64,000 bases of DNA from Candidatus Rifleibacteriota bacterium (lineage in GTDB: Bacteria; Muiribacteriota; Ozemobacteria; Ozemobacterales; Ozemobacteraceae): the NCBI GenBank assembly GCA_012517355.1, contig JAAYVD010000014.1, positions 17,264 through 81,263 on the forward strand, written 5' to 3'. The number at the start of each line of letters is the position of its first letter. Position 1 is the first letter of the stretch. The position numbers and the translations under genes were made by a program. The notes below the pieces were generated by a model, which was not told where the DNA came from, did not search any database, and saw only the letters and a list, made by a program, of their open reading frames with translations. Below, in pieces: positions 1 through 64,000 of this stretch.

Positions 1-175
1 GGCGCTGCAACCATTCCATGGTCACCTTCACCTCGCCGTCGGCGTCTTTGATCGTCTGGGTCTGTTTCGCGAGGACCGTTTCGTCGCGGAGGCCCACCGC
101 GCCCAGACGTCCCGGAACGAGCCACAGCATCGTGGCGGCCAGGGCGATCAGGATGGTTCGTCTGATCGTGCGCAT
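1..175 (-). CDS. Exported hypothetical protein, N-terminal fragment (gene runs off the window start)
   Basis: ATG at 175-173 sits 5 nt after an AAAGGAGGAA Shine-Dalgarno (revcomp of 181-190). Translation MRTIRRTILIALAATMLWLVPGRLGA... looks like a signal peptide. The frame stays open to position 1, so it is absent from the ORF track (no stop in window). Confidence 0.5.
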   Translation of the reverse strand, partial: MRTIRRTILIALAATMLWLVPGRLGAVGLRDETVLAKQTQTIKDADGEVKVTMEWLQR

Positions 176-397
176 CGTGTTTCCTCCTTTGTGGAAATCG
201 TGGGACGAGGGGACGTATGCATTTCGCGTGCCAACCGAAAATGGAACAGCGCAAAGCGGCTGCTGATCGGAGTTTCAGCATTCAGTCGAGGGGCGCGGAA
301 TCGTCTTTTGGGGGCACGGGCCAATTGCTGTCCAGATTCTGAGCAGCGGGGCGGGGGACGGCTGGAAAGCGTGTCCTGGCGCGAAACGCGGGGGCGA

Positions 398-826
398 CTA
401 CCAGTCCGAGTAGGGGCTCCCGTCGCGGGCGGTGCCGGTCGCCAGTGACCGGACGTCGAACACGTTGGCCAGGTCAGAGGAGGGAACGGCGGGATCGTCG
501 GTGGTCGAGATGGTCCGCCAGGCCTCCTGGCCGGTCATGGGGTCGCGCGGGATCCGCCGCAGGACCCTGGCCTGCACGAGGGCTTCCAGGGAAGGGGGAA
601 AGCAGGCGTCTTCCCCGAGCGCCGGGTTCCTCTTTGCCTGCAGGTCGCGGTAACGGTCGATGGCCTCGCGCATGGTCCGCAGGCTGGCCTTCAGCCCCTC
701 TTCCTTCTGCAGCCGCACGAAATGGTGTGACAAGGGAAGGGCGGTTCCGGCCAGAACCCCGATGATGACCGTGCAGACGATCAGTTCGATCAGGGTCAGC
801 CCGAGCCGGCGGTCAGTAGTCGCCAT
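398..826 (-). CDS. Pseudopilin, GspG/PulG-like (prepilin-type N-terminal cleavage/methylation motif)
   Basis: Internal ATG of ORF 398..1039. The product starts MATTDRRLGLTLIELIVCTVIIGVLAG, i.e. a short basic leader, G/LTLIEL with Glu at +5 and a hydrophobic helix. The upstream 71 codons are Pro/Arg/Gly-rich shadow frame. Confidence 0.8.
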   Translation of the reverse strand: MATTDRRLGLTLIELIVCTVIIGVLAGTALPLSHHFVRLQKEEGLKASLRTMREAIDRYRDLQAKRNPALGEDACFPPSLEALVQARVLRRIPRDPMTGQEAWRTISTTDDPAVPSSDLANVFDVRSLATGTARDGSPYSDW

Positions 827-1214
827 ACACCCTGCCCTTGGCATCCAGGGCGTTCGAGGGGCCGGCCCCCTCGGGCCCGAACAAGGCCACCCGGCCGGCC
901 TCGGGATCGTAGCCGAACATCCCCGAGCCGCGGGCGCCCTGCCAGCGCTCCACCTTCCGGTTGAGAAACTTCGGAACCAGGTCTTCCAGCGACTGGGGGA
1001 ACCGGCCGCCGGTTTCGAGCGTGAACTGGTGGACGGCATTGCGCACGTGGCCGAGTTCGATCATCACCGCCGCGTCCCGCGAGCGCTCGAAGACCATCGA
1101 ATGGCGGTTGGCGGTGAACGAGAGCATGATCCCGATGATCGACATGACCACCAGCAGTTCGATCAGGGTGAACCCCCGCCGGCCCCCCACCCCGTTCGGG
1201 CAGCCGCGCTTCAT
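813..1214 (-). CDS. Pseudopilin (prepilin-type N-terminal methylation domain protein)
   Basis: Internal ATG (cat at 1212-1214) of ORF 813..1763. N-terminus MKRGCPNGVGGRRGFTLIELLVVMSIIGIML. It overlaps the next pseudopilin gene by 14 nt. Confidence 0.8.
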   Translation of the reverse strand: MKRGCPNGVGGRRGFTLIELLVVMSIIGIMLSFTANRHSMVFERSRDAAVMIELGHVRNAVHQFTLETGGRFPQSLEDLVPKFLNRKVERWQGARGSGMFGYDPEAGRVALFGPEGAGPSNALDAKGRVYGDY

Positions 1215-1855
1215 CGGTCTTTTCCCGCCGGCCCGGACTCGGAATGCGGCTGAGGAAGCGAATGGGCGTCCTTTCCGAACTGGAAGAGGTCGCGCGACGC
1301 CTGCTCGAGCGGCTTCACCGGGCGGGGGCCCACGGCCAGGACCGGAATCCGCGTCTGGTCTGGAGGGGCGACCTGAAGCAGGGCGAACAGGGTCTTCATC
1401 TCGAGCACCGCCAGCTCGAAGGGCCGCCGGTCCTCCCAGATGGGGTCGTGGAACAGGTTCCAGACCCCGGTCAGCGAGGCTTCCAGGCGGGTGTTGAGGG
1501 CGCCGAGCCCAATCCTGGCCGGATCCTGGTCCTTGAGCCAACCCAACTGCTCCATCCAGGGGGTCAGGGAATCGCGGACCATCGGAAACGACTGCTGGAT
1601 GCCCTGCAGAACCCCCATCAGCCGAACGATCCGGCGGACGGGGAAGGCGCGGCGGAGGCTGCGGTTGAGCTCGGGAATCGGAATGTCCGGAGCGCTCAGG
1701 GGGGAAAGGAGGAAATCCCAGCCCTCGTAGACGACCGCGAAGGCCAGCAGGATGCCCAGCCACTTGAGGGCCTGCTTCTCCTTCTGGCGGAGCAGGGCGG
1801 TGTCGACGACGTCGAGCCGGTGCTTGGGGGGCAGGGGAAGGGTGTTCTTGCTCAT
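1211..1855 (-). CDS. Hypothetical single-pass membrane protein of the type IV filament operon
   Basis: Internal ATG (1853-1855) giving MSKNTLPLPPKHRL... with one TM segment (WLGILLAFAVVY). ATGA-type overlaps with both neighbours. I recognise no family motif. Confidence 0.55.
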   Translation of the reverse strand: MSKNTLPLPPKHRLDVVDTALLRQKEKQALKWLGILLAFAVVYEGWDFLLSPLSAPDIPIPELNRSLRRAFPVRRIVRLMGVLQGIQQSFPMVRDSLTPWMEQLGWLKDQDPARIGLGALNTRLEASLTGVWNLFHDPIWEDRRPFELAVLEMKTLFALLQVAPPDQTRIPVLAVGPRPVKPLEQASRDLFQFGKDAHSLPQPHSESGPAGKDR

Positions 1856-2385
1856 GGTTTCACCAGATGCTGGACGGAGACCGTGAAGGTGCGGTCCTGG
1901 TTGGCGACGACCTCGGTCAACACCAGGGGGGAAGGCAACCCTTCCACCGCCTGCAGGAAGCCGCGCATCGCCTGGTAGGAGGCCTCCAGGGCGAGGTGGA
2001 TGTCCACCCGCCGGGTCGGGGATTCCGGGCTGGGGCCGGGGAACCGGTAGGTCACCGACCGCAGGTTCACCCCGAAGATGCCGGCCAGGGCGTTGACCTG
2101 TTCGATGAGCGTCGGCAGGTAGGCCTCCGGGGGCAGCCAGGCGTTCAGCCGGGCCATCTCGCGGCCGACCGCCTCGCACCGGTCACGCAGGCTCCGTTCC
2201 TGGTTTCGCTGGCGGAGGGAGTCGTTGACCGAGCGCAGCACGGCGTCGAACGCCTTCCCCGTCGTCTCGTAGTTTTCCACCTGCGGCTCGATCAGGAACT
2301 GGGGGGCGAAGAACATGATGATGGTGATGAGCAGCGGGAACGGCGCCCGTTCCTTCAGCCGCTGGAACTCCTTGGGATTCATCAT
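1852..2385 (-). CDS. PilO/GspM-like assembly protein
   Basis: 177 aa with an N-terminal TM (PFPLLITIIMFFAPQF), a coiled region and an alpha/beta C-terminal domain. Position directly after the PilN-like gene; 4-nt overlaps on both sides. Confidence 0.55.
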   Translation of the reverse strand: MMNPKEFQRLKERAPFPLLITIIMFFAPQFLIEPQVENYETTGKAFDAVLRSVNDSLRQRNQERSLRDRCEAVGREMARLNAWLPPEAYLPTLIEQVNALAGIFGVNLRSVTYRFPGPSPESPTRRVDIHLALEASYQAMRGFLQAVEGLPSPLVLTEVVANQDRTFTVSVQHLVKP

Positions 2386-2960
2386 GGCCGCACCTCCAGG
2401 TCGGGCAGGTAGTCGACGGTCAGGGTGAACGCGACCAGGGGGCCGGCCGGCGATTCCTCCCGGACATGACGGCTGAGCCGGGGATCGGAGAAACGTTCGA
2501 GGGTGTAGAACCGGCGCAGCAGGCAGGTGACCTGCTCGAGGCTGGTGGCCTGGCCTTCGAGGGCGATCTTCACCACCGACTGCGGCTTGATGCGGATGCG
2601 CAGGAGGCTGATCCCGTCGGGAACGACGCGCTCGAGCACCCCCAGCAGGGATGTCCAGGAGAAGGAGAGGCCGGCCAGGGTGCGGTGGTAGCCGAACAGC
2701 CGCCGCTCGTCGGTGGCGAGTTCCTGGGTCTCCGCCCGTGTCTCGCCGAGTTTCTTGGCGAACTCGACATGCCGTTTCTCGACCAGGTCGCTGGCCGCCC
2801 CCAGCTGCCGGATCATGGTCTCCAGCTCGACATAGTCGAAAGCCATGCCGGTGGCCAGGAACAGGGGGATCGCGTAGATCAGGCAGACGATGGTCTTGAA
2901 CATCAGGCTGCTGCCCTTACGGAACTTGACCGGGGGCTCGAAGTTCAACAGGTGTTTCAT
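2382..2960 (-). CDS. PilN-like fimbrial assembly membrane protein
   Basis: 192 aa with a short cytoplasmic N-terminus, a TM (FKTIVCLIYAIPLFLATGMAF), a coiled coil and a C-terminal domain. It lies directly downstream of the PilM-like gene. Confidence 0.6.
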   Translation of the reverse strand: MKHLLNFEPPVKFRKGSSLMFKTIVCLIYAIPLFLATGMAFDYVELETMIRQLGAASDLVEKRHVEFAKKLGETRAETQELATDERRLFGYHRTLAGLSFSWTSLLGVLERVVPDGISLLRIRIKPQSVVKIALEGQATSLEQVTCLLRRFYTLERFSDPRLSRHVREESPAGPLVAFTLTVDYLPDLEVRP

Positions 2961-2969
2961 GGAGACTCC

Positions 2970-4049
2970 TTACCGGGCCAGCAGTCCGAGGGCCGGGGCG
3001 AACAGCACCCCCTGGGCGGTCACCGCGGGGTCGATGGGCTGGGGGCTGGGAATGGAGGCCACCGGGTTGAACCGTTCGCAGGTGGTCTCGAAGAAGTCGG
3101 ACAGGAACTCGGGAAGCCCGGCCAGAAGGGCGGAGCCGCCGGTCAGGTAGATCCGCGGCAGGCGCATGACCTTGAACTTGTCCTGGTAGAACCGGAAGGT
3201 GACGTTCAGCTCGCGCAGCCAGTTGCCGAACACGCGCCGGATCAGTTCCCGGTTCCCCACCTGGGCGAGGATCTCCTCGGCGGTCTGCGGGAAGAACGTG
3301 CGCTTGGCTTTGAAGATCTGCGCCTGGGGGAAGTCGAGATGCTCGACCTCGCCGAACAGCCGCGAGAACTCCTCGCCGGCCACCTCGATGATCCGTTCGT
3401 AGGTGATGGTGCCGCTATGGAAGAACCGGACGACCGTGGTCTCGTGGCCGATGTGGCACATGATCAGGTTCCGGTCGAGCGAGTTCTCGGGGTGGAGGTC
3501 CTCCATCAGGTTGTAGACGCCCAGCGACGAGGTGTCGACGGCCATCAGCTCGACGTTCAGGTCGGCCAGCATGGTGGAAAGGGTGACCAGCAGGTCTCGT
3601 CGCACCGCCGCGGCCATCAGCTGACAGGCCAGCCCGTCCTCGGTGACCGTGGAAGACAGGATCTGGTGGTCGATGATGACATCCAGGCCGTCGGGGAGAT
3701 TGAGCGTCTTGCGGAGGCGCCAGGACAGGTACTCGGGGGAAGCCAGCTCGTGGGGCTTGAGGACCAGATCGACCAGGTGCAGTTTCACCCACCGGTCGGG
3801 CAGCCCCAGGAAACACCCCTCCTTGTGCGAGCGGACCTGGCCGAGCAGGCGTTTGACCTGGGCGGTGAACTCGGGAAGGGAGGTGATCACGGGGTTGGTG
3901 AACCCGCCGGTGATCAGGCCGGTCGGCAGCGGCAGGTGGATGGCGTCCGTCACCGAAAAGCCCTGGCCGCCCGGCCCGGGGGCGACGGACATGGCTTTCA
4001 GCGCATGGGTGCCGATGTCGATGGCGAAGAACTCGGTGAACAGGTTCAT
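2970..4049 (-). CDS. pilM: PilM-like actin-fold pilus assembly ATPase
   Basis: Start MNLFTEFFAIDIGTHALKAM (phosphate-1 DxG motif of the actin/HSP70 fold). cat at 4047-4049 gives an ATGA overlap with the gspE stop. Length and order (PilM-N-O) fit. Confidence 0.75.
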   Translation of the reverse strand: MNLFTEFFAIDIGTHALKAMSVAPGPGGQGFSVTDAIHLPLPTGLITGGFTNPVITSLPEFTAQVKRLLGQVRSHKEGCFLGLPDRWVKLHLVDLVLKPHELASPEYLSWRLRKTLNLPDGLDVIIDHQILSSTVTEDGLACQLMAAAVRRDLLVTLSTMLADLNVELMAVDTSSLGVYNLMEDLHPENSLDRNLIMCHIGHETTVVRFFHSGTITYERIIEVAGEEFSRLFGEVEHLDFPQAQIFKAKRTFFPQTAEEILAQVGNRELIRRVFGNWLRELNVTFRFYQDKFKVMRLPRIYLTGGSALLAGLPEFLSDFFETTCERFNPVASIPSPQPIDPAVTAQGVLFAPALGLLAR

Positions 4050-5935
4050 TCCAAAGCCCCTTCCTCGAAGGTGACGCGGTTCATCTCCTCGAAAGTGGTC
4101 TCGCCCCGTTCCACCTTGGCCCATCCCGCCGCCCGCAGGGGGACCATGCCCTGCTCGATGGCGGTTTTCCGGATCAACAGGGGCGACTGGTGGGTCAGGA
4201 TCATCTGCTTGATGCGCGGCGACAGCTCGAGGACCTCGAAGATGCCGGAACGGCCGGTGTAGCCGGTCTGGTGGCAGTAGCGGCAGCCCGCCCCGCGCTG
4301 GAAGCGGATGCCCGCGTGCGCGGCGAAGTCGATGGTCAGGCGCCGCGACTCCTCGGAGATGGTGGTGTCCTCGACCTTGCAGTTCGGACAGATCAGCCGG
4401 ATCAGGCGCTGGGACATGATCAGGTTGAAGGAACTGACGAACTCGTAGGGGTCGATCTTCATGTTGGACAGTCGGGAGATGGCGTCGATGACGTTGTTCG
4501 CATGGATGGAGCTGAACACCAGGTGGCCGGTCAGGGCGGCATTGATGGCGATCTGGGCGGTTTCCGGGTCGCGGATCTCGCCGACCATGACCTTGTCGGG
4601 ATCCTGCCGCACGATCGAACGCAGGCCCGAGCTGAAGGTCAGCCCCTTCTTCTCGTTGACCGCGATCTGGACAATGTCGGGAAGCTGGTATTCGACCGGG
4701 TCCTCGATGGTGATGAACTTGTCGCCCGGCGAGTGGACGAACTTGATGGCGGAGTACAAGGTGGTGGTCTTGCCCGACCCGGTCGGGCCGGCCACCAGGA
4801 TCATGCCGTACGGCTTGAGGACGTTGCGCTGGAAGGCGAGCAGGTCGGTGCCGGCCAGGCCCAGCTTGCGGATATCGAGGCCGAGGGCCGACTTGTCGAG
4901 GATGCGCAGGACGACGGTTTCCCCGAAGATCGAGGGCAAAACCGAGACGCGGAAGTCGACGAACCGTTCGTCGATCTTCAGTTTGAACCGGCCGTCCTGC
5001 GGCACGCGCTTCTCGGCGATGTCGAGCTGGGCCATGACCTTCAGGCGCGAGATGATGGGCACCCGCATGCGCGCCTCGACGTCCGACAGCACCTCGAACA
5101 GCACCCCGTCGATGCGGTATTTCACCTTCAGGGCGGCCTCGTAGACCTCGAAATGGATGTCGCTGGCCCGCTTGCGGACGGCCTTGAGGATGATGGAATC
5201 GACCATCCGCACGACCGGGGCCTCTTCCTGGAGTTCCTGGTGGATGGCCACCCCGGCGGGGGCCTCCTCGACCTCTTCCTCGACGACGACCTCGAGCGGG
5301 GGAAGGTTTTCGAGATCGGCGAACACCACCTTGGAGTCGAGGCTGGTCTCGACCATGAGGGCGAGCAGCTTCTGGATGCTCTTGGGGCAGGCCACCTTGG
5401 GCACGATGGGCAGTCCCAGCTTGACCTCGAGGGCCTCGATCTGGTCGACGTTGCCCGGGTTGGCCATGATCAGGGTGATGTCCTTCTCGCTGCGCTTGTC
5501 CGGAATGAAGGAATAGGTACGCATCAGCGACACATCGACGGAGTTGAACAACTGGTCGTCCACCTGGTAGGTCGACAGGTCGACATACTCGAGGCCCAGT
5601 TCGCGGGCCAGGGTGCGGGCGGCCTGCTCGTCGGTGAGGCGCTTGCGTTCGACCAGGACCTGGCCGAGGTTGGCGGGGATGCCCCCGAACTCCTCGACGA
5701 TCGCCTGGACGCCCTCGAGGGTGATCAGCTTCTCCTCGAGCAGGATTTCGTAGAAGGCCTTCTTCTTGAAGGACTGGACGAAGGCCTTGCGCAGCCGGTC
5801 GGCATCGAGCCCGGGCTCCTTGGCCACGAGGTCGGCGAATCCGCCGCGGCTCTCGGCCGTCTGGGCCATCAGGCGGTCCAGGGTGGCCTGGTCGAGCAGC
5901 TGGTGCTCGGCCAGGAACTGTCGGAGTGCTTCCAT
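4046..5935 (-). CDS. GspE/PilB-family secretion ATPase
   Basis: Internal ATG (5933-5935) of the 1274-aa ORF. Walker A GPTGSGKTTTLYS, Asp box, Walker B DPDKVMVGEIRD, His box LVFSSIHANN and tetracysteine CPNC...CRYC. N-terminal T2SSE_N/MshEN-like repeats. Confidence 0.9.
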   Translation of the reverse strand: MEALRQFLAEHQLLDQATLDRLMAQTAESRGGFADLVAKEPGLDADRLRKAFVQSFKKKAFYEILLEEKLITLEGVQAIVEEFGGIPANLGQVLVERKRLTDEQAARTLARELGLEYVDLSTYQVDDQLFNSVDVSLMRTYSFIPDKRSEKDITLIMANPGNVDQIEALEVKLGLPIVPKVACPKSIQKLLALMVETSLDSKVVFADLENLPPLEVVVEEEVEEAPAGVAIHQELQEEAPVVRMVDSIILKAVRKRASDIHFEVYEAALKVKYRIDGVLFEVLSDVEARMRVPIISRLKVMAQLDIAEKRVPQDGRFKLKIDERFVDFRVSVLPSIFGETVVLRILDKSALGLDIRKLGLAGTDLLAFQRNVLKPYGMILVAGPTGSGKTTTLYSAIKFVHSPGDKFITIEDPVEYQLPDIVQIAVNEKKGLTFSSGLRSIVRQDPDKVMVGEIRDPETAQIAINAALTGHLVFSSIHANNVIDAISRLSNMKIDPYEFVSSFNLIMSQRLIRLICPNCKVEDTTISEESRRLTIDFAAHAGIRFQRGAGCRYCHQTGYTGRSGIFEVLELSPRIKQMILTHQSPLLIRKTAIEQGMVPLRAAGWAKVERGETTFEEMNRVTFEEGALE

Positions 5936-5958
5936 GTCGTCCTCCCCGGCGGCCGTCG

Positions 5959-7176
5959 TCAGCGGATGTTCGACGCCGCGGTCAGCACGGGCAGCAGCAG
6001 GGCGATGACGAACGCGCCCACCACCGTCGCCATGAACAGGAACAGGACCGGCTCGACCAGGGCGGTCAGGGTGCCGGTCAGGTTCGAGATCTCCTCGTCG
6101 TAATGCTCGGCCAGGCTTTCCAGCATCTCCCCGAGGTTGCCGGACTCCTCGCCGACGTGGACCACGCGGACCATGACGGTGGGGACGCCGCCGATGAGCT
6201 TCAGCGACCGGGCGAAGCTTTCCCCCCGCGCCAGCATGCCCGGCAGCGCCCCGAGACGGGCGGCCACGGCCTTGTTCTCCAGGCTGTCGAGGACGACGTC
6301 GAGGCTTTCGACGAGGGGGAGACCGCCGTTGAGCATGGTCGACAGGGTGCGCGAGAACTGGCTGAAGGCGAACCGTTCCTCGAGGGAGCCCACCACGGGG
6401 ATCCGCAGTTTCCCGCCGTCGATCTGCAGCCGTCCGGTCGGCGTGTGGGAGTAGCGCAGCAGGAGGTAGACCGCTCCGGCCAGAACCCCCAGGATGACCC
6501 AGAACCACGACCCGACCCATCCCGACAGGCCCAGCAGCACCTGGGTGAACAACGGCAGCGGCACGTCGAGGTTGCGGAACAGTTCGGCGAATTCCGGCAC
6601 CACCCAGACCACCATGAAGGTCATGGCGAGCAGCGAGACCAGCAGCAGGATGCACGGGTAGATCAGCGCCCCGGCCAGTTTGCGGCGGACGGCGATGATG
6701 CCCTGGAAATGCAGGACCAGCCGGCCGAGGATCGACTCGAGGGCGCCGGCCTTCTCGCCGGCCACCACGGTGCGGACGTAGATTTCGGGGAAGACCTTCG
6801 GGTGGCGGGCCAGGGCCTTGCTGAAGGAGATGCCCTCGTCGATGTCGTCGCGCACCTGGTCGACGGCCTCCAGCAGCGGCCCCTTGGCCCCCTCGTCGAG
6901 GAAGACGTCGAGGGAGTCGCGCAGCGGGAGGCCCGCCTTCAGCAGGGTTCGCAGCAGCTTGGTGAACTCGGCCAGCTCCCCGAGGGAAACGCCGCCGAGG
7001 AAGGGGAACAACTCGCCGAGCCGCTCCCAGAGGGTGCGGTCGAGGACCTGTTCCGACATGATGTAGTAGCCGCGTTCGACGAGGGCCCGGCGCAGGTCGG
7101 CCGGGGAAGCGGTTTCGAAGACGGTCTCCCGCAGCCTGCCCTGGTCGTCGGCGAACTTGATGAGGATCTTGTCCAT
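5959..7176 (-). CDS. GspF/PilC-family inner-membrane platform protein
   Basis: 405 aa with two T2SSF-type repeats (LLRTLLKAGLPL..., FSRTLSTMLNGGLPL...) and three TM segments. Confidence 0.85.
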   Translation of the reverse strand: MDKILIKFADDQGRLRETVFETASPADLRRALVERGYYIMSEQVLDRTLWERLGELFPFLGGVSLGELAEFTKLLRTLLKAGLPLRDSLDVFLDEGAKGPLLEAVDQVRDDIDEGISFSKALARHPKVFPEIYVRTVVAGEKAGALESILGRLVLHFQGIIAVRRKLAGALIYPCILLLVSLLAMTFMVVWVVPEFAELFRNLDVPLPLFTQVLLGLSGWVGSWFWVILGVLAGAVYLLLRYSHTPTGRLQIDGGKLRIPVVGSLEERFAFSQFSRTLSTMLNGGLPLVESLDVVLDSLENKAVAARLGALPGMLARGESFARSLKLIGGVPTVMVRVVHVGEESGNLGEMLESLAEHYDEEISNLTGTLTALVEPVLFLFMATVVGAFVIALLLPVLTAASNIR

Positions 7177-7203
7177 CAGGGTGCGTGCCGGTGCGGCATG
7201 GTC

Positions 7204-7965
7204 TCAGTAGCCGACGGTGAGCCGCGTCACCAGGATGTCGGGGAACTTGTCCCGGCGCATCTTCTCCTGGACCGCCGCGATGTCGTACCCGACCCGCTGG
7301 AAGCTCATGCAGGCCTTCTCCCCGGTCAATTCGAGGATGCCGAAAGCGGCCAGGGGGTTGCCGTCGCGCGGCTGGCCCACCGACCCAGGATTGATGAGGT
7401 AGCGGCGGGTGCCGTCGAGGTGCAGGGTGAACCAGGTTCCGGTCAGCGGGTCCTGGTCCATGCTCAGGCCGGCCTCGGCCTCCCATTCGTAGAAGGAGGG
7501 GATGTGGGTGTGGCCGAACAGGGCGAGGGTGATGCCTTTTTCCGCCATGAAGGTGAAGGACGGGGTGGCCACCTGGGCCGTCAGCAGGTACTCGTCGGGG
7601 TCCACCGGGCTGCCATGACAGAGCATGATGCCGGGCGCCACCATCAGCGATTGCGGGTTGGCGGCGAGCCAGCGGGCCTGCTCGTCGTTCAGGCGGGCCA
7701 TGTTCTTGTAGGCGGCCACGATGGCGTGTGGGTTGAACCCCACGGGGCTTTCCACCTTGGCCACCACCCGGTCGTGGTTGCCCATGATCGCCCGGAGGTT
7801 GGGGAAACCCCGGAACTGCTCGACGCAGAGGGCCGGGTCGGGCCCGTATCCGGTGAGGTCGCCCAGGCACCAGATCTCGTCGAAGGTTTCACCCTGGGTC
7901 GCGGCCTGGACAGCCTGCCAGGCCTCCCAGTTGGAATGGATGTCGGAAACCACCAGCACTTTCAC
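7204..7965 (-). CDS. Metallophosphoesterase (YfcE/MJ0936-like)
   Basis: Motifs VVSDIHSN, GDLTGYGP, GNHD and GHTH in canonical order. Confidence 0.8.
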   Translation of the reverse strand: MKVLVVSDIHSNWEAWQAVQAATQGETFDEIWCLGDLTGYGPDPALCVEQFRGFPNLRAIMGNHDRVVAKVESPVGFNPHAIVAAYKNMARLNDEQARWLAANPQSLMVAPGIMLCHGSPVDPDEYLLTAQVATPSFTFMAEKGITLALFGHTHIPSFYEWEAEAGLSMDQDPLTGTWFTLHLDGTRRYLINPGSVGQPRDGNPLAAFGILELTGEKACMSFQRVGYDIAAVQEKMRRDKFPDILVTRLTVGY

Positions 7966-8076
7966 GGGGCGTTCTCCCAGATGGCGATGACGGGAAGCAA
8001 CCCCTTCATCGGGAGAATGCCCGAAACCGTTGAGGGCTTTTTTTGAGGCGGGGGGAAGAGGGGGTCGGCGGGGCCG

Positions 8077-8730
8077 TCAGTTCAGGAGGTGCTCGTTCAG
8101 CTCGGCCTGCTTCTTGGCCAGTTCGAGCACCCATTGCTGCTCGGTGTCGGCGACGAGTTCCTCGACCGTTCCGAACCATTCGCGGGCGAGGGCCTTGTCT
8201 TCGAGCCGCCGGTACAGCTCGCCGACGAGGTAGGTCACCACCGGCAGGTTGTCGGGGTTGACCACGGTCGAGAGTTCCACCGACTGGCGGAGGAACTTCA
8301 CGGCCAGCTGCTGCAGCTCGATCTCCGACTTGCGGTCTTCCTCGCGGCGGCAACACCAGGAACCGCGCAGGTAGAGGTTCCCGATGAAATAGGGATTGCG
8401 CTTCTGCTCCTCGTAGAGCTTCGCGGCCAGGTAGTACCGCTGGGCGAACCGGGGGAGCTTTTTGGAAAGGGGCTGCCCCAGGACATTGCGGATCAAGGCT
8501 GCCGTCACGGGGTGCTTGCCGAACGATTCCGGGGTGAAATCGTCGGGATATCCGCAGTACTGGCAGCCGGGACACTGCACCAGGAAATGCGGAAGCGGGT
8601 CATCTCCGATGTAGTGGGGGAAAAAGTCGGAATCCTGGCCCTGATGGCTGACCGCTTCGACGGTGGTCGCCTCGAAGGGCTGGGCGCAGACGGGGCAGGT
8701 GAACCGCTTGTCGTTGAACCGGGTACTCAT
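8077..8730 (-). CDS. Zinc-ribbon plus helical-repeat protein (DUF2225-like)
   Basis: Start at the internal ATG (8728-8730): MSTRFNDKRFTCPVCAQPF...CPGCQYCGY, then a TPR-like helical C-terminus. Family assignment is from memory only. Confidence 0.5.
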   Translation of the reverse strand: MSTRFNDKRFTCPVCAQPFEATTVEAVSHQGQDSDFFPHYIGDDPLPHFLVQCPGCQYCGYPDDFTPESFGKHPVTAALIRNVLGQPLSKKLPRFAQRYYLAAKLYEEQKRNPYFIGNLYLRGSWCCRREEDRKSEIELQQLAVKFLRQSVELSTVVNPDNLPVVTYLVGELYRRLEDKALAREWFGTVEELVADTEQQWVLELAKKQAELNEHLLN

Positions 8731-8786
8731 GGGTGGTCTTGCCTCACCCCAACTATATGAAACCGGACGGAGGGTGTCAAACCACC

Positions 8787-9314
8787 TCACTGCGTGACGG
8801 TCTGGATCAGGCCCATCGTCCACGGAGGCCAGAACTTGAACTCGGCGCGACCCTTCACCTGGGCCAGATCGAGGAAACCCCAGGCCCGGCTGTCGTGGCT
8901 GTTGTTGCGATTGTCGCCCATCACGCAGATCTTCCCGGGCGGCACCCGCATCGGGCCGAAGGTCCCGAAGACGTATTCCTTGACGAAGGGTTCGGCCATC
9001 CGCTGCCCGTTCCGGTGCAGGAACCCGTCGCGGATCTCCAGCAGGTCGCCGGGCACGCCGACCACCCGCTTGATGAAATCCTTGCGGGGATCGAGGGGGA
9101 AGGAGAAGACCACCACTTCACCGACAGTTGGGGCGCGAAAGGCGTAGATCAGCTTGTTCACCATGATCTTCTCATGGGAATGCAACTGCGGCTCCATGCA
9201 GGCCCCTTCGATGACGAACCCCTGGACCACGTAGGTCTGGAGCACGAAGAAGAAGACCAGCGCCTTGAGGAAGTCCTTGAACCATTCCTTGATCGAAACC
9301 ATATACCCGTCCAT
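8787..9314 (-). CDS. lepB: Signal peptidase I, with Cys at the nucleophile position
   Basis: Box order typical of SPase I: N-terminal TM, GACMEPQL (normally G-x-S-M-x-P-T-L), KRVVGVPGD (general-base Lys) and GDNRNNSHDSR. The codon at 9200-9198 is TGC. Confidence 0.8.
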   Translation of the reverse strand: MDGYMVSIKEWFKDFLKALVFFFVLQTYVVQGFVIEGACMEPQLHSHEKIMVNKLIYAFRAPTVGEVVVFSFPLDPRKDFIKRVVGVPGDLLEIRDGFLHRNGQRMAEPFVKEYVFGTFGPMRVPPGKICVMGDNRNNSHDSRAWGFLDLAQVKGRAEFKFWPPWTMGLIQTVTQ

Positions 9315-9645
9315 ATCCCAGTCTCCGTGGCTCGTTTCTCTGCCGCGTACTTTTCGGAAGGACGCCGGGAAATCTTAACAGAATCTGCGGAGGAAATTCG
9401 CGGGTGCCCGCGCGACCCTCGACCCGTTGGTCGCCCCGTCCGCGGAAAGCCCCGTCAATGGCCCCTTCATCAGCGGGGTGTTTCCACTGCGTGTCGCTTC
9501 GCCGGCGGGGCGGTGCAACAGCGTGTCACGGCGACGGTGGGAGGATGCAACCGTGGGTCCCAGTCTCCGGGGGAACGTTTCCGACAGGGGTTGTCCAAAC
9601 CAGCGGGCCCGCTTCCCTGGCGGATTGCCCAACCTGCCGAGGCGG

Positions 9646-10371
9646 TCAACCCGGGCGGCCGGCGCCGCGGCGGCGGGTCCCGCTCGGGCTTTTCTCCTCG
9701 CCCAGGCCGCGGGACCGGCCGTCCTGGTGACCCTCCGGGGTCGGCGGCAGGTCGGCCGGGGGCAGCCGGACGTCCTCGAACTCGATGCCATCGAGGTCGA
9801 GACCCCAGCGTGCGTACAGCTCCCCGACGGCGTCGGGGGGGAGGGTCTGGCGATACCGGCCGGCCGCCTCGCGCTGGCGCTGGATCTCGTAGAACAGCAC
9901 GGCGGCGGCCACCGACACGTTGAGGCTCTGCACGAACCCCATCATGGGCAGGACGACGTTGGTGTCGGTGAGTCGCAGGATGGCATCGGTGCAGCCGCGG
10001 TGCTCGTTGCCCAGCACCACGACCCAGCGCTTCGTCCAGTCGACCTGGCGGAAGTCGACGGCATTATGGGCCAGGTGGGTGGCGGCGACGGCGAACCCCT
10101 CCCCTTTCAGCCGGGCGAGGGTTGCTCCCAGGTCGGCCACCGCTTCCATGCTGACCCAGCGCTCAGATCCCATCGCCACTTCGGGGTTGGGCGGATCGGG
10201 CTCGTCGACGTCAGGCCGCCAGAGAACCCGCGAGAGGCCCGTGGCATCGGCCGAGCGCAGGATGGCCGACAGGTTGTGGGGATCGTGGACCCCGTCGAGG
10301 GCGACCACGATGTCGAGCTGGCGCCGGTGCAGGGCCTGGGCGACCCGGGCCAGGCGGCGGTCAGTCGGCAT
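9646..10371 (-). CDS. SpoU/TrmH-family RNA 2'-O-methyltransferase
   Basis: Start MPTDRRL (cat 10369-10371). SpoU motifs HNLSAILRSADATG, VVLGNEHRG and LPMMGFVQSLNVSVAAAV. Confidence 0.8.
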   Translation of the reverse strand: MPTDRRLARVAQALHRRQLDIVVALDGVHDPHNLSAILRSADATGLSRVLWRPDVDEPDPPNPEVAMGSERWVSMEAVADLGATLARLKGEGFAVAATHLAHNAVDFRQVDWTKRWVVVLGNEHRGCTDAILRLTDTNVVLPMMGFVQSLNVSVAAAVLFYEIQRQREAAGRYRQTLPPDAVGELYARWGLDLDGIEFEDVRLPPADLPPTPEGHQDGRSRGLGEEKSPSGTRRRGAGRPG

Positions 10372-11710
10372 CTTTCGGCCGTCCGGGGAAGGGGCTGCGC
10401 GGCGCGGGGACGTTCTCGGGGGGAGTCGCGGGGGCGGTGGCACGGGCGGGCTGGATGACGCCCCAGGAGCGGACGAACCCGGGTTCCAGCGCGATGCGGT
10501 CGATGCGGAGGGAGAGCCACGTCTTGCCGGCGTCGAACACCGGGTTGATGCCCGTGAACATGCCGCGGATCACCCCCTGGGGCAGCGACAGCCCGTTGAG
10601 CACGAGGGAGCGGCACCGGAAGTCGATCTGGCTCGCGTTGCAGAGGACGGGAACGCCGGCCAGGTCGAACCGAACGGTGAGGATCCCCTGACGGACCCGG
10701 CCGGTCAGCCTCGCCTCGCGGCCGTCGATCTTCATCTTCAGGCCCGACAGCTGGCGGGCGCGCGCCACCAGCTTGAACACCTCGAGGATGTTTTCGCCCG
10801 AGACGAACGTCTCGACCCGGACCGCGGTGGCTCGGCGGAAGCGGAGGAGATCCTGATCCAGGGCGGCGGGGTCGATCTCCACGTCGGGGAATTCGAACAC
10901 GGCGCGCTCGATGGTCAGGTCATAGTAGCGCACCTTCCGGCAGGAGACGGTGATGGTGCGGAACCGGCCGGTCGCGGCGTCGTCGGCCGCGAAGCTCACC
11001 GCGATCGACGCCGGGCGCGGAGTGATCTGCGCGATCTGGGCGACCTGGGTCGCGGTGTAGCCGAGCCGGTCGAACAGTTCCGTGGCGCGGAAGCTCCGGG
11101 AATCGGCGAAGGCGCGGCTGACCGCCCGTTCGAGGTGCAGGGCCAGAGGGTTGGCGGCGGGGGGAAGGCCGGCCGGGGCGGCGGCCGAGCCGGGGTCCGG
11201 GGGGGTGGCACCGGCAGGAGGAGCGGTGTTCGTGGTCGGGGCGGGGCCCGGCGCGGGCCAGGCCGGCAGGACCTTGGCCCCCGGGGCGATGGGCGCGGGA
11301 AGCCGGGGGGTGGCCCAGGCGGCAGCGGACGCGGGGGCGGGATAGGCCACGCCCGCGGGTGGCCGTTCGACGGTGGGGACGGGCCCGGGGAACCGGCGGC
11401 CGGCGCTCGGGGGCCGGACGAGGGCTGCGGGTTGGCCTGTGCGGGTGGGGGAAGTTGGACTCGTGGCCACGGGCGCGGGTTGTCCGGGGCCGGCGAAGGC
11501 GCGCGGGGACGTGGCCGGCGCGGACCCCGTCGCCACCGCCGTTGCCGTCGGCGTGGCGGCTGGAGCCGCCTGGGGAGAGGCCATGCCGATGCTTTTGGCC
11601 TGGGCTCCCGTGGCCGCCAGAACCGTCAGGAGCAGCAGGGACCACGCCAGGCACCAACCTCTGGGGGGCTGTCGCAAGGGGGTCACGGGGTTCTCCTTGT
11701 GCATGCGCAT
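10361..11710 (-). CDS. Secreted protein with a long Pro/Ala-rich linker and a globular C-terminal domain
   Basis: Signal peptide (WCLAWSLLLLTVLAATGAQA), about 170 aa of low-complexity P/A/T, then an about 230-aa non-biased domain. Function unknown. Confidence 0.55.
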   Translation of the reverse strand: MRMHKENPVTPLRQPPRGWCLAWSLLLLTVLAATGAQAKSIGMASPQAAPAATPTATAVATGSAPATSPRAFAGPGQPAPVATSPTSPTRTGQPAALVRPPSAGRRFPGPVPTVERPPAGVAYPAPASAAAWATPRLPAPIAPGAKVLPAWPAPGPAPTTNTAPPAGATPPDPGSAAAPAGLPPAANPLALHLERAVSRAFADSRSFRATELFDRLGYTATQVAQIAQITPRPASIAVSFAADDAATGRFRTITVSCRKVRYYDLTIERAVFEFPDVEIDPAALDQDLLRFRRATAVRVETFVSGENILEVFKLVARARQLSGLKMKIDGREARLTGRVRQGILTVRFDLAGVPVLCNASQIDFRCRSLVLNGLSLPQGVIRGMFTGINPVFDAGKTWLSLRIDRIALEPGFVRSWGVIQPARATAPATPPENVPAPRSPFPGRPKDAD

Positions 11711-12055
11711 GTCATTGGTTGTACTTCATCCTCTCGGGGTTTTCCAGTCCCTGAATTCCGTAGGAATCCGGGAGGGATGAACCCGTGTCGGGAACCTGGG
11801 CCCCTGAAAACCGGCGGATTCCCGGGCAACCATATCATTTCCGGCAATCCTGCTGGGATAGGTCGGCGCCTGATCGACGGCGATCAGCGAGGATGAAGAC
11901 AATCGCTGCATTCCTCCGTGACGAAACAGCATCCCCTCTTATGAAGCCGTCGGACCATTCCTGCCGATCGGCTGGCAACGCATCGCTGCCACCGGCCTGG
12001 TCGCCCTGGTTCCTCCCGCATTCCGGCAAACGGCAGAGCCCGGCTCTTCCCCGCG

Positions 12056-12183
12056 CCTTCAAACCCTTGGAAATCCTGGCCCCGCGGGGATGTTGTGACC
12101 CCTTTCGCCCATTCTCCCACTTCCCCGTTTCCCCTTCGTCCTCGAAGGGGCTGCCACCCAGCCGGATTCTCCTTTGTCCTGGG
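12056..12183 (+). repeat. Polypyrimidine intergenic repeat element, copy A
   Basis: Aligns by eye with 31986-32114. The core CGCCCATTCTCCCACTTCCCCGTTTCCCCTTCGTCCTCGAA matches CGCCCATTCCCCTCCTTCTCCGTTTCCCCTGCGTTCCTGAA at 33 of 41 positions. Looser similarity continues on both sides. Confidence 0.7.
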
Positions 12184-12252
12184 CGAGGGTCCTTGCCCGA
12201 CAAGGCGGATGGTCGAGGGATGCCCAGGTCCGTCGGCGGGTTTTCGGCCGTG

Positions 12253-14109
12253 TCATTTCCCGCCTTCGGGGCGGGGGTCTCCGGCGGAGCTGCGGGGTTG
12301 CAGGGAGGCGACGACCAGGGTGGCGGTCTTCAGCGGAATGCCGGCGCGGGCGGCGAGTTCCTCGGGGGTGGCCTGGGCGGCCTTTTCCACCGACCCGAAG
12401 GCGGCGAGGATCTTCTGCAGGGTGCGGGGGCCGACGCCGGGCAGGGTCAGCAGGGCCGAGCGCATGACGCGGCGGGAATGGGTCTTCTTCTGGAACGTGT
12501 TGGCGAACCGGTGGGCCTCGTTGCGCAGCCTGACCAGAACCCGCATGGCGGGGGAGACGAGGGGCAGGCGCACGGGTTCCCCGACGGGCGGCACCAGGAG
12601 TTCCTCGCGCTTGGCCAGGCCGAACACCGGCCGGTCGACGCCCAGGGCATCGAGTTCGGCGCGCGCGGCCCGGGCCTGGGTGATGCCGCCGTCGACGACG
12701 AGCAGGTCGGCCAGGGGCTGGTTCTCGCGGACCTGGCGGGAGAACCGGCGGCGGGTGACCTCGGCGATCGAGGCGGGGTCGTCGATGCCGGTCACCTCCT
12801 TGATGTGGAAGAGGCGGTATTCGCCGCGGCGCGGTTCCCCGTTGACCGAGACCACCAGCGAAGCGACGGGGTCGGCCCCTTGCAGGTGGGAGATGTCGAT
12901 GCACTCGATCCGGAACGGCAGGCGGGGCAGGGCCAGACGCCGCTCCAGGTCGAGGATCCCCTCGGCCACCCGCTCCGGGCCCGGCGACTTGAGGTTGCGC
13001 AGGATCTCGAGGGCGTTGTCCCCGGCCATCCGCAGGAGCTTGCTGAACGGGCCGCGGCGCGCCGTCCCGAACCGGACCGGATGGCCGCAGAGGCCGGCCA
13101 GGAACTCCTGCAACGGGGCCAACGGCGACGGCGGCTGGGCGGCCAGGATGCGGGGCGGGATCAGGTTGCGCTCGTAGAACCGCATCATCAGGCTCCCCAG
13201 CAGGGCGCGGGGGGAGGCCCCGGGTTCGCGCTCGGCCTCGATCGTCCGGTTCCCCAGCAGCTTGCCCCCGCGGACGAAGAAGACCGAGGCCACCAGCCGG
13301 TCGGGGCTCTCGGCGAGCCCCCACAGGTCGCGGTCGACGGGCTTGACCAGCTCGACCTTCTGCGCCTGGAAGAAGCTTTCCAGCGCCCCCACGGTGTCCC
13401 GCAGGTCGGCCGCCTCCTCGAAGCGGAACTCGGCGGCCAGTTCGGCCATCCGTCGGCGCATGCCCTCGAGGTCGGGAAGTTCGCGGCCCGACAGGATCTC
13501 CACCGCCCGATCGGCCGCCTTCCGGTATTCCTCCGGGGTGACCGCCCCGATGCAGGCCCCCATGCACTGGCCGAGGTGGTGCCGCAGGCAGGCCTTCTTC
13601 TCGGGGCGGTCGGGCCGCAGGACGCGGTTTCCGGCGCACAACCGCAGGGTGCGCGAGAGCAGGTCGATGATGCGTCTGAGGCCGCCCTCGTCGGGGAAGG
13701 GCCCGAAGTAGACGTTGCCGTCGCGGAAGGAGACCCGGCGCACCTTCTCGATGCGCGGGAAGGGTTCCGACAGCGTGACCCGCAGGTAGGGGTGGGTCTT
13801 GCTGTCCTTCAGCATGACGTTGTAATGGGGCTTGTGCCGCTTGATCAGGTTGTTCTCGAGGATCAGCGCCTCGACCTCGGTGCCCGTGACGATGAACTCG
13901 ATGTCGGCGATGGCCGCCACCAGGAACCGGGTCTTCGCGTCGCGGCGCTTGCCGGAAAAATACGATCGCACGCGGTTCTTCAGGGACCGCGACTTGCCGA
14001 CGTAGATGATCACCCCTGCCCCGTTCCGCATGAGGTAGACCCCGGGGCGGGCGGGCAGGGTGCCCAGGAGCCGCTTCAGGCGGTCGGGTTCGAGACGGGA
14101 CTTTCCCAT
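12253..14109 (-). CDS. uvrC: Excinuclease ABC subunit C
   Basis: Internal ATG (14107-14109). GIY-YIG N-terminus PARPGVYLMRN...IIYVGKSRSLKNRVRSYF, a UVR domain, an RNase H-like endonuclease domain and a C-terminal (HhH)2. Confidence 0.9.
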   Translation of the reverse strand: MGKSRLEPDRLKRLLGTLPARPGVYLMRNGAGVIIYVGKSRSLKNRVRSYFSGKRRDAKTRFLVAAIADIEFIVTGTEVEALILENNLIKRHKPHYNVMLKDSKTHPYLRVTLSEPFPRIEKVRRVSFRDGNVYFGPFPDEGGLRRIIDLLSRTLRLCAGNRVLRPDRPEKKACLRHHLGQCMGACIGAVTPEEYRKAADRAVEILSGRELPDLEGMRRRMAELAAEFRFEEAADLRDTVGALESFFQAQKVELVKPVDRDLWGLAESPDRLVASVFFVRGGKLLGNRTIEAEREPGASPRALLGSLMMRFYERNLIPPRILAAQPPSPLAPLQEFLAGLCGHPVRFGTARRGPFSKLLRMAGDNALEILRNLKSPGPERVAEGILDLERRLALPRLPFRIECIDISHLQGADPVASLVVSVNGEPRRGEYRLFHIKEVTGIDDPASIAEVTRRRFSRQVRENQPLADLLVVDGGITQARAARAELDALGVDRPVFGLAKREELLVPPVGEPVRLPLVSPAMRVLVRLRNEAHRFANTFQKKTHSRRVMRSALLTLPGVGPRTLQKILAAFGSVEKAAQATPEELAARAGIPLKTATLVVASLQPRSSAGDPRPEGGK

Positions 14110-15284
14110 TTGTCCAACAGCAGCCAGCCGACGGCCAGGCCGAGCACCATGAGGGTGCCGCCCAGCCCGAAAAAGAAGCCCGTCCCCAGTTGGGGCAGGG
14201 CCAGATTGGCGGTGAACATCGCCACCAGGCCGCGCATTCCCATGTGCAGGGTGTAGACGGAGGCGAACACGCCGATCTCGGTCTCGGGGGCCATGGTCAG
14301 CACCAGCACCGGCCAGCACAGGTCGAACGAGGCGTTCATCACGCCGGTGAGGGCGAAGGGGATGGCCAGCCATTCCAGGCGGGGGGCGAAGTAGAAGACG
14401 AGCGGGTTGGCCACTCCTGCCGCCATGCCGACCAGCAGCCCGCGGGTGCCCCCGATGCGGCCGAGCAAAGCCCCGATGGCCACGTAGCTGCCCATCTGCA
14501 GAAGGCTGGTCAGGCCGTTGAGATACCCAAGGGAGGCGTTGGTGATGTGGAACCGGTCGACCAGCATGGTGGGCAGGGACCCGACGACCAGCAGGTTGCC
14601 GAACCCGAAGAAGAGGACGGTGACGTTCAGCCAGAAGAAGGCTTCCGACCCGGCCAGGGTGCGCAGGATGTCGCGCGGGCCGATCGAGACCGGCGAAAAG
14701 AGCGGCGACCGGTCGCGGGGGAACATGTGCCAGAAGCCGAACGACGAGACCGACCCGGAGATGCCGGCCAGCAAAAAAGGCAGGAAGAAGTGGCCCTGGT
14801 CCATGAGCAGCCCGCCCATGGCCGACCCGGCGATCATCGCGCCGGCGATGAAGAACCGCACCAGGCCCATGGCCAGGCCCCGGCCTTGGGGGGTGTACAT
14901 CTCCTTCAGCACCCGCGTGTAGGCGGCCAGGCCGAGCGATTCGACGAACTGGGCGACGACGAAGAAGGCCAGGATCCAACGGGTGGTCGAGGACAGGCCG
15001 ATGAAGGCGACGCAGAACCGGGAGAAGAAGGTCGGAATGGTGACCAGGTCGAGGGCCCGGAAGCCTTTCAGGAAACGGTAGAACGGGAAGGCCACCACCA
15101 GCGACAGGAACGGGGCGGCGAGGGACAGGCCCATCTCGAACGGGGTCGCCTCGAGCCGTTTGAGGATCACCGGGACGAAGGGGGCCGAAAAGCCCAGGAA
15201 GAACCCGTAATAGGCGCCGGCCACCGCGTCGAGGATGTAGTTGCGGCGGTCCTGCAGCGGAACCCGGCTGGCGAAGGGAAACAT
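14076..15284 (-). CDS. MFS-type transporter
   Basis: 402 aa and about 12 hydrophobic segments. Its 3' end overlaps the uvrC start by 34 nt. Confidence 0.7.
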   Translation of the reverse strand: MFPFASRVPLQDRRNYILDAVAGAYYGFFLGFSAPFVPVILKRLEATPFEMGLSLAAPFLSLVVAFPFYRFLKGFRALDLVTIPTFFSRFCVAFIGLSSTTRWILAFFVVAQFVESLGLAAYTRVLKEMYTPQGRGLAMGLVRFFIAGAMIAGSAMGGLLMDQGHFFLPFLLAGISGSVSSFGFWHMFPRDRSPLFSPVSIGPRDILRTLAGSEAFFWLNVTVLFFGFGNLLVVGSLPTMLVDRFHITNASLGYLNGLTSLLQMGSYVAIGALLGRIGGTRGLLVGMAAGVANPLVFYFAPRLEWLAIPFALTGVMNASFDLCWPVLVLTMAPETEIGVFASVYTLHMGMRGLVAMFTANLALPQLGTGFFFGLGGTLMVLGLAVGWLLLDKWESPVSNPTA

Positions 15285-15336
15285 GGGTGGGTGGTTGCGT
15301 TGCCCTGGTGGGGCGGTCCGGCGGGGGGCCGGGCCG

Positions 15337-16425
15337 TCAGGGGGCCGTTCCGGTGCGTGCCGGTTTCGCGGGGGGCGGAGCAGGATCAGACGAGGAGCCG
15401 ATCGCCGCCGACGTGGCTGCCGCAGGGCCGGAGGAGGGGTCGGGCGCGGACGACGGGTCGGGGACAGTTGAAGAAACGGGGGTGTCGTAATCCTCCTGGA
15501 AATCGGGCAGAAGAGCGGTTCCCGTGGCGGCGACCGGGCCGGAAGCCGTCAGGGACTCCGTTCCCGACCCGGGCCCGGTCGCGGCATCCCCGGAACCTGG
15601 TGAAGTCGCGCTCCAGCCGGTTCCCGACGCGTTTTCCCCGGCCGTTCCCGAGGCGGGACCGTCTTCCGACCGGACGTCGATCCGCTCGATGGTGAAGAAC
15701 CGCAGCCGCTCGTTCCCGGGAGAGGGCCGCCAGACCCCCGTCAGCTTGACGGGATGGTCGAGGACCCCGTCCTTCTTGACTTCCGACAGGAGGGAAAGGT
15801 TCGACCGGAGGGGAATCCGCGCCCCTTCGCTGGCGACCAGGACCCACCGGCGGAAGCTGGCCCGCCGGCCCACGGCATGTTCCTCGATGCGCAGGCGGCC
15901 CTCCAGGGTGACGGGTTTTTCCGCCTCTTCGCGGGCCTGTTCCAGCAGTTCCTCGGCGGCGGTCCGCAGCAGGACGGGTTCGAGGGCGGGGGCCTTCTCC
16001 CCGCGGCGTTCCGGTTTCTTCCGGCGGCGGGTCGACCTGGTTTCGAAGGCGTCGGGGACACCGCCGGAGGCCGGCCCGGGCAGGACCTCACCGGCGGTGG
16101 GGATGGCTTCACCGAGTTCGATGCCCAGCACCTCGGCCGACTCGGCGGCTTCGGGTGCCGTTCCGCCGGGCCGGACCTCGGGCACCGGTTCCACCCCGTC
16201 GGTCTCATCGGTCCCATCCACGGGGAGAACTTCTTCAGGCCTTTCCCCGGGGTGGAGGTCGCCGACGATCGACGGGCCTGACGCCGGTGTCCGCCCCGTC
16301 TCCAGGTTCCCGGTGGGGACGGCCCGCGGGCGGGCTGTGGGCTGGGCTGGCAGGCCGGGGCTTCCCAGGAACAACAGGGCCGCTCCCAGAGCGGCCCGAA
16401 GGATGGACGCGACCCTACTCTTCAT
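15337..16425 (-). CDS. Secreted hypothetical protein with low-complexity flanks
   Basis: Signal peptide MKSRVASILRAALGAALLFLGSPGLPAQP. A central non-biased domain of about 100 aa is flanked by acidic and Ser/Pro/Gly-rich regions. It overlaps the upstream secretin-N gene by 11 nt. Confidence 0.5.
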   Translation of the reverse strand: MKSRVASILRAALGAALLFLGSPGLPAQPTARPRAVPTGNLETGRTPASGPSIVGDLHPGERPEEVLPVDGTDETDGVEPVPEVRPGGTAPEAAESAEVLGIELGEAIPTAGEVLPGPASGGVPDAFETRSTRRRKKPERRGEKAPALEPVLLRTAAEELLEQAREEAEKPVTLEGRLRIEEHAVGRRASFRRWVLVASEGARIPLRSNLSLLSEVKKDGVLDHPVKLTGVWRPSPGNERLRFFTIERIDVRSEDGPASGTAGENASGTGWSATSPGSGDAATGPGSGTESLTASGPVAATGTALLPDFQEDYDTPVSSTVPDPSSAPDPSSGPAAATSAAIGSSSDPAPPPAKPARTGTAP

Positions 16426-16912
16426 ACACCACGATCAGGCGGTTGGTGCGCTCGTCGTGCGTGACCCGGGCGCGCTTGTCGATCTTGATCGTCTCGATCA
16501 TCTTGGCCACGTCGGCCGCCTTGGCGTTCTGCAAAGGAATGACTTCCATGCGGGTCCGGGAGCCGGCAGGGATGTCGGTGAGGATCAACAGGATCCGGCC
16601 GTGGTCCTCGATCACCAGGCCGTTGGTGCGGGCGATGAAGAGGATCAGTTCGCGCGGATCCATGTCGACCACGCGGCAGGTGAGGGAACCCTTCACCTTG
16701 GGAGAGACGAGGACATTGATGCCCGCCTTGTTGGCCAGCAACTGGAAGACCTGTCGCAGGTCGGCGTCGCGAACGTCCAGCGTGACCTGCGAGGCGTCGC
16801 CGGTCACCTGTGCCGAGGCGGCCGGCAGGGCGCCGGGGGCGATCGACATGGCCAGCAGAAGCACCAAACCTGCGACGTGGGCCTTCCCAAAACCGCGAAA
16901 CTCCAGAACCAT
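16415..16912 (-). CDS. Stand-alone secretin N-terminal (N0 + Secretin_N-like) domain protein, without a beta-barrel secretin domain
   Basis: Internal ATG (16910-16912). Signal peptide, then VTLDVRDADLRQVFQLLANKAGINVLVSPKVKGSLT (N0-type) and IPLQNAKAADVAKMIETI...DERTNRLIVV (Secretin_N-type). The protein ends after 165 aa. Confidence 0.6.
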   Translation of the reverse strand: MVLEFRGFGKAHVAGLVLLLAMSIAPGALPAASAQVTGDASQVTLDVRDADLRQVFQLLANKAGINVLVSPKVKGSLTCRVVDMDPRELILFIARTNGLVIEDHGRILLILTDIPAGSRTRMEVIPLQNAKAADVAKMIETIKIDKRARVTHDERTNRLIVVYEE

Positions 16913-17060
16913 GGCCGGCCTCCTTGTATCGTTCGGTGGCCCACTATACCACAATCCCCTCCCCTTTCGCCCCCACCGCCCGAGGTCGGGCCCGAGTTCG
17001 GGCTTGCCCTGTCCCCGCCGTTGCGGTACATTTACGGAAGAGAATGGGAAGGTGAAGAGG

Positions 17061-17795
17061 ATGCGACCGATTCTGGTCACCCTGCTGCTGCTCGGCTGCC
17101 TGGCGGCCACCCTGGCCTGGTTCCGCCTGGGGCACGTGGCGGCGCGCGATCACAAGGGAGGAACCGACGACATGACCGGGGAACGGGCCGAAATGGTGCG
17201 GGTGCTGACAGCCTACGGGATCACCGACCCGCGCATCCTGGCCACCATGGGCAAGGTCCGGCGGCACCGGTTCATTCCGGAGTCGTTCCGCGGGTCCGCC
17301 GACCCCTACGGCGATCACCCCTGCCCGATCGGGCACGGGCAGACCATTTCCCAGCCCTACATCGTGGCCTACATGACCGGCCGGATCAACCCGCAGCCGG
17401 GCGAGAAGATCCTCGAGATCGGCACCGGCTCGGGGTACCAGGCGGCCGTCCTGGCCGACCTGGGGGCCGACGTCTACAGCGTCGAGATCATTCCCGCCCT
17501 GGCCGATCACGCCCGGGCGGTGCTGGCGGCCGAGGGATTCCGGGTGAACGTGCTGGCGGGCGACGGCTACCAGGGGTGGCCCGAGCACGCCCCCTACGAC
17601 GCGGTCATCGTCACCTGCGCCCCCGAGCAGCTGCCCCGGGCCCTCGTCGATCAGTTGAAAGACGGAGGCAGGATGATCCTGCCGCTCGGGGAATCGGGGT
17701 TCCAGCGCCTGGTGGTGCTGCGCAAGTCGGGGACGGCATTCACCCAGGAGGAGGATCTTCCGGTGCGCTTCGTCCCGATGGTTCCAGGGGAGTGA
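17061..17795 (+). CDS. pcm: Protein-L-isoaspartate O-methyltransferase with an N-terminal hydrophobic signal/anchor
   Basis: ATG at 17061 after GGAAGGTGAAGAGG. Motifs GQTISQPYIVA, ILEIGTGSGYQAA and a C-terminal LPLG...VPMV. N-terminus MRPILVTLLLLGCLAATLAWF. Confidence 0.85.
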   Translation: MRPILVTLLLLGCLAATLAWFRLGHVAARDHKGGTDDMTGERAEMVRVLTAYGITDPRILATMGKVRRHRFIPESFRGSADPYGDHPCPIGHGQTISQPYIVAYMTGRINPQPGEKILEIGTGSGYQAAVLADLGADVYSVEIIPALADHARAVLAAEGFRVNVLAGDGYQGWPEHAPYDAVIVTCAPEQLPRALVDQLKDGGRMILPLGESGFQRLVVLRKSGTAFTQEEDLPVRFVPMVPGE

Positions 17796-18339
17796 CCGGC
17801 GGCCGGGCCGGCCGGAACGAGAAGAACAGCATGGCGCCGCCGACCACCGTGAAGGTGACGTAATCGGTGGGCAGGTGGAAGGTCCAGGACTTGTGCCACG
17901 GGATCTCGGCCGGGGTGAAGCGGGCCCAGCCGTAGGCCGGGTTGAGCAGGAACCACAGGAAGTCCTCGACGATCCAGAACACCATGACGCTGCCCAGGAT
18001 GCGGGCTTCGAGGCGCAGATTCCACTGCCAGGCCCAGAAGGCCGGCAGATGGAAGATCAGGAACATGAACGAGAAGACCCAGGCGTGATAGCCGGTCATC
18101 GGCCGTCCGCCCCAGAAGATGTCGAGAAGCCAGTGCGACTCGATGCGCCAGGTGGGCAGGCCGGCCGCCCAGCCCTGGGCGCCCTCGATCTGGATCTCCA
18201 CCATCGCGAAAAAGAAGGCCAGCAGGCAGACCCAGGTCAGATACCCGGCAACGTGGGCCCAGGGAAAGGGCCGGTGGGCTTCCGGCGGCGCGCCCCCACC
18301 CTCCCCCACCCCAGGCATTCCCGGTCCAGGCCGTTCCAT
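17740..18339 (-). CDS. Hypothetical polytopic membrane protein
   Basis: Trp/Phe-rich with 4-5 TM segments. It starts 3 nt downstream of the GT28 gene. Its 3' end overlaps the convergent pcm 3' end by 56 nt. Confidence 0.5.
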   Translation of the reverse strand: MERPGPGMPGVGEGGGAPPEAHRPFPWAHVAGYLTWVCLLAFFFAMVEIQIEGAQGWAAGLPTWRIESHWLLDIFWGGRPMTGYHAWVFSFMFLIFHLPAFWAWQWNLRLEARILGSVMVFWIVEDFLWFLLNPAYGWARFTPAEIPWHKSWTFHLPTDYVTFTVVGGAMLFFSFRPARPPVTPLEPSGRSAPEDPPPG

Positions 18340-18342
18340 CGG

Positions 18343-19470
18343 TCAGGTTCCCGCGCAGACCTTTTCCAGCACGGCGCGGGCGGCTCCCGGCCGGGCCAGG
18401 GCCCGGGCTCTGGCGGCCATGGCTTTCACCCGGTCGGGGTCCTGCAAAAGGCCGGCGATGCGGAACTCGAGGCCGGCCCCGTCGTAGGCCTTGAGGGCGA
18501 CGCCGCTTTCCAGCAGGAAATCGGCGTTGCGCTCCTCCTGCCCCGGGATGGGCGACACGATGACCATGGGCAGGCCCATGGCCAGGCATTCCGAGGTGGT
18601 GAGGCCGCCGGGCTTGGTGACCGCGAAGTCGGCAACGGCCATCAGCCGCTCGATGGTGCGGGTGAAACCCATGGGGAACAGCTTGCCGGGAGCCCCGGCC
18701 TGCAGCTTCTTCAGGCTTCCCAGCAGTTCCTCGTTCCTGCCGGCGAGGGCGATGATCTGGAAATCCCCGGGAACCTTGAGCAGGCGCTCGACCAGCAGGT
18801 CGATCCCTCCCACCCCATAGCCTCCCGACATCATCAGGATGGTCTTGCGCTTCAGGTCGAGACCGAGCTCGCGCGCCGTCTCCTCGCGGTTCTGCGGCTG
18901 GCCGAAGATGGGCATGATGGGAATGCCGGTTACGGTGATCGTGTCGCGGGCGACCCCGCGGTCGGCCATCCGGAAGGCCACTTCCTCGTTGGCCACGAAG
19001 TAGCCCGTCACATCGCTCTGGATCCACATCGCGTGGATGTCGAAGTCGGTCACCTGCACCCAGACCGGCTTGGTGAAGGCCCCGGCCACGCGTTCGCGCG
19101 ACAGCAGTTCAGCCGGCAGGAAGTGGGTGCAGACCACCCGGTCGGGATTCAATTCGGTCATCCGGGCCATGAACTGCCGGGTGTTGAGACGCTGCACCGC
19201 CCGTCGCAGCTTGTTCAGCGAGGAATCGGCCTTCTGGCGGTCGGCCTTCTTGTAGAGGATGCCCCACAACGAGGGGTGGTTTTCCACCAGCGAAAGATAG
19301 GATTCGGCGTAGAGCTTGCGGAAGATGTCGCCGACGGTGGTCATGACATCGATGTGCACCGGTTCGAACTGGGGGAAATGCTGCTCGGCGGCCGCTTTGA
19401 GAGCCTCGGCCGCGCGCACGTGGCCGGCGCCCGCCGACACGCTCAGGATCGCCAGGATCGGTTTGCCCAT
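18343..19470 (-). CDS. MGDG-synthase / UgtP-like diacylglycerol glycosyltransferase (GT28)
   Basis: N-terminus ILSVSAGAGHVRAAEAL, C-terminal GT-B motifs KPGGLTTSECLAMGLPMV and PGQEERNADFL. Confidence 0.8.
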   Translation of the reverse strand: MGKPILAILSVSAGAGHVRAAEALKAAAEQHFPQFEPVHIDVMTTVGDIFRKLYAESYLSLVENHPSLWGILYKKADRQKADSSLNKLRRAVQRLNTRQFMARMTELNPDRVVCTHFLPAELLSRERVAGAFTKPVWVQVTDFDIHAMWIQSDVTGYFVANEEVAFRMADRGVARDTITVTGIPIMPIFGQPQNREETARELGLDLKRKTILMMSGGYGVGGIDLLVERLLKVPGDFQIIALAGRNEELLGSLKKLQAGAPGKLFPMGFTRTIERLMAVADFAVTKPGGLTTSECLAMGLPMVIVSPIPGQEERNADFLLESGVALKAYDGAGLEFRIAGLLQDPDRVKAMAARARALARPGAARAVLEKVCAGT

Positions 19471-19583
19471 GGAATCCTCCTCTCGGCGCCTTCCCGCGCC
19501 CGCCGCTTCCTTGAAAAAACGGCGGATTCATGCTACCGGAAGGAGCAACAGCACGCAACTCCCGGAAAGGCCAGACGCACCCC

Positions 19584-20360
19584 ATGACATGGCAGAAGGA
19601 AGCCGACACCGCCGCCCGCCTCGCCCGACAGGCCGGAGACCTCTTGAAGAGCCGGTTCGCCACGGCGATGCAGATCGATCACAAGGGCACCACCGACCTC
19701 GTCACCGAGATGGACCTCGCCTCCGAGAGGCTGATCCGGGACGAACTCGCCCGGGCCTTCCCCGGCGACCTCCAGTTCGGGGAGGAAGCCGGGGGCGCCG
19801 ATTTCCGGCGGGGCCGGGTCTGGGTCTTCGACCCCCTCGACGGCACCACCAACTTCGCGCACGGCCTTCCCATCTTCTCGGTCTCGATCGCCCTGTGCGA
19901 GGACGGTCGGCCGCGCGCAGGGGCGGTGCACCAGCCGATGACCGGGGAGACCTTCACCGCCCGGGCGGGCGGGGGGGCCTTCCGGAATGGGGAGCCCATC
20001 CGGGTCTCGGCCCAGACCGACCTGCAGCAGGCGCTGGTGGTGACCGGGTTCCCCTACGTTCCCGGCCCCGTCATCGAGGAGATGATGGCCCGTCTGCGCC
20101 GCCTGATCCTGGCCACGCAGGGGGTCCGGCGGCTCGGCTCGGCGGCCATGGACCTGTGCTACGTGGCCATGGGCCGGTTCGACGCCTTCTGGGAGACCAG
20201 CCTCAAACCGTGGGATGTGGCGGCAGGCGCGCTCCTGGTCGAGGAGGCGGGGGGCCGGGTCACCGATTTCGCGGGGAGCCCCATGCCCATCGACCGGGGC
20301 CAGATCCTCGCCTCGAATGGCCACCTGCACACGGCCGTCCAGGCCTTGCTGGCCCTCTGA
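19584..20360 (+). CDS. Inositol monophosphatase family protein (SuhB-like)
   Basis: Motifs GEE, WVFDPLDGTTNF and WDVAAG. Start chosen at the internal ATG 19584 (MTWQKEAD...). Confidence 0.85.
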   Translation: MTWQKEADTAARLARQAGDLLKSRFATAMQIDHKGTTDLVTEMDLASERLIRDELARAFPGDLQFGEEAGGADFRRGRVWVFDPLDGTTNFAHGLPIFSVSIALCEDGRPRAGAVHQPMTGETFTARAGGGAFRNGEPIRVSAQTDLQQALVVTGFPYVPGPVIEEMMARLRRLILATQGVRRLGSAAMDLCYVAMGRFDAFWETSLKPWDVAAGALLVEEAGGRVTDFAGSPMPIDRGQILASNGHLHTAVQALLAL

Positions 20361-20430
20361 TCCCACCACCCGAGGCGCCCATCGTGGCTGGTTGGCGCCC
20401 CAACTCGACAGGAGCGCTCTCCACCGCGAT

Positions 20431-20500
20431 CCGACCGGCATGATGTCGGAAGGGCTTCCCCTTTGCCGCCACGGACGGCGGCGCGAAAGGCCCGTTGCGC
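20431..20500 (+). repeat. About 70-nt repeat element with GGAAG-GG-CTTCC hairpin, copy 1 (intergenic)
   Basis: CCGACCGGCATGATGTCGGAAGGGCTTCCCCTTTGCCGCCACGG matches the minus-strand copy at 54787-54858 at 38 of 44 positions by eye. A second conserved block CCCGTT(TT)GCGC follows. Confidence 0.7.
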
Positions 20501-20610
20501 GCCCCGCACAAAGGGGCCGACCGACCTGAGGCGGGAAGGGACCCCTGGCCTCGCGAAGGGAGGGGAACCGGGCCGTTCCGCGCCCCGCCAGCGGCCGGCG
20601 GTCCCCTGCC

Positions 20611-21945
20611 CTACTTCTGCGCGTTCAGCATGTTCCGCGGCTGGCCCGTGGTCTCCAGGACGTTGAGCCAGAAGGTGCTTTCTGGATCGATGTACTTGCG
20701 GTTGCGGATCGCCATCTCGATGGGCACGTGGGTGAAATGGTGGTTCCAGATGCCCACCACCATGTTGGTGCGGCCCGCCATGCCCGCGTGGGCCGCGTTC
20801 TGGGCGAGCTGGTTGCAGTAGATGCTGTCGGCGGGGATGGCCCGGGCGCTGCGGATCATGTAGCTGGGGTCGATGTACCGGATGTTGACGGGGAACTTCT
20901 GGGCGCCGAAGGCGCGCCGGATGTCCTCGCGCAGGAAGATCCCGATGTCGCCGGACTTCTGGTTGCCCGAAGCGTCCTTGCCGTCTGAATCCAGGAACCG
21001 CTGGGCCACGCCCTCGGCCACGACGACGACGGCGTGACCGCGCTTCTCCAGGCGGTGGCGGAGGTGGGTGTAGAAGCCGTTGGGTCCCTCGAGATCGAAG
21101 GGGATCTCGGGCACCAGGCAGAAGTTCACATCCTGCGAGGCGACCGCCGCGTTGGCGGCGATGAACCCGGAATCGCGCCCCATCAGCCGCACCAGGCCGA
21201 TCCCGTTCTGGACCGCCTTGGCCTCGACATGCGCCGTGCGGATCGACTCGACGGCGTGCGAGAAGGCGGTCTCGAACCCGAAGGTCCGCTCGATGAAGCC
21301 GATGTCGTTGTCGATGGTCTTGGGAATGCCGATGACCCCGATCTTCAGCCCGCGCCGCAGGATCTCCTCGGCGATCTCCTTGGCCCCGCGCAGGGTTCCG
21401 TCGCCGCCGATGCAGAACAGGAGGTCGATGTTGAAATCCATCAGGCGATCGACCATCTTGCCGACGTCCTGGGGACCGCGGGAGGTTCCCAGGATCGACC
21501 CGCCGAATTCGTGGATGTCGGAGACCACCTCCGGGTCGAGCACTCTCGGCGGAGTGCTCCCTTCCTTGACCAAGCCCTGGTATCCGTACCGGAACCCATA
21601 GATGGACTTGATCCGGTACCAGAAGGAAAGTTGCATCACCAGGGCGCGGATGACGTCGTTGATGCCGGGGCAGAGGCCGCCGCAGGTGACGATGCCGGCC
21701 CGGGTGTTCTTCGGATCGAAGAAGATCTTCTCGCGGGGTCCGGCGCACTCGAACGAGGCGGGGAAGCCTCCGGCCGAACAGATATTCCGGACCTTGCTCA
21801 AGCGGGCTTCGTAGAGGATGCGTTCATCGTCGATGGTGTAGTTGGTCAGAAAATCCCCGTCGACCTTGGAAAGCGCCAGGGGCGAAGGAACGGTTCCCTC
21901 GCCCAGCCGTTTGACCTGGAAATCCAACGAGTTCACGTCGACCAT
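20611..21945 (-). CDS. pfk: 6-phosphofructokinase, PfkA family long form (phosphoryl donor ambiguous)
   Basis: Start MVDVNSLDF (cat 21943-21945) after GGAGGAAAAA. Motifs GIVTCGGLCPGINDVIR, IGGDGT (ATP-type Gly) and PKTIDND (PPi-type Lys). Confidence 0.85.
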   Translation of the reverse strand: MVDVNSLDFQVKRLGEGTVPSPLALSKVDGDFLTNYTIDDERILYEARLSKVRNICSAGGFPASFECAGPREKIFFDPKNTRAGIVTCGGLCPGINDVIRALVMQLSFWYRIKSIYGFRYGYQGLVKEGSTPPRVLDPEVVSDIHEFGGSILGTSRGPQDVGKMVDRLMDFNIDLLFCIGGDGTLRGAKEIAEEILRRGLKIGVIGIPKTIDNDIGFIERTFGFETAFSHAVESIRTAHVEAKAVQNGIGLVRLMGRDSGFIAANAAVASQDVNFCLVPEIPFDLEGPNGFYTHLRHRLEKRGHAVVVVAEGVAQRFLDSDGKDASGNQKSGDIGIFLREDIRRAFGAQKFPVNIRYIDPSYMIRSARAIPADSIYCNQLAQNAAHAGMAGRTNMVVGIWNHHFTHVPIEMAIRNRKYIDPESTFWLNVLETTGQPRNMLNAQK

Positions 21946-22115
21946 CTGGGTTTTTCCTCCTGGGGGTGAAATGCCGCGCCGGCAGATCGCTTCACGAATC
22001 TCCGCTTGACGCCGATGATCTGGAGGGTTCATTCTGACCGAGCGGGGGACTTCTGTCAAGAAACCCCGAAACCCTCGTGCCCGGAACGGCATATGAATGG
22101 CTGAGGCCTGAAACG

Positions 22116-23195
22116 ATGGAAGTCCTGCTTGGGATCTGCCTGGTCCAGACCCGGTTCGGGGAAGACAACGCCCACGGCCAGCGTCTGGCGGCCTTCCTGG
22201 CGCGTCTCGGGTGCCACGTCCTGGAGCTGGACACCTCGGCGGACGCCCCCCTGGCCACCTTCTCCAGCGCCTCCTTCGCCCCGCAGGTGATCCACGGCTT
22301 CCACCTGGTGAAATCCGGGATCTTCTGCCACGAACTGGCCCGCCAGGGCCGGGTGCCCCTGGTGATCACCTGCACGGGCACCGACGTCTTCATCGACCTG
22401 CAGACCCCGGGGTTGAACGAGACCATCCGCAACGTCCTGTCCGCCGCGGACAAAGTGGTCGTCCCCTTCTACGGCATGCTGCCCTACCTTCGGGAGTTCC
22501 TGCCCGAAGAGGGTCGTTTCACGATCATTCCCAAGGGGGTGCAGCCCCCCACCCCCTCCGACCTCCCCGACCTGCAGACCCACCCCGTGCCGGCCCACGG
22601 GCGCATCGTCCTGCTTCCCGGAGCCATCCTCCCCGCCCGTCACACGCACTTCGCGATCCACGCCCTGAACCCTCTCCTGTCGCGCTTCCCTGACCTCCAC
22701 CTGGTCATCCTCGGGAATGTCCTGGACAGCCAATACGGCCAGATGGTGACCGACCTGGCGGGGAATCACCCCTGGGTCCGGATCCTTCCCGCGCTGTCGC
22801 CAGGCGAGATGGCCCGCTGGTATCAGAGGGCCGACGTCGTGCTCAACGTGTCCCACGTCGAGGGCGGCTCCCAGTTCATGCTCGAGGCGATGTCGCTGGG
22901 TGCCCCGGTCCTGGCTTCCGACATCCCCGGCAACCGCGCCTACATCACCGACGAGGCCTCGAACGAGGGGCGCGGCACCGGGTTTTTGTATTCCACCAGC
23001 CCGTCACCCGAAGGGTTTCAGCGCATCCACGAGCAGGCCGACCTCGTCGACAAGATGACCTTCCTGCTGGAACACCATGAAATCCGCACCCAGACCGGGA
23101 AAAGGGCTGCCGCGTGGGTGAAGGAGACGCTCAACCCCGACCTGGAAGCCTTCCTGTACCTGGAACTGTACCGGAAACTCACCGAAAAAGGGTGA
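22116..23195 (+). CDS. Glycosyltransferase, GT-B fold (GT1/GT4-like)
   Basis: C-terminal half has the E-x7-E style motif region (SHVEGGSQFMLEAMSLGAPVLASDIPGN). The start is uncertain (22077 or 22116). Confidence 0.7.
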   Translation: MEVLLGICLVQTRFGEDNAHGQRLAAFLARLGCHVLELDTSADAPLATFSSASFAPQVIHGFHLVKSGIFCHELARQGRVPLVITCTGTDVFIDLQTPGLNETIRNVLSAADKVVVPFYGMLPYLREFLPEEGRFTIIPKGVQPPTPSDLPDLQTHPVPAHGRIVLLPGAILPARHTHFAIHALNPLLSRFPDLHLVILGNVLDSQYGQMVTDLAGNHPWVRILPALSPGEMARWYQRADVVLNVSHVEGGSQFMLEAMSLGAPVLASDIPGNRAYITDEASNEGRGTGFLYSTSPSPEGFQRIHEQADLVDKMTFLLEHHEIRTQTGKRAAAWVKETLNPDLEAFLYLELYRKLTEKG

Positions 23196-23489
23196 GCCCC
23201 CACCCCACCCCGGCCTGGTCCTTGGTCAGTTTTGACGTTGGAGGGACCGGACGGGAAAAGGGGCGGGGCGGACGGTCGCGGATGGCCGCGGGTGAGGGTG
23301 GGTGGGTATCAGTGGAGAATCAACGCTCATCAGCGGGAAAACCGTCCGTGCCGGCTTGCGGGGTGAACCGGGGATGCCCTCGACCAGTCGGAAAACTCAT
23401 CGGTGACACGGGACCGGCCATTCCACACCCCTGAAAACCCGTCAGTGACGAAGGACATGGAAGGCGGGCGGGCCGGGGGCCTCGGGCCT

Positions 23490-24224
23490 TCAGGCGGCGA
23501 GATCTTTTTCGGCGGTGGGGTCGCCCCGGATCCCGAAACGGGGAAACTGCTGGCGCAACCTGGTCAGAACGGACTTCCCGAGCCATTCCCCGGTGATGGG
23601 GGGCAACGACGGATCGAGAGTCTTGCCCTCCTGGAACTTCTGGAGCACGAATCGGGTGGTGCCCAGGGATTTCAGGAAATCGCCGATCTGGAGGATCCAT
23701 TCCGGACTGACCAGGGTAGGGTGCACCGTGGTGCGGAACTCGTGTTCGATGGCGCTGTCGATGAGTAGACGGGCCGATTCCCGGACGGCGGCATCAATGG
23801 GAACCCCGGTCAGGTCGCGGTAGTGACCGGGCGGAGCCTTGATGTCGAGCGCCACGAAGGCCAGTCGGCGCCGCTCGAGGAGGCCGCCGAGCCGCTGTGG
23901 AAAGGCCCCATTGGTGTGAAGGCCGACGGCGTAGCCCAGGGCCAGAGTGTCTTCGATGGCGGCTTCGAGGGTGTCCTGGAAGGTGGGCTCGCCGCCGCTG
24001 AAGACCACCCCTTCCAGGAACCCCCGGCGGCGGTCGAGAAAGGCCAGGATGTCATCCCAGGGGATGTCGCCGGAGCCTTTCTCGACCAGCTCGGGGTTGT
24101 GGCAGTACTGGCACCGCAGGTTGCATCCTCGCAGAAAGACGACGCACGCGATGCGGCGGGGGAAATCGATCATCGTGAGCGGCTGCAAGCCGCCCACGAT
24201 GGGCCGTCCGGGGCTGTCGGTCAT
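23490..24224 (-). CDS. nrdG: Anaerobic ribonucleotide reductase activating protein (radical SAM)
   Basis: CNLRCQYCHNPE cluster motif. Located immediately downstream of nrdD. Confidence 0.85.
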   Translation of the reverse strand: MTDSPGRPIVGGLQPLTMIDFPRRIACVVFLRGCNLRCQYCHNPELVEKGSGDIPWDDILAFLDRRRGFLEGVVFSGGEPTFQDTLEAAIEDTLALGYAVGLHTNGAFPQRLGGLLERRRLAFVALDIKAPPGHYRDLTGVPIDAAVRESARLLIDSAIEHEFRTTVHPTLVSPEWILQIGDFLKSLGTTRFVLQKFQEGKTLDPSLPPITGEWLGKSVLTRLRQQFPRFGIRGDPTAEKDLAA

Positions 24225-24234
24225 CGGGACTGGA

Positions 24235-26430
24235 TCAGAGGACCTTGCTGACCGCTTCTGGGGCGTGGATGATGGTGCGTTCCCGGTATTCGCTTTTCTT
24301 GCCGGCGTTGAATTGGGATACGGGGCGGTAATACCCCATGACGCGGGTCCAGACTTCGCACCGCTGGCGGTTTTCGGTCGCCAGCTGGGGGACGGGGGCG
24401 GTATCGCCCTGAACCGGATCGACCGCGGCCTGGGCCTTCAGGCGGGCCGTCTCGATCTCGTCGCAGGTGGGGCAGAACGGCTGTTCGCCGGGGAGATAGC
24501 CGTGCTTGGGGCACACCGAAAAGGTCGGGGTGATGGTGATGTACGGCAGCCGGAACTGGGAGAGGGATTTCTGCACCAGGCGCTTGCAGGAGTTGGCATC
24601 GGGAATGCGTTCGCCGACGTAGAGGTGGAGGACGGTGCCCCCGGTATAGTAGCGCTGCAGCTGTTCCTGGTGCTCCATCATTTCGAAGAGATCGCCTTCG
24701 AAGCCGACGGGCAGCTGGGTGGAATTGGTGTAATAGGGGGCGGCCGGGGAACCGGCCTGGATGATGTCGGGGAAACGCTTCTGGTCTTCGCGGGCGAAGC
24801 GGTAGGTGGCTCCTTCGGCGGGGGAGGCTTCGAGATTGTAGAGGTTGCCGGTCTGGGTCTGGATCTCGATCATGCGCTCGCGCAGATGGGTCATGACGCG
24901 CTGGGCGAACTCGACGCCTTCGCGGGACCGGATGTCATGCTTGCCGTCGGTGAAGTTGCGGATGCACTCGTTCATGCCGTTGATGCCGATCGTCGAGAAG
25001 TGGTTGCGCAGGGTGCCCAGATACCGCTTGGTGTAGGGGAACAGCCCGTTGTCGATCAGCCGGTTGATGACCTTGCGCTTGACTTCGAGGCTCTTGACGG
25101 CCATGTTGACCAGTTCGTCGAGGCGGTTGGTGAGGCCTTCCCAGTTGTTCTTGTGAAGGAACCCGAGGCGGGGGAGGTTGATGGTGACGACGCCGATCGA
25201 GCCGGTCTGTTCGGCCGACCCGAACAGGCCGTTGCCGCGCTTGAGGAGCTCGCGCAGGTCGAGCTGCAGGCGGCAGCACATGGACCGGATCTGGTTGGGC
25301 TTGAGATCGGAATTGATGAAATTCTGGAAATACGGCAGCCCGTATTTGGCCGTCATTTCGAAGAGGGGGGCGCAGTTGGGGTGATCCCAGTCGAAATCCT
25401 TGGTGATGTTATAGGTGGGAATGGGGAAGGTGAAGGCGCGGCCGGCGCGATCGCCGCGGCTCATGACCTCGATGAAGGCGCGGTTGATCATGTCCATTTC
25501 GGCCTGGAGTTCACCATATTTGAAATCGACGGGCCGGCCGCCGACCAGGGGCGTCTGGGTGGCCAGGTCTTCGGGGCAGATCCAGTCGAAGGTCAGGTTG
25601 GTGAAGGGCGTCTGGGTTCCCCAGCGTGAGGGCACGTTCAGATTGTAGATGAACTCCTGGATTCCCTGGAAGACTTGCTTGTAGTCGAGCTTGTCAGTAC
25701 GGACGAAGGGGGCAAGATAGGTATCGAAGGAACTGAAGGCCTGGGCACCGGCCCACTCGTTCTGGAGGGTGCCGAGGAAGTTGACCATCTGGCCGAGGGC
25801 ACTGGAAAAGTGGGTGGGGGGGCCGGCCTCGATCTTGCCGTAGACGCCGTTGAAGCCTTCCTGAAGGAGCATGCGGAGGGACCAGCCCGCGCAGTACCCC
25901 GAGAGCATGTCGAGATCGTGGATGTGGAAGTCGCCGGCCCGGTGGGCCTCGCCGATTTCGGGATTGTACACATGTGACAGCCAGTAATTGGCGACAACCT
26001 TGCCTGACACGTTCAGGATCAGGCCCCCGAGGGAGTACCCCTGGTTGGCGTTGGCGTTGACCCGCCAGTCCTGCTGGCCGAGGTATTCGTTGATCGAGCC
26101 GATGACATCGACGAGCGTGCGGCGGCCTTCGCGCATGGCCTTGTGCTGCTCGCGATACACAATGTAGGAGCGGTTGGTGAGGAAGTAGTTGTTGGCGATC
26201 AGGATGTGTTCGACGACATCCTGGATCTCCTCGATCGTCGGCGTTCCCGTGCACCCGCGGTGGGCCAGGACATTGACCACCTGGCTGGCCATGCGGGCCG
26301 CTTCCTGGGGGCCATACTCCCCGGTGGCCTTCCCGGCGCGCTCCATGGCGGACCGGATCTTGTCGGCATCAAACGGCTTCAGGCTGCCATCGCGGGTTTC
26401 GACGGATCTCAACTCTCTCCCTTGCTTCAT
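24235..26430 (-). CDS. nrdD: Anaerobic ribonucleoside-triphosphate reductase (class III)
   Basis: N-terminal ATP-cone, C-terminal Zn motif CPKHGY...CPTC and glycyl-radical motif RVMGYYRP. Confidence 0.9.
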   Translation of the reverse strand: MKQGRELRSVETRDGSLKPFDADKIRSAMERAGKATGEYGPQEAARMASQVVNVLAHRGCTGTPTIEEIQDVVEHILIANNYFLTNRSYIVYREQHKAMREGRRTLVDVIGSINEYLGQQDWRVNANANQGYSLGGLILNVSGKVVANYWLSHVYNPEIGEAHRAGDFHIHDLDMLSGYCAGWSLRMLLQEGFNGVYGKIEAGPPTHFSSALGQMVNFLGTLQNEWAGAQAFSSFDTYLAPFVRTDKLDYKQVFQGIQEFIYNLNVPSRWGTQTPFTNLTFDWICPEDLATQTPLVGGRPVDFKYGELQAEMDMINRAFIEVMSRGDRAGRAFTFPIPTYNITKDFDWDHPNCAPLFEMTAKYGLPYFQNFINSDLKPNQIRSMCCRLQLDLRELLKRGNGLFGSAEQTGSIGVVTINLPRLGFLHKNNWEGLTNRLDELVNMAVKSLEVKRKVINRLIDNGLFPYTKRYLGTLRNHFSTIGINGMNECIRNFTDGKHDIRSREGVEFAQRVMTHLRERMIEIQTQTGNLYNLEASPAEGATYRFAREDQKRFPDIIQAGSPAAPYYTNSTQLPVGFEGDLFEMMEHQEQLQRYYTGGTVLHLYVGERIPDANSCKRLVQKSLSQFRLPYITITPTFSVCPKHGYLPGEQPFCPTCDEIETARLKAQAAVDPVQGDTAPVPQLATENRQRCEVWTRVMGYYRPVSQFNAGKKSEYRERTIIHAPEAVSKVL

Positions 26431-26665
26431 GGACCTTCCTTTTCTGCGTGCGTAATTTTAGACGGCAAACCCCCACGTGCGTGTGTGCACAGAAAAAAAG
26501 GGGGGGGATGTTTTCAACGGCGGACGGGGGTCCATTAAAGCACCTTCGGCCGTCGGTGTAAAGGGGGCAAATTGTACCTTTTTTCTGATAACCACCCGGG
26601 CTTTGTGCCCCCGCTCACAAGCTTCCCAAGCAGGTCTTCGGGATAAGGAAGTTTTCGGAAAGGGG

Positions 26666-26695
26666 TTGTCATCTGCCCATGGTTGATAGTAGAAT
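26666..26695 (+). promoter_or_regulatory. Putative sigma-70 promoter for the leuC/hacA-like gene
   Basis: TTGTCA (26666-26671), 18-nt spacer, TAGAAT (26690-26695). The ATG at 26733 is preceded by AGGAAAGGA. Confidence 0.35.
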
Positions 26696-26732
26696 CTCCC
26701 GTCCCCCAAGCACGATACAGAGGAAAGGAACC

Positions 26733-27983
26733 ATGGGCCAGACCATCATCCAGAAAATCATCGCTCGCCATTCCAAGGAACCCCCCACCCCGGGATCCAT
26801 CGTGTGGATGGACCTCGACGTCCGGTCCGCCCGCGACTTCGGCGGGGCCAACGTGGTCAAGAACTTCGAGGCCAATTATCCCGGCCAGTCCGTGGCCGAC
26901 GTCCAGAAGACCTGTTTCACCTTCGATTGCGTGGCCCCAGCCAACAACATCCCCTACGCGAACAACCAGCACACCTGTCGGAAGTTCGCGCGCAAGCAGG
27001 GCTTCAAGGTGTACGACGTCGACCAGGGTATCGGTTCGCACATCAACATCGAGCAGGGAATGGCCGTTCCGGGCGCCACCATCGTCGGCACCGACAGCCA
27101 TCTCAACATCCTCGGCGCGGTGGGAGCGTTCGGCCAGGGCATGGGCGACCAGGACATCGCCTTCACCTTCCGGGCCGGCAAGACCTGGTTCGAGGTGCCG
27201 CATTCCATGCGGGTCAAGGTGAAAGGAACCTTCGGGCATCCGGTGACCGCCAAGGATCTGGTCCTGAAGATGCTCCAGGTGCTCGGCTCCAATGGGGCCC
27301 TGGGCCTGGCCATGGAATACTACGGCCCCGCCATCGATGCCCTCGATCTGCCCGGCCGCATCACCCTGGCCAGCATGGCCACCGAGATGGGCGCCATCAT
27401 CTCCTTCGTCACCCCCAACCAGGCAACCCTGGACTACCTGTCCAAGGCCGCCGGACGGACCATCGAGCCGATCGCCGCCGACCCCGATGCCACCTACGTC
27501 AAGGAGATCGAGGTCGATGTGAACGGTCTCGAGCCCCTCGTCGCCTGCCCCCCCACCCCGGAAAACGTCAAGAAGGTCCGGGAGGTCGCCGGCCGGAAGG
27601 TCGATTCCGTGTTCATCGGCTCCTGTACCAACGGCCGGTTCGAGGACTTCGAGGCGGCCAGCCGGTTCCTGAAGGGCCGCAAGATCGCCTCGCACGTGAT
27701 GGCCAAGGCGGTCCCCGCCACCCAGAAGGTCTACGCGCAGATGCTGCAGTCAGGGGTCCTCAAATCCCTCTTCGAGTCGGGGTTCGTCATCAGCCATCCC
27801 GGATGTGGCGGCTGTGCCTCAGGCCAGATCGGCATGACCGGCAAAGACGAGGTGCAGGTCAGCACCAGCAACCGCAATTTCAAGGGCAAGCAGGGGGACG
27901 GCGAGACCTACCTCGCCAGCCCCATCGTTGCCGCCGCCGCCGCTCTCAAGGGCGAACTCGTCGACCCCCGCGACGTCGGCTGA
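26733..27983 (+). CDS. Aconitase-family dehydratase large subunit (3-isopropylmalate dehydratase / homoaconitase type)
   Basis: Short (416 aa) archaeal-type LeuC/HacA. Motifs GTDSHL, GSCTNGR and HPGCGGC (Fe-S ligands). Confidence 0.85.
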   Translation: MGQTIIQKIIARHSKEPPTPGSIVWMDLDVRSARDFGGANVVKNFEANYPGQSVADVQKTCFTFDCVAPANNIPYANNQHTCRKFARKQGFKVYDVDQGIGSHINIEQGMAVPGATIVGTDSHLNILGAVGAFGQGMGDQDIAFTFRAGKTWFEVPHSMRVKVKGTFGHPVTAKDLVLKMLQVLGSNGALGLAMEYYGPAIDALDLPGRITLASMATEMGAIISFVTPNQATLDYLSKAAGRTIEPIAADPDATYVKEIEVDVNGLEPLVACPPTPENVKKVREVAGRKVDSVFIGSCTNGRFEDFEAASRFLKGRKIASHVMAKAVPATQKVYAQMLQSGVLKSLFESGFVISHPGCGGCASGQIGMTGKDEVQVSTSNRNFKGKQGDGETYLASPIVAAAAALKGELVDPRDVG

Positions 27984-28023
27984 CCTGCTTCCCCCTCCAC
28001 CTACGACAGAAAGGAACCACGAC

Positions 28024-28578
28024 ATGAGCACCAAACCCACCACGCTGAAAGGCCGCGTCTGGGTCATCGCCGACGCCGGCGGCCGGCTGATCGACAACAT
28101 CGATACCGACATGATCTTCCACAACGCCCACCTGGCGATCACCGACATCGCCAAGATGGGCCCCCATTCCTTCGGCAACCTCCAGGGCTGGGAAGACTTC
28201 CCCAAGAAGGCCGCCAAGGGCGACATCCTGATCCTCGGCAAGAATTTCGGGGCGGGAAGTTCGCGGCAGCAGGCCGTCGATTGCTTCATCGCCAACGGCG
28301 TGCAGGCCCTGGTGGCCGAGTCCTTCGGGGCCATCTACAAAAGAAACGCCATCAACACCGGGCTGCCGATCCTGTCGAAGGAAGGGTTCGCCGGGGCGGC
28401 CGGGCAGCTGGCCTTCGCCAACGGCGACGAGGTCGAGGTCGACCTGGCCAGAAGCACCATCACGAACCTGACCCGGAAAGAGACCGTCCAGCTCGACCCG
28501 TTCAGCAAGGTGCAGATGGATATCTACCAGGCCGGGGGGTTGTTCGCCTACGGCAAGACCCTCGAAGCCGGAGCCTGA
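28024..28578 (+). CDS. Aconitase-family dehydratase small subunit (LeuD/HacB type)
   Basis: Motifs DNIDTDMI and GKNFGAGSSRQQA. It follows the large subunit. Confidence 0.8.
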   Translation: MSTKPTTLKGRVWVIADAGGRLIDNIDTDMIFHNAHLAITDIAKMGPHSFGNLQGWEDFPKKAAKGDILILGKNFGAGSSRQQAVDCFIANGVQALVAESFGAIYKRNAINTGLPILSKEGFAGAAGQLAFANGDEVEVDLARSTITNLTRKETVQLDPFSKVQMDIYQAGGLFAYGKTLEAGA

Positions 28579-28682
28579 ATCAGGCCGGTCCGGGAAACCT
28601 TGAACATGCCTGCAAGGGTGTCGCGCTTCCGGGGCTTGTGCTCTTGGCAAGCGGCCTGTCCCCCAGGGACCGGGAAAGGTGT

Positions 28683-28714
28683 GGTCCCGGCCCGGAATTG
28701 TCCCGGCCCGGAAT
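28683..28714. repeat. Perfect 2 x 16-nt direct repeat GTCCCGGCCCGGAATT abutting the -35 of the protease promoter
   Basis: Read directly: 28683-28698 and 28699-28714 are identical. Confidence 0.8.
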
Positions 28715-28741
28715 TGCCGATTTGAAGAATTTCGGGTAGAA
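28713..28741 (+). promoter_or_regulatory. Putative sigma-70 promoter for the S8 protease gene
   Basis: TTGCCG (28713-28718), 17-nt spacer, TAGAAT (28736-28741). The ATG at 28772 is preceded by GGAGGGG. Confidence 0.4.
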
Positions 28742-28771
28742 TTATCGAATCCCATAGTCGGAGGGGTCTAC

Positions 28772-30280
28772 ATGCGAAACGTTCTGCGTTGTTGTTGTCT
28801 GGTCCTGCTGCTCGGCCTGTGCGCGGGAAGCGCGCTGGCCCAGGTGCCCGCCACCAAGGCCTACATCGTTCGGTTCAAGCCCGATTACCAGCTTCCCGAA
28901 CAGGGTTCCCACGCGCAGGTGGTCAACCTGCTGCAGGGCAGCCTGAAGAAGAATCTTCCCGTCCTGAAGGCCATCCACAAGACCGATGACCTGGTTCCGC
29001 TGTGGATCGTCAACGGGGCGGCCATCCGCGCCACCTCGGCCGAGGTCGCCGAGATCAAGGCCCTGCCCAACGTGCTCAGCGTGAAGCCTTCCCGCTACAA
29101 GATCTGGCTGCCCGACACCGATCCCCAGCCGGTGGACGGCCCCAAGGGCATCCAGTGGAGCATCGCCAAGGTCAAGGCCCCCGAGGTCTGGAGCACCCTG
29201 AAGATCGACGGCACGGGCGTCGTGGTCGGCCATCTCGACACGGGCATCGACGCCGGTCATCCCGCCCTCTCGGGGAAGGTCCTGTCGTTCAAGGACTTCA
29301 CGCCGGCCGGCCAGAGCGGCCCCTATGACGACCAGGGCCACGGCACGCACACCGCCGGCTCGATCGCCGGTTCCGACGGCGTCGGCGTCGCCCCCGGGGC
29401 GAAGCTGATCGTCGCCAAGGTGTTCGATCGCCAGGGTGGCGCCGAGGATGCCTGGCTGCTGCAGGCCATGCAGTGGGTCATGGATCCCGACGGCGTTCCC
29501 GAGACCAACGACGGGCCCCGCCTGGTCAGCAACTCTTGGGGCTCCGACGCCACCACCGACCGCACCTTCTGGGATGCGGTGCAGGCCTGGGTGGCGGCGG
29601 GCATCGTCCCCGTCTTCGCGGCCGGGAACAACGGCCCCTCCGGCAAGGTCGGCACCCCCGGCGGCTACCCCCACAGCTGGGCGGTGGCGGCCACCACCAA
29701 CACCGACAAGATCGCCTACTTCAGCAGCGTCGGCCCCTCCGTCTGGGACGGCATCACCCTCGTGAAACCCGACATCGCGGCCCCCGGCCAGAGCGTCGTC
29801 TCCTGCGCGGTTGGCGGCGGGCTCGTCTCCAACAGCGGCACCTCGATGGCCTGCCCGCACGTGGCCGGCCTCGCCGCCCTCATGCTGCAGGCCAACCCGG
29901 CCCTGACCATCGACCAGGTGCGGGCCATCGCCGAGAGCACGGCCATCGACCTTGGTGCTGCCGGCAAGGACACCAAGTTCGGCTCGGGCCGGTTCGACGC
30001 CCTGGCCTGCATCACCAAGGTGCTGGAAAGTGCCTCCCTGCTGGCGGCCTACGAGGCCTACGATTCCTCGCTGGCCGCCGAAAAAGCCCTGGTCGGCATC
30101 CAGGCCCGCACGCCCCTGGCTGGCCCTCTGGCCCAGTCCATCCTGCAGCGCACGGGCGCCCTCGACGACGGTGAGGTCAAATCCCTCGGCGACGCGCTCC
30201 GGCAGAAGGGCAGCCCGGCGGCGCGCGCCCTGTTCGACGAGGCCCTCCGGCTCAGGCAGGCCGAACGCCTGAACAAGTAG
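28772..30280 (+). CDS. Secreted subtilisin-like serine protease (peptidase S8) with I9-type propeptide
   Basis: Signal peptide, propeptide AYIVRFKP and triad motifs GHLDTGID, HGTHTAGS, GTSMACPHVAG. Confidence 0.9.
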   Translation: MRNVLRCCCLVLLLGLCAGSALAQVPATKAYIVRFKPDYQLPEQGSHAQVVNLLQGSLKKNLPVLKAIHKTDDLVPLWIVNGAAIRATSAEVAEIKALPNVLSVKPSRYKIWLPDTDPQPVDGPKGIQWSIAKVKAPEVWSTLKIDGTGVVVGHLDTGIDAGHPALSGKVLSFKDFTPAGQSGPYDDQGHGTHTAGSIAGSDGVGVAPGAKLIVAKVFDRQGGAEDAWLLQAMQWVMDPDGVPETNDGPRLVSNSWGSDATTDRTFWDAVQAWVAAGIVPVFAAGNNGPSGKVGTPGGYPHSWAVAATTNTDKIAYFSSVGPSVWDGITLVKPDIAAPGQSVVSCAVGGGLVSNSGTSMACPHVAGLAALMLQANPALTIDQVRAIAESTAIDLGAAGKDTKFGSGRFDALACITKVLESASLLAAYEAYDSSLAAEKALVGIQARTPLAGPLAQSILQRTGALDDGEVKSLGDALRQKGSPAARALFDEALRLRQAERLNK

Positions 30281-30358
30281 CCCCCCGCTCCGGTCCATCC
30301 TGTCGCCCCGGTCGGAAGGTCACCTCTCGGCCGGGGCGCCTCCTTTCCGGCACCGCGT

Positions 30359-31948
30359 ATGAAAGAAGAAGTCCCGCTCCTGAAACGTCAACGGACCCGC
30401 CGACGATATCATTTCCTCGGCGCGGTCGTGGTCGGGGCTCTTTCCGGCTGGGTGGCGGTGGGTTTTCAGATCGCCCTCAAGACGGCCGAACAGTGGCGGG
30501 AAACCTTGATCGCCACTCTTTCCGGACCGGGAGGATGGGGGCTGTGGGCCATTCCCGTTCTGGCGGCGGGAATCATCTCCCTCGTGGCCTGGGTCACCCG
30601 CGCGGCCTGTCCGGCCGCGGCCGGCAGCGGCATTCCCCACCTCAAGGGGGTGTTGTTGGGCGTCCGGGTCATGGACGGCCTGCGGTTGCTCGCCGTGAAG
30701 TTCGTGGGCGGGGTGCTGGCCATCGGGGCCGGGCTGTCCCTGGGCCGGGAAGGGCCAACCGTTCAGATGGGCGGGGCGATCGGGCAGCAGGTCGGCCTGC
30801 GGATGGGCCGGGAGGGCGATTCCGGGGCGATCCTCATCGCCGTGGGGGCGGGGGCCGGGTTGTCGGCGGCCTTCAACGCGCCGTTGGCGGGGTTCCTGTT
30901 CGTCATGGAGGAGCTCCATTTCGAGTTCGCCCCTCTTCCCTATATTTCCGCCCTGGCCGCCTCGATCACCGCCGACACGCTTTCCCGGGCGGTGTCGGGA
31001 CAGCTGCCGGTCTTCCTGGTGTTCCGGCACTCCACGCCGCCTCTGCCGATGCTGCCCTGGTTCGCAGGCATCGGGGTGGTGGCGGGACTGCTGGCGATCC
31101 TGTTCAAGACCTCGCTGCTGAAGGGTCTGCGGTTGTCCGAACAACGGGGCCCCACCGGGCAGGTGGCCCTGCCGATCGCGGCGGGGGTGATCGGGGCACT
31201 GGCGGCCATCTGGTTCCCGGAGATCGCGGGAAGCGGCCACCGCATGGCCGAAGACCTTCTCAACAGCAACATCCCCTCCTCGGATGGTTTCCGCCTCGTC
31301 CTGGCGATGCTGGCGGGCAAGTTCGCCCTGACCGTCCTCAGCTACCTGGCCAAGGTGCCGGGGGGCATCTTCGCCCCCATGCTGGCCATCGGGGGCGCCA
31401 TGGGGTACGGGCTCGGGCTGTTGCAGGGGTGGCTGTTTCCGGGATGGGGTCTCAGTCCCGCGGTGTCGGCGGTGGTGGGGATGGCCAGCTTCTTCTCGGG
31501 CGTGGTTCATGCACCCCTGACCGGGATTGCGCTGATTTTGGAGATGACCTCCAACTTCAATCTTCTGTTCCCGATGATGCTGGCCACCGTGGTGGCCTTC
31601 AGCATCTCGGAATCCTTTGGTGGCCAGCCGGTTTACGAGGCCCTGCTGAACGAAGACCTGGCGAAACACGGGCCACCGCCTCTGTTGTTCCAGGAACCCG
31701 TCCACCTCCACCTCCTGGTCGAGGAACGGTCGGAACTTGTGGGAAAGCCGCTCAGCCAGCTGGGCATGCCCGAGGGGGTCCTGTTCGTCAGCGTCAACCG
31801 CCGGGGGCACAAGTTCGTTCCGGGCGGGGGCACCATCCTTGTCCCCGGGGATGCCCTGGAAATCATGATTTCGGGCGAGGTCGGCCCCTGGACGACGGAG
31901 ATCCTGGACATGGCGAAAGCCACGGAAGAGGCCGGCAACTCGTCTTGA
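30359..31948 (+). CDS. ClC-family chloride channel / H+-Cl- antiporter with a C-terminal RCK_C (TrkA_C)-like domain
   Basis: Selectivity motifs GSGIPH, GREGP and GGIFAP. The C-terminal soluble domain has VPGDALEIMISGE. Confidence 0.9.
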   Translation: MKEEVPLLKRQRTRRRYHFLGAVVVGALSGWVAVGFQIALKTAEQWRETLIATLSGPGGWGLWAIPVLAAGIISLVAWVTRAACPAAAGSGIPHLKGVLLGVRVMDGLRLLAVKFVGGVLAIGAGLSLGREGPTVQMGGAIGQQVGLRMGREGDSGAILIAVGAGAGLSAAFNAPLAGFLFVMEELHFEFAPLPYISALAASITADTLSRAVSGQLPVFLVFRHSTPPLPMLPWFAGIGVVAGLLAILFKTSLLKGLRLSEQRGPTGQVALPIAAGVIGALAAIWFPEIAGSGHRMAEDLLNSNIPSSDGFRLVLAMLAGKFALTVLSYLAKVPGGIFAPMLAIGGAMGYGLGLLQGWLFPGWGLSPAVSAVVGMASFFSGVVHAPLTGIALILEMTSNFNLLFPMMLATVVAFSISESFGGQPVYEALLNEDLAKHGPPPLLFQEPVHLHLLVEERSELVGKPLSQLGMPEGVLFVSVNRRGHKFVPGGGTILVPGDALEIMISGEVGPWTTEILDMAKATEEAGNSS

Positions 31949-31985
31949 CGCCTGCCTGGAGTTGGGTGTCCCCTTCTTCCCCCTC

Positions 31986-32114
31986 CCTCCAAACCTCGAA
32001 CATTCCTGCCTCGCCAGGGTGTTCAGTCCCCTTCCGCCCATTCCCCTCCTTCTCCGTTTCCCCTGCGTTCCTGAAATTTCTGTCACCCAGGCAGAGTTTC
32101 CTGTTTCGGCCTGG
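31986..32114 (+). repeat. Polypyrimidine intergenic repeat element, copy B
   Basis: See copy A (12056-12183). Starts 38 nt after the ClC stop. Confidence 0.7.
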
Positions 32115-32390
32115 GGAAAGCTTTTGCACCTTCCCAGGCGAATAGCTCGGTTTGCGGTGGCCGATCCCCTTTGCGCGGATCGTTGACAAAAAAACAATGC
32201 TCCGCATCAAGGCTTGCCGAAGGGGCTTTGCCCTTCACCCCACCAGGGCCGATGGCCCTGGACCCTTTCTGCTGGCCAGGTGAACGCTGACGCGTTCACC
32301 TCGCGGAAGCTCCGCTTGGCGGTCCGTTAGCCCTGGACCGGACGGTAGAAAACGACATAGGTAGGCTTTCGCAAGCTTTCCCTGTCACAC

Positions 32391-32422
32391 CACCGTACAT
32401 GCGGGTCCGCATACGGCGGTTC
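32391..32422 (-). ncRNA. Group II intron domain V
   Basis: Minus strand ACCGCCGUA-UGCG-GACC-CGCA-UG-UACGGUGGU. This is a two-part helix with a 2-nt bulge on the 3' strand, 14 nt after the IEP stop. Confidence 0.6.
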
Positions 32423-32436
32423 GGCGGGTTGAGCGG

Positions 32437-33813
32437 TCATGCGGCCACCAGACGAGGGAGACCCTGCTGATCAAAGAATTTGATCGGAAAGGCTTTATGA
32501 AGCGCGGGGGAGTCGGCCAACCTCCACGGTCCGTGAGGACTTCCTGCGGTGGTTGCCGCAAGGTCCTTTCCTACGCCCCGCTTGGTCAGTTCCGCGAATC
32601 TCCTTCTCCCGTGTTTCCATGCCTTCCAAATCAGGCTCCGAAGTCGGCGTCTCATCCATTCTTCCAGTCGCTTCAAGGTTGAAGGGGTTTGGCTGAACCC
32701 GAAATATCCCCGCCAGCCCCGAACGTAGAGTTGGAGATCCTGGATGATTCGTTTCCAGCCCGTCGTGCGCGTTCGTCGTGTGAGATCACGAATCCGCCCT
32801 CGGAATCGGTTCAGGGCCTGCCGCGAGATCCGGCGTTTGGCGTCCTTCCCGGCTCCAAAGGAGAATCCAAGGAATTTCCGGTCCCAGGGGTGGGCCACCG
32901 CACTCTTCTTCTCGTTCACTCGCAGTTTCAGGGTTCCCGTGATGAAGCGCTTCACCGATGCCATGACCCGTTCCCCCGCCCGCCGACTTCTTACGTAGAT
33001 GTTGGCGTCGTCCGCGTAGCGGACGAAACGATGCCCGCGTTTTCCCAGTTCCTTATCCAATTCATCGAGGACAATGTTGGACAGGAGCGGGGAAAGCGGA
33101 CCACCCTGAGGAGTTCCTTCCGTTGTCGGGCTTACCAGACCGCCGATGAGGACGCCGGCCGTCAGGAATCCCCGAACGAGTCGCAGAAGGCGCCTATCGT
33201 TGATCCGCTTGGCGAGGGTGGCTAACAAACGATCGTGGTTGACCCGGTCAAAGAACTTTTCCAAGTCGAGGTCCACGACCACCCGAAAGCCCTCTTGTTG
33301 GTAGGATTGGGCCTTGGCAATCGCTTGATGCGCTGATCGTCCCGGTCTGAAACCGTAGCTGTGATCGGAAAAGGTCGGCTCCCAGAGCCCTTGCAGCACC
33401 TGCATGGTCGCCTGCTGGATGAAACGATCGAGGACCGATGGAACGCCCAAGATCCGTTCTCCTCCACCCTCTTTCGGAATACTCACCCGCTTTACCGGCT
33501 TGGGATCATAGGTTCCCAACAGGAGTTGCTCCCGGAGTTCCGGCCAGTGCTTTCGTAGATACTTTGGGAGTTGACCGACCGTCATTCCGTCGGGACCCGG
33601 GCTTCCTTTGTTCGAACGAACACGTTTGAGGGCCTGCTTCAGATTCTCCGCTGCACAGATTTCCTCCATCAGGTGATCCATGGTCGCCGGGGTTTCGGTC
33701 ATGCGCTTCGCCTCAGGTGATTCGGTCCCTTCGCGGTTGCCCTTCGGGGCTTCACCCCTATGCTCATCCGCAAAGGCCATTTGTAGCTGGATTTTCGGCC
33801 GCTTGTCACCCAT
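32437..33813 (-). CDS. Group II intron reverse transcriptase/maturase (no En domain)
   Basis: RT blocks GPDGMTV, IPKEGGGERILGVP, YGFRPGRSAHQA, QGGPLSPLLSNI and VRYADDANIYV. Maturase X region is YVRGWRGYFGFS. The true start may be an internal Met. Confidence 0.9.
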   Translation of the reverse strand: MGDKRPKIQLQMAFADEHRGEAPKGNREGTESPEAKRMTETPATMDHLMEEICAAENLKQALKRVRSNKGSPGPDGMTVGQLPKYLRKHWPELREQLLLGTYDPKPVKRVSIPKEGGGERILGVPSVLDRFIQQATMQVLQGLWEPTFSDHSYGFRPGRSAHQAIAKAQSYQQEGFRVVVDLDLEKFFDRVNHDRLLATLAKRINDRRLLRLVRGFLTAGVLIGGLVSPTTEGTPQGGPLSPLLSNIVLDELDKELGKRGHRFVRYADDANIYVRSRRAGERVMASVKRFITGTLKLRVNEKKSAVAHPWDRKFLGFSFGAGKDAKRRISRQALNRFRGRIRDLTRRTRTTGWKRIIQDLQLYVRGWRGYFGFSQTPSTLKRLEEWMRRRLRSLIWKAWKHGRRRFAELTKRGVGKDLAATTAGSPHGPWRLADSPALHKAFPIKFFDQQGLPRLVAA

Positions 33814-34245
33814 GAGAATCGATGCCTACTTTCCCTTCCCTTTACCCCCCTCATCGGGGGGGACCGTTTGAGCCTTCGCCCCACGATCGGAGCTACTTTG
33901 CCCGCTGCTGACTTCTACCCGGCGGTCAGGAGTCCTCACGGACCCCTCAGTCACGATTCCGTGACACCGGGCAGATCTCCCGAGATAAGCCCGACAGCCT
34001 TCCGCACACGACCACCGAATTTACCACCAGCGCCCTTGATGGATATGGACTTCGGAATCACTTGCTCCCTCGTCCGGCGCCGTAGGCCTCTGTATCCGGT
34101 TCTTGTTCATTGGCCCGTGCGTTTGCTCCACGCTTCCTTCGGACCCCACCTCGCGGTAGACGCCCTTGCGTTTCGCTAATCCTTCACCTCCATCAGGTTG
34201 GATAGGGGACTTTCACCCCAAAGCTGCCGAGCGTGCTCGGCGTAC

Positions 34246-34283
34246 AAGAAAAACCGGCCGGCCACGGTGGGGGCCGGCCGGTC
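34246..34283 (-). terminator. Rho-independent terminator of the competence-like operon
   Basis: Minus strand ACCGGCCGGCC-CCCACCGT-GGCCGGCCGGT followed by UUUUUCUU. It begins 12 nt after the Clp1-like stop codon. Confidence 0.8.
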
Positions 34284-34295
34284 TGAGGAGACGGA

Positions 34296-35558
34296 TCAGA
34301 GGCTGCCGGGTTCGAGGAAACCGGCTTCTTCCCCTTTTTCATTGAGCTTCAGCGAACCGAACTGGATGCCGGCGATCTGGTCGAGCGAGCCCTTGAAGGG
34401 GGTGCGCAGGCGGAACTGGTTGTTGAGGAAGTCGATCTCCTCGAGACGGGCGATGGCGAGGCAGTTCTGGGCGGCGTCGAGCAGGGCGACCATCAGGCCG
34501 CGTTCCTCTCCGGCAATGAAGGTGCGGATCATGCCCAGGTCGGTGGGCCATCCCTTGGTCATCTCGGGCAGCAGGGGGCCGGAGGTGACGACCAGGGTGC
34601 CTTCCCAGCCGGAGAGTTTTTCGGCGTGGAGGGTTCCTTCGAGGGTGAGGGGGGAGCCGGTCAGGAAGAAGCAGCGGTCGGTGAACACCTGCCGGAAGGG
34701 GAGGGTGACCACGCGGGCGTCGCGGAAGTAGCGGGTGGAGACCATTTCCCGCAGCCCCTTGCGCTCCATCTGCGAGGTCGGGGAGGCCTTCTTCGAAACG
34801 GGCAGGCGGGCGATGCGGGAGGGCGGCAGGTGCTTGACCAGGTGCTCGAGTTCGGTGCCGCGCTGCATCAGGACCACCAGATCAGGGTTGACCAGGTCGA
34901 GCTTGGCCTTCTTGATGGCGCGGCCGCCATCCCCCTGGACCCAGCCGGTGGTGTCGATGATCAGGGCGTCCGCCTCGGCCTTGGCCTTGCGCATCATGGC
35001 ATTGAGGCCGGTCATGGCCGGCAGGAAGTGCAGGCCGGGCGAGTGGGCGCCCAGCAGATACAGGTGGGTGGGCGTCTCCTCGGTGAGGAAAATGGCGGGT
35101 TTCTGCATGACGAGCATGCCGAACGTGCCCGGGGGGCCGATGTCGGACTGGCCCGTATCGCAATCCAGGATGGCGGTGCGGCCGAGCTTGTCGATGAGGC
35201 GGTTGGCGAGGTAGGTGCTGAAGAAGGTCTTGCCGGTGTCGACCTCCCCCATGACGATGATCTTGTAGAGCTTCCCGGCGGTCCTTTCCCGGGCGATCTT
35301 GTCGGCGAGCTGGTCCCATTCGGCGGGGACGGAACTGGCCTCCATCTTGGTCAAGGCGTCGTCCTTCGCCTCGTATTCGATGGTGGTCTCGTCGAGGGCC
35401 AGGATGGGCACCCGTTTGCCGAGGGGCACGACGACTTTCTGGCCGGGGCCGATCTTCGCGGCGATGACCTCGATCTGGCCCGTCTGGACGGTCAGTTCGG
35501 CGGGGCCGACCAACAAGTGGAAATCGTTCTTCTGGAAGGTACTGGTCTTCATGGTCAT
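34296..35558 (-). CDS. Clp1/Grc3-type polynucleotide 5'-hydroxyl kinase homologue
   Basis: ATGA overlap with the upstream gene. N-terminal beta-domain, P-loop VMGEVDTGKTFFSTYLANRL, then ILDCDTGQSDIGPPG (the Clp1 D-x-D-x-G-Q signature) and a C-terminal domain. Confidence 0.65.
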   Translation of the reverse strand: MTMKTSTFQKNDFHLLVGPAELTVQTGQIEVIAAKIGPGQKVVVPLGKRVPILALDETTIEYEAKDDALTKMEASSVPAEWDQLADKIARERTAGKLYKIIVMGEVDTGKTFFSTYLANRLIDKLGRTAILDCDTGQSDIGPPGTFGMLVMQKPAIFLTEETPTHLYLLGAHSPGLHFLPAMTGLNAMMRKAKAEADALIIDTTGWVQGDGGRAIKKAKLDLVNPDLVVLMQRGTELEHLVKHLPPSRIARLPVSKKASPTSQMERKGLREMVSTRYFRDARVVTLPFRQVFTDRCFFLTGSPLTLEGTLHAEKLSGWEGTLVVTSGPLLPEMTKGWPTDLGMIRTFIAGEERGLMVALLDAAQNCLAIARLEEIDFLNNQFRLRTPFKGSLDQIAGIQFGSLKLNEKGEEAGFLEPGSL

Positions 35559-35974
35559 TTCCTCTTTCCCTTCTCGAACACGAGGGAGGGCCACATCTCC
35601 TCGAGGACCTTCTCGTTGAGGACGTTCACCTTGTCGAGCTCCTTGAACCCGAGTTCGAGTTCGTCCTCGGCGGTGACGGATTTCACGCCCTTGAGGGTGA
35701 TGCCGTCGCCGTCCTTGGCCACCACGGTGCCGAAGTAGCAGTCATCGCGGTTGCGGACGTAGACCTTCTGGCCGATGGCGAGGTCCTGGGGTTTGCTCTC
35801 CTTGACGGCGCCGCCGATGCACATGTTGGCGATGCCGGGGTAGAGGGGGACCTCCTCGTAGAGTCGGATCAGCTGCTGCAGGACGTCGCGCAGGAGCAGG
35901 GGATCGCTTTCCCGGGCCATGAAGGCCTTGAGGAACTTGAGGAGGGCGGGAAAATCGGTTTCTTTGAAGCTCAT
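35555..35974 (-). CDS. Small hypothetical protein with a Tudor/SH3-like C-terminal half
   Basis: 139 aa, non-biased composition. IGQKVYVRNRDDCYFGTVVAKDGDGITLKG resembles a small beta-barrel. Translationally coupled to the Clp1-like gene. Confidence 0.55.
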   Translation of the reverse strand: MSFKETDFPALLKFLKAFMARESDPLLLRDVLQQLIRLYEEVPLYPGIANMCIGGAVKESKPQDLAIGQKVYVRNRDDCYFGTVVAKDGDGITLKGVKSVTAEDELELGFKELDKVNVLNEKVLEEMWPSLVFEKGKRK

Positions 35975-35987
35975 GGGCGGGTTCCTT

Positions 35988-37424
35988 TCATCTGGGGGTG
36001 GCGGGGACGTACTCCAGGCCGAGATCCCGGGCCTTGCCGGTCTGTTCGGGGGTCAGGGCGCCCGCGCGCCAGGCGAGGTCGAGGTCGCGCATCTCGTTCA
36101 GCTGGGCCATGACCTGGTGCAGCACCTGGAAGAAGGTGACCTGGGGGGTCTTGACGGTGCATTCCGCTGCCTTGGGGTGGCCGCCGCCGCTGATGACCGC
36201 TTTGTGCTCGGGGAACCTCGCCTGCAGGATGTTCTGGAGGGTGCCGCAGAACTTGCCGGAATGGACGCGGTCGCCGGTGCCGCGGACCGAGACGTGGGTG
36301 TAGTCGTCGGAGACCGAGCTGACCATGATGATCTGGGCGGTGGGGTCGCCGGCCTTCTGATTGAGCTCGAACAGCTTGATGGACCCGATCATGGGCAGGA
36401 GGGGGACCTTGACGCCGACGAACAGGTAGATGGTGGTGTTTTCGAGCCGCAGGATCTTCGCGGTGGTGTCGAGGGTCTTGCTGGCGCGTTCCCAGTCTTC
36501 GACGAAGAAGCCGAAGATCTTTTCGAGGCGGCCACGGTGCGGCTGGGGGAGCAGAGCGGTGAACTCGGCGAGCGACTTCAGGCCGGGCAGTTTCGCGGCC
36601 TGGTCGGCGATGGCTTCGAGGGCCTCGGCGATGCAGTGGGCGTGGTCGACGGTGCGCAGCTCAGGGTCGCGGTCGTGATAGAAGTAGGAGAAGCCGCCGC
36701 CGCCGGTGCCGTGGACGTATTCGGTGATGCGGCTGAGCAGGCAGGTGACCTCGCGCTGCATCGAGTCGAACTGGGTCGGGCGTTCCCGCAGGACGCCGAG
36801 CAGGTTGCGGAAGGCCATGCCGTATTCGACCAGGAAGGGTTTGACGAAATCGGCGAGCAGGCCGCTGACGGGCTCGATGGCCCAGTCGCCCTTCAGGCCG
36901 ACCAGGCAGAGGAAATCGTCGAAGGTGTCGCGGGTGCCGGCCAGGGTGGCGATGCCGTGGGCCAGGATGGAGGTCGAGCACCAGGTGTATTTCTCGAGGC
37001 TGGGGTTGTAGATGACGCAGTCGCTGGGGGCCTTGGGGGTCGGATGGTGGTCGACGATGTAGACGGGGAGCTTCTTGCCGTATTCGGCGTAGGGGGCGAG
37101 GGTTCCCTTGTCGAGGAGGAAGACGGCGCCGGTGTCGGGGTTCTCGGCGAGGGCCCTGTCGAGCTGCTGGGGTTGGAGCATGAACCCTTCGGGAAGGCGG
37201 AGGGCCACCTTCCAGCCTTTCTTCTGGAGCATCCGTTTGAAGATGAGACCGCTGGTGATGCCGTCGGGATCGTCATGGGAGAAGACCAGGGCGGTCCCCT
37301 GGGGGCGGGCGATCTTGTCGAGGAGCCGCACCAGCCCGGGTTCCTGCAGGCGGATGGCGTCCCATTGCTGTTGGTGACTTTCGGCGGCGGTCGGGGGATT
37401 CTGCAACAAGGCGGTCTCTTGCAT
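35988..37424 (-). CDS. DHH/DHHA1-family phosphoesterase (RecJ/NrnA-like)
   Basis: Motifs FSHDDPDGITSG, VDHH and SGGGHPKAA (DHHA1). Confidence 0.8.
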   Translation of the reverse strand: MQETALLQNPPTAAESHQQQWDAIRLQEPGLVRLLDKIARPQGTALVFSHDDPDGITSGLIFKRMLQKKGWKVALRLPEGFMLQPQQLDRALAENPDTGAVFLLDKGTLAPYAEYGKKLPVYIVDHHPTPKAPSDCVIYNPSLEKYTWCSTSILAHGIATLAGTRDTFDDFLCLVGLKGDWAIEPVSGLLADFVKPFLVEYGMAFRNLLGVLRERPTQFDSMQREVTCLLSRITEYVHGTGGGGFSYFYHDRDPELRTVDHAHCIAEALEAIADQAAKLPGLKSLAEFTALLPQPHRGRLEKIFGFFVEDWERASKTLDTTAKILRLENTTIYLFVGVKVPLLPMIGSIKLFELNQKAGDPTAQIIMVSSVSDDYTHVSVRGTGDRVHSGKFCGTLQNILQARFPEHKAVISGGGHPKAAECTVKTPQVTFFQVLHQVMAQLNEMRDLDLAWRAGALTPEQTGKARDLGLEYVPATPR

Positions 37425-37471
37425 TCGCTGTCCTTTCCGATGGCTTGGGGATGGTGCCCAGTATAGAGGGG

Positions 37472-38428
37472 TCAGAGGTCGCGGTCAACCTTGAACAAGA
37501 AATCCCTGGGATCGCGACCGCCGATGGCGAGCCGGATGTTGCCCTGGTGGTCGTTGCGATAGATCTTGGCGCCCAGGGAGCCATACAGGCTGATCGCGGC
37601 GGGCGAGGGATGGCGGAACGGGTTGTCGCGGCCGACCTGGATGACGCCGCATTCGGGGGCGACCAGGTCGAGGAAAGGTTTGTAGATGCTGGTTTCGGAT
37701 CCGTGGTGCGGCACCTTGATGACCTGGACCTTCAGACCCGGCCCGTAGCGGGTCAGTTCCATCTGCACCTTTTCCTCGACGTCGCCGGTCAGGAGCAGGG
37801 CGACCTTGCCGTAGCGCACCAGCAGGACCACCGACATGTTGTTGATGTCGGAGAACTCCTGCGACTTCACCACCTCGACGGGATGGAGGACCTGGACGAA
37901 GAGTTCCTCTCCCCAGTCGAGGATGTCTCCGGCCTGGGCGACGGAGCGGGGAATCCGCTTCTGCTGGCAGAGGGCCCCGAAGTCCTTGAAGGTGGCGGTA
38001 TCGAAATCGCTGCCGCACTCCCAGACGTGATCGACGCGAAACAGCTTGAGGACGGGAAGGATGCCGCCGAGGTGATCGTTGTGGGGGTGGGTGACGAGGA
38101 CTCCGTCGAGGCGGGTGATTCCCAGTTGCCGCAGGTAGTAATGGACCAGTTCCCGGCCTTCCGATTTGGCCTGGGAGAGGGGGACGTTGGTGCCTGCATC
38201 GACGAGGAAGGCGCGGCCGTGGGGGGTTCGCAGGAGGATGGCGTCGCCCTGGCCGACGTTGATGAAATCGACCAACAGGTCGCGGTGGAAGGGCGGGGTC
38301 AGGAGGCCGCCCAGGTTGGGGCTGAGGACGACGGCCCAGACGGCCAGGAAGACGAGGAAGAGGAAGATGAAAATGAAGCGGCTGCTGTTGGACTGGAAGG
38401 ATTTCTGCTCGAACCCGTATTCGACCAT
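37472..38428 (-). CDS. Membrane-anchored metallo-beta-lactamase fold hydrolase (ComEC C-terminal-domain-like)
   Basis: N-terminal TM, NVGQGDAILL, and an intact HxHxDH motif (THPHNDHLGG); later KVPHHGS. Confidence 0.8.
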   Translation of the reverse strand: MVEYGFEQKSFQSNSSRFIFIFLFLVFLAVWAVVLSPNLGGLLTPPFHRDLLVDFINVGQGDAILLRTPHGRAFLVDAGTNVPLSQAKSEGRELVHYYLRQLGITRLDGVLVTHPHNDHLGGILPVLKLFRVDHVWECGSDFDTATFKDFGALCQQKRIPRSVAQAGDILDWGEELFVQVLHPVEVVKSQEFSDINNMSVVLLVRYGKVALLLTGDVEEKVQMELTRYGPGLKVQVIKVPHHGSETSIYKPFLDLVAPECGVIQVGRDNPFRHPSPAAISLYGSLGAKIYRNDHQGNIRLAIGGRDPRDFLFKVDRDL

Positions 38429-38456
38429 GCTCTCCCTTTCGGCCGCGGCGGGCCGG

Positions 38457-39080
38457 TCATTTCACCTCGATGAGATCGACGAACTTCTGCAGCTTGGCGG
38501 CGGTGAGGCCGGGAACGTCCTGGAGGTCCTCCAGGGTGTGAAAGCCGCCCCGCTGGTTGCGCACGTCGACGATGGCCTTGGCGGTGGTCTTGCCGACCCC
38601 GGGCAGTTTTTCGATCTCCTCGAGCGAGGCGAAGTTCAGGTTCAGCTTCAGGCCGGCGCCGAGGCCGCCGGAGCGGCCGCCCTTGGCGGTGAGGAACCGG
38701 CGCAGGGTGGAGTATTTTTTCTTGGTCATTCCCTTCAGGGACATCAGTTCGTTGAGGTCCTTGATCTCGCCCTTCTCCTGTCGGTATTCGAGGATGCGCT
38801 GGGCAAAGGCCTTGCCCATGCCGGGCAGCATGTCGAGGTCGGCCAGGGTGGCCTGGTTGATGTTCAGCTTGTTGTGATCGTCGCCGCCGCTTTCCGCCGA
38901 ATCGAACTCCTTCCCGATGGGTTTGCGGTCGGTCAGGGCCTGGACGGCCCGGATCTCCTCCTGGACGGCCAGGTTGTGGGCATGGTTGGCCCGGACCTTG
39001 AGCAGGATGACGCCCCCTCCGATCAGGATGCCGACGATCAGGAGGGTGAAGGTGATCTTCTCGAGCCGGGTGAGGACCAT
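38457..39080 (-). CDS. comEA: ComEA-like DNA receptor with two helix-hairpin-helix modules
   Basis: N-terminal TM and two copies of the INxAxxxxLxxLPGxGxxxAxxI pattern. TGATG 1-nt overlap with comEC. Confidence 0.8.
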   Translation of the reverse strand: MVLTRLEKITFTLLIVGILIGGGVILLKVRANHAHNLAVQEEIRAVQALTDRKPIGKEFDSAESGGDDHNKLNINQATLADLDMLPGMGKAFAQRILEYRQEKGEIKDLNELMSLKGMTKKKYSTLRRFLTAKGGRSGGLGAGLKLNLNFASLEEIEKLPGVGKTTAKAIVDVRNQRGGFHTLEDLQDVPGLTAAKLQKFVDLIEVK

Positions 39081-42000
39081 CAGGTGTCTGGCTTCCCTTC
39101 GCGGGGGATGAACCGTTTCACGGCGAGATCGTCTTTCAGGACGTCGACCTGGATGGCGCCGTCGGTCTGGGTCTGGAAGAAGATCTCGGCGAGATCGCGG
39201 ATGCGGCGTTCGACCTGGATGCCCCTCCCGTCGAGGATCTTCTTCATGTAGAACCCTTCCATGAGCCAGGAGGAAGGTTTCCGCCAGCTGAGGGCGACCC
39301 GTTGGAACCGGCCCTGGGCCAGCATATCCCAGAATTCCTGGAGTGGGAAGGGGAGGTCGGCGAGGAAGAGGACGTCGACCTTTTCGGGCAGGACCTTGGG
39401 CAGGGAATACATGCTGCCCGACGAGTAGACGAACCGGCGGTTCCCTTCAGAGACCTGCAGGATGGCGCCGTCGTAATACACGGAGAACCGCTCGGGATCC
39501 CTGTCGGGATACAGGACCTCGAGGGTGTCCTCGAACCCGGGCACGCGTCGGCCGGCCATGAGGCGGCCGACCGGGATTCCCTTCTGGTGGACCCGTTTGA
39601 TCAGGGCATTGAACGCCTGGAAGGCCTGGTCCCAGTAGTAGTTGGGCGGGGAGGAAGGGATGATGCCCTTGCGGAAATCGGCTTCGATCTTCATGTCGGC
39701 GAAGGAGAACCGTTTGACGAACTCCTGGAAGGGGATGAGGCGGCCGTCGGTGGGGATGTCGAAGGGGGCGAGGATCTGGCCGATCTGGTAGGAGTCGGCG
39801 ATGCTCATCAACCCGGAGACGCGTTCGGGAAGGGCCGTGGTGAGGATCACGGTATCGAGACGGTCGATGAACTTTTCCGACAGGGCGGGCTGGGTGACCC
39901 GTTCCCCGACGTCGTATTCGGAGAGGCTGTCACGCATGCCGGCATCGATGAGGGCGGCGCGGCCCCCTTTTTCGACCAGGAGGGCGGAGCCGAAGCCGAC
40001 GTCGAGCATGGTGCAGCGCAGGGATGGCTGCCGCTCGAGGCGGGAGAGGCCGAAGACGGCCAGGAACAGGCCCCCGGCCAGGAGCAGGCCGGCCACCAGG
40101 CCGATGGACAGTTTGTAGTCGGGGTCTTCCCAGAGTTCGGTGACGGCGCTCCACAGGGCGGCGGCGTATTCGGTGACGAGGTCCCAGTAGAAGTAGAGGT
40201 GCAGGGCGAGGTAATACAGGAGCACCAGGCCGATGCCGGGTTGGGAAACCCGGGGGAAGGGGATCAGCACGGCGAAGAAATGGGCCATGCCGAGAAAGAA
40301 CTTCACCCCGAGCCAGTTGGCCGCATTGAGGAGGAGGGCGAGATACAGGCCGATGACCGGGACGAAGGTGCCGATGATGGCGGCGACCATTCCCAACTGG
40401 ACGATCAGGCCGATGAGAGGGATGGCGATCATGTTGGCCATGGGCGAGGCCAGGGAGACCGATCCGAAATAAAAGGCGGACAGGGGGCCCATCATGGCCA
40501 GGAAGATGGACACCTGGGAAGCGGTGAAACTCTTCAGCCAGTTGGGGAGCATCTCGAAACTGTAGCTGCCGAACCCCGAGGAGGCGGCCAGCTTGCGACT
40601 GGCCCACAGGGTGGTGAGGATGTAGAGGGCGGCGGCCTGGAAGAACCAGGGGTGGATCACGAGGTCCCGTTTGACGATCACCACGCCGTAGAAGAGGAAG
40701 GATGCCACGGCGGCGAAGAGGAGCCCGTTGCCGCGGAGGCAGTCGCGCAGGAGCTTTTCGGCGGGGTCGGTGAACATGGCCAGGGCGTAGATGGCCATGA
40801 ACGACAGGACGAAGCTGGGCTCGGTCAGTTGCAGAGGGCTCATCGACAGGATGTAGGCGGCGGCCACGGCCAGGGAGAAGATGATGGACAACCGGAAGCC
40901 GCGGTCCTTGAGGTAGGCCCGCGACAGCACGAACAGGCTGTTCATGAGGGCGGCGCGGACGGCGGAACTGGGCCAGCCGACGATGAGGGCGAAGGTGAAC
41001 AGGCAGAAGACGATGATGGGGGCGAAGATCCGCATGGGGACCCGGAACATGGTGAAGATGCCGTAGAACAGCGCGGCGATGATGGTGACGTGGAGGCCCG
41101 AGACGGCCAGGACGTGGGACACGCCCGTCTTGCGGAACTCGGTGCCGACGATGGGGGGCAGGCCCCCCTTGAGGCCGAGCAGGACCCCGCCCAGGAAGGA
41201 GGATTCGGGATAGGGCATGGTCTTCTTGACGATCTTGAGGAACTCGGTGCGCAGGTAGAGGGCAAACCGGTACCACATGGCTCCGGAGGGGTTTTCGGCC
41301 AGGATGGTCACCCGGCCCGACTTGGCGGTGTGGCGGAATGTCCGGAAGACTCCCTGGTTGCGGAGATACTTCTGGTAATCGAGGCTGCCGGGGTTCCGCC
41401 GGGTGGAGGCCTTGTTGAACTGGCCAACCAGTTCGATGGTCTGGTCGAACTTGACCTGGCGGTATGCCTCGGTTTCCTGGTAGATGAGGGCCGAGATCAA
41501 CCCACCTTCGACCTCGACCTCCGGTTCGGGCGGCTCTTCGGGCAGGGCATAGCCGTCGGCCCCCTGGGGAAGCGGGGCCGCTCCCGACGCGGGAGTGGTT
41601 CCAGGCGAAGTTTCCTCGGGCTGTCCCTTCTTTTTCCGGCCCTTTTTGCGACCTTTGGCGGGGTCCTTGGTCTTTTTGGTGCGGACCACCTTCTGGACGA
41701 GCCGCGGTTTGACCTTCACCTCCAGGTAGTCGCCCTTGAGGTTGGGTTCCTCGATGACCTCGCCGACCACGCGCCACTTGGTCCAGGGGTCGGCGTTTTC
41801 CATGATCCGGTCGAGGTGCCGGGGGCCGACCGCGTGGATGGCCCCGGCATAGCGGTAGATGCCGAAACAGGCCATGGCGGCCATCAGGAACAGCACGCTG
41901 AGAACGGGGAACGCCTCCTCCTCGCGGAAAATGCTTCGGAAGGCTCCTTCCGAGATCGCCTCGGCATGGCGTTGCCAGAAGGGGATGGCGGCACCGACCA

Positions 42001-42109
42001 GCAGGAAGACGGTCAGAAGCAGGAAGAAGGCGACCGCGTGCAGGTCGAACAAGACCGCCAGGGCCATCCCGACGATGTAGGAGAAGGTGAAGAGGATGAA
42101 ATGACCCAC
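39080..42109 (-). CDS. comEC: ComEC/Rec2-family DNA internalisation channel with a degenerate C-terminal MBL domain
   Basis: 1009 aa. N-terminal OB (DUF4131-like) region with a Lys-rich insert, a polytopic competence domain and a C-terminal MBL-like domain lacking the metal ligands (VILTTALPERVSG where HxHxDH is expected). Confidence 0.85.
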   Translation of the reverse strand: MGHFILFTFSYIVGMALAVLFDLHAVAFFLLLTVFLLVGAAIPFWQRHAEAISEGAFRSIFREEEAFPVLSVLFLMAAMACFGIYRYAGAIHAVGPRHLDRIMENADPWTKWRVVGEVIEEPNLKGDYLEVKVKPRLVQKVVRTKKTKDPAKGRKKGRKKKGQPEETSPGTTPASGAAPLPQGADGYALPEEPPEPEVEVEGGLISALIYQETEAYRQVKFDQTIELVGQFNKASTRRNPGSLDYQKYLRNQGVFRTFRHTAKSGRVTILAENPSGAMWYRFALYLRTEFLKIVKKTMPYPESSFLGGVLLGLKGGLPPIVGTEFRKTGVSHVLAVSGLHVTIIAALFYGIFTMFRVPMRIFAPIIVFCLFTFALIVGWPSSAVRAALMNSLFVLSRAYLKDRGFRLSIIFSLAVAAAYILSMSPLQLTEPSFVLSFMAIYALAMFTDPAEKLLRDCLRGNGLLFAAVASFLFYGVVIVKRDLVIHPWFFQAAALYILTTLWASRKLAASSGFGSYSFEMLPNWLKSFTASQVSIFLAMMGPLSAFYFGSVSLASPMANMIAIPLIGLIVQLGMVAAIIGTFVPVIGLYLALLLNAANWLGVKFFLGMAHFFAVLIPFPRVSQPGIGLVLLYYLALHLYFYWDLVTEYAAALWSAVTELWEDPDYKLSIGLVAGLLLAGGLFLAVFGLSRLERQPSLRCTMLDVGFGSALLVEKGGRAALIDAGMRDSLSEYDVGERVTQPALSEKFIDRLDTVILTTALPERVSGLMSIADSYQIGQILAPFDIPTDGRLIPFQEFVKRFSFADMKIEADFRKGIIPSSPPNYYWDQAFQAFNALIKRVHQKGIPVGRLMAGRRVPGFEDTLEVLYPDRDPERFSVYYDGAILQVSEGNRRFVYSSGSMYSLPKVLPEKVDVLFLADLPFPLQEFWDMLAQGRFQRVALSWRKPSSWLMEGFYMKKILDGRGIQVERRIRDLAEIFFQTQTDGAIQVDVLKDDLAVKRFIPREGKPDT

Positions 42110-42110
42110 G

Positions 42111-42278
42111 TCAGTCGGTCTCTTCTGCCACTTCTACATTCGGGTAGTAGTCCTCGTTGGTGACGGCGATCTGGTCGGTCCGGTAGTCGGATTTGACGAT
42201 CAGCACGAACATGCCCAGCACCAGGGTGGTCAGGAGCATGGCGATGAGGAAGATCTGGCCGTCGTTCTCTTCCGCCAT
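42111..42278 (-). CDS. Possible 55-aa single-TM protein (below the ORF-track length cutoff)
   Basis: My own translation: MAEENDGQIFLIAMLLTTLVLGMFVLIVKSDYRTDQIAVTNEDYYPNVEVAEETD. The ATG is 6 nt after the upstream TAG, and the stop is 1 nt before the comEC start. Confidence 0.4.
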   Translation of the reverse strand: MAEENDGQIFLIAMLLTTLVLGMFVLIVKSDYRTDQIAVTNEDYYPNVEVAEETD

Positions 42279-42284
42279 GGGGGG

Positions 42285-43070
42285 CTAATCGCTGATGGCG
42301 GCCCAGACGTTGGTCGTGCGGACCCAGTCTTTGTACAGGCCGAAGAACTTGTCGAAGTCGAGGGTGGTGACCTGCCGGAAGACGTTCTCGGCATCGGCGT
42401 CCTCGAGGACGGCCATCAGGGTCGCGAATTTCTTGAAGAACTTGTCCGAGTAGTTCGAGATCAGCAACCGCACCATGAAAAATGCCTGGAAGGTGGCCAG
42501 CTGTCGGCGGTTGGCATCGGGGATGAGATGGAGGCTCTTGGCCATGACCGACGGTTTGATCAACTGCTCGGCCTTGAGGGCTTCCATGCAGATGTTCCAC
42601 CCGTTGACCAGGAATTCCTTGGAATCGGGGCGGATCTTGAACGGCACCTGGAGACAGATGCCCTCGCGCAACCAGGATGGGGTGCGGTAGGTGCGGATGC
42701 CGATTTCCCGCTCCTTCACCCCGGCGTTGAACAGGAGGTAGCACAACTGGCGGACGATGTCCTCACCCAGGTTTTTGGGAAGGTGGGAGGCCCCCAGCAT
42801 GAGGACGCTCTCGTCGGGCAGGATTCGCACCGTCTCGCCCATGGACATGGGCTTCTGGGTCACCCTTTCAATGGTGGCCAGGTCGGGATACAGGAAAATC
42901 TCCGCGGTGGGCGGTTCTTCGAGGCCGAAGACCATCTGGATGCCTGGAGTCGCCCGGTCGAGGTAATTGAGCATCTCCTCGGCGGCGACACTGTGCTGCA
43001 GATCGAAGTAGAGGCGGTAACCCTTGATCTCGAACTTCTGATTCAAGCCATCAACGAGGTATTTCGACAT
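42285..43070 (-). CDS. Hypothetical protein, first gene of the competence-like operon
   Basis: 261 aa, non-biased composition. SD GGGAGGG lies before the ATG at 43070. No motif recognised. Confidence 0.6.
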   Translation of the reverse strand: MSKYLVDGLNQKFEIKGYRLYFDLQHSVAAEEMLNYLDRATPGIQMVFGLEEPPTAEIFLYPDLATIERVTQKPMSMGETVRILPDESVLMLGASHLPKNLGEDIVRQLCYLLFNAGVKEREIGIRTYRTPSWLREGICLQVPFKIRPDSKEFLVNGWNICMEALKAEQLIKPSVMAKSLHLIPDANRRQLATFQAFFMVRLLISNYSDKFFKKFATLMAVLEDADAENVFRQVTTLDFDKFFGLYKDWVRTTNVWAAISD

Positions 43071-43091
43071 GGTCAGCCCTCCCGTCGCCTC

Positions 43092-43121
43092 ACCTTACCA
43101 CAGGCCTTCCCGGGGATTCAA
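43092..43121 (-). promoter_or_regulatory. Putative promoter of the competence-like operon
   Basis: Minus strand TTGAAT (43121-43116), 18-nt spacer, TGgTAAGGT extended -10 (-10 hexamer at 43097-43092). Confidence 0.4.
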
Positions 43122-43331
43122 CCCGACAGCCGGGGACAGGACCACCGGGGAGATGGAATCGGGGGGGGGGACGATCGGTTGATCCGGGCGGGGGAAACGG
43201 TCTCCTGGAAATGATGGAGGGGCGCGGGTTCGGGCTCCGGGTCCGGCCGGCCACGTGAGTTGTTCCCGTCGGCGGGGAGTGAAGGAAGGGGCAGGTTCGC
43301 CGGCGAGCGGAAGTCGGGGCGTTTTTTCCAG

Positions 43332-43361
43332 TTGTGGAATCCTGGGCGATTCTGGTATAGT
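43332..43361 (+). promoter_or_regulatory. Putative promoter of the cNMP/ParA-like/TPR gene
   Basis: TTGTGG (43332-43337), 18-nt spacer, TGgTATAGT extended -10 (-10 hexamer at 43356-43361). SD GAGGAGGG lies before the ATG at 43417. Confidence 0.45.
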
Positions 43362-43416
43362 ATCAGCTTCCAGACTCCCCGAACGCGAGAGGATACCATC
43401 GAGGAGGGTACCGCTA

Positions 43417-45195
43417 ATGTTAGACAAGATCGAACTGTTTTCCGGCCTGAACTCCAAGGAACTCAAAGACGTCGAGAACATCGCGAAGGTCCTGACCTTC
43501 GCCCGTGGCGAGACGGTCTTCAACCAGGGCGACTACTCGTCGGAGTTGTACATCATCGAGACCGGCCAGGTCGAGATCTCGGTGAAGGACATCCTCCAGA
43601 ACAAGCGTGTGCTGTCGATCGTCAAGAACGGGGACTTCTTCGGAGAGATGGCCCTGTTCGACAAGAACAGCACCCGGTCGGCCACGGCCAAGGCGGTGAT
43701 GAACACCAACCTGATCGTCATCCCGAGGCAGGAATTCGAACGGCTCCTGCAGTCCCGGCCGCAGATCAGCTTCAAGCTGCTGTCTGCCCTGTCCCGGCGT
43801 CTGCGGGAGGCCAACCTGCGGTCCTCCTCGTCGACCTCCCTGGAAAAGCGGACGGACGGACGGGTCATCGTGGTGGCGGCCCCCCAGAACGGGTATGGCA
43901 AGACCACCATGGCCACCACCCTCGCCCACCTGCTGACGGCCGAACTGGAGAAGCGGGTGTTGTACATCGACCTCGACCTCTGTTTCGGGGAAGGCACCTT
44001 CGTGATGGGCATCTATTCCCCGCGCTCCATCGTCAACCTCTGCCAGGGGCTCCGGGGCGGCCCCCCCTCGCGTGAAGACCTGTTCAAGCACTTCGTGCGG
44101 ATCACCGACAATCTCTTCGTCGTTCCCGCCCCGACCAACTTCCTCGACGGCGAGAACGTCAAGGGGGCCGACCTGGTCTCGATCATCAAGACCTGCAAGC
44201 CCCACTTCGACTACATCATCATCGATTCGGACAGCTCGGTCGAGGAGCGCCTCCTGAACGCCTTCGATCTGGCCGACCACATCCTGTTCCTGGTCCAGAC
44301 CAACGAGGTGCTGTCGCTCAAGAGCAACGTCCGGTATTTCCACGGGCTCGAGAAGTTGAACTACCCCGAGGACCGGATGAGCATCCTCATCGGGAAGGTC
44401 GGCGAGAAGTTCGACCTCGAGAAGAGCCGCAAGCTGTTCAAGTTCAAGGTGATCGGTGGCCTGCCGTTTATCCCCAACTACACCCCCCAGTATGGCCGCA
44501 GCGTGTATCACCTCGAACCCACCGGCAACTTCGTCGCGGTGGCCCGGGGCTTCATGAAAGGAACCTTCCGCGAGGAGTTCCCCGGGGAAAGCGAATCCGG
44601 CGGCCGCGGGTTCCTGTATCGCCTGTTCTTCGACAAGAACCAGAAGAGCACCGAACACAACATCCCGACCGACATGCCTCGCCCGATCGACCTGGTCGGC
44701 GGCAGCCATCCATCCGTCTCCGAGGAAGCGTTGTCGGTGCTGTTGAAATACATCCGCACCAACGTCATCTACGGGAACCTCGAAGAAGCGCGGTTCCAGA
44801 CCCTCAAGCTCCTGGAATTCTGCCAGAACTCGAGCACCCTGTACCAGATCCTCGGCGAGATCTTCATGCTCGAGAAGAACTTCTCCGAAGCCATCGATGC
44901 CTTCAAGCGCGCCATCGAAATCGACCCCGAGAACTACCTGGCGATCGGCTACCTGGGCGACCTGTCCTCCGACGATGCCTGCTTCGAGCGGGCCGTCTCC
45001 CTGCTGAAGGCCAAGCTCGAAAAGACCCCCAACTACCCCGATCTGCTCAATGACATGGGCAAGCTCCTGTACAAGAAGGGGGACTACGCCAAGGCCGAGC
45101 AGATGTTCCGCACCGCCCTGGAGAAGAACGTCGGCTACCTCGAAGGCCACATCAACCTGGCCGTCGTGCTCGGCGAGACGGGTAAATTCGACTAG
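43417..45195 (+). CDS. Cyclic-nucleotide-binding domain / ParA-TadZ(CpaE)-like ATPase / TPR protein, terminated by a TAG inside a TPR repeat
   Basis: cNMP motif FGEMALF...RSATAKA, deviant P-loop VVAAPQNGYGKTTMATT, DSDSS, then TPR repeats. See the finding on the in-frame TAG. Confidence 0.8.
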   Translation: MLDKIELFSGLNSKELKDVENIAKVLTFARGETVFNQGDYSSELYIIETGQVEISVKDILQNKRVLSIVKNGDFFGEMALFDKNSTRSATAKAVMNTNLIVIPRQEFERLLQSRPQISFKLLSALSRRLREANLRSSSSTSLEKRTDGRVIVVAAPQNGYGKTTMATTLAHLLTAELEKRVLYIDLDLCFGEGTFVMGIYSPRSIVNLCQGLRGGPPSREDLFKHFVRITDNLFVVPAPTNFLDGENVKGADLVSIIKTCKPHFDYIIIDSDSSVEERLLNAFDLADHILFLVQTNEVLSLKSNVRYFHGLEKLNYPEDRMSILIGKVGEKFDLEKSRKLFKFKVIGGLPFIPNYTPQYGRSVYHLEPTGNFVAVARGFMKGTFREEFPGESESGGRGFLYRLFFDKNQKSTEHNIPTDMPRPIDLVGGSHPSVSEEALSVLLKYIRTNVIYGNLEEARFQTLKLLEFCQNSSTLYQILGEIFMLEKNFSEAIDAFKRAIEIDPENYLAIGYLGDLSSDDACFERAVSLLKAKLEKTPNYPDLLNDMGKLLYKKGDYAKAEQMFRTALEKNVGYLEGHINLAVVLGETGKFD

Positions 45196-45249
45196 GCCCT
45201 GAAGACCCTCGAACTGATCGAGCCCAAGAACATCCGGGTCTTCTACCTG

Positions 45250-46416
45250 ATGGGCAAGTTCTTCCATGCCACCGGCCGGTTCTTCGAGTCGCTCGAGGCC
45301 TTCACCCGCGCCGCCGAGATCAAGCCGAACTACTTCGACGTGGGCGAGCGTCTCGACGAACTCCAGGACTACTTCCACCGCCTGTTCACCCTGATCACCA
45401 TGCACCAGGAACTCCTGCGGGCCCACCCGAACTATCCCGACCTCCATTACAAGATGGGCAACCTCTACCGCATGGTGGGCAAGCGCCAGGAAGCCGAGGC
45501 CGAGTTCAAGGAAGCCCTCAAGCTCAACGCCAAGTACGATCTCGCCCGCAGTGCCCTCCAGGACCTGCAGGCCACCCCGCTGTACACCATCGGGGCCACC
45601 AACATCGTCCTGGAGAAGGCCCAGGCCTCGGCCAGCGCCGAACCCGTCGAGAACTTCCAGATCGAACTCGAACTCAGCGAATTCGTCGACAGCCCGCGGG
45701 CGGCCAAGATCCTCGGCCAGTGCCTGGTCCGGGTCAAGAACATCCGCACCGGGCGGATCCTGGAAAAGGTCCTGCCCCCCGACATCATGTCCGGCAAGAC
45801 GGTTCTGCTCGACTGCACCCGGCTGGGCACCATCGCCCTGAACGACACCCTGCTGGTGCAGTTGTTCGACCAGACCACCAACACCATCCTCAACGGCCTG
45901 CCCCACAGCGTGTCGGAAGGCGAGATCCAGCGGCGCCTCTCCCGCATCGGCATTTCCCCTCTCTTCGAGGTCATCTTTGCCGACAAGACCTTCACCCCGC
46001 CGGTCCGCTACTTCCTGGTCAACTTCCAGAGCAAGGATCTGGCCGACTCGATCGCCGGCCAGAACGCCCGCTACTCCGCCCACCTGGTCAACACCAACTC
46101 CGGCGCCTCCTGCATCGGGACGGTGAACGAGGAGAACCCCGCCGAGATCAACTTCGTGCTGATGGCGATGGGGAACGAGGACGTGGTCCACCTCGGCGAC
46201 AAGCTCCGGTTCAAGATCCAGGACAAGAAGGCCAACACCATCTTCTCCATGGACTTCCCGGTGGCGCAGGTCGACATCGAGAACTTCTCCAAGTCGGTGG
46301 CCTTCGAGACCCCCGAACGCGATGGCGAACCGGTCCGGCCGCCCCGCGGTTCCGTCGACGTTGCGATGGAGTCTTCCTCTTCGGACGACGGACGGACGAT
46401 CATCAAGAAGGGATGA
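45250..46416 (+). CDS. TPR plus beta-rich C-terminal domain protein, in frame with and probably the continuation of 43417..45195
   Basis: Same frame as the upstream gene with no other stop between 45196 and 45249. The TPR periodicity continues across the TAG (GKFD*ALKTLELIEPKNIRVFYLMGKFF). Confidence 0.6.
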   Translation: MGKFFHATGRFFESLEAFTRAAEIKPNYFDVGERLDELQDYFHRLFTLITMHQELLRAHPNYPDLHYKMGNLYRMVGKRQEAEAEFKEALKLNAKYDLARSALQDLQATPLYTIGATNIVLEKAQASASAEPVENFQIELELSEFVDSPRAAKILGQCLVRVKNIRTGRILEKVLPPDIMSGKTVLLDCTRLGTIALNDTLLVQLFDQTTNTILNGLPHSVSEGEIQRRLSRIGISPLFEVIFADKTFTPPVRYFLVNFQSKDLADSIAGQNARYSAHLVNTNSGASCIGTVNEENPAEINFVLMAMGNEDVVHLGDKLRFKIQDKKANTIFSMDFPVAQVDIENFSKSVAFETPERDGEPVRPPRGSVDVAMESSSSDDGRTIIKKG

Positions 46417-46426
46417 GCCGCCGACC

Positions 46427-47719
46427 GTGATCCCGGGCGGGCTGTTCGCGCAGCTCCGGGAGCACCTGCAGCAAAGACTGTCCCCGCGCCGGTGGCTGGG
46501 CCCCTGGCGCGGGGATCTTCTTTCCGCCGCCGCCATCGTGGCGGTCGGCAAGGCCGCCCCGGCCTTTGCCGACGCCGTGGCCCGGGAGCCGGGATTGTTC
46601 GCCCGCGGATTCGCGGTGGGGCCCGGCGGCGGGGGTGCGGCGACCGCGGGCGACCGGGCGCCGGCCCGCTGGACCTTCTGGGCCGGGGATCACCCGGTTC
46701 CCGGCCCGGGATCGCTGGCCGCGGCCAGGGGCCTGGAACGGGCCCTGGCCGCGGTGGACGGGCCGGGGGCGGTGGTGGTCCTGATGAGCGGGGGCGGTTC
46801 GGCCCTGCTGGCCGCCCCGGCGGTGGGCCTGACCATGGAGGAAAAGGCGGCCGCCCATGCGGCCCTGGTGCGGTCGGGGCGGTCCATCGTCGAGATCAAT
46901 GTGGTGCGGCGGCACCTTTCGGCGGTCAAGGGGGGCGGCTTGCTCCGTCCGTTGCTCGCTCAGGGCCGGCCGGTCCTGGTGCTGGCCTTGTCGGACGTTC
47001 CGGGCGACCGTTTGCACGATATCGGGTCGGGGCCCTTCTGCCCCGACCCCACCACGTTCGACGAAGCCCTGGCCGTCAGCCGGGCCATCCCCGGCCTTCC
47101 GGCGGCGGCCCTGGCATTGCTCGAGCGGGGTGCCCGGGGGGAAACGGCCGAAACCCTGAAGCCGGGCGAGGTTCCCGCCGGATTCTGGCAGGGTGAGATC
47201 CTGGCCAACCAGGAGACGGCCCTGGCCGAACTGGAATCATGGTTGCAGGAGCGGGGCGAGGCGACCGACCGATTGCCCTGGACCCTGGCGGGCCCCCCCG
47301 GGGAATGGGCCCAACGGCTGGCCGCTGCGGCCAGGGCCGGCGAGGTGCCGCCCGATCGTTGGCTGCTGGCGCGGGGGGAAACGGAAGTGGCCATGCCCCC
47401 GGGAGTGGTTCCCGGGCGGGGCGGCCGCGCCTCGACGCTGGTTCTTGAGATGGCTCTGGCCCTGAGGGGCGCGGGGTTCCGGTTCGGCGTGGGGGCTCTG
47501 GCCACCGATGGAAGGGACGGAAACTCGGGCACCGCCGGGGGCTGGCTCACCGCGGATGACCTGGACCCGGCGGAAGCGGTCGGCGAGATGGTTGAGGCCT
47601 TGGGGCGTTTCGATGCGGGAGGGTTCCTGGACCGTCGTGGCCGCTCCTGGCCGGCGGCTTCCACCGGCACGAACCTCGGCGACCTGCTGATGGTGAAGAT
47701 CCGCGCCGGAACCCCGTGA
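46427..47719 (+). CDS. Glycerate 2-kinase / hydroxypyruvate reductase family protein (DUF4147 + MOFRL)
   Basis: Motifs VAVGKAA, LMSGGGSALL and INVVRRHLSAVKGG; C-terminal MOFRL GTDGRDG. GTG start at 46427 is chosen to avoid overlap, and the start is uncertain. Confidence 0.75.
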   Translation: MIPGGLFAQLREHLQQRLSPRRWLGPWRGDLLSAAAIVAVGKAAPAFADAVAREPGLFARGFAVGPGGGGAATAGDRAPARWTFWAGDHPVPGPGSLAAARGLERALAAVDGPGAVVVLMSGGGSALLAAPAVGLTMEEKAAAHAALVRSGRSIVEINVVRRHLSAVKGGGLLRPLLAQGRPVLVLALSDVPGDRLHDIGSGPFCPDPTTFDEALAVSRAIPGLPAAALALLERGARGETAETLKPGEVPAGFWQGEILANQETALAELESWLQERGEATDRLPWTLAGPPGEWAQRLAAAARAGEVPPDRWLLARGETEVAMPPGVVPGRGGRASTLVLEMALALRGAGFRFGVGALATDGRDGNSGTAGGWLTADDLDPAEAVGEMVEALGRFDAGGFLDRRGRSWPAASTGTNLGDLLMVKIRAGTP

Positions 47720-47902
47720 CCCCGGCGGTTCCCGTCCTCCCAGGGGCTCCCCCACCCTGCCGTCAGCCGCCAGGGGACCGATTCCGGTGGACCCCTTGGC
47801 GATGCGCGAAGCTGGCGTTTTGCGCCGCCATCCGTGGCGGCAAGGGGGAATGGCCGACGTGATGTCGGTCTGGGCCAGGGCAGGTGGACGCCGGACCCTC
47901 CC

Positions 47903-48916
47903 CTACGAGGGTGACCTGGGCGGGGGTTCCGCCGGGGTTGGAAGGGGGCCGGGGGGCTGGAGGACGGAGGCCACGGCCGTGGCCATCCCCGCGGCCAGGG
48001 CCGCGCCGCGCACGAACAGGAAGAGCGGGATCCACGGCAGGAGGTCGGGGGCCAGCCGCCGTGCCAGGCGGGCCAGCGGAAGGCAGGCGGCCAGCCAGGC
48101 GGCCAGCCAGGGCAGCCGCCAGCGGCGCCAGAGCAAGGCGGCCGGCAGGAGGCCGACCAGGGCCAGGCTGGCCTTCAGGGTCCAGGGGGTGTAGGTGTCG
48201 CGGCCGGCTTTGCCGGGGTGGCGGCGGTAGACCTTCATGCGCCAGAACCCGCGACCGAACTTCAGGCGGGCGTAGTTCCACCAGCCTTCGCGGTGGCGGT
48301 GCCAGACGATCGCGGCGGGGGTGAACACGAAGCGTCCGCCGCGGGCCTTGACCCGGAAGGACAGGTCGACGTCCTCGTTGTCGGCCCGGGGGAAGGAGGT
48401 GTCGAATCCCCCGACGGCCAGGAGATCGGCGCGACGGAAGGCGCCGGCATAGGTGTCGACGAAATCGATGTCGGCGTGGCGGGCGAGCAGTTCGTAGCGT
48501 TCCTCGAACTCGAGCTGGGCGAGGCGGGCCCAGCGGTCGTCCTGGGCGGAGCGGTAGACGCCCTTGGTGCCGGCCACCGCGGGGTCGGCGAAGGGGGCGG
48601 CCAGGGCTTCCAGCCACCCGGGTTCGGGGCGGCAGTCGCCGTCGGTGAACAGGACGAGTTCCCCGCGGGCGGCTTGAATGCCGGCGTTGCGGGCGGTGGC
48701 GGGGCCGCTGTTGCGCGGCAGCCGGTGCCAGCGCAGGTCGAGGCGGGTGGCGAAGGCGCGGCGAACCTCGTCGAGGTCGGTGGTCGAGGCGTCGTCGACC
48801 ACGACCACCTCGAAGGGGCGGGCCGTCTGCTGGGCGGCCAGGGCTTCGAGGCAGGCCCCGAGGCCGGCTGGGTTGTTGAAGACGGGGACGACGACCGAGA
48901 TGGCGGGATCAGGCAT
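47903..48916 (-). CDS. Family 2 glycosyltransferase with a C-terminal membrane region
   Basis: ISVVVPVFN, VVVVDDAST and TDGD (DxD). Hydrophobic C-terminus. Confidence 0.8.
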   Translation of the reverse strand: MPDPAISVVVPVFNNPAGLGACLEALAAQQTARPFEVVVVDDASTTDLDEVRRAFATRLDLRWHRLPRNSGPATARNAGIQAARGELVLFTDGDCRPEPGWLEALAAPFADPAVAGTKGVYRSAQDDRWARLAQLEFEERYELLARHADIDFVDTYAGAFRRADLLAVGGFDTSFPRADNEDVDLSFRVKARGGRFVFTPAAIVWHRHREGWWNYARLKFGRGFWRMKVYRRHPGKAGRDTYTPWTLKASLALVGLLPAALLWRRWRLPWLAAWLAACLPLARLARRLAPDLLPWIPLFLFVRGAALAAGMATAVASVLQPPGPLPTPAEPPPRSPS

Positions 48917-50369
48917 CGCGGAACAGGTGACCGAGGAAGGTGCGGGCCGAGCGCAGGATGCGGTGGCGCTCTCCGGCGTCGGTCAGCAGCCGGCCCAGGG
49001 TGTACCACAGATAGGATTTCCGCAGGTAGAACCGGCGGCGGGCGAAGTTGCAGAACCGGACGAGGGTGGCGGGGCCGGCATCGGCGGTGCGCACCACGCA
49101 CTGGTGGAGACCTTCCGGCGACAGCCAGTCACGCCAGGTGCGGGCGACGAGATGGCCGGCCGCCTCGGCCTCGCGGTAGGCGCGGGTTCCGGGGTAGACC
49201 ATGAGGGGGTAGAACTGCGCCGTGTCGAGGGGCAGGCGGAGGGCGAACTGGAGGGTCTCCTGCATGGTGGCCTTGCTTTCGCCGGGCAGTCCGACCATGA
49301 AGCAGCCGTGGATCTTGACCCCGGCGCGGCGGGCCTGGCGGGCGAACTCCTCCATGGTGGCCAGGGTGTTGCCCTTGCCGGCCCGGTCGAGCAGGGCCTG
49401 GCTGCCCGACTCGAATCCCACGCAGAGGGCCCGGAGCCCGGAATCCCGCATGGCGACGAGGGTCTCGTAGTCCACGTCGGCCCGGGCGTTGGCCGTCCAG
49501 GAGAGCGGCAGGTGCAGGGCCTGCAGCCGGGCGGCGAATTCCCGCACCCGCGACTGGTCGGCGGTGAAGGTGTCATCCTCGATGAAGATGCCGCGCACCT
49601 GGGGCAGGTTGGTCGCCACCCAGCGGAACTCATCCAGCACCGAGTCGATCGACCGGCGGCGGTAGGCGTGCCCGGTGAGGGTCTGGGGGAAGACGCAGAA
49701 GCTGCAGTGGAAGGGGCAGCCGCGCCCGGTCAGGATGGTGACCATGGGGTGGTGGGCATTGGGGTTGAAATACCGGTCGATCGGGAGGAAGTCGCGGTAG
49801 ATCTCAGAGACGAAGGGGAGCGCGTCGAGGTCTTCGAGGAATTCGCGGCGTGGGGCGGCCGGGTGGCCCGGCACGGCCACGCCTTCCAGGCCGGCCAGGG
49901 GGCGGCCGGCGGCGAGGGCGGCCAGGATCTCGCGCAGGGGGACCTCGAACTCGCCGACGATGACCCCGTCGAGGGTTGGGGCCTGGGCGAGGGCCGGCTC
50001 GGGGAGGGCCGAGACGTGGGTGCCCACGGCGAACACGCGGGCCGCGGGGCGGCGTTCTTTGAGCCTTGTGGCGAAGGCGAGGTCGTTGTCGAGACTGGGG
50101 GTGGCGCCCTCCACCAATACCACATCTGGCGAGAAAGTACAAACCTCATTCAGGCTCTCCTCCTCGGTGCGGCGCGCTGCCACGGCGTCGTGGAGCAGCA
50201 CCTGGTGGCCCTGTCCACGGGCCCAGGCGGCGGCGTAGGCCAGCCAGATGGGGTAGTAGATGGTGCCGCTGCGGGTGACGGCGGGTGACCGCTGGCCGCG
50301 CGAGTAGTCGGGCAGGAAGGGCGGGTTGACGAAGGCGACCCGGAAGGGGTGGGCGGGGGCGGGGTTCAT
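48909..50369 (-). CDS. B12-binding-domain radical SAM protein
   Basis: N-terminal Rossmann-like B12-binding region (VAFVNPPF...), GRGCPFHCSFC cluster motif, and a TIM-barrel remainder. Confidence 0.85.
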   Translation of the reverse strand: MNPAPAHPFRVAFVNPPFLPDYSRGQRSPAVTRSGTIYYPIWLAYAAAWARGQGHQVLLHDAVAARRTEEESLNEVCTFSPDVVLVEGATPSLDNDLAFATRLKERRPAARVFAVGTHVSALPEPALAQAPTLDGVIVGEFEVPLREILAALAAGRPLAGLEGVAVPGHPAAPRREFLEDLDALPFVSEIYRDFLPIDRYFNPNAHHPMVTILTGRGCPFHCSFCVFPQTLTGHAYRRRSIDSVLDEFRWVATNLPQVRGIFIEDDTFTADQSRVREFAARLQALHLPLSWTANARADVDYETLVAMRDSGLRALCVGFESGSQALLDRAGKGNTLATMEEFARQARRAGVKIHGCFMVGLPGESKATMQETLQFALRLPLDTAQFYPLMVYPGTRAYREAEAAGHLVARTWRDWLSPEGLHQCVVRTADAGPATLVRFCNFARRRFYLRKSYLWYTLGRLLTDAGERHRILRSARTFLGHLFRDA

Positions 50370-50488
50370 GGGGTCCTCCTGGGGAAGCGGGCGTGGAGCG
50401 GGCCGCCGGCGGGGGTTGGCCGGCCGCCCGGGGAACGGGCGGGGGTGGTCGGGAAGAACCGTGGCCGGGAGGGGGGGCGGACCGTCAT
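50366..50488 (-). CDS. Speculative 40-aa Pro/Arg-rich ORF bridging the two radical SAM genes
   Basis: MTVRPPSRPRFFPTTPARSPGGRPTPAGGPLHARFPRRTP. TGATG overlap with the upstream stop, ATGA overlap with the downstream start, and GGAG 6 nt before its ATG. The composition is also typical of an off-frame high-GC ORF. Confidence 0.25.
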   Translation of the reverse strand: MTVRPPSRPRFFPTTPARSPGGRPTPAGGPLHARFPRRTP

Positions 50489-51474
50489 CAGGGGCTCCGG
50501 CGGGGCGGCGGGGAGGATGGTTCGGGCACGCCGTACCGGCGGCGCAGCCAGGAGCCGAGGTCTTCCTTGATCAGCCAGTACTCGCAGGGCCCGCAGATGG
50601 CGGTGCGCCGGTAGTCGCCTTCGATGTGGGCGCGCCGCAACCGGCGCAGGGCCGGTCCGTTCCAGATGGCGGCGAAGCCGCCTTCCCCCACCCTCCCGAG
50701 GTCGCCTTCCAGGTTGAAGTCGATGCAGCAGGGGGAGACGCGGCCGTCGGCGTTGACGACCCCGGTGTACCAGAGCAGGGCGCAGGGGTAGCGGGGCCGG
50801 CCGCCGTAGGCGCGCTCGTCCTTCACGGCACCCAGCCAGGTATGGTAGGGGGTGATGTCGACGAAGTCGGCCTTTCCCTCCCACTGGTGGCGGAAGGCCT
50901 CGATCTCGGTCTCGTGGCCCTGCCGGGCCACCAGGCGGGCCTTGATCTCGGGGAACCGCCAGCCGTGGCGGCGCTTGAGGGCGAGGGCCCGCTCGACGTT
51001 GGCCACGACTCGGTCGTAGGCGTCGAGGCCCTTCAGGGCCTGGTAGTCGGTCGGGTTGGTCGCGTCGATGCTGACGATCAGGTCGTGCAGGCCGGCCTCC
51101 GCGAGGGCGGCGAAGCGGTCTTCGGTCAGGAGGGTGCCGTTGGTGATGACCGACAGGCGTCGCGCGGCGCGGACTTCGCGGAGGAGGGCGACCATCTCGG
51201 CCAGGCGCGGGTGGCAGAGGGGTTCCCCGTCTTTCTGCAGGAAGACCTTGAGGATCGGGCCGTGGCGTCCCAGTTCGTCGGCCAGGCGCTCGAACAGACC
51301 CCAGTCGAGGTCGGTCACCGGCCGGTGGCTGATGGCGCGCGGGCACATGCGGCAGGCCAGGTTGCAGCGGTTGGTCGGCTCGATGTTGAGGATGAGGGGG
51401 AACCGGAGGGGCAGGGTCCACTTGAGGTAGAGGGTCCGCAGGCCCATCCAGCGTTTGAAACGGTCGAGGTCCAT
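50488..51474 (-). CDS. Radical SAM protein with a SPASM-type C-terminal domain
   Basis: NIEPTNRCNLACRMCPR (CxxxCxxC), plus a C-terminal Cys cluster CALLWY...SPCCIDF...ICGPCEYW. Confidence 0.85.
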   Translation of the reverse strand: MDLDRFKRWMGLRTLYLKWTLPLRFPLILNIEPTNRCNLACRMCPRAISHRPVTDLDWGLFERLADELGRHGPILKVFLQKDGEPLCHPRLAEMVALLREVRAARRLSVITNGTLLTEDRFAALAEAGLHDLIVSIDATNPTDYQALKGLDAYDRVVANVERALALKRRHGWRFPEIKARLVARQGHETEIEAFRHQWEGKADFVDITPYHTWLGAVKDERAYGGRPRYPCALLWYTGVVNADGRVSPCCIDFNLEGDLGRVGEGGFAAIWNGPALRRLRRAHIEGDYRRTAICGPCEYWLIKEDLGSWLRRRYGVPEPSSPPPRRSP

Positions 51475-51477
51475 GCG

Positions 51478-52404
51478 TCAGGGTTTCCGGGCCCGCTCGA
51501 TGTGGCCCTTCCCGAACCCTCCCAGCAGGGCGTCGAGCACGGCCTTGCCGAGGGAGACGACCGACCAGAAGGAGCCGGCGCGGGCGAAGATGCGGATGGC
51601 CTTCCAGAGGTGGAAGGCGTAGAACTTCGGCAGGTCGGCGAGGCGGCCGTGTTTCCACCAGAAGAGAAGCTTGTTGCGGGCGGTGTAGTAGATCATCATC
51701 GGGCTGTGCACACCGACCGCCTGGGTGACCTTGTGGAAGAGGTGGGCGTCCGGCACCAGCCAGACCTGCCAGCCGGCCCGTTCCATGCGGTGACACCAGT
51801 CCACCTCGTCGTGGTAGATGAAGAAGCGCTCGTCGAACAGGCCCAGGGTGTCGATGACGGCGCGGCGCACCAGCAGGGCGCACCCGTGGATGTACCCGAC
51901 GCGGCGGGGGCGGTGCAGACCCGGGTCGGCCTTGCCGCGCAGGATCGGCGGGAACCACATGAGGTCGGGGAAGATGCGGCCCCCCGCCGCCCAGATCCGG
52001 TCGGACGGCTCGAAGTAGAAGATGAGCGGTCCGCAGGCGCCGGCGCGGGGGTGGGCGTCCATGAAGGCGACGAGGCGGGCGAGGCAGTCGGGCTCGAGGT
52101 CGATGTCGTTGTTGACGAACATCACGTACTCGAGGGCGGGATCGCGCAGGAGGATCTCCGCTCCCCGGTTGTTGGCGGCGCAGAACCCCAGGTTGTCGGG
52201 CAGGGCCAGGGTCTCGACCCAGGGGAACCGCTCCCGGACAGCCTCGATGGTGCCGTCGCGGCTGCCGTTGTCGACGAGCAGCACCCGCGGCCGGGGCGCC
52301 TCGACCCGCTCCAGGGCGGCCAGGCCCTCCAGCGTCATTTCGCGCTGGTTCCAGGTGAGCATCACCAGAGCGAGGCGGGAAGAGGTGGCGGGGGAAGGGG
52401 TCAT
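51478..52404 (-). CDS. Family 2 glycosyltransferase
   Basis: LVMLTWNQ, LLVDNGSRDGT, NLGFCAANNRG, and NNDIDL (DxD-like). Confidence 0.85.
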   Translation of the reverse strand: MTPSPATSSRLALVMLTWNQREMTLEGLAALERVEAPRPRVLLVDNGSRDGTIEAVRERFPWVETLALPDNLGFCAANNRGAEILLRDPALEYVMFVNNDIDLEPDCLARLVAFMDAHPRAGACGPLIFYFEPSDRIWAAGGRIFPDLMWFPPILRGKADPGLHRPRRVGYIHGCALLVRRAVIDTLGLFDERFFIYHDEVDWCHRMERAGWQVWLVPDAHLFHKVTQAVGVHSPMMIYYTARNKLLFWWKHGRLADLPKFYAFHLWKAIRIFARAGSFWSVVSLGKAVLDALLGGFGKGHIERARKP

Positions 52405-52414
52405 GCGCCGGGTC

Positions 52415-52708
52415 TCAGACCTCCGCGAGAATCGTGTCGAGGGGCGGGCGGTTGCCGGGAAATCCGGGGCGCGGTCCGGGGAAGGTGCGGCCGGCGAGGT
52501 AGAGGTTCTCCACCAGCGACACCTCGAACAGGCGCCAGCACGGAACCCGTCCTGACTTGCTCTGGCCCGCCGTCTGGTAACCCCAGAGCTCCTCTTCGCC
52601 CTTGGCGTTCACGCCGTAGACGTGGGGCTCCACCTCCCGGTGCAGGCTCTCGTAATAGAAGCAGATCACCTGGCGGTTCTTGACGGCGTCCAACAGTTCC
52701 TGGTTCAT
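52415..52708 (-). CDS. Small stand-alone WYL-like domain protein (tentative)
   Basis: Internal ATG (52706-52708) after GAGGAGG. VICFYYESLHREVEPHVYGVNAKGEEELWGYQ...WRLFEVSLVENL follows the WYL-domain pattern (Y..g..R.v.P..l....WYL.gy....R.F.l.rI). Assigned from memory only. Confidence 0.45.
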   Translation of the reverse strand: MNQELLDAVKNRQVICFYYESLHREVEPHVYGVNAKGEEELWGYQTAGQSKSGRVPCWRLFEVSLVENLYLAGRTFPGPRPGFPGNRPPLDTILAEV

Positions 52709-52749
52709 CGGATCCTCCTCGTCGGGACCGGGGCGGGGCCCCGGGGCGT

Positions 52750-53913
52750 TCAGGCCAGGGCCTGGATCTCGCTGATGATGGCCTTGACCTCCTCGAGATC
52801 GGGGGAGCGGACGATGTAGCTGAAATCCCCCATGACCCCGGCCAGCAGGGAGGGGATCTCCTCGAACATGACGATGCGGTGGCCGAAGCGGCGCAGGACC
52901 TCGTCGTGGTCGAGGCGGTAGGTCTTGTGCTTGCGGCGGGCCACGTGGGCCGCGTGGTATTTGCGCTCGACGGGCGCGGGCAGCTGGCCGTGGACGATCA
53001 TGTCGGCATACATCTGGTAGACATCGACGTCGGACGAGAAGTTCATGAGGTCGGTGGAGAAGCCGCCGGGGGGCCGGCAGTTCAGCTCGAGGGGGCGCAG
53101 GGCTCCGTCGGACTTGCGGCGCAGGAATTCGAGGTGGAAGAACTTCTCCTGGATCCCGAACGACTCGATGATGCGGGTGCCGGCCGCCATCAGGTCGGCG
53201 GGAATGTCGCGGAGCGAGTAGTAGTTGAGGTCGACGTCGTAGGCCACCAGCTCGAAGCACCCGGTCTCGGAGTGATGGGACAGGCAGTAGACGATCTTGC
53301 CGTTGCGGTCACAGAGCCCATCGAAGGTGGCGAGGCGGCCGTCGACGAACTCCTCCAGGTAGTAATCGACCTGGGGGCGTGACTTGAGGAATTCCTCCAT
53401 CTGGCGGTCGTTCTCGATCTTGTAGGTGGCCGAGGCCCCGACCCCGATGTCCGGCTTGGCGAACACGGGGAACCCGACGCGGCGGGCGAAGTCCCAGGCC
53501 TGGGCGTCGGTGCGGACCAGGCCGCCGCGGTTCACGGTGACCCCGGCGGCGGCGAAGATGCCGTTCATGACCGACTTGCGCTTGATCTTCTCGAGGTCGC
53601 GCGGCCGGAACCCCGGGAGGTTGAAGTCCTCGCGCAGCGCGGCTTCCAGTCCGAGCCAGTGCTCGTTGTGCGATTCGACGCGGTCGAGGCGGCCGTGGCG
53701 GTGCGTGAAGTAGCCGCAGGCCCGCAAGACCTCGTCGTAGTTTTCGAGGCTGTCGACCTTGTAATACTCGGCCAGGGACTCGCGCAGGCGGGGGCGCAGG
53801 GAGTCGTAGGGGGCGTCGGCGATGCCCAGGACGCGGGCTCCGGTGCGGGACAGGGCGACCGCGAAGTTGTAGAAGTTGGTGGGGAAATGCGGGGAAAGGA
53901 AGACGAAGTTCAT
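52750..53913 (-). CDS. ATP-grasp fold enzyme
   Basis: Architecture: pre-ATP-grasp N-domain, FPVFAKPDIGVGA, YYLEEFVDG and HLEFLR...LELNCRPPGG (Mg/ATP site). Confidence 0.75.
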   Translation of the reverse strand: MNFVFLSPHFPTNFYNFAVALSRTGARVLGIADAPYDSLRPRLRESLAEYYKVDSLENYDEVLRACGYFTHRHGRLDRVESHNEHWLGLEAALREDFNLPGFRPRDLEKIKRKSVMNGIFAAAGVTVNRGGLVRTDAQAWDFARRVGFPVFAKPDIGVGASATYKIENDRQMEEFLKSRPQVDYYLEEFVDGRLATFDGLCDRNGKIVYCLSHHSETGCFELVAYDVDLNYYSLRDIPADLMAAGTRIIESFGIQEKFFHLEFLRRKSDGALRPLELNCRPPGGFSTDLMNFSSDVDVYQMYADMIVHGQLPAPVERKYHAAHVARRKHKTYRLDHDEVLRRFGHRIVMFEEIPSLLAGVMGDFSYIVRSPDLEEVKAIISEIQALA

Positions 53914-53922
53914 GGATCCATC

Positions 53923-54351
53923 CTACTCGTCGGGCGAGGTTTCGTCATGGGATTCTTCGCCGGAAAACGCCGGCGCAGGGGTGGCGGGGGTGTCCAGCCA
54001 GTGGTCTGGGGAACGGGTGGCGGCGAGGGGATCGGGGGGGATCGTCTCGGCGGGGGCGACGGGGGACGGCCGGCCGGGCAGGTCGGCGGTGCGGAGACGC
54101 CGGGCGAGGTCGCGCTGGCGGGCGGCCAGGTCGAGCAGGCGGCCGGACTGATCGAGGAGCATGGCGGTGGCCAGGGTCATCAGCCCGACCAGCAGCAGCA
54201 GCAAGGTGAAGCCTCCCCGCCGGCGGGGGGCGACCGCGGCGAAGCGGACCCCTGACCCCGCGCAAAACCGACGTCGCGCGGGGCCAGCCGCGGCGGTCAG
54301 GGGGGAAGCCCTTCCGACATCGTGGGGGTCGGGGCGACGGCGGTGGTTCAC
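53923..54351 (-). CDS. Pseudopilin-like protein lacking Glu+5 (GspK-like minor pseudopilin?), proposed GTG start
   Basis: GGFTLLLLLVGLMTLATAML hydrophobic helix. The only start that fits is the GTG at 54351, which overlaps the upstream TGA (GTGA). The long basic leader contains repeat copy 2. Confidence 0.45.
   Translation of the reverse strand: MNHRRRPDPHDVGRASPLTAAAGPARRRFCAGSGVRFAAVAPRRRGGFTLLLLLVGLMTLATAMLLDQSGRLLDLAARQRDLARRLRTADLPGRPSPVAPAETIPPDPLAATRSPDHWLDTPATPAPAFSGEESHDETSPDE
54260..54332 (-). repeat. About 70-nt repeat element, copy 2 (inside the leader-coding part of the 53923..54351 gene)
   Basis: Minus strand CCGACCCCCACGATGTCGGAAGGGCTTCCCCCCTGACCGCCGCGG...CGGTTTTGCGC. Confidence 0.7.
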
Positions 54352-54863
54352 GGCCCACACCTCCAGAACATGGGGATCTTCGCGCCGTCGAGGAACACGG
54401 GGCCCCAGACGGTGTGGTCGTCGACCAGCTGGAACGGCCCGAAGACGGCCGCCCCAAGGAAGTCGAGGCACACGCGGCCTCCGGGCCGGACCAGTTCGAG
54501 AGTCTTCCCGCCCGGGCCGCGCCGGAGGCGGGTTTCGCCCTCCCCGAGGCAGATCACCTCGTCGGTCGACACCCAGCGCACCTGGCGGGCCCGGCGGAAG
54601 GCCTGATGGAGCACGGTGAAGCCGGTGGTGACGGCTTCCTGGGCGAGATACTCCCGGTGGTCGGTCTTCAGCCAGCCCAGCAACTGGGGGATGGGGGCGA
54701 ACAGGCCCTGCAGGGCGATCGCCAGCACGGCGATGACGATCATCAGTTCGATCAGGGTGAAACCGTGGCGGCGGTTCCCTGGCGATGCGCAAAACGGGCG
54801 TGGCGCGCCGACTGGCGTGGCGACAGGGGGGAAGCCCTTCAGACATCGTGCCGGTCGGGTCAT
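54348..54863 (-). CDS. Pseudopilin (prepilin-type N-terminal methylation motif) with an unusually long leader
   Basis: NRRHGFTLIELMIVIAVLAIAL, Glu at +5. ATGA overlap with the upstream gene fixes the start at 54863. The 33-aa leader contains repeat copy 3. Confidence 0.75.
   Translation of the reverse strand: MTRPARCLKGFPPVATPVGAPRPFCASPGNRRHGFTLIELMIVIAVLAIALQGLFAPIPQLLGWLKTDHREYLAQEAVTTGFTVLHQAFRRARQVRWVSTDEVICLGEGETRLRRGPGGKTLELVRPGGRVCLDFLGAAVFGPFQLVDDHTVWGPVFLDGAKIPMFWRCGP
54787..54858 (-). repeat. About 70-nt repeat element, copy 3 (inside the leader-coding part of the 54348..54863 gene)
   Basis: Minus strand CCGACCGGCACGATGTCTGAAGGGCTTCCCCCCTGTCGCCACGCC...CCCGTTTTGCGC. Confidence 0.7.
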
Positions 54864-55255
54864 GGCAGGGGAACCTCGCGGATGTAGCGGCGGCCGGGGC
54901 GGGCCGCCGTGGGGGGGACGACCATGATCAGGCGCAGGAGACGGGCTGGCCGGCCCGGAGTTCCCTCGTCGACCGTCTGGCAGCGCACCGGCCAGGGCAC
55001 CTGGAGATCCGCCAGGAAGGCGCGGACGCGGGGGCCGTCGCAGGGCCGGCCGGCCTCGAGCTCCGCCAACAGGCGGTTGCGGAGTCCCTCCAGGGCGAAC
55101 AGGGCGACGTTGGCCTGACGGATGGACTGGAGAGCGGCCCGCTCCGCCCCGGCCAGGCGGTAGGCGGTGGTGACGAGCACGCCGAGGAGGAGGACCGAGA
55201 CCATCAGTTCGGTCAGGGAGATGCCGGCGCGGACCCTGTTCCCGAGAGACTTCAT
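54860..55255 (-). CDS. Pseudopilin (prepilin-type N-terminus)
   Basis: MKSLGNRVRAGISLTELMVSVLLLGVLV, Glu at +5. ATGA overlap with the upstream GspF-like gene. Confidence 0.7.
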   Translation of the reverse strand: MKSLGNRVRAGISLTELMVSVLLLGVLVTTAYRLAGAERAALQSIRQANVALFALEGLRNRLLAELEAGRPCDGPRVRAFLADLQVPWPVRCQTVDEGTPGRPARLLRLIMVVPPTAARPGRRYIREVPLP

Positions 55256-56331
55256 GGGGTCACCGCGGTCTGGCCGGTAAAGGCGAAGTAGGGCTGGAAG
55301 AAGGCCAGGCACAGGAGGAGGACCAGCCCGCCCACGAGCAGCAGCCCGGCGGCCTGGCCCACGGTCTCGAGGCGGCCGAGCAGCCCGTTGGCCATCCCGA
55401 GGTGGGCACGGGCGAGGGAGTCCAGGCGCCCCACCAGTTGGGCGGTGTCGCCCCCCTGGCCCACCTCGGCGGCGATCGGCCCCAGCATCTCGCTGTCCCA
55501 CAGGACGTCGGCGGCGGGTTCCCCTTTCTCCAGGCGGAGGGCGGTCTGGCGCAGATCGGCCAGGAACAGGCGGGCCCCGCCGTGGCGGGCCGTCCACTGC
55601 ATGGCTTCCGGCAGGGGGCGGCCGGCCTGGAGGAAGAGGGCCAGGGTGCCCAGCAGGCGGCCCTTCTCCTCGTGCCAGGCGAACCGGGGCAATTGGAGGA
55701 TGCGGCCGATCAGGGTGGCCGGGTAGTCGCGGGGCGGGGTCACCCAGAGCAGGAGGGTCAGCGACACGGCGACCGCCACGACCAGGGCTGGCAGGGGAAT
55801 GGAGAGCGGCCAGGTGGAGGGGTCGGCCACGAACCAGGCGCGGACCATGAAGGGGAGCGGCAGGCGCTGGGCGGCGAAGCCCGCGCTCATCGCCGGCAGC
55901 AGGTGGAGGTTGATCAGCGCCACGTTGGCCACCGCCAGGCAGGCGACCAGGAAGGGGTGGAACAGCGCGGTGCGCAGGTGTTCGCCGAGGCGCGCATACG
56001 CCACCAGTTGGCGGACGTAGGCGGTGAGGCATTCCTGCAGGCCGAATCCGCCGGGAATGCCGAGCAGGGCCACCAGGACCTCGTCGAGCCCCGTCAGGCC
56101 GGCCAGGACATCGGCGGGGGCCCGACCGCGGGCCAGCCCGTCGGCCAGCCGGCCCGCCCAGTCGGCCGCCGGCGAAGGTTCCATCTGCGCGGCCGCTTCG
56201 CTGAGGAACCGGCTGAGGGGAAGTCCGCTCGCCTGGGCGGCCTGGAGGGTCTGGGCAAAGGACAGCAGGTCCTCGGGCGAGGCCATGGCCGTGGCGGGAG
56301 CGGAAGCGGGGGCGCGGGTCGGAGCAGCCAT
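55252..56331 (-). CDS. Divergent GspF/PilC-like platform protein, paralogue B
   Basis: Two T2SSF-like repeats (LQAAQASGLPLSRFL, LALFLQAGRPLPEAM) and TM segments. TGATG overlap with paralogue A. An alternative start lies a few codons downstream. Confidence 0.6.
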   Translation of the reverse strand: MAAPTRAPASAPATAMASPEDLLSFAQTLQAAQASGLPLSRFLSEAAAQMEPSPAADWAGRLADGLARGRAPADVLAGLTGLDEVLVALLGIPGGFGLQECLTAYVRQLVAYARLGEHLRTALFHPFLVACLAVANVALINLHLLPAMSAGFAAQRLPLPFMVRAWFVADPSTWPLSIPLPALVVAVAVSLTLLLWVTPPRDYPATLIGRILQLPRFAWHEEKGRLLGTLALFLQAGRPLPEAMQWTARHGGARLFLADLRQTALRLEKGEPAADVLWDSEMLGPIAAEVGQGGDTAQLVGRLDSLARAHLGMANGLLGRLETVGQAAGLLLVGGLVLLLCLAFFQPYFAFTGQTAVTP

Positions 56332-57359
56332 CACAGGAGCTCCAGCATGGCGATCATCGGCATCATGACCCCGGCGGCGATCACGCCGACGGCGGTGCCC
56401 AGGCCGAGCACCAGCAGGGACTCGACGGCGGTCATGAACCGCTGGCGGGAGGCGGTGACGCGGGTTTCCAGCAGGTCGGCCCCCTCGGCCAGGAAGGCGG
56501 GGGTCTTGCCGCGCTGCAAGCCGAGTCGGAGGAGCAGGAGGGCCAGCGGGTCGGCGTGGAGACCGGCCAGGGCACGGTCCAGCGGTTCCCGCTGCAGCAG
56601 GCATTCCCCGACCTGGCGAAGGGCGGCCCCGGTCTGGGGAAAGATCACGGGATGGCCGATGACGGTCAGCAGGTAGGGCAGGCGGGCATGGCTGATCCCT
56701 GGCAGGAGACGGAGAACCTCGGCAAGTTCCTGCGAGCGGTGGGTCCGGCCGATGAGGTGCCCGACCCCGCGATACAGGAACCATCCCGCCAGGGGAGCGA
56801 GGAGGAGCACCACGAGGAGGGCGGGAGAGGAGAGGTCGCCGATCCAGAGGATGGCCCGGGACAACGGGGGAAGAGGCGCATCCAGGCTCCGGAAGATCTC
56901 CTTGAACTGGGGGAGAACAAACATCAGCAACTGCAGCACGACCAGGAGCCCGACGGCGAACTCGGTGACCAGGTAGGCCAGCCCGTCCGCCCCGCTGGAC
57001 CCCGCGGTGACCGGTCCTGACAGCAGGCGGGTCTGCAGGATCATCCCCTTTTCGCGGTCCGGGAGGTCGGCCCCGAGAATGGCCCGGAAGACGGCGGGCA
57101 GTTCGCGGCAGGAGGGGTGGACCAGCAGGCCGGGCAGGGGCAGGCCCTGGGCCAGGCCTTCGCTCAGGTGGGCGAAGGCCTGGCGGATGGGTGTCCAGTC
57201 GCAGGACGAGATGGCCAGCGCCAGGGCGCGGGGCAGGGGCCGGCCGGCGGCCAGGGCCAGGGCGAGCTGCGCCAGGGCTTCGCGGCGGCGGTTTTCCGAC
57301 CACAGGCGGAACAGCCGGAAGACCGCCCCTCCGGCGAAGGTCCGGAAGCCGCGAATCAT
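56331..57359 (-). CDS. Divergent GspF/PilC-like platform protein, paralogue A
   Basis: LALALAAGRPLPRAL, FKEIFRSLDAPLPPLSRAI, and a second repeat with C-terminal TM. ATGA overlap with the GspE-like gene. Confidence 0.7.
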   Translation of the reverse strand: MIRGFRTFAGGAVFRLFRLWSENRRREALAQLALALAAGRPLPRALALAISSCDWTPIRQAFAHLSEGLAQGLPLPGLLVHPSCRELPAVFRAILGADLPDREKGMILQTRLLSGPVTAGSSGADGLAYLVTEFAVGLLVVLQLLMFVLPQFKEIFRSLDAPLPPLSRAILWIGDLSSPALLVVLLLAPLAGWFLYRGVGHLIGRTHRSQELAEVLRLLPGISHARLPYLLTVIGHPVIFPQTGAALRQVGECLLQREPLDRALAGLHADPLALLLLRLGLQRGKTPAFLAEGADLLETRVTASRQRFMTAVESLLVLGLGTAVGVIAAGVMMPMIAMLELL

Positions 57360-58765
57360 GGCGCGGGTTCCGTTTCTTCGCCGGAGCCCATGGCAGGGGC
57401 GAGGCGCCAGGTGGCCGGCCGGTCGCCGGGCAGGAGGCGGGTCACGGCGACCTCTGGGCGGGGAAGGGGCGTGGTCGGGGGCGTCCTGGTGCCTTGGGTT
57501 TCGTCGGTCGGGGGCATTTCCCGGTCAGGCGGCGGCCGGGGGCCTGCGGCGGCCGCCCAGCGCAGGGAGACCATGCCGCGCAGCCCGGCGGCGACGAGAT
57601 CGGGGGCGGCCCCCATCTGCCGCATGCGGTCGAGAGCGGCGGCGGGGGAGGCGGCATGGAAGGTGGCGAGCACGAGGTGGCCGGCCAGGCCGGCCTGGAG
57701 GACCTCACGCAGGCAGGCGGGGTCGCGGATCTCGCCGAGGGCCAGGACGTCGGGATCCTGGCGGAGGAGGTGCTTGAAGGCCCCGGCGAGGTCGAGGCCG
57801 GCCTGCGGGTCGAGGGAGGCCTGGCAAATGCCGGGCACCTTCCCCTCCACGGGGTCTTCGAGGGTGACCACCCGGCGGGGACCCTCGCGGGCGAGGTCGG
57901 CCAGGGTGGCGTAGAGGGCGGTGGTCTTGCCGCTGCCCACGGGGCCGGTCACCAGCAACAGGCCGGGGCCTTCGGCCAACAGGTCCTGCCAGGCCCGGAC
58001 GGCGGCGGCCGGCCAGCCGAGGGAATCGAGGCCGGGGAACTGCAGCGGCCGGACGAGGCGCAGGGCGACCCGTTCCCCGTCCAGTGAGGGAAAGACGGCC
58101 AGCCGGGCCTCGATGCCGGGGTGGGCCTCCAGCGCCCAGGCCCCTTCCTGGGAGATGCCCGCCAGGTGCGGGTGGCAACCGGCCAGGTGCTTGAGCCGGG
58201 CGACCACCCCGGGGTGCCCGGTCGCCGGGAAACCGCCGGCCTCCTCGAGGCGCGCCTGCGCCCGCAGCGTCACCCGGGTATGGCCGGGAAGGGGCTCGAG
58301 GTGCAGGTCGCTGGCCCCCGTGTCGACGGCCAATCGCAGCAGGAGATCGACGGCCCGCACGTAGGGGTCGCCCGCCCACCCCACCACGTCGGCCACCGCC
58401 TGGAGGGTGGCGGGGGCGTCGAGGCGGGCGGTGGCGAGGGAAAGCCACCGGCGGCGCTCTTCCGCCAGCTGCCCGACGAGGCGGGCGGCCAGAGCGGGGT
58501 CGGGGCCAGGCCAGAGGAGTTCCCGGGCCCCGGAGCGGCAGGTTAGGCGCAACCCCTCGGGGGTCAGATCCACGGTCTCCACCTCTTCCAGCGGCAGGCG
58601 GCGGGGCGGGCCATCGGCGAGGATCTCCACCACCTCGGCGTCGAGGCGGAACCCCCGGGCGCGGGTGGTCCAGCCCTGCCAGCCGCCGGGCCGGACCTCG
58701 AAGGGGAGCGGCACGGACCGGCCGTTTCGGGCCGGAGGGAGAGGTTCTTCGGTCAGGGAGGGCAT
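57356..58765 (-). CDS. Divergent GspE-family secretion ATPase (no tetracysteine motif)
   Basis: Walker A GPVGSGKTTALYA, VVTLEDPVE, Walker B DPDVLALGEIRD and His box LVLATFHA. Start at 58765 (MPSLTEEP) is favoured by a promoter 7 nt upstream. The alternative ATG is at 58813. Confidence 0.85.
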   Translation of the reverse strand: MPSLTEEPLPPARNGRSVPLPFEVRPGGWQGWTTRARGFRLDAEVVEILADGPPRRLPLEEVETVDLTPEGLRLTCRSGARELLWPGPDPALAARLVGQLAEERRRWLSLATARLDAPATLQAVADVVGWAGDPYVRAVDLLLRLAVDTGASDLHLEPLPGHTRVTLRAQARLEEAGGFPATGHPGVVARLKHLAGCHPHLAGISQEGAWALEAHPGIEARLAVFPSLDGERVALRLVRPLQFPGLDSLGWPAAAVRAWQDLLAEGPGLLLVTGPVGSGKTTALYATLADLAREGPRRVVTLEDPVEGKVPGICQASLDPQAGLDLAGAFKHLLRQDPDVLALGEIRDPACLREVLQAGLAGHLVLATFHAASPAAALDRMRQMGAAPDLVAAGLRGMVSLRWAAAAGPRPPPDREMPPTDETQGTRTPPTTPLPRPEVAVTRLLPGDRPATWRLAPAMGSGEETEPAP

Positions 58766-58772
58766 GCCGGAT

Positions 58773-58801
58773 ACTGTATCACGGCGCGTCCCCACGGGCA
58801 A
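58773..58801 (-). promoter_or_regulatory. Putative promoter giving a leaderless transcript of the second filament operon
   Basis: Minus strand TTGCCC (58801-58796), 17-nt spacer, TGaTACAGT extended -10 (-10 hexamer at 58778-58773), then 7 nt to the ATG at 58765. No SD is present. Confidence 0.4.
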
Positions 58802-58972
58802 TGCCCAGCCCATGGCCGATGGACCGGACCGGGCGGGGATAGGGGCGGGGCTTTTCCGTGCAGGGAGAGGGCAAGGTGGTGAAAAGGCCCCGGGGGTGAA
58901 GAGCGGGGCGACCGGTTGCGCTCCGCCCAGTCACCAACCGTTGAACATGCGCCGGTGAGCACGCCCCGCGCA

Positions 58973-59130
58973 GAGGACGGGCCGCGCCTGTGGACGGGTC
59001 AGGGACAGCGGAAGGCTCCGTTTGTCCACGGGTCGGGGCAAAGGACGGGCGGCGCCTGGCCACGGGTGGGGGGAAGAGGACGGGCGGCGCCTGGCCACGG
59101 GTCGGGGGAAGAGGACGGGCGGCGCCTCGG
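58973..59130. repeat. Tandem array of 34-36-nt GC-rich repeats (three good copies plus one degenerate copy)
   Basis: CCACGGGTCGGGGCAAAGGACGGGCGGCGCCTGG / CCACGGGTGGGGGGAAGAGGACGGGCGGCGCCTGG / CCACGGGTCGGGGGAAGAGGACGGGCGGCGCCTCGG at 59026-59130. A degenerate copy precedes them. Confidence 0.85.
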
Positions 59131-59183
59131 CTCGGGCATGGGGCAGAGGGCGGCCGACTGTCAGGCGGTCGGCCCACCGGGGG

Positions 59184-60407
59184 TCAGATGACGCCTTGTT
59201 CCTTGAGGTGGCCAACCGTCTCCGGTGGGCGGCCGAGGCGGGTCCCCCAGATGTCGGCGTTGTGCTGGCCGAGAGTGGGAGCGGGGCCCAGCACCTCGGC
59301 GGCGGTCTCGGAGAACTTGATGGGCACGCCGGGAATCTTCATCGAGCCGGCGGTGGGGTGGACCACCTCGACGAGCATCTTGCGGGCGAGGACGTGGGCG
59401 TCGTTCAACACCTGGCTGATGGAGTTGATCGGGCCGCAGGGAATGCCCTTGGCCTGCAGAAGACCCAGCCAGTCGGCCGTCGTGCGTCTGGCGAGGGCCT
59501 TGTTCATCTCGATCTCGAGTTCCGACGAGTGCTGGACGCGCAGGGGATTGGTCGCGAAGCGGGGGTCCTCGGTGAGGGCGGGCACGTCGGCCAGGGCACA
59601 GAACTTCCGCCACAGGTCGTCGTTGCCGCAGGCGATGTTCAAAGAGCCGTCGGCGGTGGTGAAGGTGGCGAAGGGGGCGATCGAGGGGTGGCGGTTGCCG
59701 ATGGGCTGGGGATCCTGGCCGGTGGCGACGTGTCGGGCGACGGCATTCTCGAGGATGGCGACCATGCAGTCGAGCATGCCGACGTCGACGAGCTGGCCCC
59801 GGCCGGTCTTTTCGCGCGAATAGAGCGCGGCCAGGATGCCGATGGCGGTGAACACCCCGGCGAAGATGTCGGCGATGGAACTGCCGACCTTGGTCGGCTG
59901 GTCGGCGTCGGGGCCGGTGATGCTCATCAGGCCGCCCATGCCCTGGATGATGAGGTCGTAGGCCGGTCGGTCGCTGTAGGGGCCGGTCTGGCCGAACCCG
60001 GAAGAGGCGGCGTAGACGAGGCGCGGGTTGACCCGGGCGAGGGCGTCGTAGCCGAGGCCGAGGCGGTCCATGACGCCGGGTTTGAAGTTCTCGACGAGCA
60101 CGTCGGCCTTGCGGACCAGTTCGAGCAGGAGTTCCTGGCCCTCGGGGCGCTTGAGATTGAGGGTGGCGCTCTTCTTTCCGCGGTTGATGCTCATGAAATA
60201 GGCGCTTTCGCCATGCACGAAGGGACCGAAGGCGCGGGAATCGTCCCCGCCTTCGGGGCGTTCGATCTTGATCACCTCGGCGCCCATGTCGGCCAGCAGC
60301 ATGGTGCAGAAAGGCCCGGCAAGCACGCGGGTCATGTCGACGACGACGATGCCGGTCAAGGGACCGGTCATGGCGGGACTTTCGTTCATGGCGGGATGTT
60401 CGTTCAT
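59184..60407 (-). CDS. Family III CoA-transferase (CaiB/BaiF/Frc type)
   Basis: LTGIVVVDMTRVLAGPFCTMLLADMGAEVIKIE and the catalytic Asp region GMGGLMSITG. Three in-frame ATGs lie 18 nt apart (60407, 60389, 60371). Confidence 0.85.
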   Translation of the reverse strand: MNEHPAMNESPAMTGPLTGIVVVDMTRVLAGPFCTMLLADMGAEVIKIERPEGGDDSRAFGPFVHGESAYFMSINRGKKSATLNLKRPEGQELLLELVRKADVLVENFKPGVMDRLGLGYDALARVNPRLVYAASSGFGQTGPYSDRPAYDLIIQGMGGLMSITGPDADQPTKVGSSIADIFAGVFTAIGILAALYSREKTGRGQLVDVGMLDCMVAILENAVARHVATGQDPQPIGNRHPSIAPFATFTTADGSLNIACGNDDLWRKFCALADVPALTEDPRFATNPLRVQHSSELEIEMNKALARRTTADWLGLLQAKGIPCGPINSISQVLNDAHVLARKMLVEVVHPTAGSMKIPGVPIKFSETAAEVLGPAPTLGQHNADIWGTRLGRPPETVGHLKEQGVI

Positions 60408-60414
60408 CTGAGGT

Positions 60415-61308
60415 CTAGCGCCACCGCTGGTAGGGAACGCGGCGCGCCGGTTCGAACGATGACCGGCCCTGGCGCAGGATGCCGGCGTAGGAACTGACGT
60501 TGCGGTCCTCGAGGTGGTCGAAGTGCTGGGGGGCGGAGGCGTTGGGCACGACGGTGCGGATGGGGTCGGGGTCGAGTTCGGCCCAGATGAACTCGTCGCA
60601 GGCGCGGGCCTGGGCCATCTTGACCCCGGTCGGGTGGACGATCATGGACGAGCCGAAGAAATACGAACCGCTGGCGTCCGGGCCGACGCCGTTGGCGGCG
60701 ATCCAGTAGACGTGGTTGTCATAGGCGCGGGCGCGGTTGGTGAGTTCCCAGTGGTCGAAGGTGCGCATGAAGGCCGAGGGGCGGCAGATGATCTCGGCGC
60801 CCTGGAGAGTGGTGACGCGCGCCAGCTCGGGGAAGTCGCCGTCGTAGCAGATGACGATGCCGATGTTGCCGATCGGGGTCTCGACGCAGAAGGGGCGATG
60901 ACCCGGGGTGGTCCAGCCGCCAGCCTCCTTGCGTTCGGTGGGGAAGGGGTGGGTCTTGCGGTACACCCCGAGAATGCCCTGGGGTCCGACGAGGGCGGCG
61001 CTGTTGTAGACCACGTCTTCGCGCTTGCCGCGCTCGTAGGTGGGGAAGACGAGGTAGATGTTCAGTTCCTTCGCCCAGGCGATGGCCCGGTCGGTCAGCC
61101 GCCCGGGAATGGTGTCGACCGACTTCCACAGGTCGCGGACGTCGCCGACGGGCGTGAACCCCGTGGTGAACGACTCGGGGAGGACGACCAGATCGGCCTT
61201 GGTGGTTTCGCGGCATTGGCACAACAGTTCGTAGGCCCGGTGCATGTTCTTTTCGACGGCCATGGGTTCGACCATGAACTGCAGGGCGGCGGAGACGATT
61301 CGCTTCAT
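60415..61308 (-). CDS. Carbon-nitrogen hydrolase (nitrilase superfamily)
   Basis: Start MKRIVSAAL after GGAGGAAA. Glu-Lys-Cys triad context VLPESF, YRKTHPF and IVICYDGDFPE. Confidence 0.85.
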   Translation of the reverse strand: MKRIVSAALQFMVEPMAVEKNMHRAYELLCQCRETTKADLVVLPESFTTGFTPVGDVRDLWKSVDTIPGRLTDRAIAWAKELNIYLVFPTYERGKREDVVYNSAALVGPQGILGVYRKTHPFPTERKEAGGWTTPGHRPFCVETPIGNIGIVICYDGDFPELARVTTLQGAEIICRPSAFMRTFDHWELTNRARAYDNHVYWIAANGVGPDASGSYFFGSSMIVHPTGVKMAQARACDEFIWAELDPDPIRTVVPNASAPQHFDHLEDRNVSSYAGILRQGRSSFEPARRVPYQRWR

Positions 61309-61454
61309 GTTTTCCTCCGGAGACATCCAGCCCGGGAAAGGACTGCCCGGGATGCGCCATTGTAGCACATCGGCACCCGCCGGAAAAGGTTCACCGCAAC
61401 GACGCCCATCCAGCCCGGGTTCGCTGCCCCGGTTTCGGGCAGCGGCGGGAAGCG

Positions 61455-61549
61455 GATGGCGCTCGAACGGGATGGTGCGGGAACGGGATTGCGCCCGATC
61501 CGGATGGCGCCGGAACCGATGGCGCCGGAGCCGGATTGCGCGTGTCACC
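61455..61549. repeat. Six tandem copies of a 15-16-nt unit GATGGCGCCGGAACCG in a divergent promoter region
   Basis: GATGGCGCTCGAACGG / GATGGTGCGGGAACGG / GATTGCGCCCGATCCG / GATGGCGCCGGAACC / GATGGCGCCGGAGCCG / GATTGCGCGTGTCACC, read directly. Confidence 0.85.
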
Positions 61550-61599
61550 CGGCCTGGGGTATGCTGCTGCCCGGAGCCGTCATTCTACGGAGGGACCGC

Positions 61600-62256
61600 A
61601 TGAAATCAGCCATCCGGGAGTTCGCCCCCAACGCCTGCATCTTCCAGGAGGGGGCGGTCGGCAACGCCGCCTACATCCTCACCGAAGGGTCGGTCGAGAT
61701 TTCCGTGCAGTGCGGTGAGAAGAAAAGCGTCCTGGCCGTCCTGCAGCCCATCTCAGTGTTCGGGGAAATGGCCCTCCTGCTCAAGGACCAGAAGCGCACC
61801 GCGACCGCCCAGGCCCGCACGCCTTCCAAGGTTGCCGAGATCTCCCGCCGCGATTTCGACGAGTTCCTGACCAAGTCCCCTCCCCTGATCACCGCGGTCC
61901 TGAACGCCCTCGTCCAGCGCCTCCAGAAGACCACGGCCCAGGTCGCCGAACACCCCGACCTGTTTCTGGGCATCGCCGCCATGCTGCACCTGGTGCAGTC
62001 GCACCATCCCCGCCGCATGGACCTGGAGCTGGTCATCCAGACCCTCTCGGATGCCTTCCTCGAAACGGTCCCCGAGGTGAAGAAAACCCTCGACTTCATG
62101 GAGACCCTGGGCCTGGTCGAGCAGAGGGTCGATGGCACCAAAACCTTCCTCGAGGTGGTCCGGCCGGTGGACTTCCTCGAGCGCGCCCGCAAGATCCACG
62201 GCACCTTCGCCCGCCTCCAGTCCACCACCAAGACCGAATTCCTCCCCAGCGGCTGA
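61600..62256 (+). CDS. Cyclic-nucleotide-binding domain protein (Crp/Fnr-like N-terminus, uncharacterised C-terminus)
   Basis: ATG 61600 after GGAGGGA. cNMP signature FGEMALL...RTATAQA. No clear HTH recognised. Confidence 0.7.
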   Translation: MKSAIREFAPNACIFQEGAVGNAAYILTEGSVEISVQCGEKKSVLAVLQPISVFGEMALLLKDQKRTATAQARTPSKVAEISRRDFDEFLTKSPPLITAVLNALVQRLQKTTAQVAEHPDLFLGIAAMLHLVQSHHPRRMDLELVIQTLSDAFLETVPEVKKTLDFMETLGLVEQRVDGTKTFLEVVRPVDFLERARKIHGTFARLQSTTKTEFLPSG

Positions 62257-62324
62257 CCCCCCGGCAGCAGGAACCGGGCAGCGAAGGAACGTCCCCGGCG
62301 CCCCTTTCGCCGTGGGCCGAAGTC

Positions 62325-62333
62325 TGGTATAGT
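62325..62333 (+). promoter_or_regulatory. Extended -10 element TGgTATAGT, 6 nt upstream of ATG 62340 (leaderless start?)
   Basis: The 11-mer TCTGGTATAGT is identical to the one at 43351-43361. No convincing -35. Confidence 0.35.
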
Positions 62334-62339
62334 GCCCTC

Positions 62340-62675
62340 ATGGTTCCGCTGCGAGATCTGAACCGCACCTGCGCCGCCCGCCCGGCCGCCCGCCGGTTCC
62401 CGGCCCAGGTCCTGTGCCGCGTGCTGGGCAACGCCCACCGGCCCTGCCGGCTCGACCCGGTCTGCCATCCGAGCGAGAGGCACGGCCTGTGGGTCCTGTA
62501 CGGCAGCCTGGGGGCCGCCGCCGCCGCCGGCCTTTGCCTCGTCTTCTGGGTCATGCGCATCACCCGGGCCTCCCGCCTGCTCGATCTCGGCCTGCGGGTG
62601 GTCCTGCCGCCGGTGCAATGGGGCCTGGGCTCGATCGTCACCGCCAAGCGCTGGTACGACTCGCTGTTCTTCTGA
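62340..62675 (+). CDS. Possible small membrane protein
   Basis: 111 aa, one TM (GLWVLYGSLGAAAAAGLCLVFWVM). The ATG sits at the expected transcription start of the TATAGT element. The composition is Arg/Ala-rich, so coding status is uncertain. Confidence 0.35.
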   Translation: MVPLRDLNRTCAARPAARRFPAQVLCRVLGNAHRPCRLDPVCHPSERHGLWVLYGSLGAAAAAGLCLVFWVMRITRASRLLDLGLRVVLPPVQWGLGSIVTAKRWYDSLFF

Positions 62676-62684
62676 TCCGGGCCC

Positions 62685-64000
62685 GTGGACACCTGTCTGT
62701 TCTTCAACGGTTCCGGGCGCGATGCCCCGGGGTTTGACCGGCCGGTCTTCGACTCCTTCGTGGCGTCGGGGGGCCTGGTCTCCCAGACCGGGTTCGGCCT
62801 GGAGACGCATGCCGCCTGGAAGGACCTGCCCCGCATCGACCTGCAGGGACAGATCGTCCTGCCCGCCTTCGCCGATGCCCACGTCCACTTCCTGCAGACC
62901 GGCCTGACCCTGCTGGGCGGGCGGCTCGACGAGGCCGCCTCCCTCGACGAGGTGTTCGAACGGTTGCGGGAGGCGGCCGCGAGGAGCCCAGGCGAATGGG
63001 TTCTCGGCTGGAACCTCGACGAGACCATGCTGCGGGAAAAACGCCTGCCCACCGTGACCGAGATCGACCACGCGGTTCCCGGCCGGAAAGTCTGGGTCTC
63101 GCGCGTCGACCTGCATTCGGCCATTCCGAGCACCCCGGCGGTGGCCTGGGCGAAGACGGTCCGCCCCGGGGCGACCCTGCACCACGACTATTTCTACCGT
63201 GACGATTACACCATCCTGTGCAGCCGCCTGATGGGCGGCCTGCCCCGGGAAATGAAGGAACGGGCCCTCGACCTGGCCCGTCGCCACTGTCTGGAGCGGG
63301 GGGTCACCACCGTCCACGCCCTGGAGGGCGGCTGGGCCGCCGGCCCCGACGACGTCCAGATGGTGGCCGATTTCCTGGTGCGGGAAGGGTTCCACGGCCT
63401 GGTCTTCCACCAGTCCGAGGATCCCGGCCTGGCCCGCCGCAACGGCTGGCCACGCCTGGGCGGGTGCCTGATGGTCGACGGGTCGTTCGGCTCCCGCACC
63501 GCCGCCCTCTCCAGCCCGTATGCCGACGACCCCTCCACCACCGGGACGGTCTACCGCGACGCGGCCAACCTCGACCGGCTCGTGGGGTTGTGCGCGGAAC
63601 AGGGTCTGCAGCTGGCGATGCACGCCATCGGCGACGTGGCCGTCGAACAGCTGGCCGAAGCCTACCGGGCCGGCCGCCGCCGGTACGGGCCGCAACCCCT
63701 GCCCAACCGCCTCGAACACGCCGAACTGCCCACCCCGGCGGCCATCGACCACGCCGTGGAAGCCGGGGCGCTGGTTTCGGTCCAGCCGGCGTTCGAGGTC
63801 CTGTGGGGCGGGCCCTCCGCCATGTATGCGCGCCGGCTCGGCCCCGAACGGGCCTCCCGCACCAACCCCTTCCGGACTCTGCGGCAACGGGGGCTGGCGC
63901 TGGCCGGCGGTTCCGACAGCCCGGTCACCCCCGTCGACCCCTTCCTCGGCATCCACGGGTTCGTCAACCACCCCACGCCATCCCAGCGGATCGACCTGGC
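62685..64000 (+). CDS. Amidohydrolase family protein (YtcJ/Amidohydro_3-like), 3' end outside the window
   Basis: My own translation from the GTG at 62685: VDTCLFFNGSG...LPAFADAHVHFLQTG (HxH metal motif)...HAIGD...GGSDSPV. The frame is open to the window end, hence absent from the ORF track. Confidence 0.75.
   Translation, partial: MDTCLFFNGSGRDAPGFDRPVFDSFVASGGLVSQTGFGLETHAAWKDLPRIDLQGQIVLPAFADAHVHFLQTGLTLLGGRLDEAASLDEVFERLREAAARSPGEWVLGWNLDETMLREKRLPTVTEIDHAVPGRKVWVSRVDLHSAIPSTPAVAWAKTVRPGATLHHDYFYRDDYTILCSRLMGGLPREMKERALDLARRHCLERGVTTVHALEGGWAAGPDDVQMVADFLVREGFHGLVFHQSEDPGLARRNGWPRLGGCLMVDGSFGSRTAALSSPYADDPSTTGTVYRDAANLDRLVGLCAEQGLQLAMHAIGDVAVEQLAEAYRAGRRRYGPQPLPNRLEHAELPTPAAIDHAVEAGALVSVQPAFEVLWGGPSAMYARRLGPERASRTNPFRTLRQRGLALAGGSDSPVTPVDPFLGIHGFVNHPTPSQRIDL

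Follow-up and report, generated by a model that had tools for sequence, protein, structure and literature searches.

Why should a Clp1-family polynucleotide kinase and a DHH phosphoesterase be encoded together with the DNA-import proteins ComEC and ComEA? The question is posed by a 64,000-nucleotide stretch of DNA (the window) from an Ozemobacteraceae member of the Riflebacteria. The initial annotation of this stretch described a single operon in which an MBL nuclease cuts imported strands, Clp1 phosphorylates their 5'-ends and the DHH enzyme trims them. The locus is instead a composite of two modules, A (hyp261, TM55, ComEC, ComEA and a stand-alone MBL) and B (DHH, a 139-aa protein denoted small139, and Clp1).

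Layout of the locus

Eight ORFs, all read from the minus strand, make up the locus; the initial annotation announced nine genes, though its own list names eight. The complete eight-gene order is found again in about 20 Riflebacteria assemblies, with protein identities of 43–95%, and so does not result from chance. The genes are real and their domain assignments hold against Pfam and NCBIfam; the couplings described earlier (TGATG at 39080, ATGA at 35555–35558 and a 1-nt gap at 42110) are all present. The unit ends in an intrinsic terminator (34251–34284, minus strand; 13-bp stem with 10 GC pairs, T-run), the strongest hairpin of the region, previously placed at 34246–34283 and rightly called strong.

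The uptake genes

By sequence, module A is a DNA-import apparatus. It is headed by hyp261 (42285–43070, minus strand, like all features of both modules), a conserved 261-aa protein that occupies this position also in Riflebacteria clusters without ComEC; its Peptidase_MA_2 match is sub-threshold (19 bits vs a cut-off of 32), with no HExxH motif. TM55 (42111–42278), a 55-aa single-pass membrane peptide with one hydrophobic helix and no match to Pfam or NCBIfam families, occurs in the cluster only alongside ComEC, the two being absent together, and is likely to be a ComEC accessory. ComEC (39080–42109; 1009 aa) combines an OB/DUF4131 region (4e-10), a Competence channel (Pfam Competence, 8.8e-37) and a degenerate C-terminal MBL domain. 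ComEA (38457–39080; 207 aa), whose gene shares 1 nt with the stop of ComEC, is membrane-anchored and has two HhH DNA-binding domains (HHH_3, 5.6e-38 over two stretches; TIGR00426).

The stand-alone MBL (37472–38428) had been regarded as an added nuclease that cuts imported strands. Its best NCBIfam match is TIGR00361 ComEC_Rec2 (positions 443–663, E = 2.4e-40; Pfam Lactamase_B, 1.6e-15) and its N-terminus reads as a hydrophobic helix; it is a membrane-anchored paralogue of the ComEC C-terminal domain, not an added cytoplasmic enzyme. The ComEC C-terminus aligns with this protein, with TALPER in place of HxHxDH, and the degenerate motif (T/S)(T/S)(A/C/P)LPER(I/V)SG, mostly ALPER, occurs in 22 of the 22 ComECs from Riflebacteria clusters. 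The stand-alone MBL has an intact HPHNDH, and its motif THxHNDHLGG is kept wherever the cluster includes ComEC. Because the MBL domain of ComEC itself appears to be catalytically dead, we propose that the strand-degrading nuclease is supplied in trans by the membrane-anchored paralogue. The studied ComEC MBL domains are extracytoplasmic; they attack the strand that is not imported, and the ends they produce bear 5'-phosphates (PMC12455585). The paralogue would therefore not make 5'-OH substrates for Clp1, and the cutting step of the initial annotation is not supported.

Proteins of module B

The terminal gene (34296–35558) encodes a predicted polynucleotide 5'-OH kinase of the Clp1 family, a three-domain protein of 420 aa (CLP1_P, 7.2e-34). 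Profile comparison with the PDB retrieves ceClp1 (4.9e-17) and also hCLP1, NOL9 and Grc3, and the AF2 model (pLDDT 93.2) has full-length Foldseek matches to ceClp1 (E = 8e-28, TM 0.68–0.72). The protein has a full predicted Clp1 fold and keeps every kinase motif, namely Walker A GEVDTGKT, DxDxGQSD, the clasp TTGW and the lid R266-x3-R270, all of which are conserved.

The 139-aa protein (35555–35974), encoded in an ATGA overlap with Clp1, consists of N-terminal helices, a barrel and a C-terminal WPxLxF motif, and has no Pfam, NCBIfam or PADLOC match. The barrel recognized in the initial annotation stands but not its assignment specifically to the Tudor/SH3 type: the top Foldseek matches of the medium-confidence AF2 model (pLDDT 79.5) are SmF, SmAP and the LSm domain of Edc3 (E ~1e-3, TM on target 0.65–0.77), which suggests an Sm/LSm-like fold. 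The family has just 93 representatives among 1.84 billion entries, and its full-family matches are all stand-alone. In every Riflebacteria locus that extends over it, the gene directly precedes Clp1, as it does in 27 of the 37 other loci; the protein is the obligate partner of this Clp1 subfamily.

The DHH/DHHA1 phosphoesterase (35988–37424; 478 aa) matches Pfam DHH (1.9e-6), DHHA1 weakly, and NCBIfam RecJ_archaeal (2.7e-14). In profile comparison with the PDB, it is nearest to archaeal RecJ/GAN (PfuRecJ, 1.1e-14; TkoGAN, 7.7e-13; MjRecJ2, 3.4e-12), whereas NrnA is far weaker (~1e-3). All DHH/DHHA1 catalytic motifs are kept, with HDDPDG, DHH and GGGH invariant in 16 orthologues.

Transcription units and synteny

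The promoter previously placed upstream of hyp261 (P1, 43092–43121, minus strand) is plausible but weak: its sequence, TTGAAT-18-TAAGGT with a TG extension before the -10, fails a consensus scan, although the TTGA...TGTGnTA region stands out as conserved within an intergenic stretch that otherwise diverges among four Ozemobacteraceae genomes. A much better match, P2 (TTGACC-17-TATACT, 37488–37460), which the initial annotation does not mention, lies directly upstream of DHH. It is the sole consensus match within 33.5–43.7 kb and is invariant in five Ozemobacteraceae genomes. At a threshold of at least 10 matches out of 12, TTGACC-N17/18-TATACT is found upstream of DHH in 32 of the 38 Riflebacteria loci, with 0–1 occurrences for the other operon genes scanned except small139 (4/41), and it stays with DHH where the MBL gene is 146–3518 nt away. 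There is no terminator between MBL and DHH. As far as can be read from the DNA, DHH-small139-Clp1 is a separately promoted unit with a conserved sigma70-type promoter, so that the two modules can be expressed independently. The single operon of the initial annotation is not sustained, given this internal promoter and a triad that, in a few Riflebacteria and at least six lineages beyond them, occurs without ComEC, ComEA or MBL.

The survey of comEC contexts that the initial annotation called for finds the linkage of Clp1/DHH to comEA/MBL, usually to comEC too, in most Riflebacteria; the association is thus conserved in relatives. Where ComEC lies outside the cluster, hyp261-ComEA-MBL-DHH-small139-Clp1 is retained. 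Only in this one phylum do A and B lie side by side; the arrangement is missing in three loci (L030, L033 and L014) and is loosened by inserts of 0.7–3.5 kb in L034 and L032, and hence could be inherited synteny without functional coupling.

Module B in other phyla

No com gene accompanies the triad, or a pair of its genes, in Elusimicrobiota, Caldisericota, Hydrogenedentota, Mcinerneyibacteriota, Clostridia and a bin labelled Hadarchaeota. The neighbours there are MTAP/PNP, pyrimidine phosphorylase, adenosine deaminase, PfkB, HAD, transketolase, a NucT-like PLD nuclease and a nucleoside ABC transporter. At least four distinct gene orders provide this salvage context: DHH-MTAP-(PfkB)-Nfo/CbiR-like PDE-adenylate-kinase-like-(adenosine deaminase)-small139-Clp1-(NucT-like PLD), which in L003 has a Bmp/ABC nucleoside transporter ahead of it; Tkt-PNP-PNP-Clp1-HAD-PLD; MTAP-PyNP-RecJ::RNaseT-DHH-small139-Clp1; and Tkt-PNP-PfkB-Clp1. 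The salvage genes and the NucT-like nuclease beside the triad lend independent support to the general scavenging role envisaged in the initial annotation.

Proposed function and alternatives

From the gene content, motif integrity, folds, synteny and internal promoter, we propose, with confidence about evenly balanced, that the role of module B is to heal 5'-OH ends and break down oligonucleotides so that they can be salvaged, and that the module is coupled to ComEC import in Riflebacteria. Module B would be an autonomous cytoplasmic 'heal-and-degrade' unit, in which Clp1 would, at the expense of ATP, add a phosphate to the 5'-OH ends of single-stranded fragments of DNA or RNA, making them substrates of a 5'-phosphate-recognizing DHH exonuclease that would release mononucleotides. 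RecJ anchors a terminal 5'-phosphate (PMC4846377), and a kinase followed by a 5'-exonuclease has a yeast precedent, outlined as 'healing for destruction' in PMC4102763. Translational coupling ties the Sm-like protein to Clp1, and its probable role is to bind the oligonucleotide or to link the kinase with the nuclease. The products would enter nucleotide salvage, and NrdDG is usually the next gene pair in Riflebacteria. With the modules head to tail in this phylum, ComEA would bind DNA at the membrane, ComEC would form the channel and the imported DNA would be fed straight to salvage, which amounts to nutritional DNA uptake. Bacterial Clp1 kinases would gain their first plausible job, readying nucleic-acid fragments for degradation and recycling. 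The strand that ComEC takes in is the 3'-leading one, and 5'-phosphates are usual on DNA from the environment (PMC12455585), so the need for a 5'-kinase acting on imported DNA is not obvious; archaeal RecJ-like enzymes can run 3'->5' (PMC5615345, PMC11193018) and, if the DHH nuclease does so, the kinase would not license it.

A bacterial Clp1 phosphorylates ssRNA, and ssDNA less well (PMC6777427). The characterized Clp1-family kinases prefer RNA, so the substrate may be RNA, not imported DNA. Module B could then be a housekeeping device for RNA turnover or processing that clears or matures endogenous 5'-OH RNA produced by metal-independent RNases, toxins or ribozymes, with the com adjacency being phylum-specific synteny and no common pathway. 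We consider this unlikely, if still a serious contender. The Sm-like fold predicted for the small partner is typical of RNA-binding proteins, PfuRecJ degrades RNA too (PMC5716160), and module B, which has its own strong promoter and occurs without com genes in other phyla, shows the highest conservation within the locus (window vs Rifleibacterium: Clp1, 71%; DHH, 64%; small139, 60%; ComEC, 49%; ComEA, 43%). However, its neighbours elsewhere include nucleoside phosphorylases, a deaminase, kinases, a nucleoside transporter and a secreted or anchored NucT-like nuclease, with no ribosome or tRNA-processing genes among them, a context that fits catabolism and salvage, which could still begin with RNA; so rare and patchy a family would also be unusual for core RNA maturation.

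The literal chain of the initial annotation is improbable, notwithstanding the co-directional genes with short gaps, the one strong terminator, the terminator-free MBL–DHH interval and the linkage conserved among Riflebacteria: the MBL is a membrane-anchored paralogue of a domain type that degrades the non-imported strand outside the cytoplasm and leaves 5'-phosphates, the conserved internal promoter separates the two halves, and the triad is widely distributed in the absence of MBL and ComEC. RecJ processes recombination ends in bacteria (PMC4846377), and transformation depends at its core on the importers ComEC and ComEA, so the nuclease and the kinase might prepare incoming DNA for recombination or ligation rather than as food; the chance of this is slim, with DprA, RecA, ligase and pilus genes absent from the cluster, catabolic contexts of the triad elsewhere, and NrdDG, not recombination genes, after it. 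That the nucleases and the kinase form an anti-phage system or the cargo of a mobile element is hardly credible. The MBL weakly matches the defence components PDC-M48B, LmuA and DRT RTasMBL (~1e-15), far below its ComEC match, but the other cluster proteins have no PADLOC match, viral contigs and plasmids hold no relatives of the cluster proteins, and the chromosomal synteny is stable throughout the phylum; the locus is neither mobile nor a defence system.

Flanking genes

Two flanking features are of uncertain membership. NrdD-NrdG (23490–26430, minus strand; Pfam NRDD, 4.9e-183, and Radical_SAM), an anaerobic ribonucleotide reductase with its activase, directly follows Clp1 in Rifleibacterium-like loci (about a dozen distinct loci) and is displaced from it here by ~7.9 kb. 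On the plus strand, a cNMP-binding/ParA-MinD-like/TPR protein (43411–45195; cNMP_binding, 4.8e-23, AAA_31, TPR), a candidate regulator, is the divergent neighbour, and it occupies the same divergent position in Riflebacteria loci.

Gene content and transcription units

The cluster consists of eight co-directional ORFs on the minus strand (43070 to 34296), one fewer than the count of nine in the initial annotation, whose own list names eight. The junctions described there are present as claimed: the genes that meet at 39080 overlap in TGATG, those at 35555-35558 in ATGA, and a single nucleotide separates the two at 42110. The terminator (34251-34284) is a hairpin with a GC-rich stem of 13 bp and a T-run behind it. 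The first five genes, here denoted module A, encode a 261-aa protein (hyp261), a 55-aa membrane peptide (TM55), ComEC (Pfam PF03772 Competence, 8.8e-37; PF13567 DUF4131, 4e-10), ComEA (two HHH_3 domains, 5.6e-38; TIGR00426) and an MBL-fold protein (37472-38428, minus strand; Lactamase_B, 1.6e-15). Module B is a triad that consists of a DHH/DHHA1 protein, with weak Pfam matches and a match to the NCBIfam archaeal RecJ model (2.7e-14), a 139-aa protein (small139) and a Clp1-like kinase (34296-35558, minus strand; CLP1_P, 7.2e-34). Neither TM55 nor small139 matches any family in Pfam or NCBIfam. The only match of hyp261, to Peptidase_MA_2, is below the threshold and the HExxH motif is missing, so that an active MA-clan peptidase was rejected.

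The closest relatives of the Clp1-like protein come from Candidatus Ozemobacter sibiricus and other Riflebacteria, and the G+C content of the cluster (0.63-0.65) falls inside the 0.59-0.68 range of the surroundings (26-46 kb). An Rfam search of the operon detected no riboswitch or other structured RNA, the sole match being a group II intron downstream.

The only consensus sigma70-type promoter in the 33.5-43.7 kb region (TTGACC-17-TATACT, 37488-37460; hereafter P2) straddles the stop codon of the MBL gene, with 35 nt between it and the start of the downstream DHH gene. P2 is invariant in five Ozemobacteraceae genomes, whereas the flanking non-coding bases vary. When the Riflebacteria loci were scanned for matches of at least 10/12 within 200 nt upstream of each gene, such a promoter preceded the DHH gene in 32 of 38 loci, compared with 0/24 for hyp261, 0/20 for TM55, 0/20 for ComEC, 1/32 for ComEA, 1/33 for MBL, 4/41 for small139, 0/41 for Clp1 and 0/19 for the neighbouring NrdD gene. 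In loci whose MBL stop lies 146, 699 or 3518 nt from the DHH gene, the motif is still found ~60-78 nt from the DHH start (in two loci at up to ~120 nt) and therefore belongs to the DHH gene rather than to the MBL coding sequence; on this ground, conservation of the -35 box as a by-product of MBL coding was rejected. There is no terminator between MBL and DHH here or in Rifleibacterium. Taken together, the presence of P2 and the missing terminator suggest that P2 and read-through probably both contribute to the transcription of module B. At the upstream end of the operon, the proposed promoter at 43092-43121 coincides with a conserved island but is weak by consensus.

ComEC with a separately encoded nuclease domain

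ComEC retains both the Competence transmembrane domain and the N-terminal OB domain (DUF4131), and ComEA combines the two DNA-binding HhH domains with an N-terminal hydrophobic helix, read from the sequence as a membrane anchor. A C-terminal MBL nuclease domain with the HxHxDH motif is found in about half of ComEC proteins in general. The 1009-aa ComEC of the cluster has no Pfam MBL match; its C-terminus aligns to the stand-alone MBL protein, with VLVTHPHNDHLGG replaced there by VILTTALPERVSG, so that the HxHxDH metal site is lost and the aligned segment reads TALPER. All 22 full-length ComEC proteins of the Riflebacteria clusters show this degeneration, with the motif (T/S)(T/S)(A/C/P)LPER(I/V)SG, mostly ALPER. 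The stand-alone protein keeps THxHNDHLGG wherever ComEC sits in the cluster, has a hydrophobic anchor at the N-terminus, and gives its best curated match to the C-terminal positions 443-663 of the ComEC/Rec2 equivalog TIGR00361 (E 2.4e-40). The match to the ComEC C-terminal domain and the degenerate motif of ComEC itself imply that this gene is not an addition to the competence locus: to judge by sequence, the 'MBL nuclease' is ComEC's own nuclease domain, provided in trans. Given this homology and the membrane anchor, the possibility of a novel cytoplasmic nuclease was discarded.

In the ComEC proteins studied so far, the MBL domain is extracytoplasmic and degrades the non-translocated strand through endonuclease and 5'->3' exonuclease activities, leaving 5'-phosphate/3'-OH ends (PMC12455585; also PMC5031224, PMC8579336 and PMC6299819). 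This removes the first step of the chain of reactions originally proposed, in which the MBL protein would cut imported strands.

In comparison with canonical ComEC/Rec2 and ComEA, as encoded in the comE operon of B. subtilis, the OB/DUF4131 domain, the Competence channel, the adjacent ComEA with HhH domains and the MBL chemistry are common to both. The differences are that the ComEC-borne MBL motif is lost here and the intact copy is a separate anchored protein, that a 55-aa membrane peptide and a 261-aa protein are added, that comEB is absent, and that kinase and nuclease genes come after the com genes. TM55 occurs only together with ComEC and is therefore probably an accessory subunit of it. 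The combination of a dead ComEC MBL domain with an intact detached copy amounts to a natural split that could help to dissect the cooperation between nuclease and channel.

Where ComEC is absent from the cluster, the metal motif of the MBL orthologues drifts (THWHVDDF, SNWHINNY, TSRHNDH and THFHNDR; loci L032, L034, L035, L037, L038, L009 and L020 in the numbering of the comparative scan), which suggests a relaxed or altered function.

The DHH, Sm-like and Clp1 triad

The catalytic motifs of the DHH protein (H50-D-D-P-D-G55, D105, D125-H-H127 and G413-G-G-H416) do not vary among 16 orthologues. Such DHH and DHHA1 motifs are common to archaeal RecJ, GAN and RecJ2, bacterial RecJ and NrnA; both the size of the protein and its best profile matches in the PDB point to the archaeal enzymes, PfuRecJ being the closest (1.1e-14), followed by TkoGAN and MjRecJ2, with NrnA distant at ~1e-3. 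The similarity is mainly over the DHH domain, and the window protein shows no Pfam match to RecJ_OB and lacks a GINS context. The archaeal relatives of RecJ differ in polarity and include enzymes acting in either direction (PMC5615345, PMC11193018), and RecJ anchors a terminal 5'-phosphate (PMC4846377).

In the AlphaFold2 model of small139 (pLDDT 79.5), N-terminal helices lead into a barrel of five strands, and the top Foldseek matches of the model are SmF, SmAP, Lsm and the LSm domain of Edc3 (TM on target 0.65-0.77), with E values of only ~1e-3 and about 60 residues covered. The Sm1/Sm2 motifs represented by the Pfam LSM models gave no Pfam/NCBIfam match at E <= 0.01; the invariant motifs of the family are YPG, G82 and the C-terminal WPxLxF. 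A profile search for distant homologues added only three; the family is small, with 93 representatives in an exhaustive search of 1.84 billion sequences. All full-family matches are ~130-145 aa long, with no fusions that would hint at function.

In the Clp1-like protein, the Walker A motif GEVDTGKT and the D132-x-D134-x-GQSD segment are invariant or nearly so in alignments of 13 and 40 sequences and align to the P-loop and LDVGQ of C. elegans Clp1 (ceClp1). The clasp DTTGW206 and the lid R266-x3-R270 are invariant in the same alignments, TTGW being aligned to the ceClp1 clasp NTCGW; in the Clp1/Grc3/Nol9 kinases, clasp TxGW and lid RxxxR bind the 5'-terminal nucleotide. The family profile retrieves C. 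elegans Clp1 (4.9e-17), human CLP1, NOL9 and Grc3 from the PDB, and the AlphaFold2 model (pLDDT 93.2, pTM 0.91) matches ceClp1 in Foldseek with an E value of 8e-28 over ~440 columns (TM 0.68/0.72), as well as human and yeast Clp1. In its predicted fold, the protein is a three-domain Clp1, with an N-terminal beta domain, a PNK domain and a C-terminal domain. Walker A, the catalytic Asp-x-Gly-Gln, clasp and lid are shared with C. elegans Clp1 (4ohv/4oi0), human CLP1 and Ts-Clp1 of T. scotoductus, and the model superposes on eukaryotic Clp1 along the full length. The window subfamily differs from Clp1/Nol9/Grc3 in that it has an Sm-like protein of its own and a DHH nuclease as partners, and that TSEN, Pcf11 and Las1 are absent.

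Ts-Clp1, the only characterised bacterial Clp1, is a 27-kDa kinase domain only, unlike the three-domain window subfamily, and phosphorylates ssRNA and, less well, ssDNA (PMC6777427). By this precedent, the window protein may carry out ATP-dependent 5'-OH phosphorylation of RNA or DNA (PMC6777427). Bacterial Clp1 has been reported to be rare and of unknown role, and in the published survey both extra domains were considered eukaryote-specific and bacterial Clp1 kinase-domain-only (PMC6777427). Contrary to that survey, the predicted N- and C-terminal domains of the window protein (34296-35558, minus strand) and its relatives superpose on those of eukaryotic Clp1.

Distribution and genomic neighbourhoods

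A comparative scan with one genome per species yielded 79 loci, onto which all eight window proteins were mapped. The full order hyp261-TM55-ComEC-ComEA-MBL-DHH-small-Clp1 is found in about 20 Riflebacteria assemblies, with a cNMP-binding/ParA-like gene divergent upstream and NrdD-NrdG usually directly downstream. In several Riflebacteria lineages, TM55 and ComEC are missing from the cluster and hyp261-ComEA-MBL-DHH-small-Clp1 is kept; a few (L030 and L033, and L014, which has little upstream sequence) have DHH-small-Clp1 without a nearby com gene. In two loci, L034 and L032, inserts of 0.7-3.5 kb lie exactly at the junction of MBL and DHH.

Outside the phylum, the loci fall in Elusimicrobiota, Caldisericota, Hydrogenedentota, Mcinerneyibacteriota, Clostridia and a Hadarchaeota-labelled bin, with Clp1 identity of 38-47%. 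The genes for small139 and Clp1 are adjacent in 27 of the 37 loci and DHH is nearby in 14 of the 37, and in none of them is Clp1 adjoined by ComEC, ComEA or MBL; a few Clostridia loci have weak ComEA/ComEC matches at 4-10 kb downstream, and L082 has an MBL match ~1.7 kb downstream.

The recurrent neighbours in these genomes, which were clustered first and annotated afterwards, include an MTAP-type purine nucleoside phosphorylase (16 loci), a TIM-barrel phosphodiesterase with weak similarity to CbiR/Nfo, an adenylate-kinase-like P-loop protein, adenosine deaminase, PfkB kinase, HAD phosphatase, transketolase, pyrimidine nucleoside phosphorylase, a RecJ::RNase T fusion and a NucT-like PLD nuclease with an N-terminal hydrophobic segment; a Bmp/ABC nucleoside transporter is a neighbour in L003. 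The salvage theme is common to at least four different gene orders, so that it does not reflect one inherited arrangement.

Several of these neighbourhoods have features of their own. In the Hydrogenedentota MAG locus L055, a 770-aa canonical RecJ (5601-7913; DHH, DHHA1 and RecJ_OB), whose DHH and DHHA1 domains are separated by an inserted RNase T/DEDDh exonuclease domain, is encoded directly upstream of the triad, after MTAP and pyrimidine nucleoside phosphorylase. The TIM-barrel phosphodiesterase and adenylate-kinase-like pair, which could represent a 3'-end or nucleotide-processing step, is a tandem duplicate around DHH-MTAP-PfkB in L050, L052 (112-6500), L054 and L059. Locus L073, on a contig labelled Candidatus Hadarchaeota archaeon, carries DHH-small-Clp1, either through inter-domain transfer or through a binning error.

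Functional interpretation and alternatives

Under the interpretation that we favour, for which the arguments on either side are about evenly balanced, the locus is composite: module A would import DNA, and module B would phosphorylate 5'-OH ends and degrade the fragments to mononucleotides, which would then enter salvage. The idea that the kinase licenses exonucleolysis stems from the 5'-phosphate anchoring by RecJ (PMC4846377), the kinase activity of bacterial Clp1, the kinase-then-exonuclease decay reportedly established in yeast (PMC4102763), and the salvage neighbourhoods in other phyla. A more specific proposal is tentative and somewhat improbable as a whole: DHH, the Sm-like protein and three-domain Clp1 would form a dedicated heal-for-destruction complex that converts 5'-OH fragments to mononucleotides, wired in Riflebacteria to a ComEC/ComEA/trans-MBL importer to make a single-locus DNA-eating pathway. 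If true, this would give bacterial Clp1 its first defined physiological role, and it would be the first case of ComEC import and cytoplasmic catabolism encoded together.

The adjacency of the two modules is confined to one phylum and each has its own promoter, so that it may be merely inherited. Furthermore, the substrate could be RNA or DNA, and archaeal RecJ polarity goes either way (PMC5615345, PMC11193018). Module B as an RNA-turnover unit without relation to import has a minor but appreciable probability, which is to be set against the salvage genes that recur next to the triad in different gene orders. No ligase, cyclase or methyltransferase domain was detected in the cluster or its flanks, so that the bacterial RNA repair systems Pnkp/Hen1 and RtcA/RtcB, which combine a kinase-phosphatase with a ligase and/or a methyltransferase, have no counterpart there. 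The chain initially envisaged, from cleavage by MBL through phosphorylation by Clp1 to trimming by DHH, is improbable in its literal form, with the co-directional genes and short gaps in its favour and the extracytoplasmic position and 5'-phosphate products reported for ComEC MBL domains against it. There is little to recommend processing of DNA ends during transformation: the ComEC/ComEA pair would fit it, and the salvage context of the triad speaks for nucleotide recovery. The prospects of a defence or mobile origin are negligible, and this origin was rejected: PADLOC gave only generic MBL matches for one protein and none for the other seven, and no relatives were found on viral contigs or plasmids.

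The logic proposed in the favoured salvage model is the same as that of eukaryotic Grc3/Nol9 with Rat1/Xrn2 after Las1 cleavage and of the Rlg1 kinase with Xrn1 in tRNA-intron decay, where a Clp1-family or other 5'-kinase reportedly turns 5'-OH into 5'-phosphate for a 5'-phosphate-dependent exonuclease (PMC4102763, PMC5900568). In contrast to these pairs, the nuclease here is of the DHH/RecJ rather than the Xrn type, the endonuclease partner is not encoded, the genes stand in a setting of nucleoside salvage and DNA uptake rather than rRNA/tRNA processing, and the coupling is read from gene linkage alone. Among bacteria, the foraging loci for extracellular DNA in Ca. Izemoplasma and other sediment bacteria likewise place nuclease genes beside those for nucleotide/nucleoside catabolism and transport, and have been interpreted as nutritional use of nucleic acids; they rely on secreted nucleases, nucleotidases and ABC transporters and do not include ComEC, Clp1 or DHH (PMC8289736).

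The use of 'DNA as a nutrient' by E. coli (Finkel and co-workers) reportedly involves competence-gene homologues and ssDNA exonucleases including RecJ. ComEC/ComEA-type import and ssDNA degradation with a DHH-family enzyme are common to both systems, but the E. coli genes are scattered and include no kinase, whereas here the import and degradation genes, 5'-kinase included, are contiguous.

ComEC/ComEA, RecJ-like nucleases and Clp1 kinases are each already known; the DHH/Sm-like/Clp1 triad, its salvage context and its joining to a split ComEC system appear to be new. A literature search returned no paper joining Clp1 with RecJ or DHH, no role given for bacterial Clp1, and nothing relevant on ComEC in Riflebacteria, a phylum not known to have a cultured model. 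The conserved partnership that a bacterial Clp1 forms, in a salvage setting, with an orphan Sm-like protein and a RecJ-like nuclease provides a testable role for the kinase and suggests that kinase-licensed 5'-exonucleolysis, a eukaryotic logic, operates in bacteria too; the position of the triad behind ComEC/ComEA in Riflebacteria supports, at the genomic level, a nutritional use of the competence machinery, which has long been debated.

Flanking features

A group II intron (32352-34240, minus strand; RT ORF 32437-33813) lies immediately downstream of the operon terminator, a position typical of terminator-targeting bacterial introns. It comprises an RVT_1 and GIIM RT/maturase and Rfam matches to D1-D4 and domain V/VI (33989-34160, 33871-33949 and 32352-32421); the relative L004, at 93% identity, lacks the intron. 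Between the intron and a subtilase gene lies a ClC chloride-channel gene (30359-31948, plus strand; Voltage_CLC and TrkA_C), which is missing at this position in L004, L005 and L006, where the subtilase gene comes directly after Clp1; the ClC gene and the intron look like a recent joint insertion. NrdD-NrdG, directly after Clp1 in most Riflebacteria (e.g. L001, 11716-14659), is found in the window at 23490-26430 (minus strand), ~7.9 kb from Clp1, with the intron, ClC, subtilase and aconitase-family genes in between.

On the other side, the intergenic region upstream of hyp261 contains a tract of ten C (43161-43170, minus strand) that is not conserved in the closest relatives; homopolymer tracts such as C runs can vary in length. 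Divergent from the operon are the genes for a cNMP-binding/ParA-MinD-like ATPase/TPR protein (43411-45195, plus strand) and a TPR protein (45250-46416, plus strand). Both keep their position across Riflebacteria, the divergent gene of L012 having an 11/12 consensus promoter, and the cNMP-binding protein might regulate the uptake genes in response to cyclic nucleotides.
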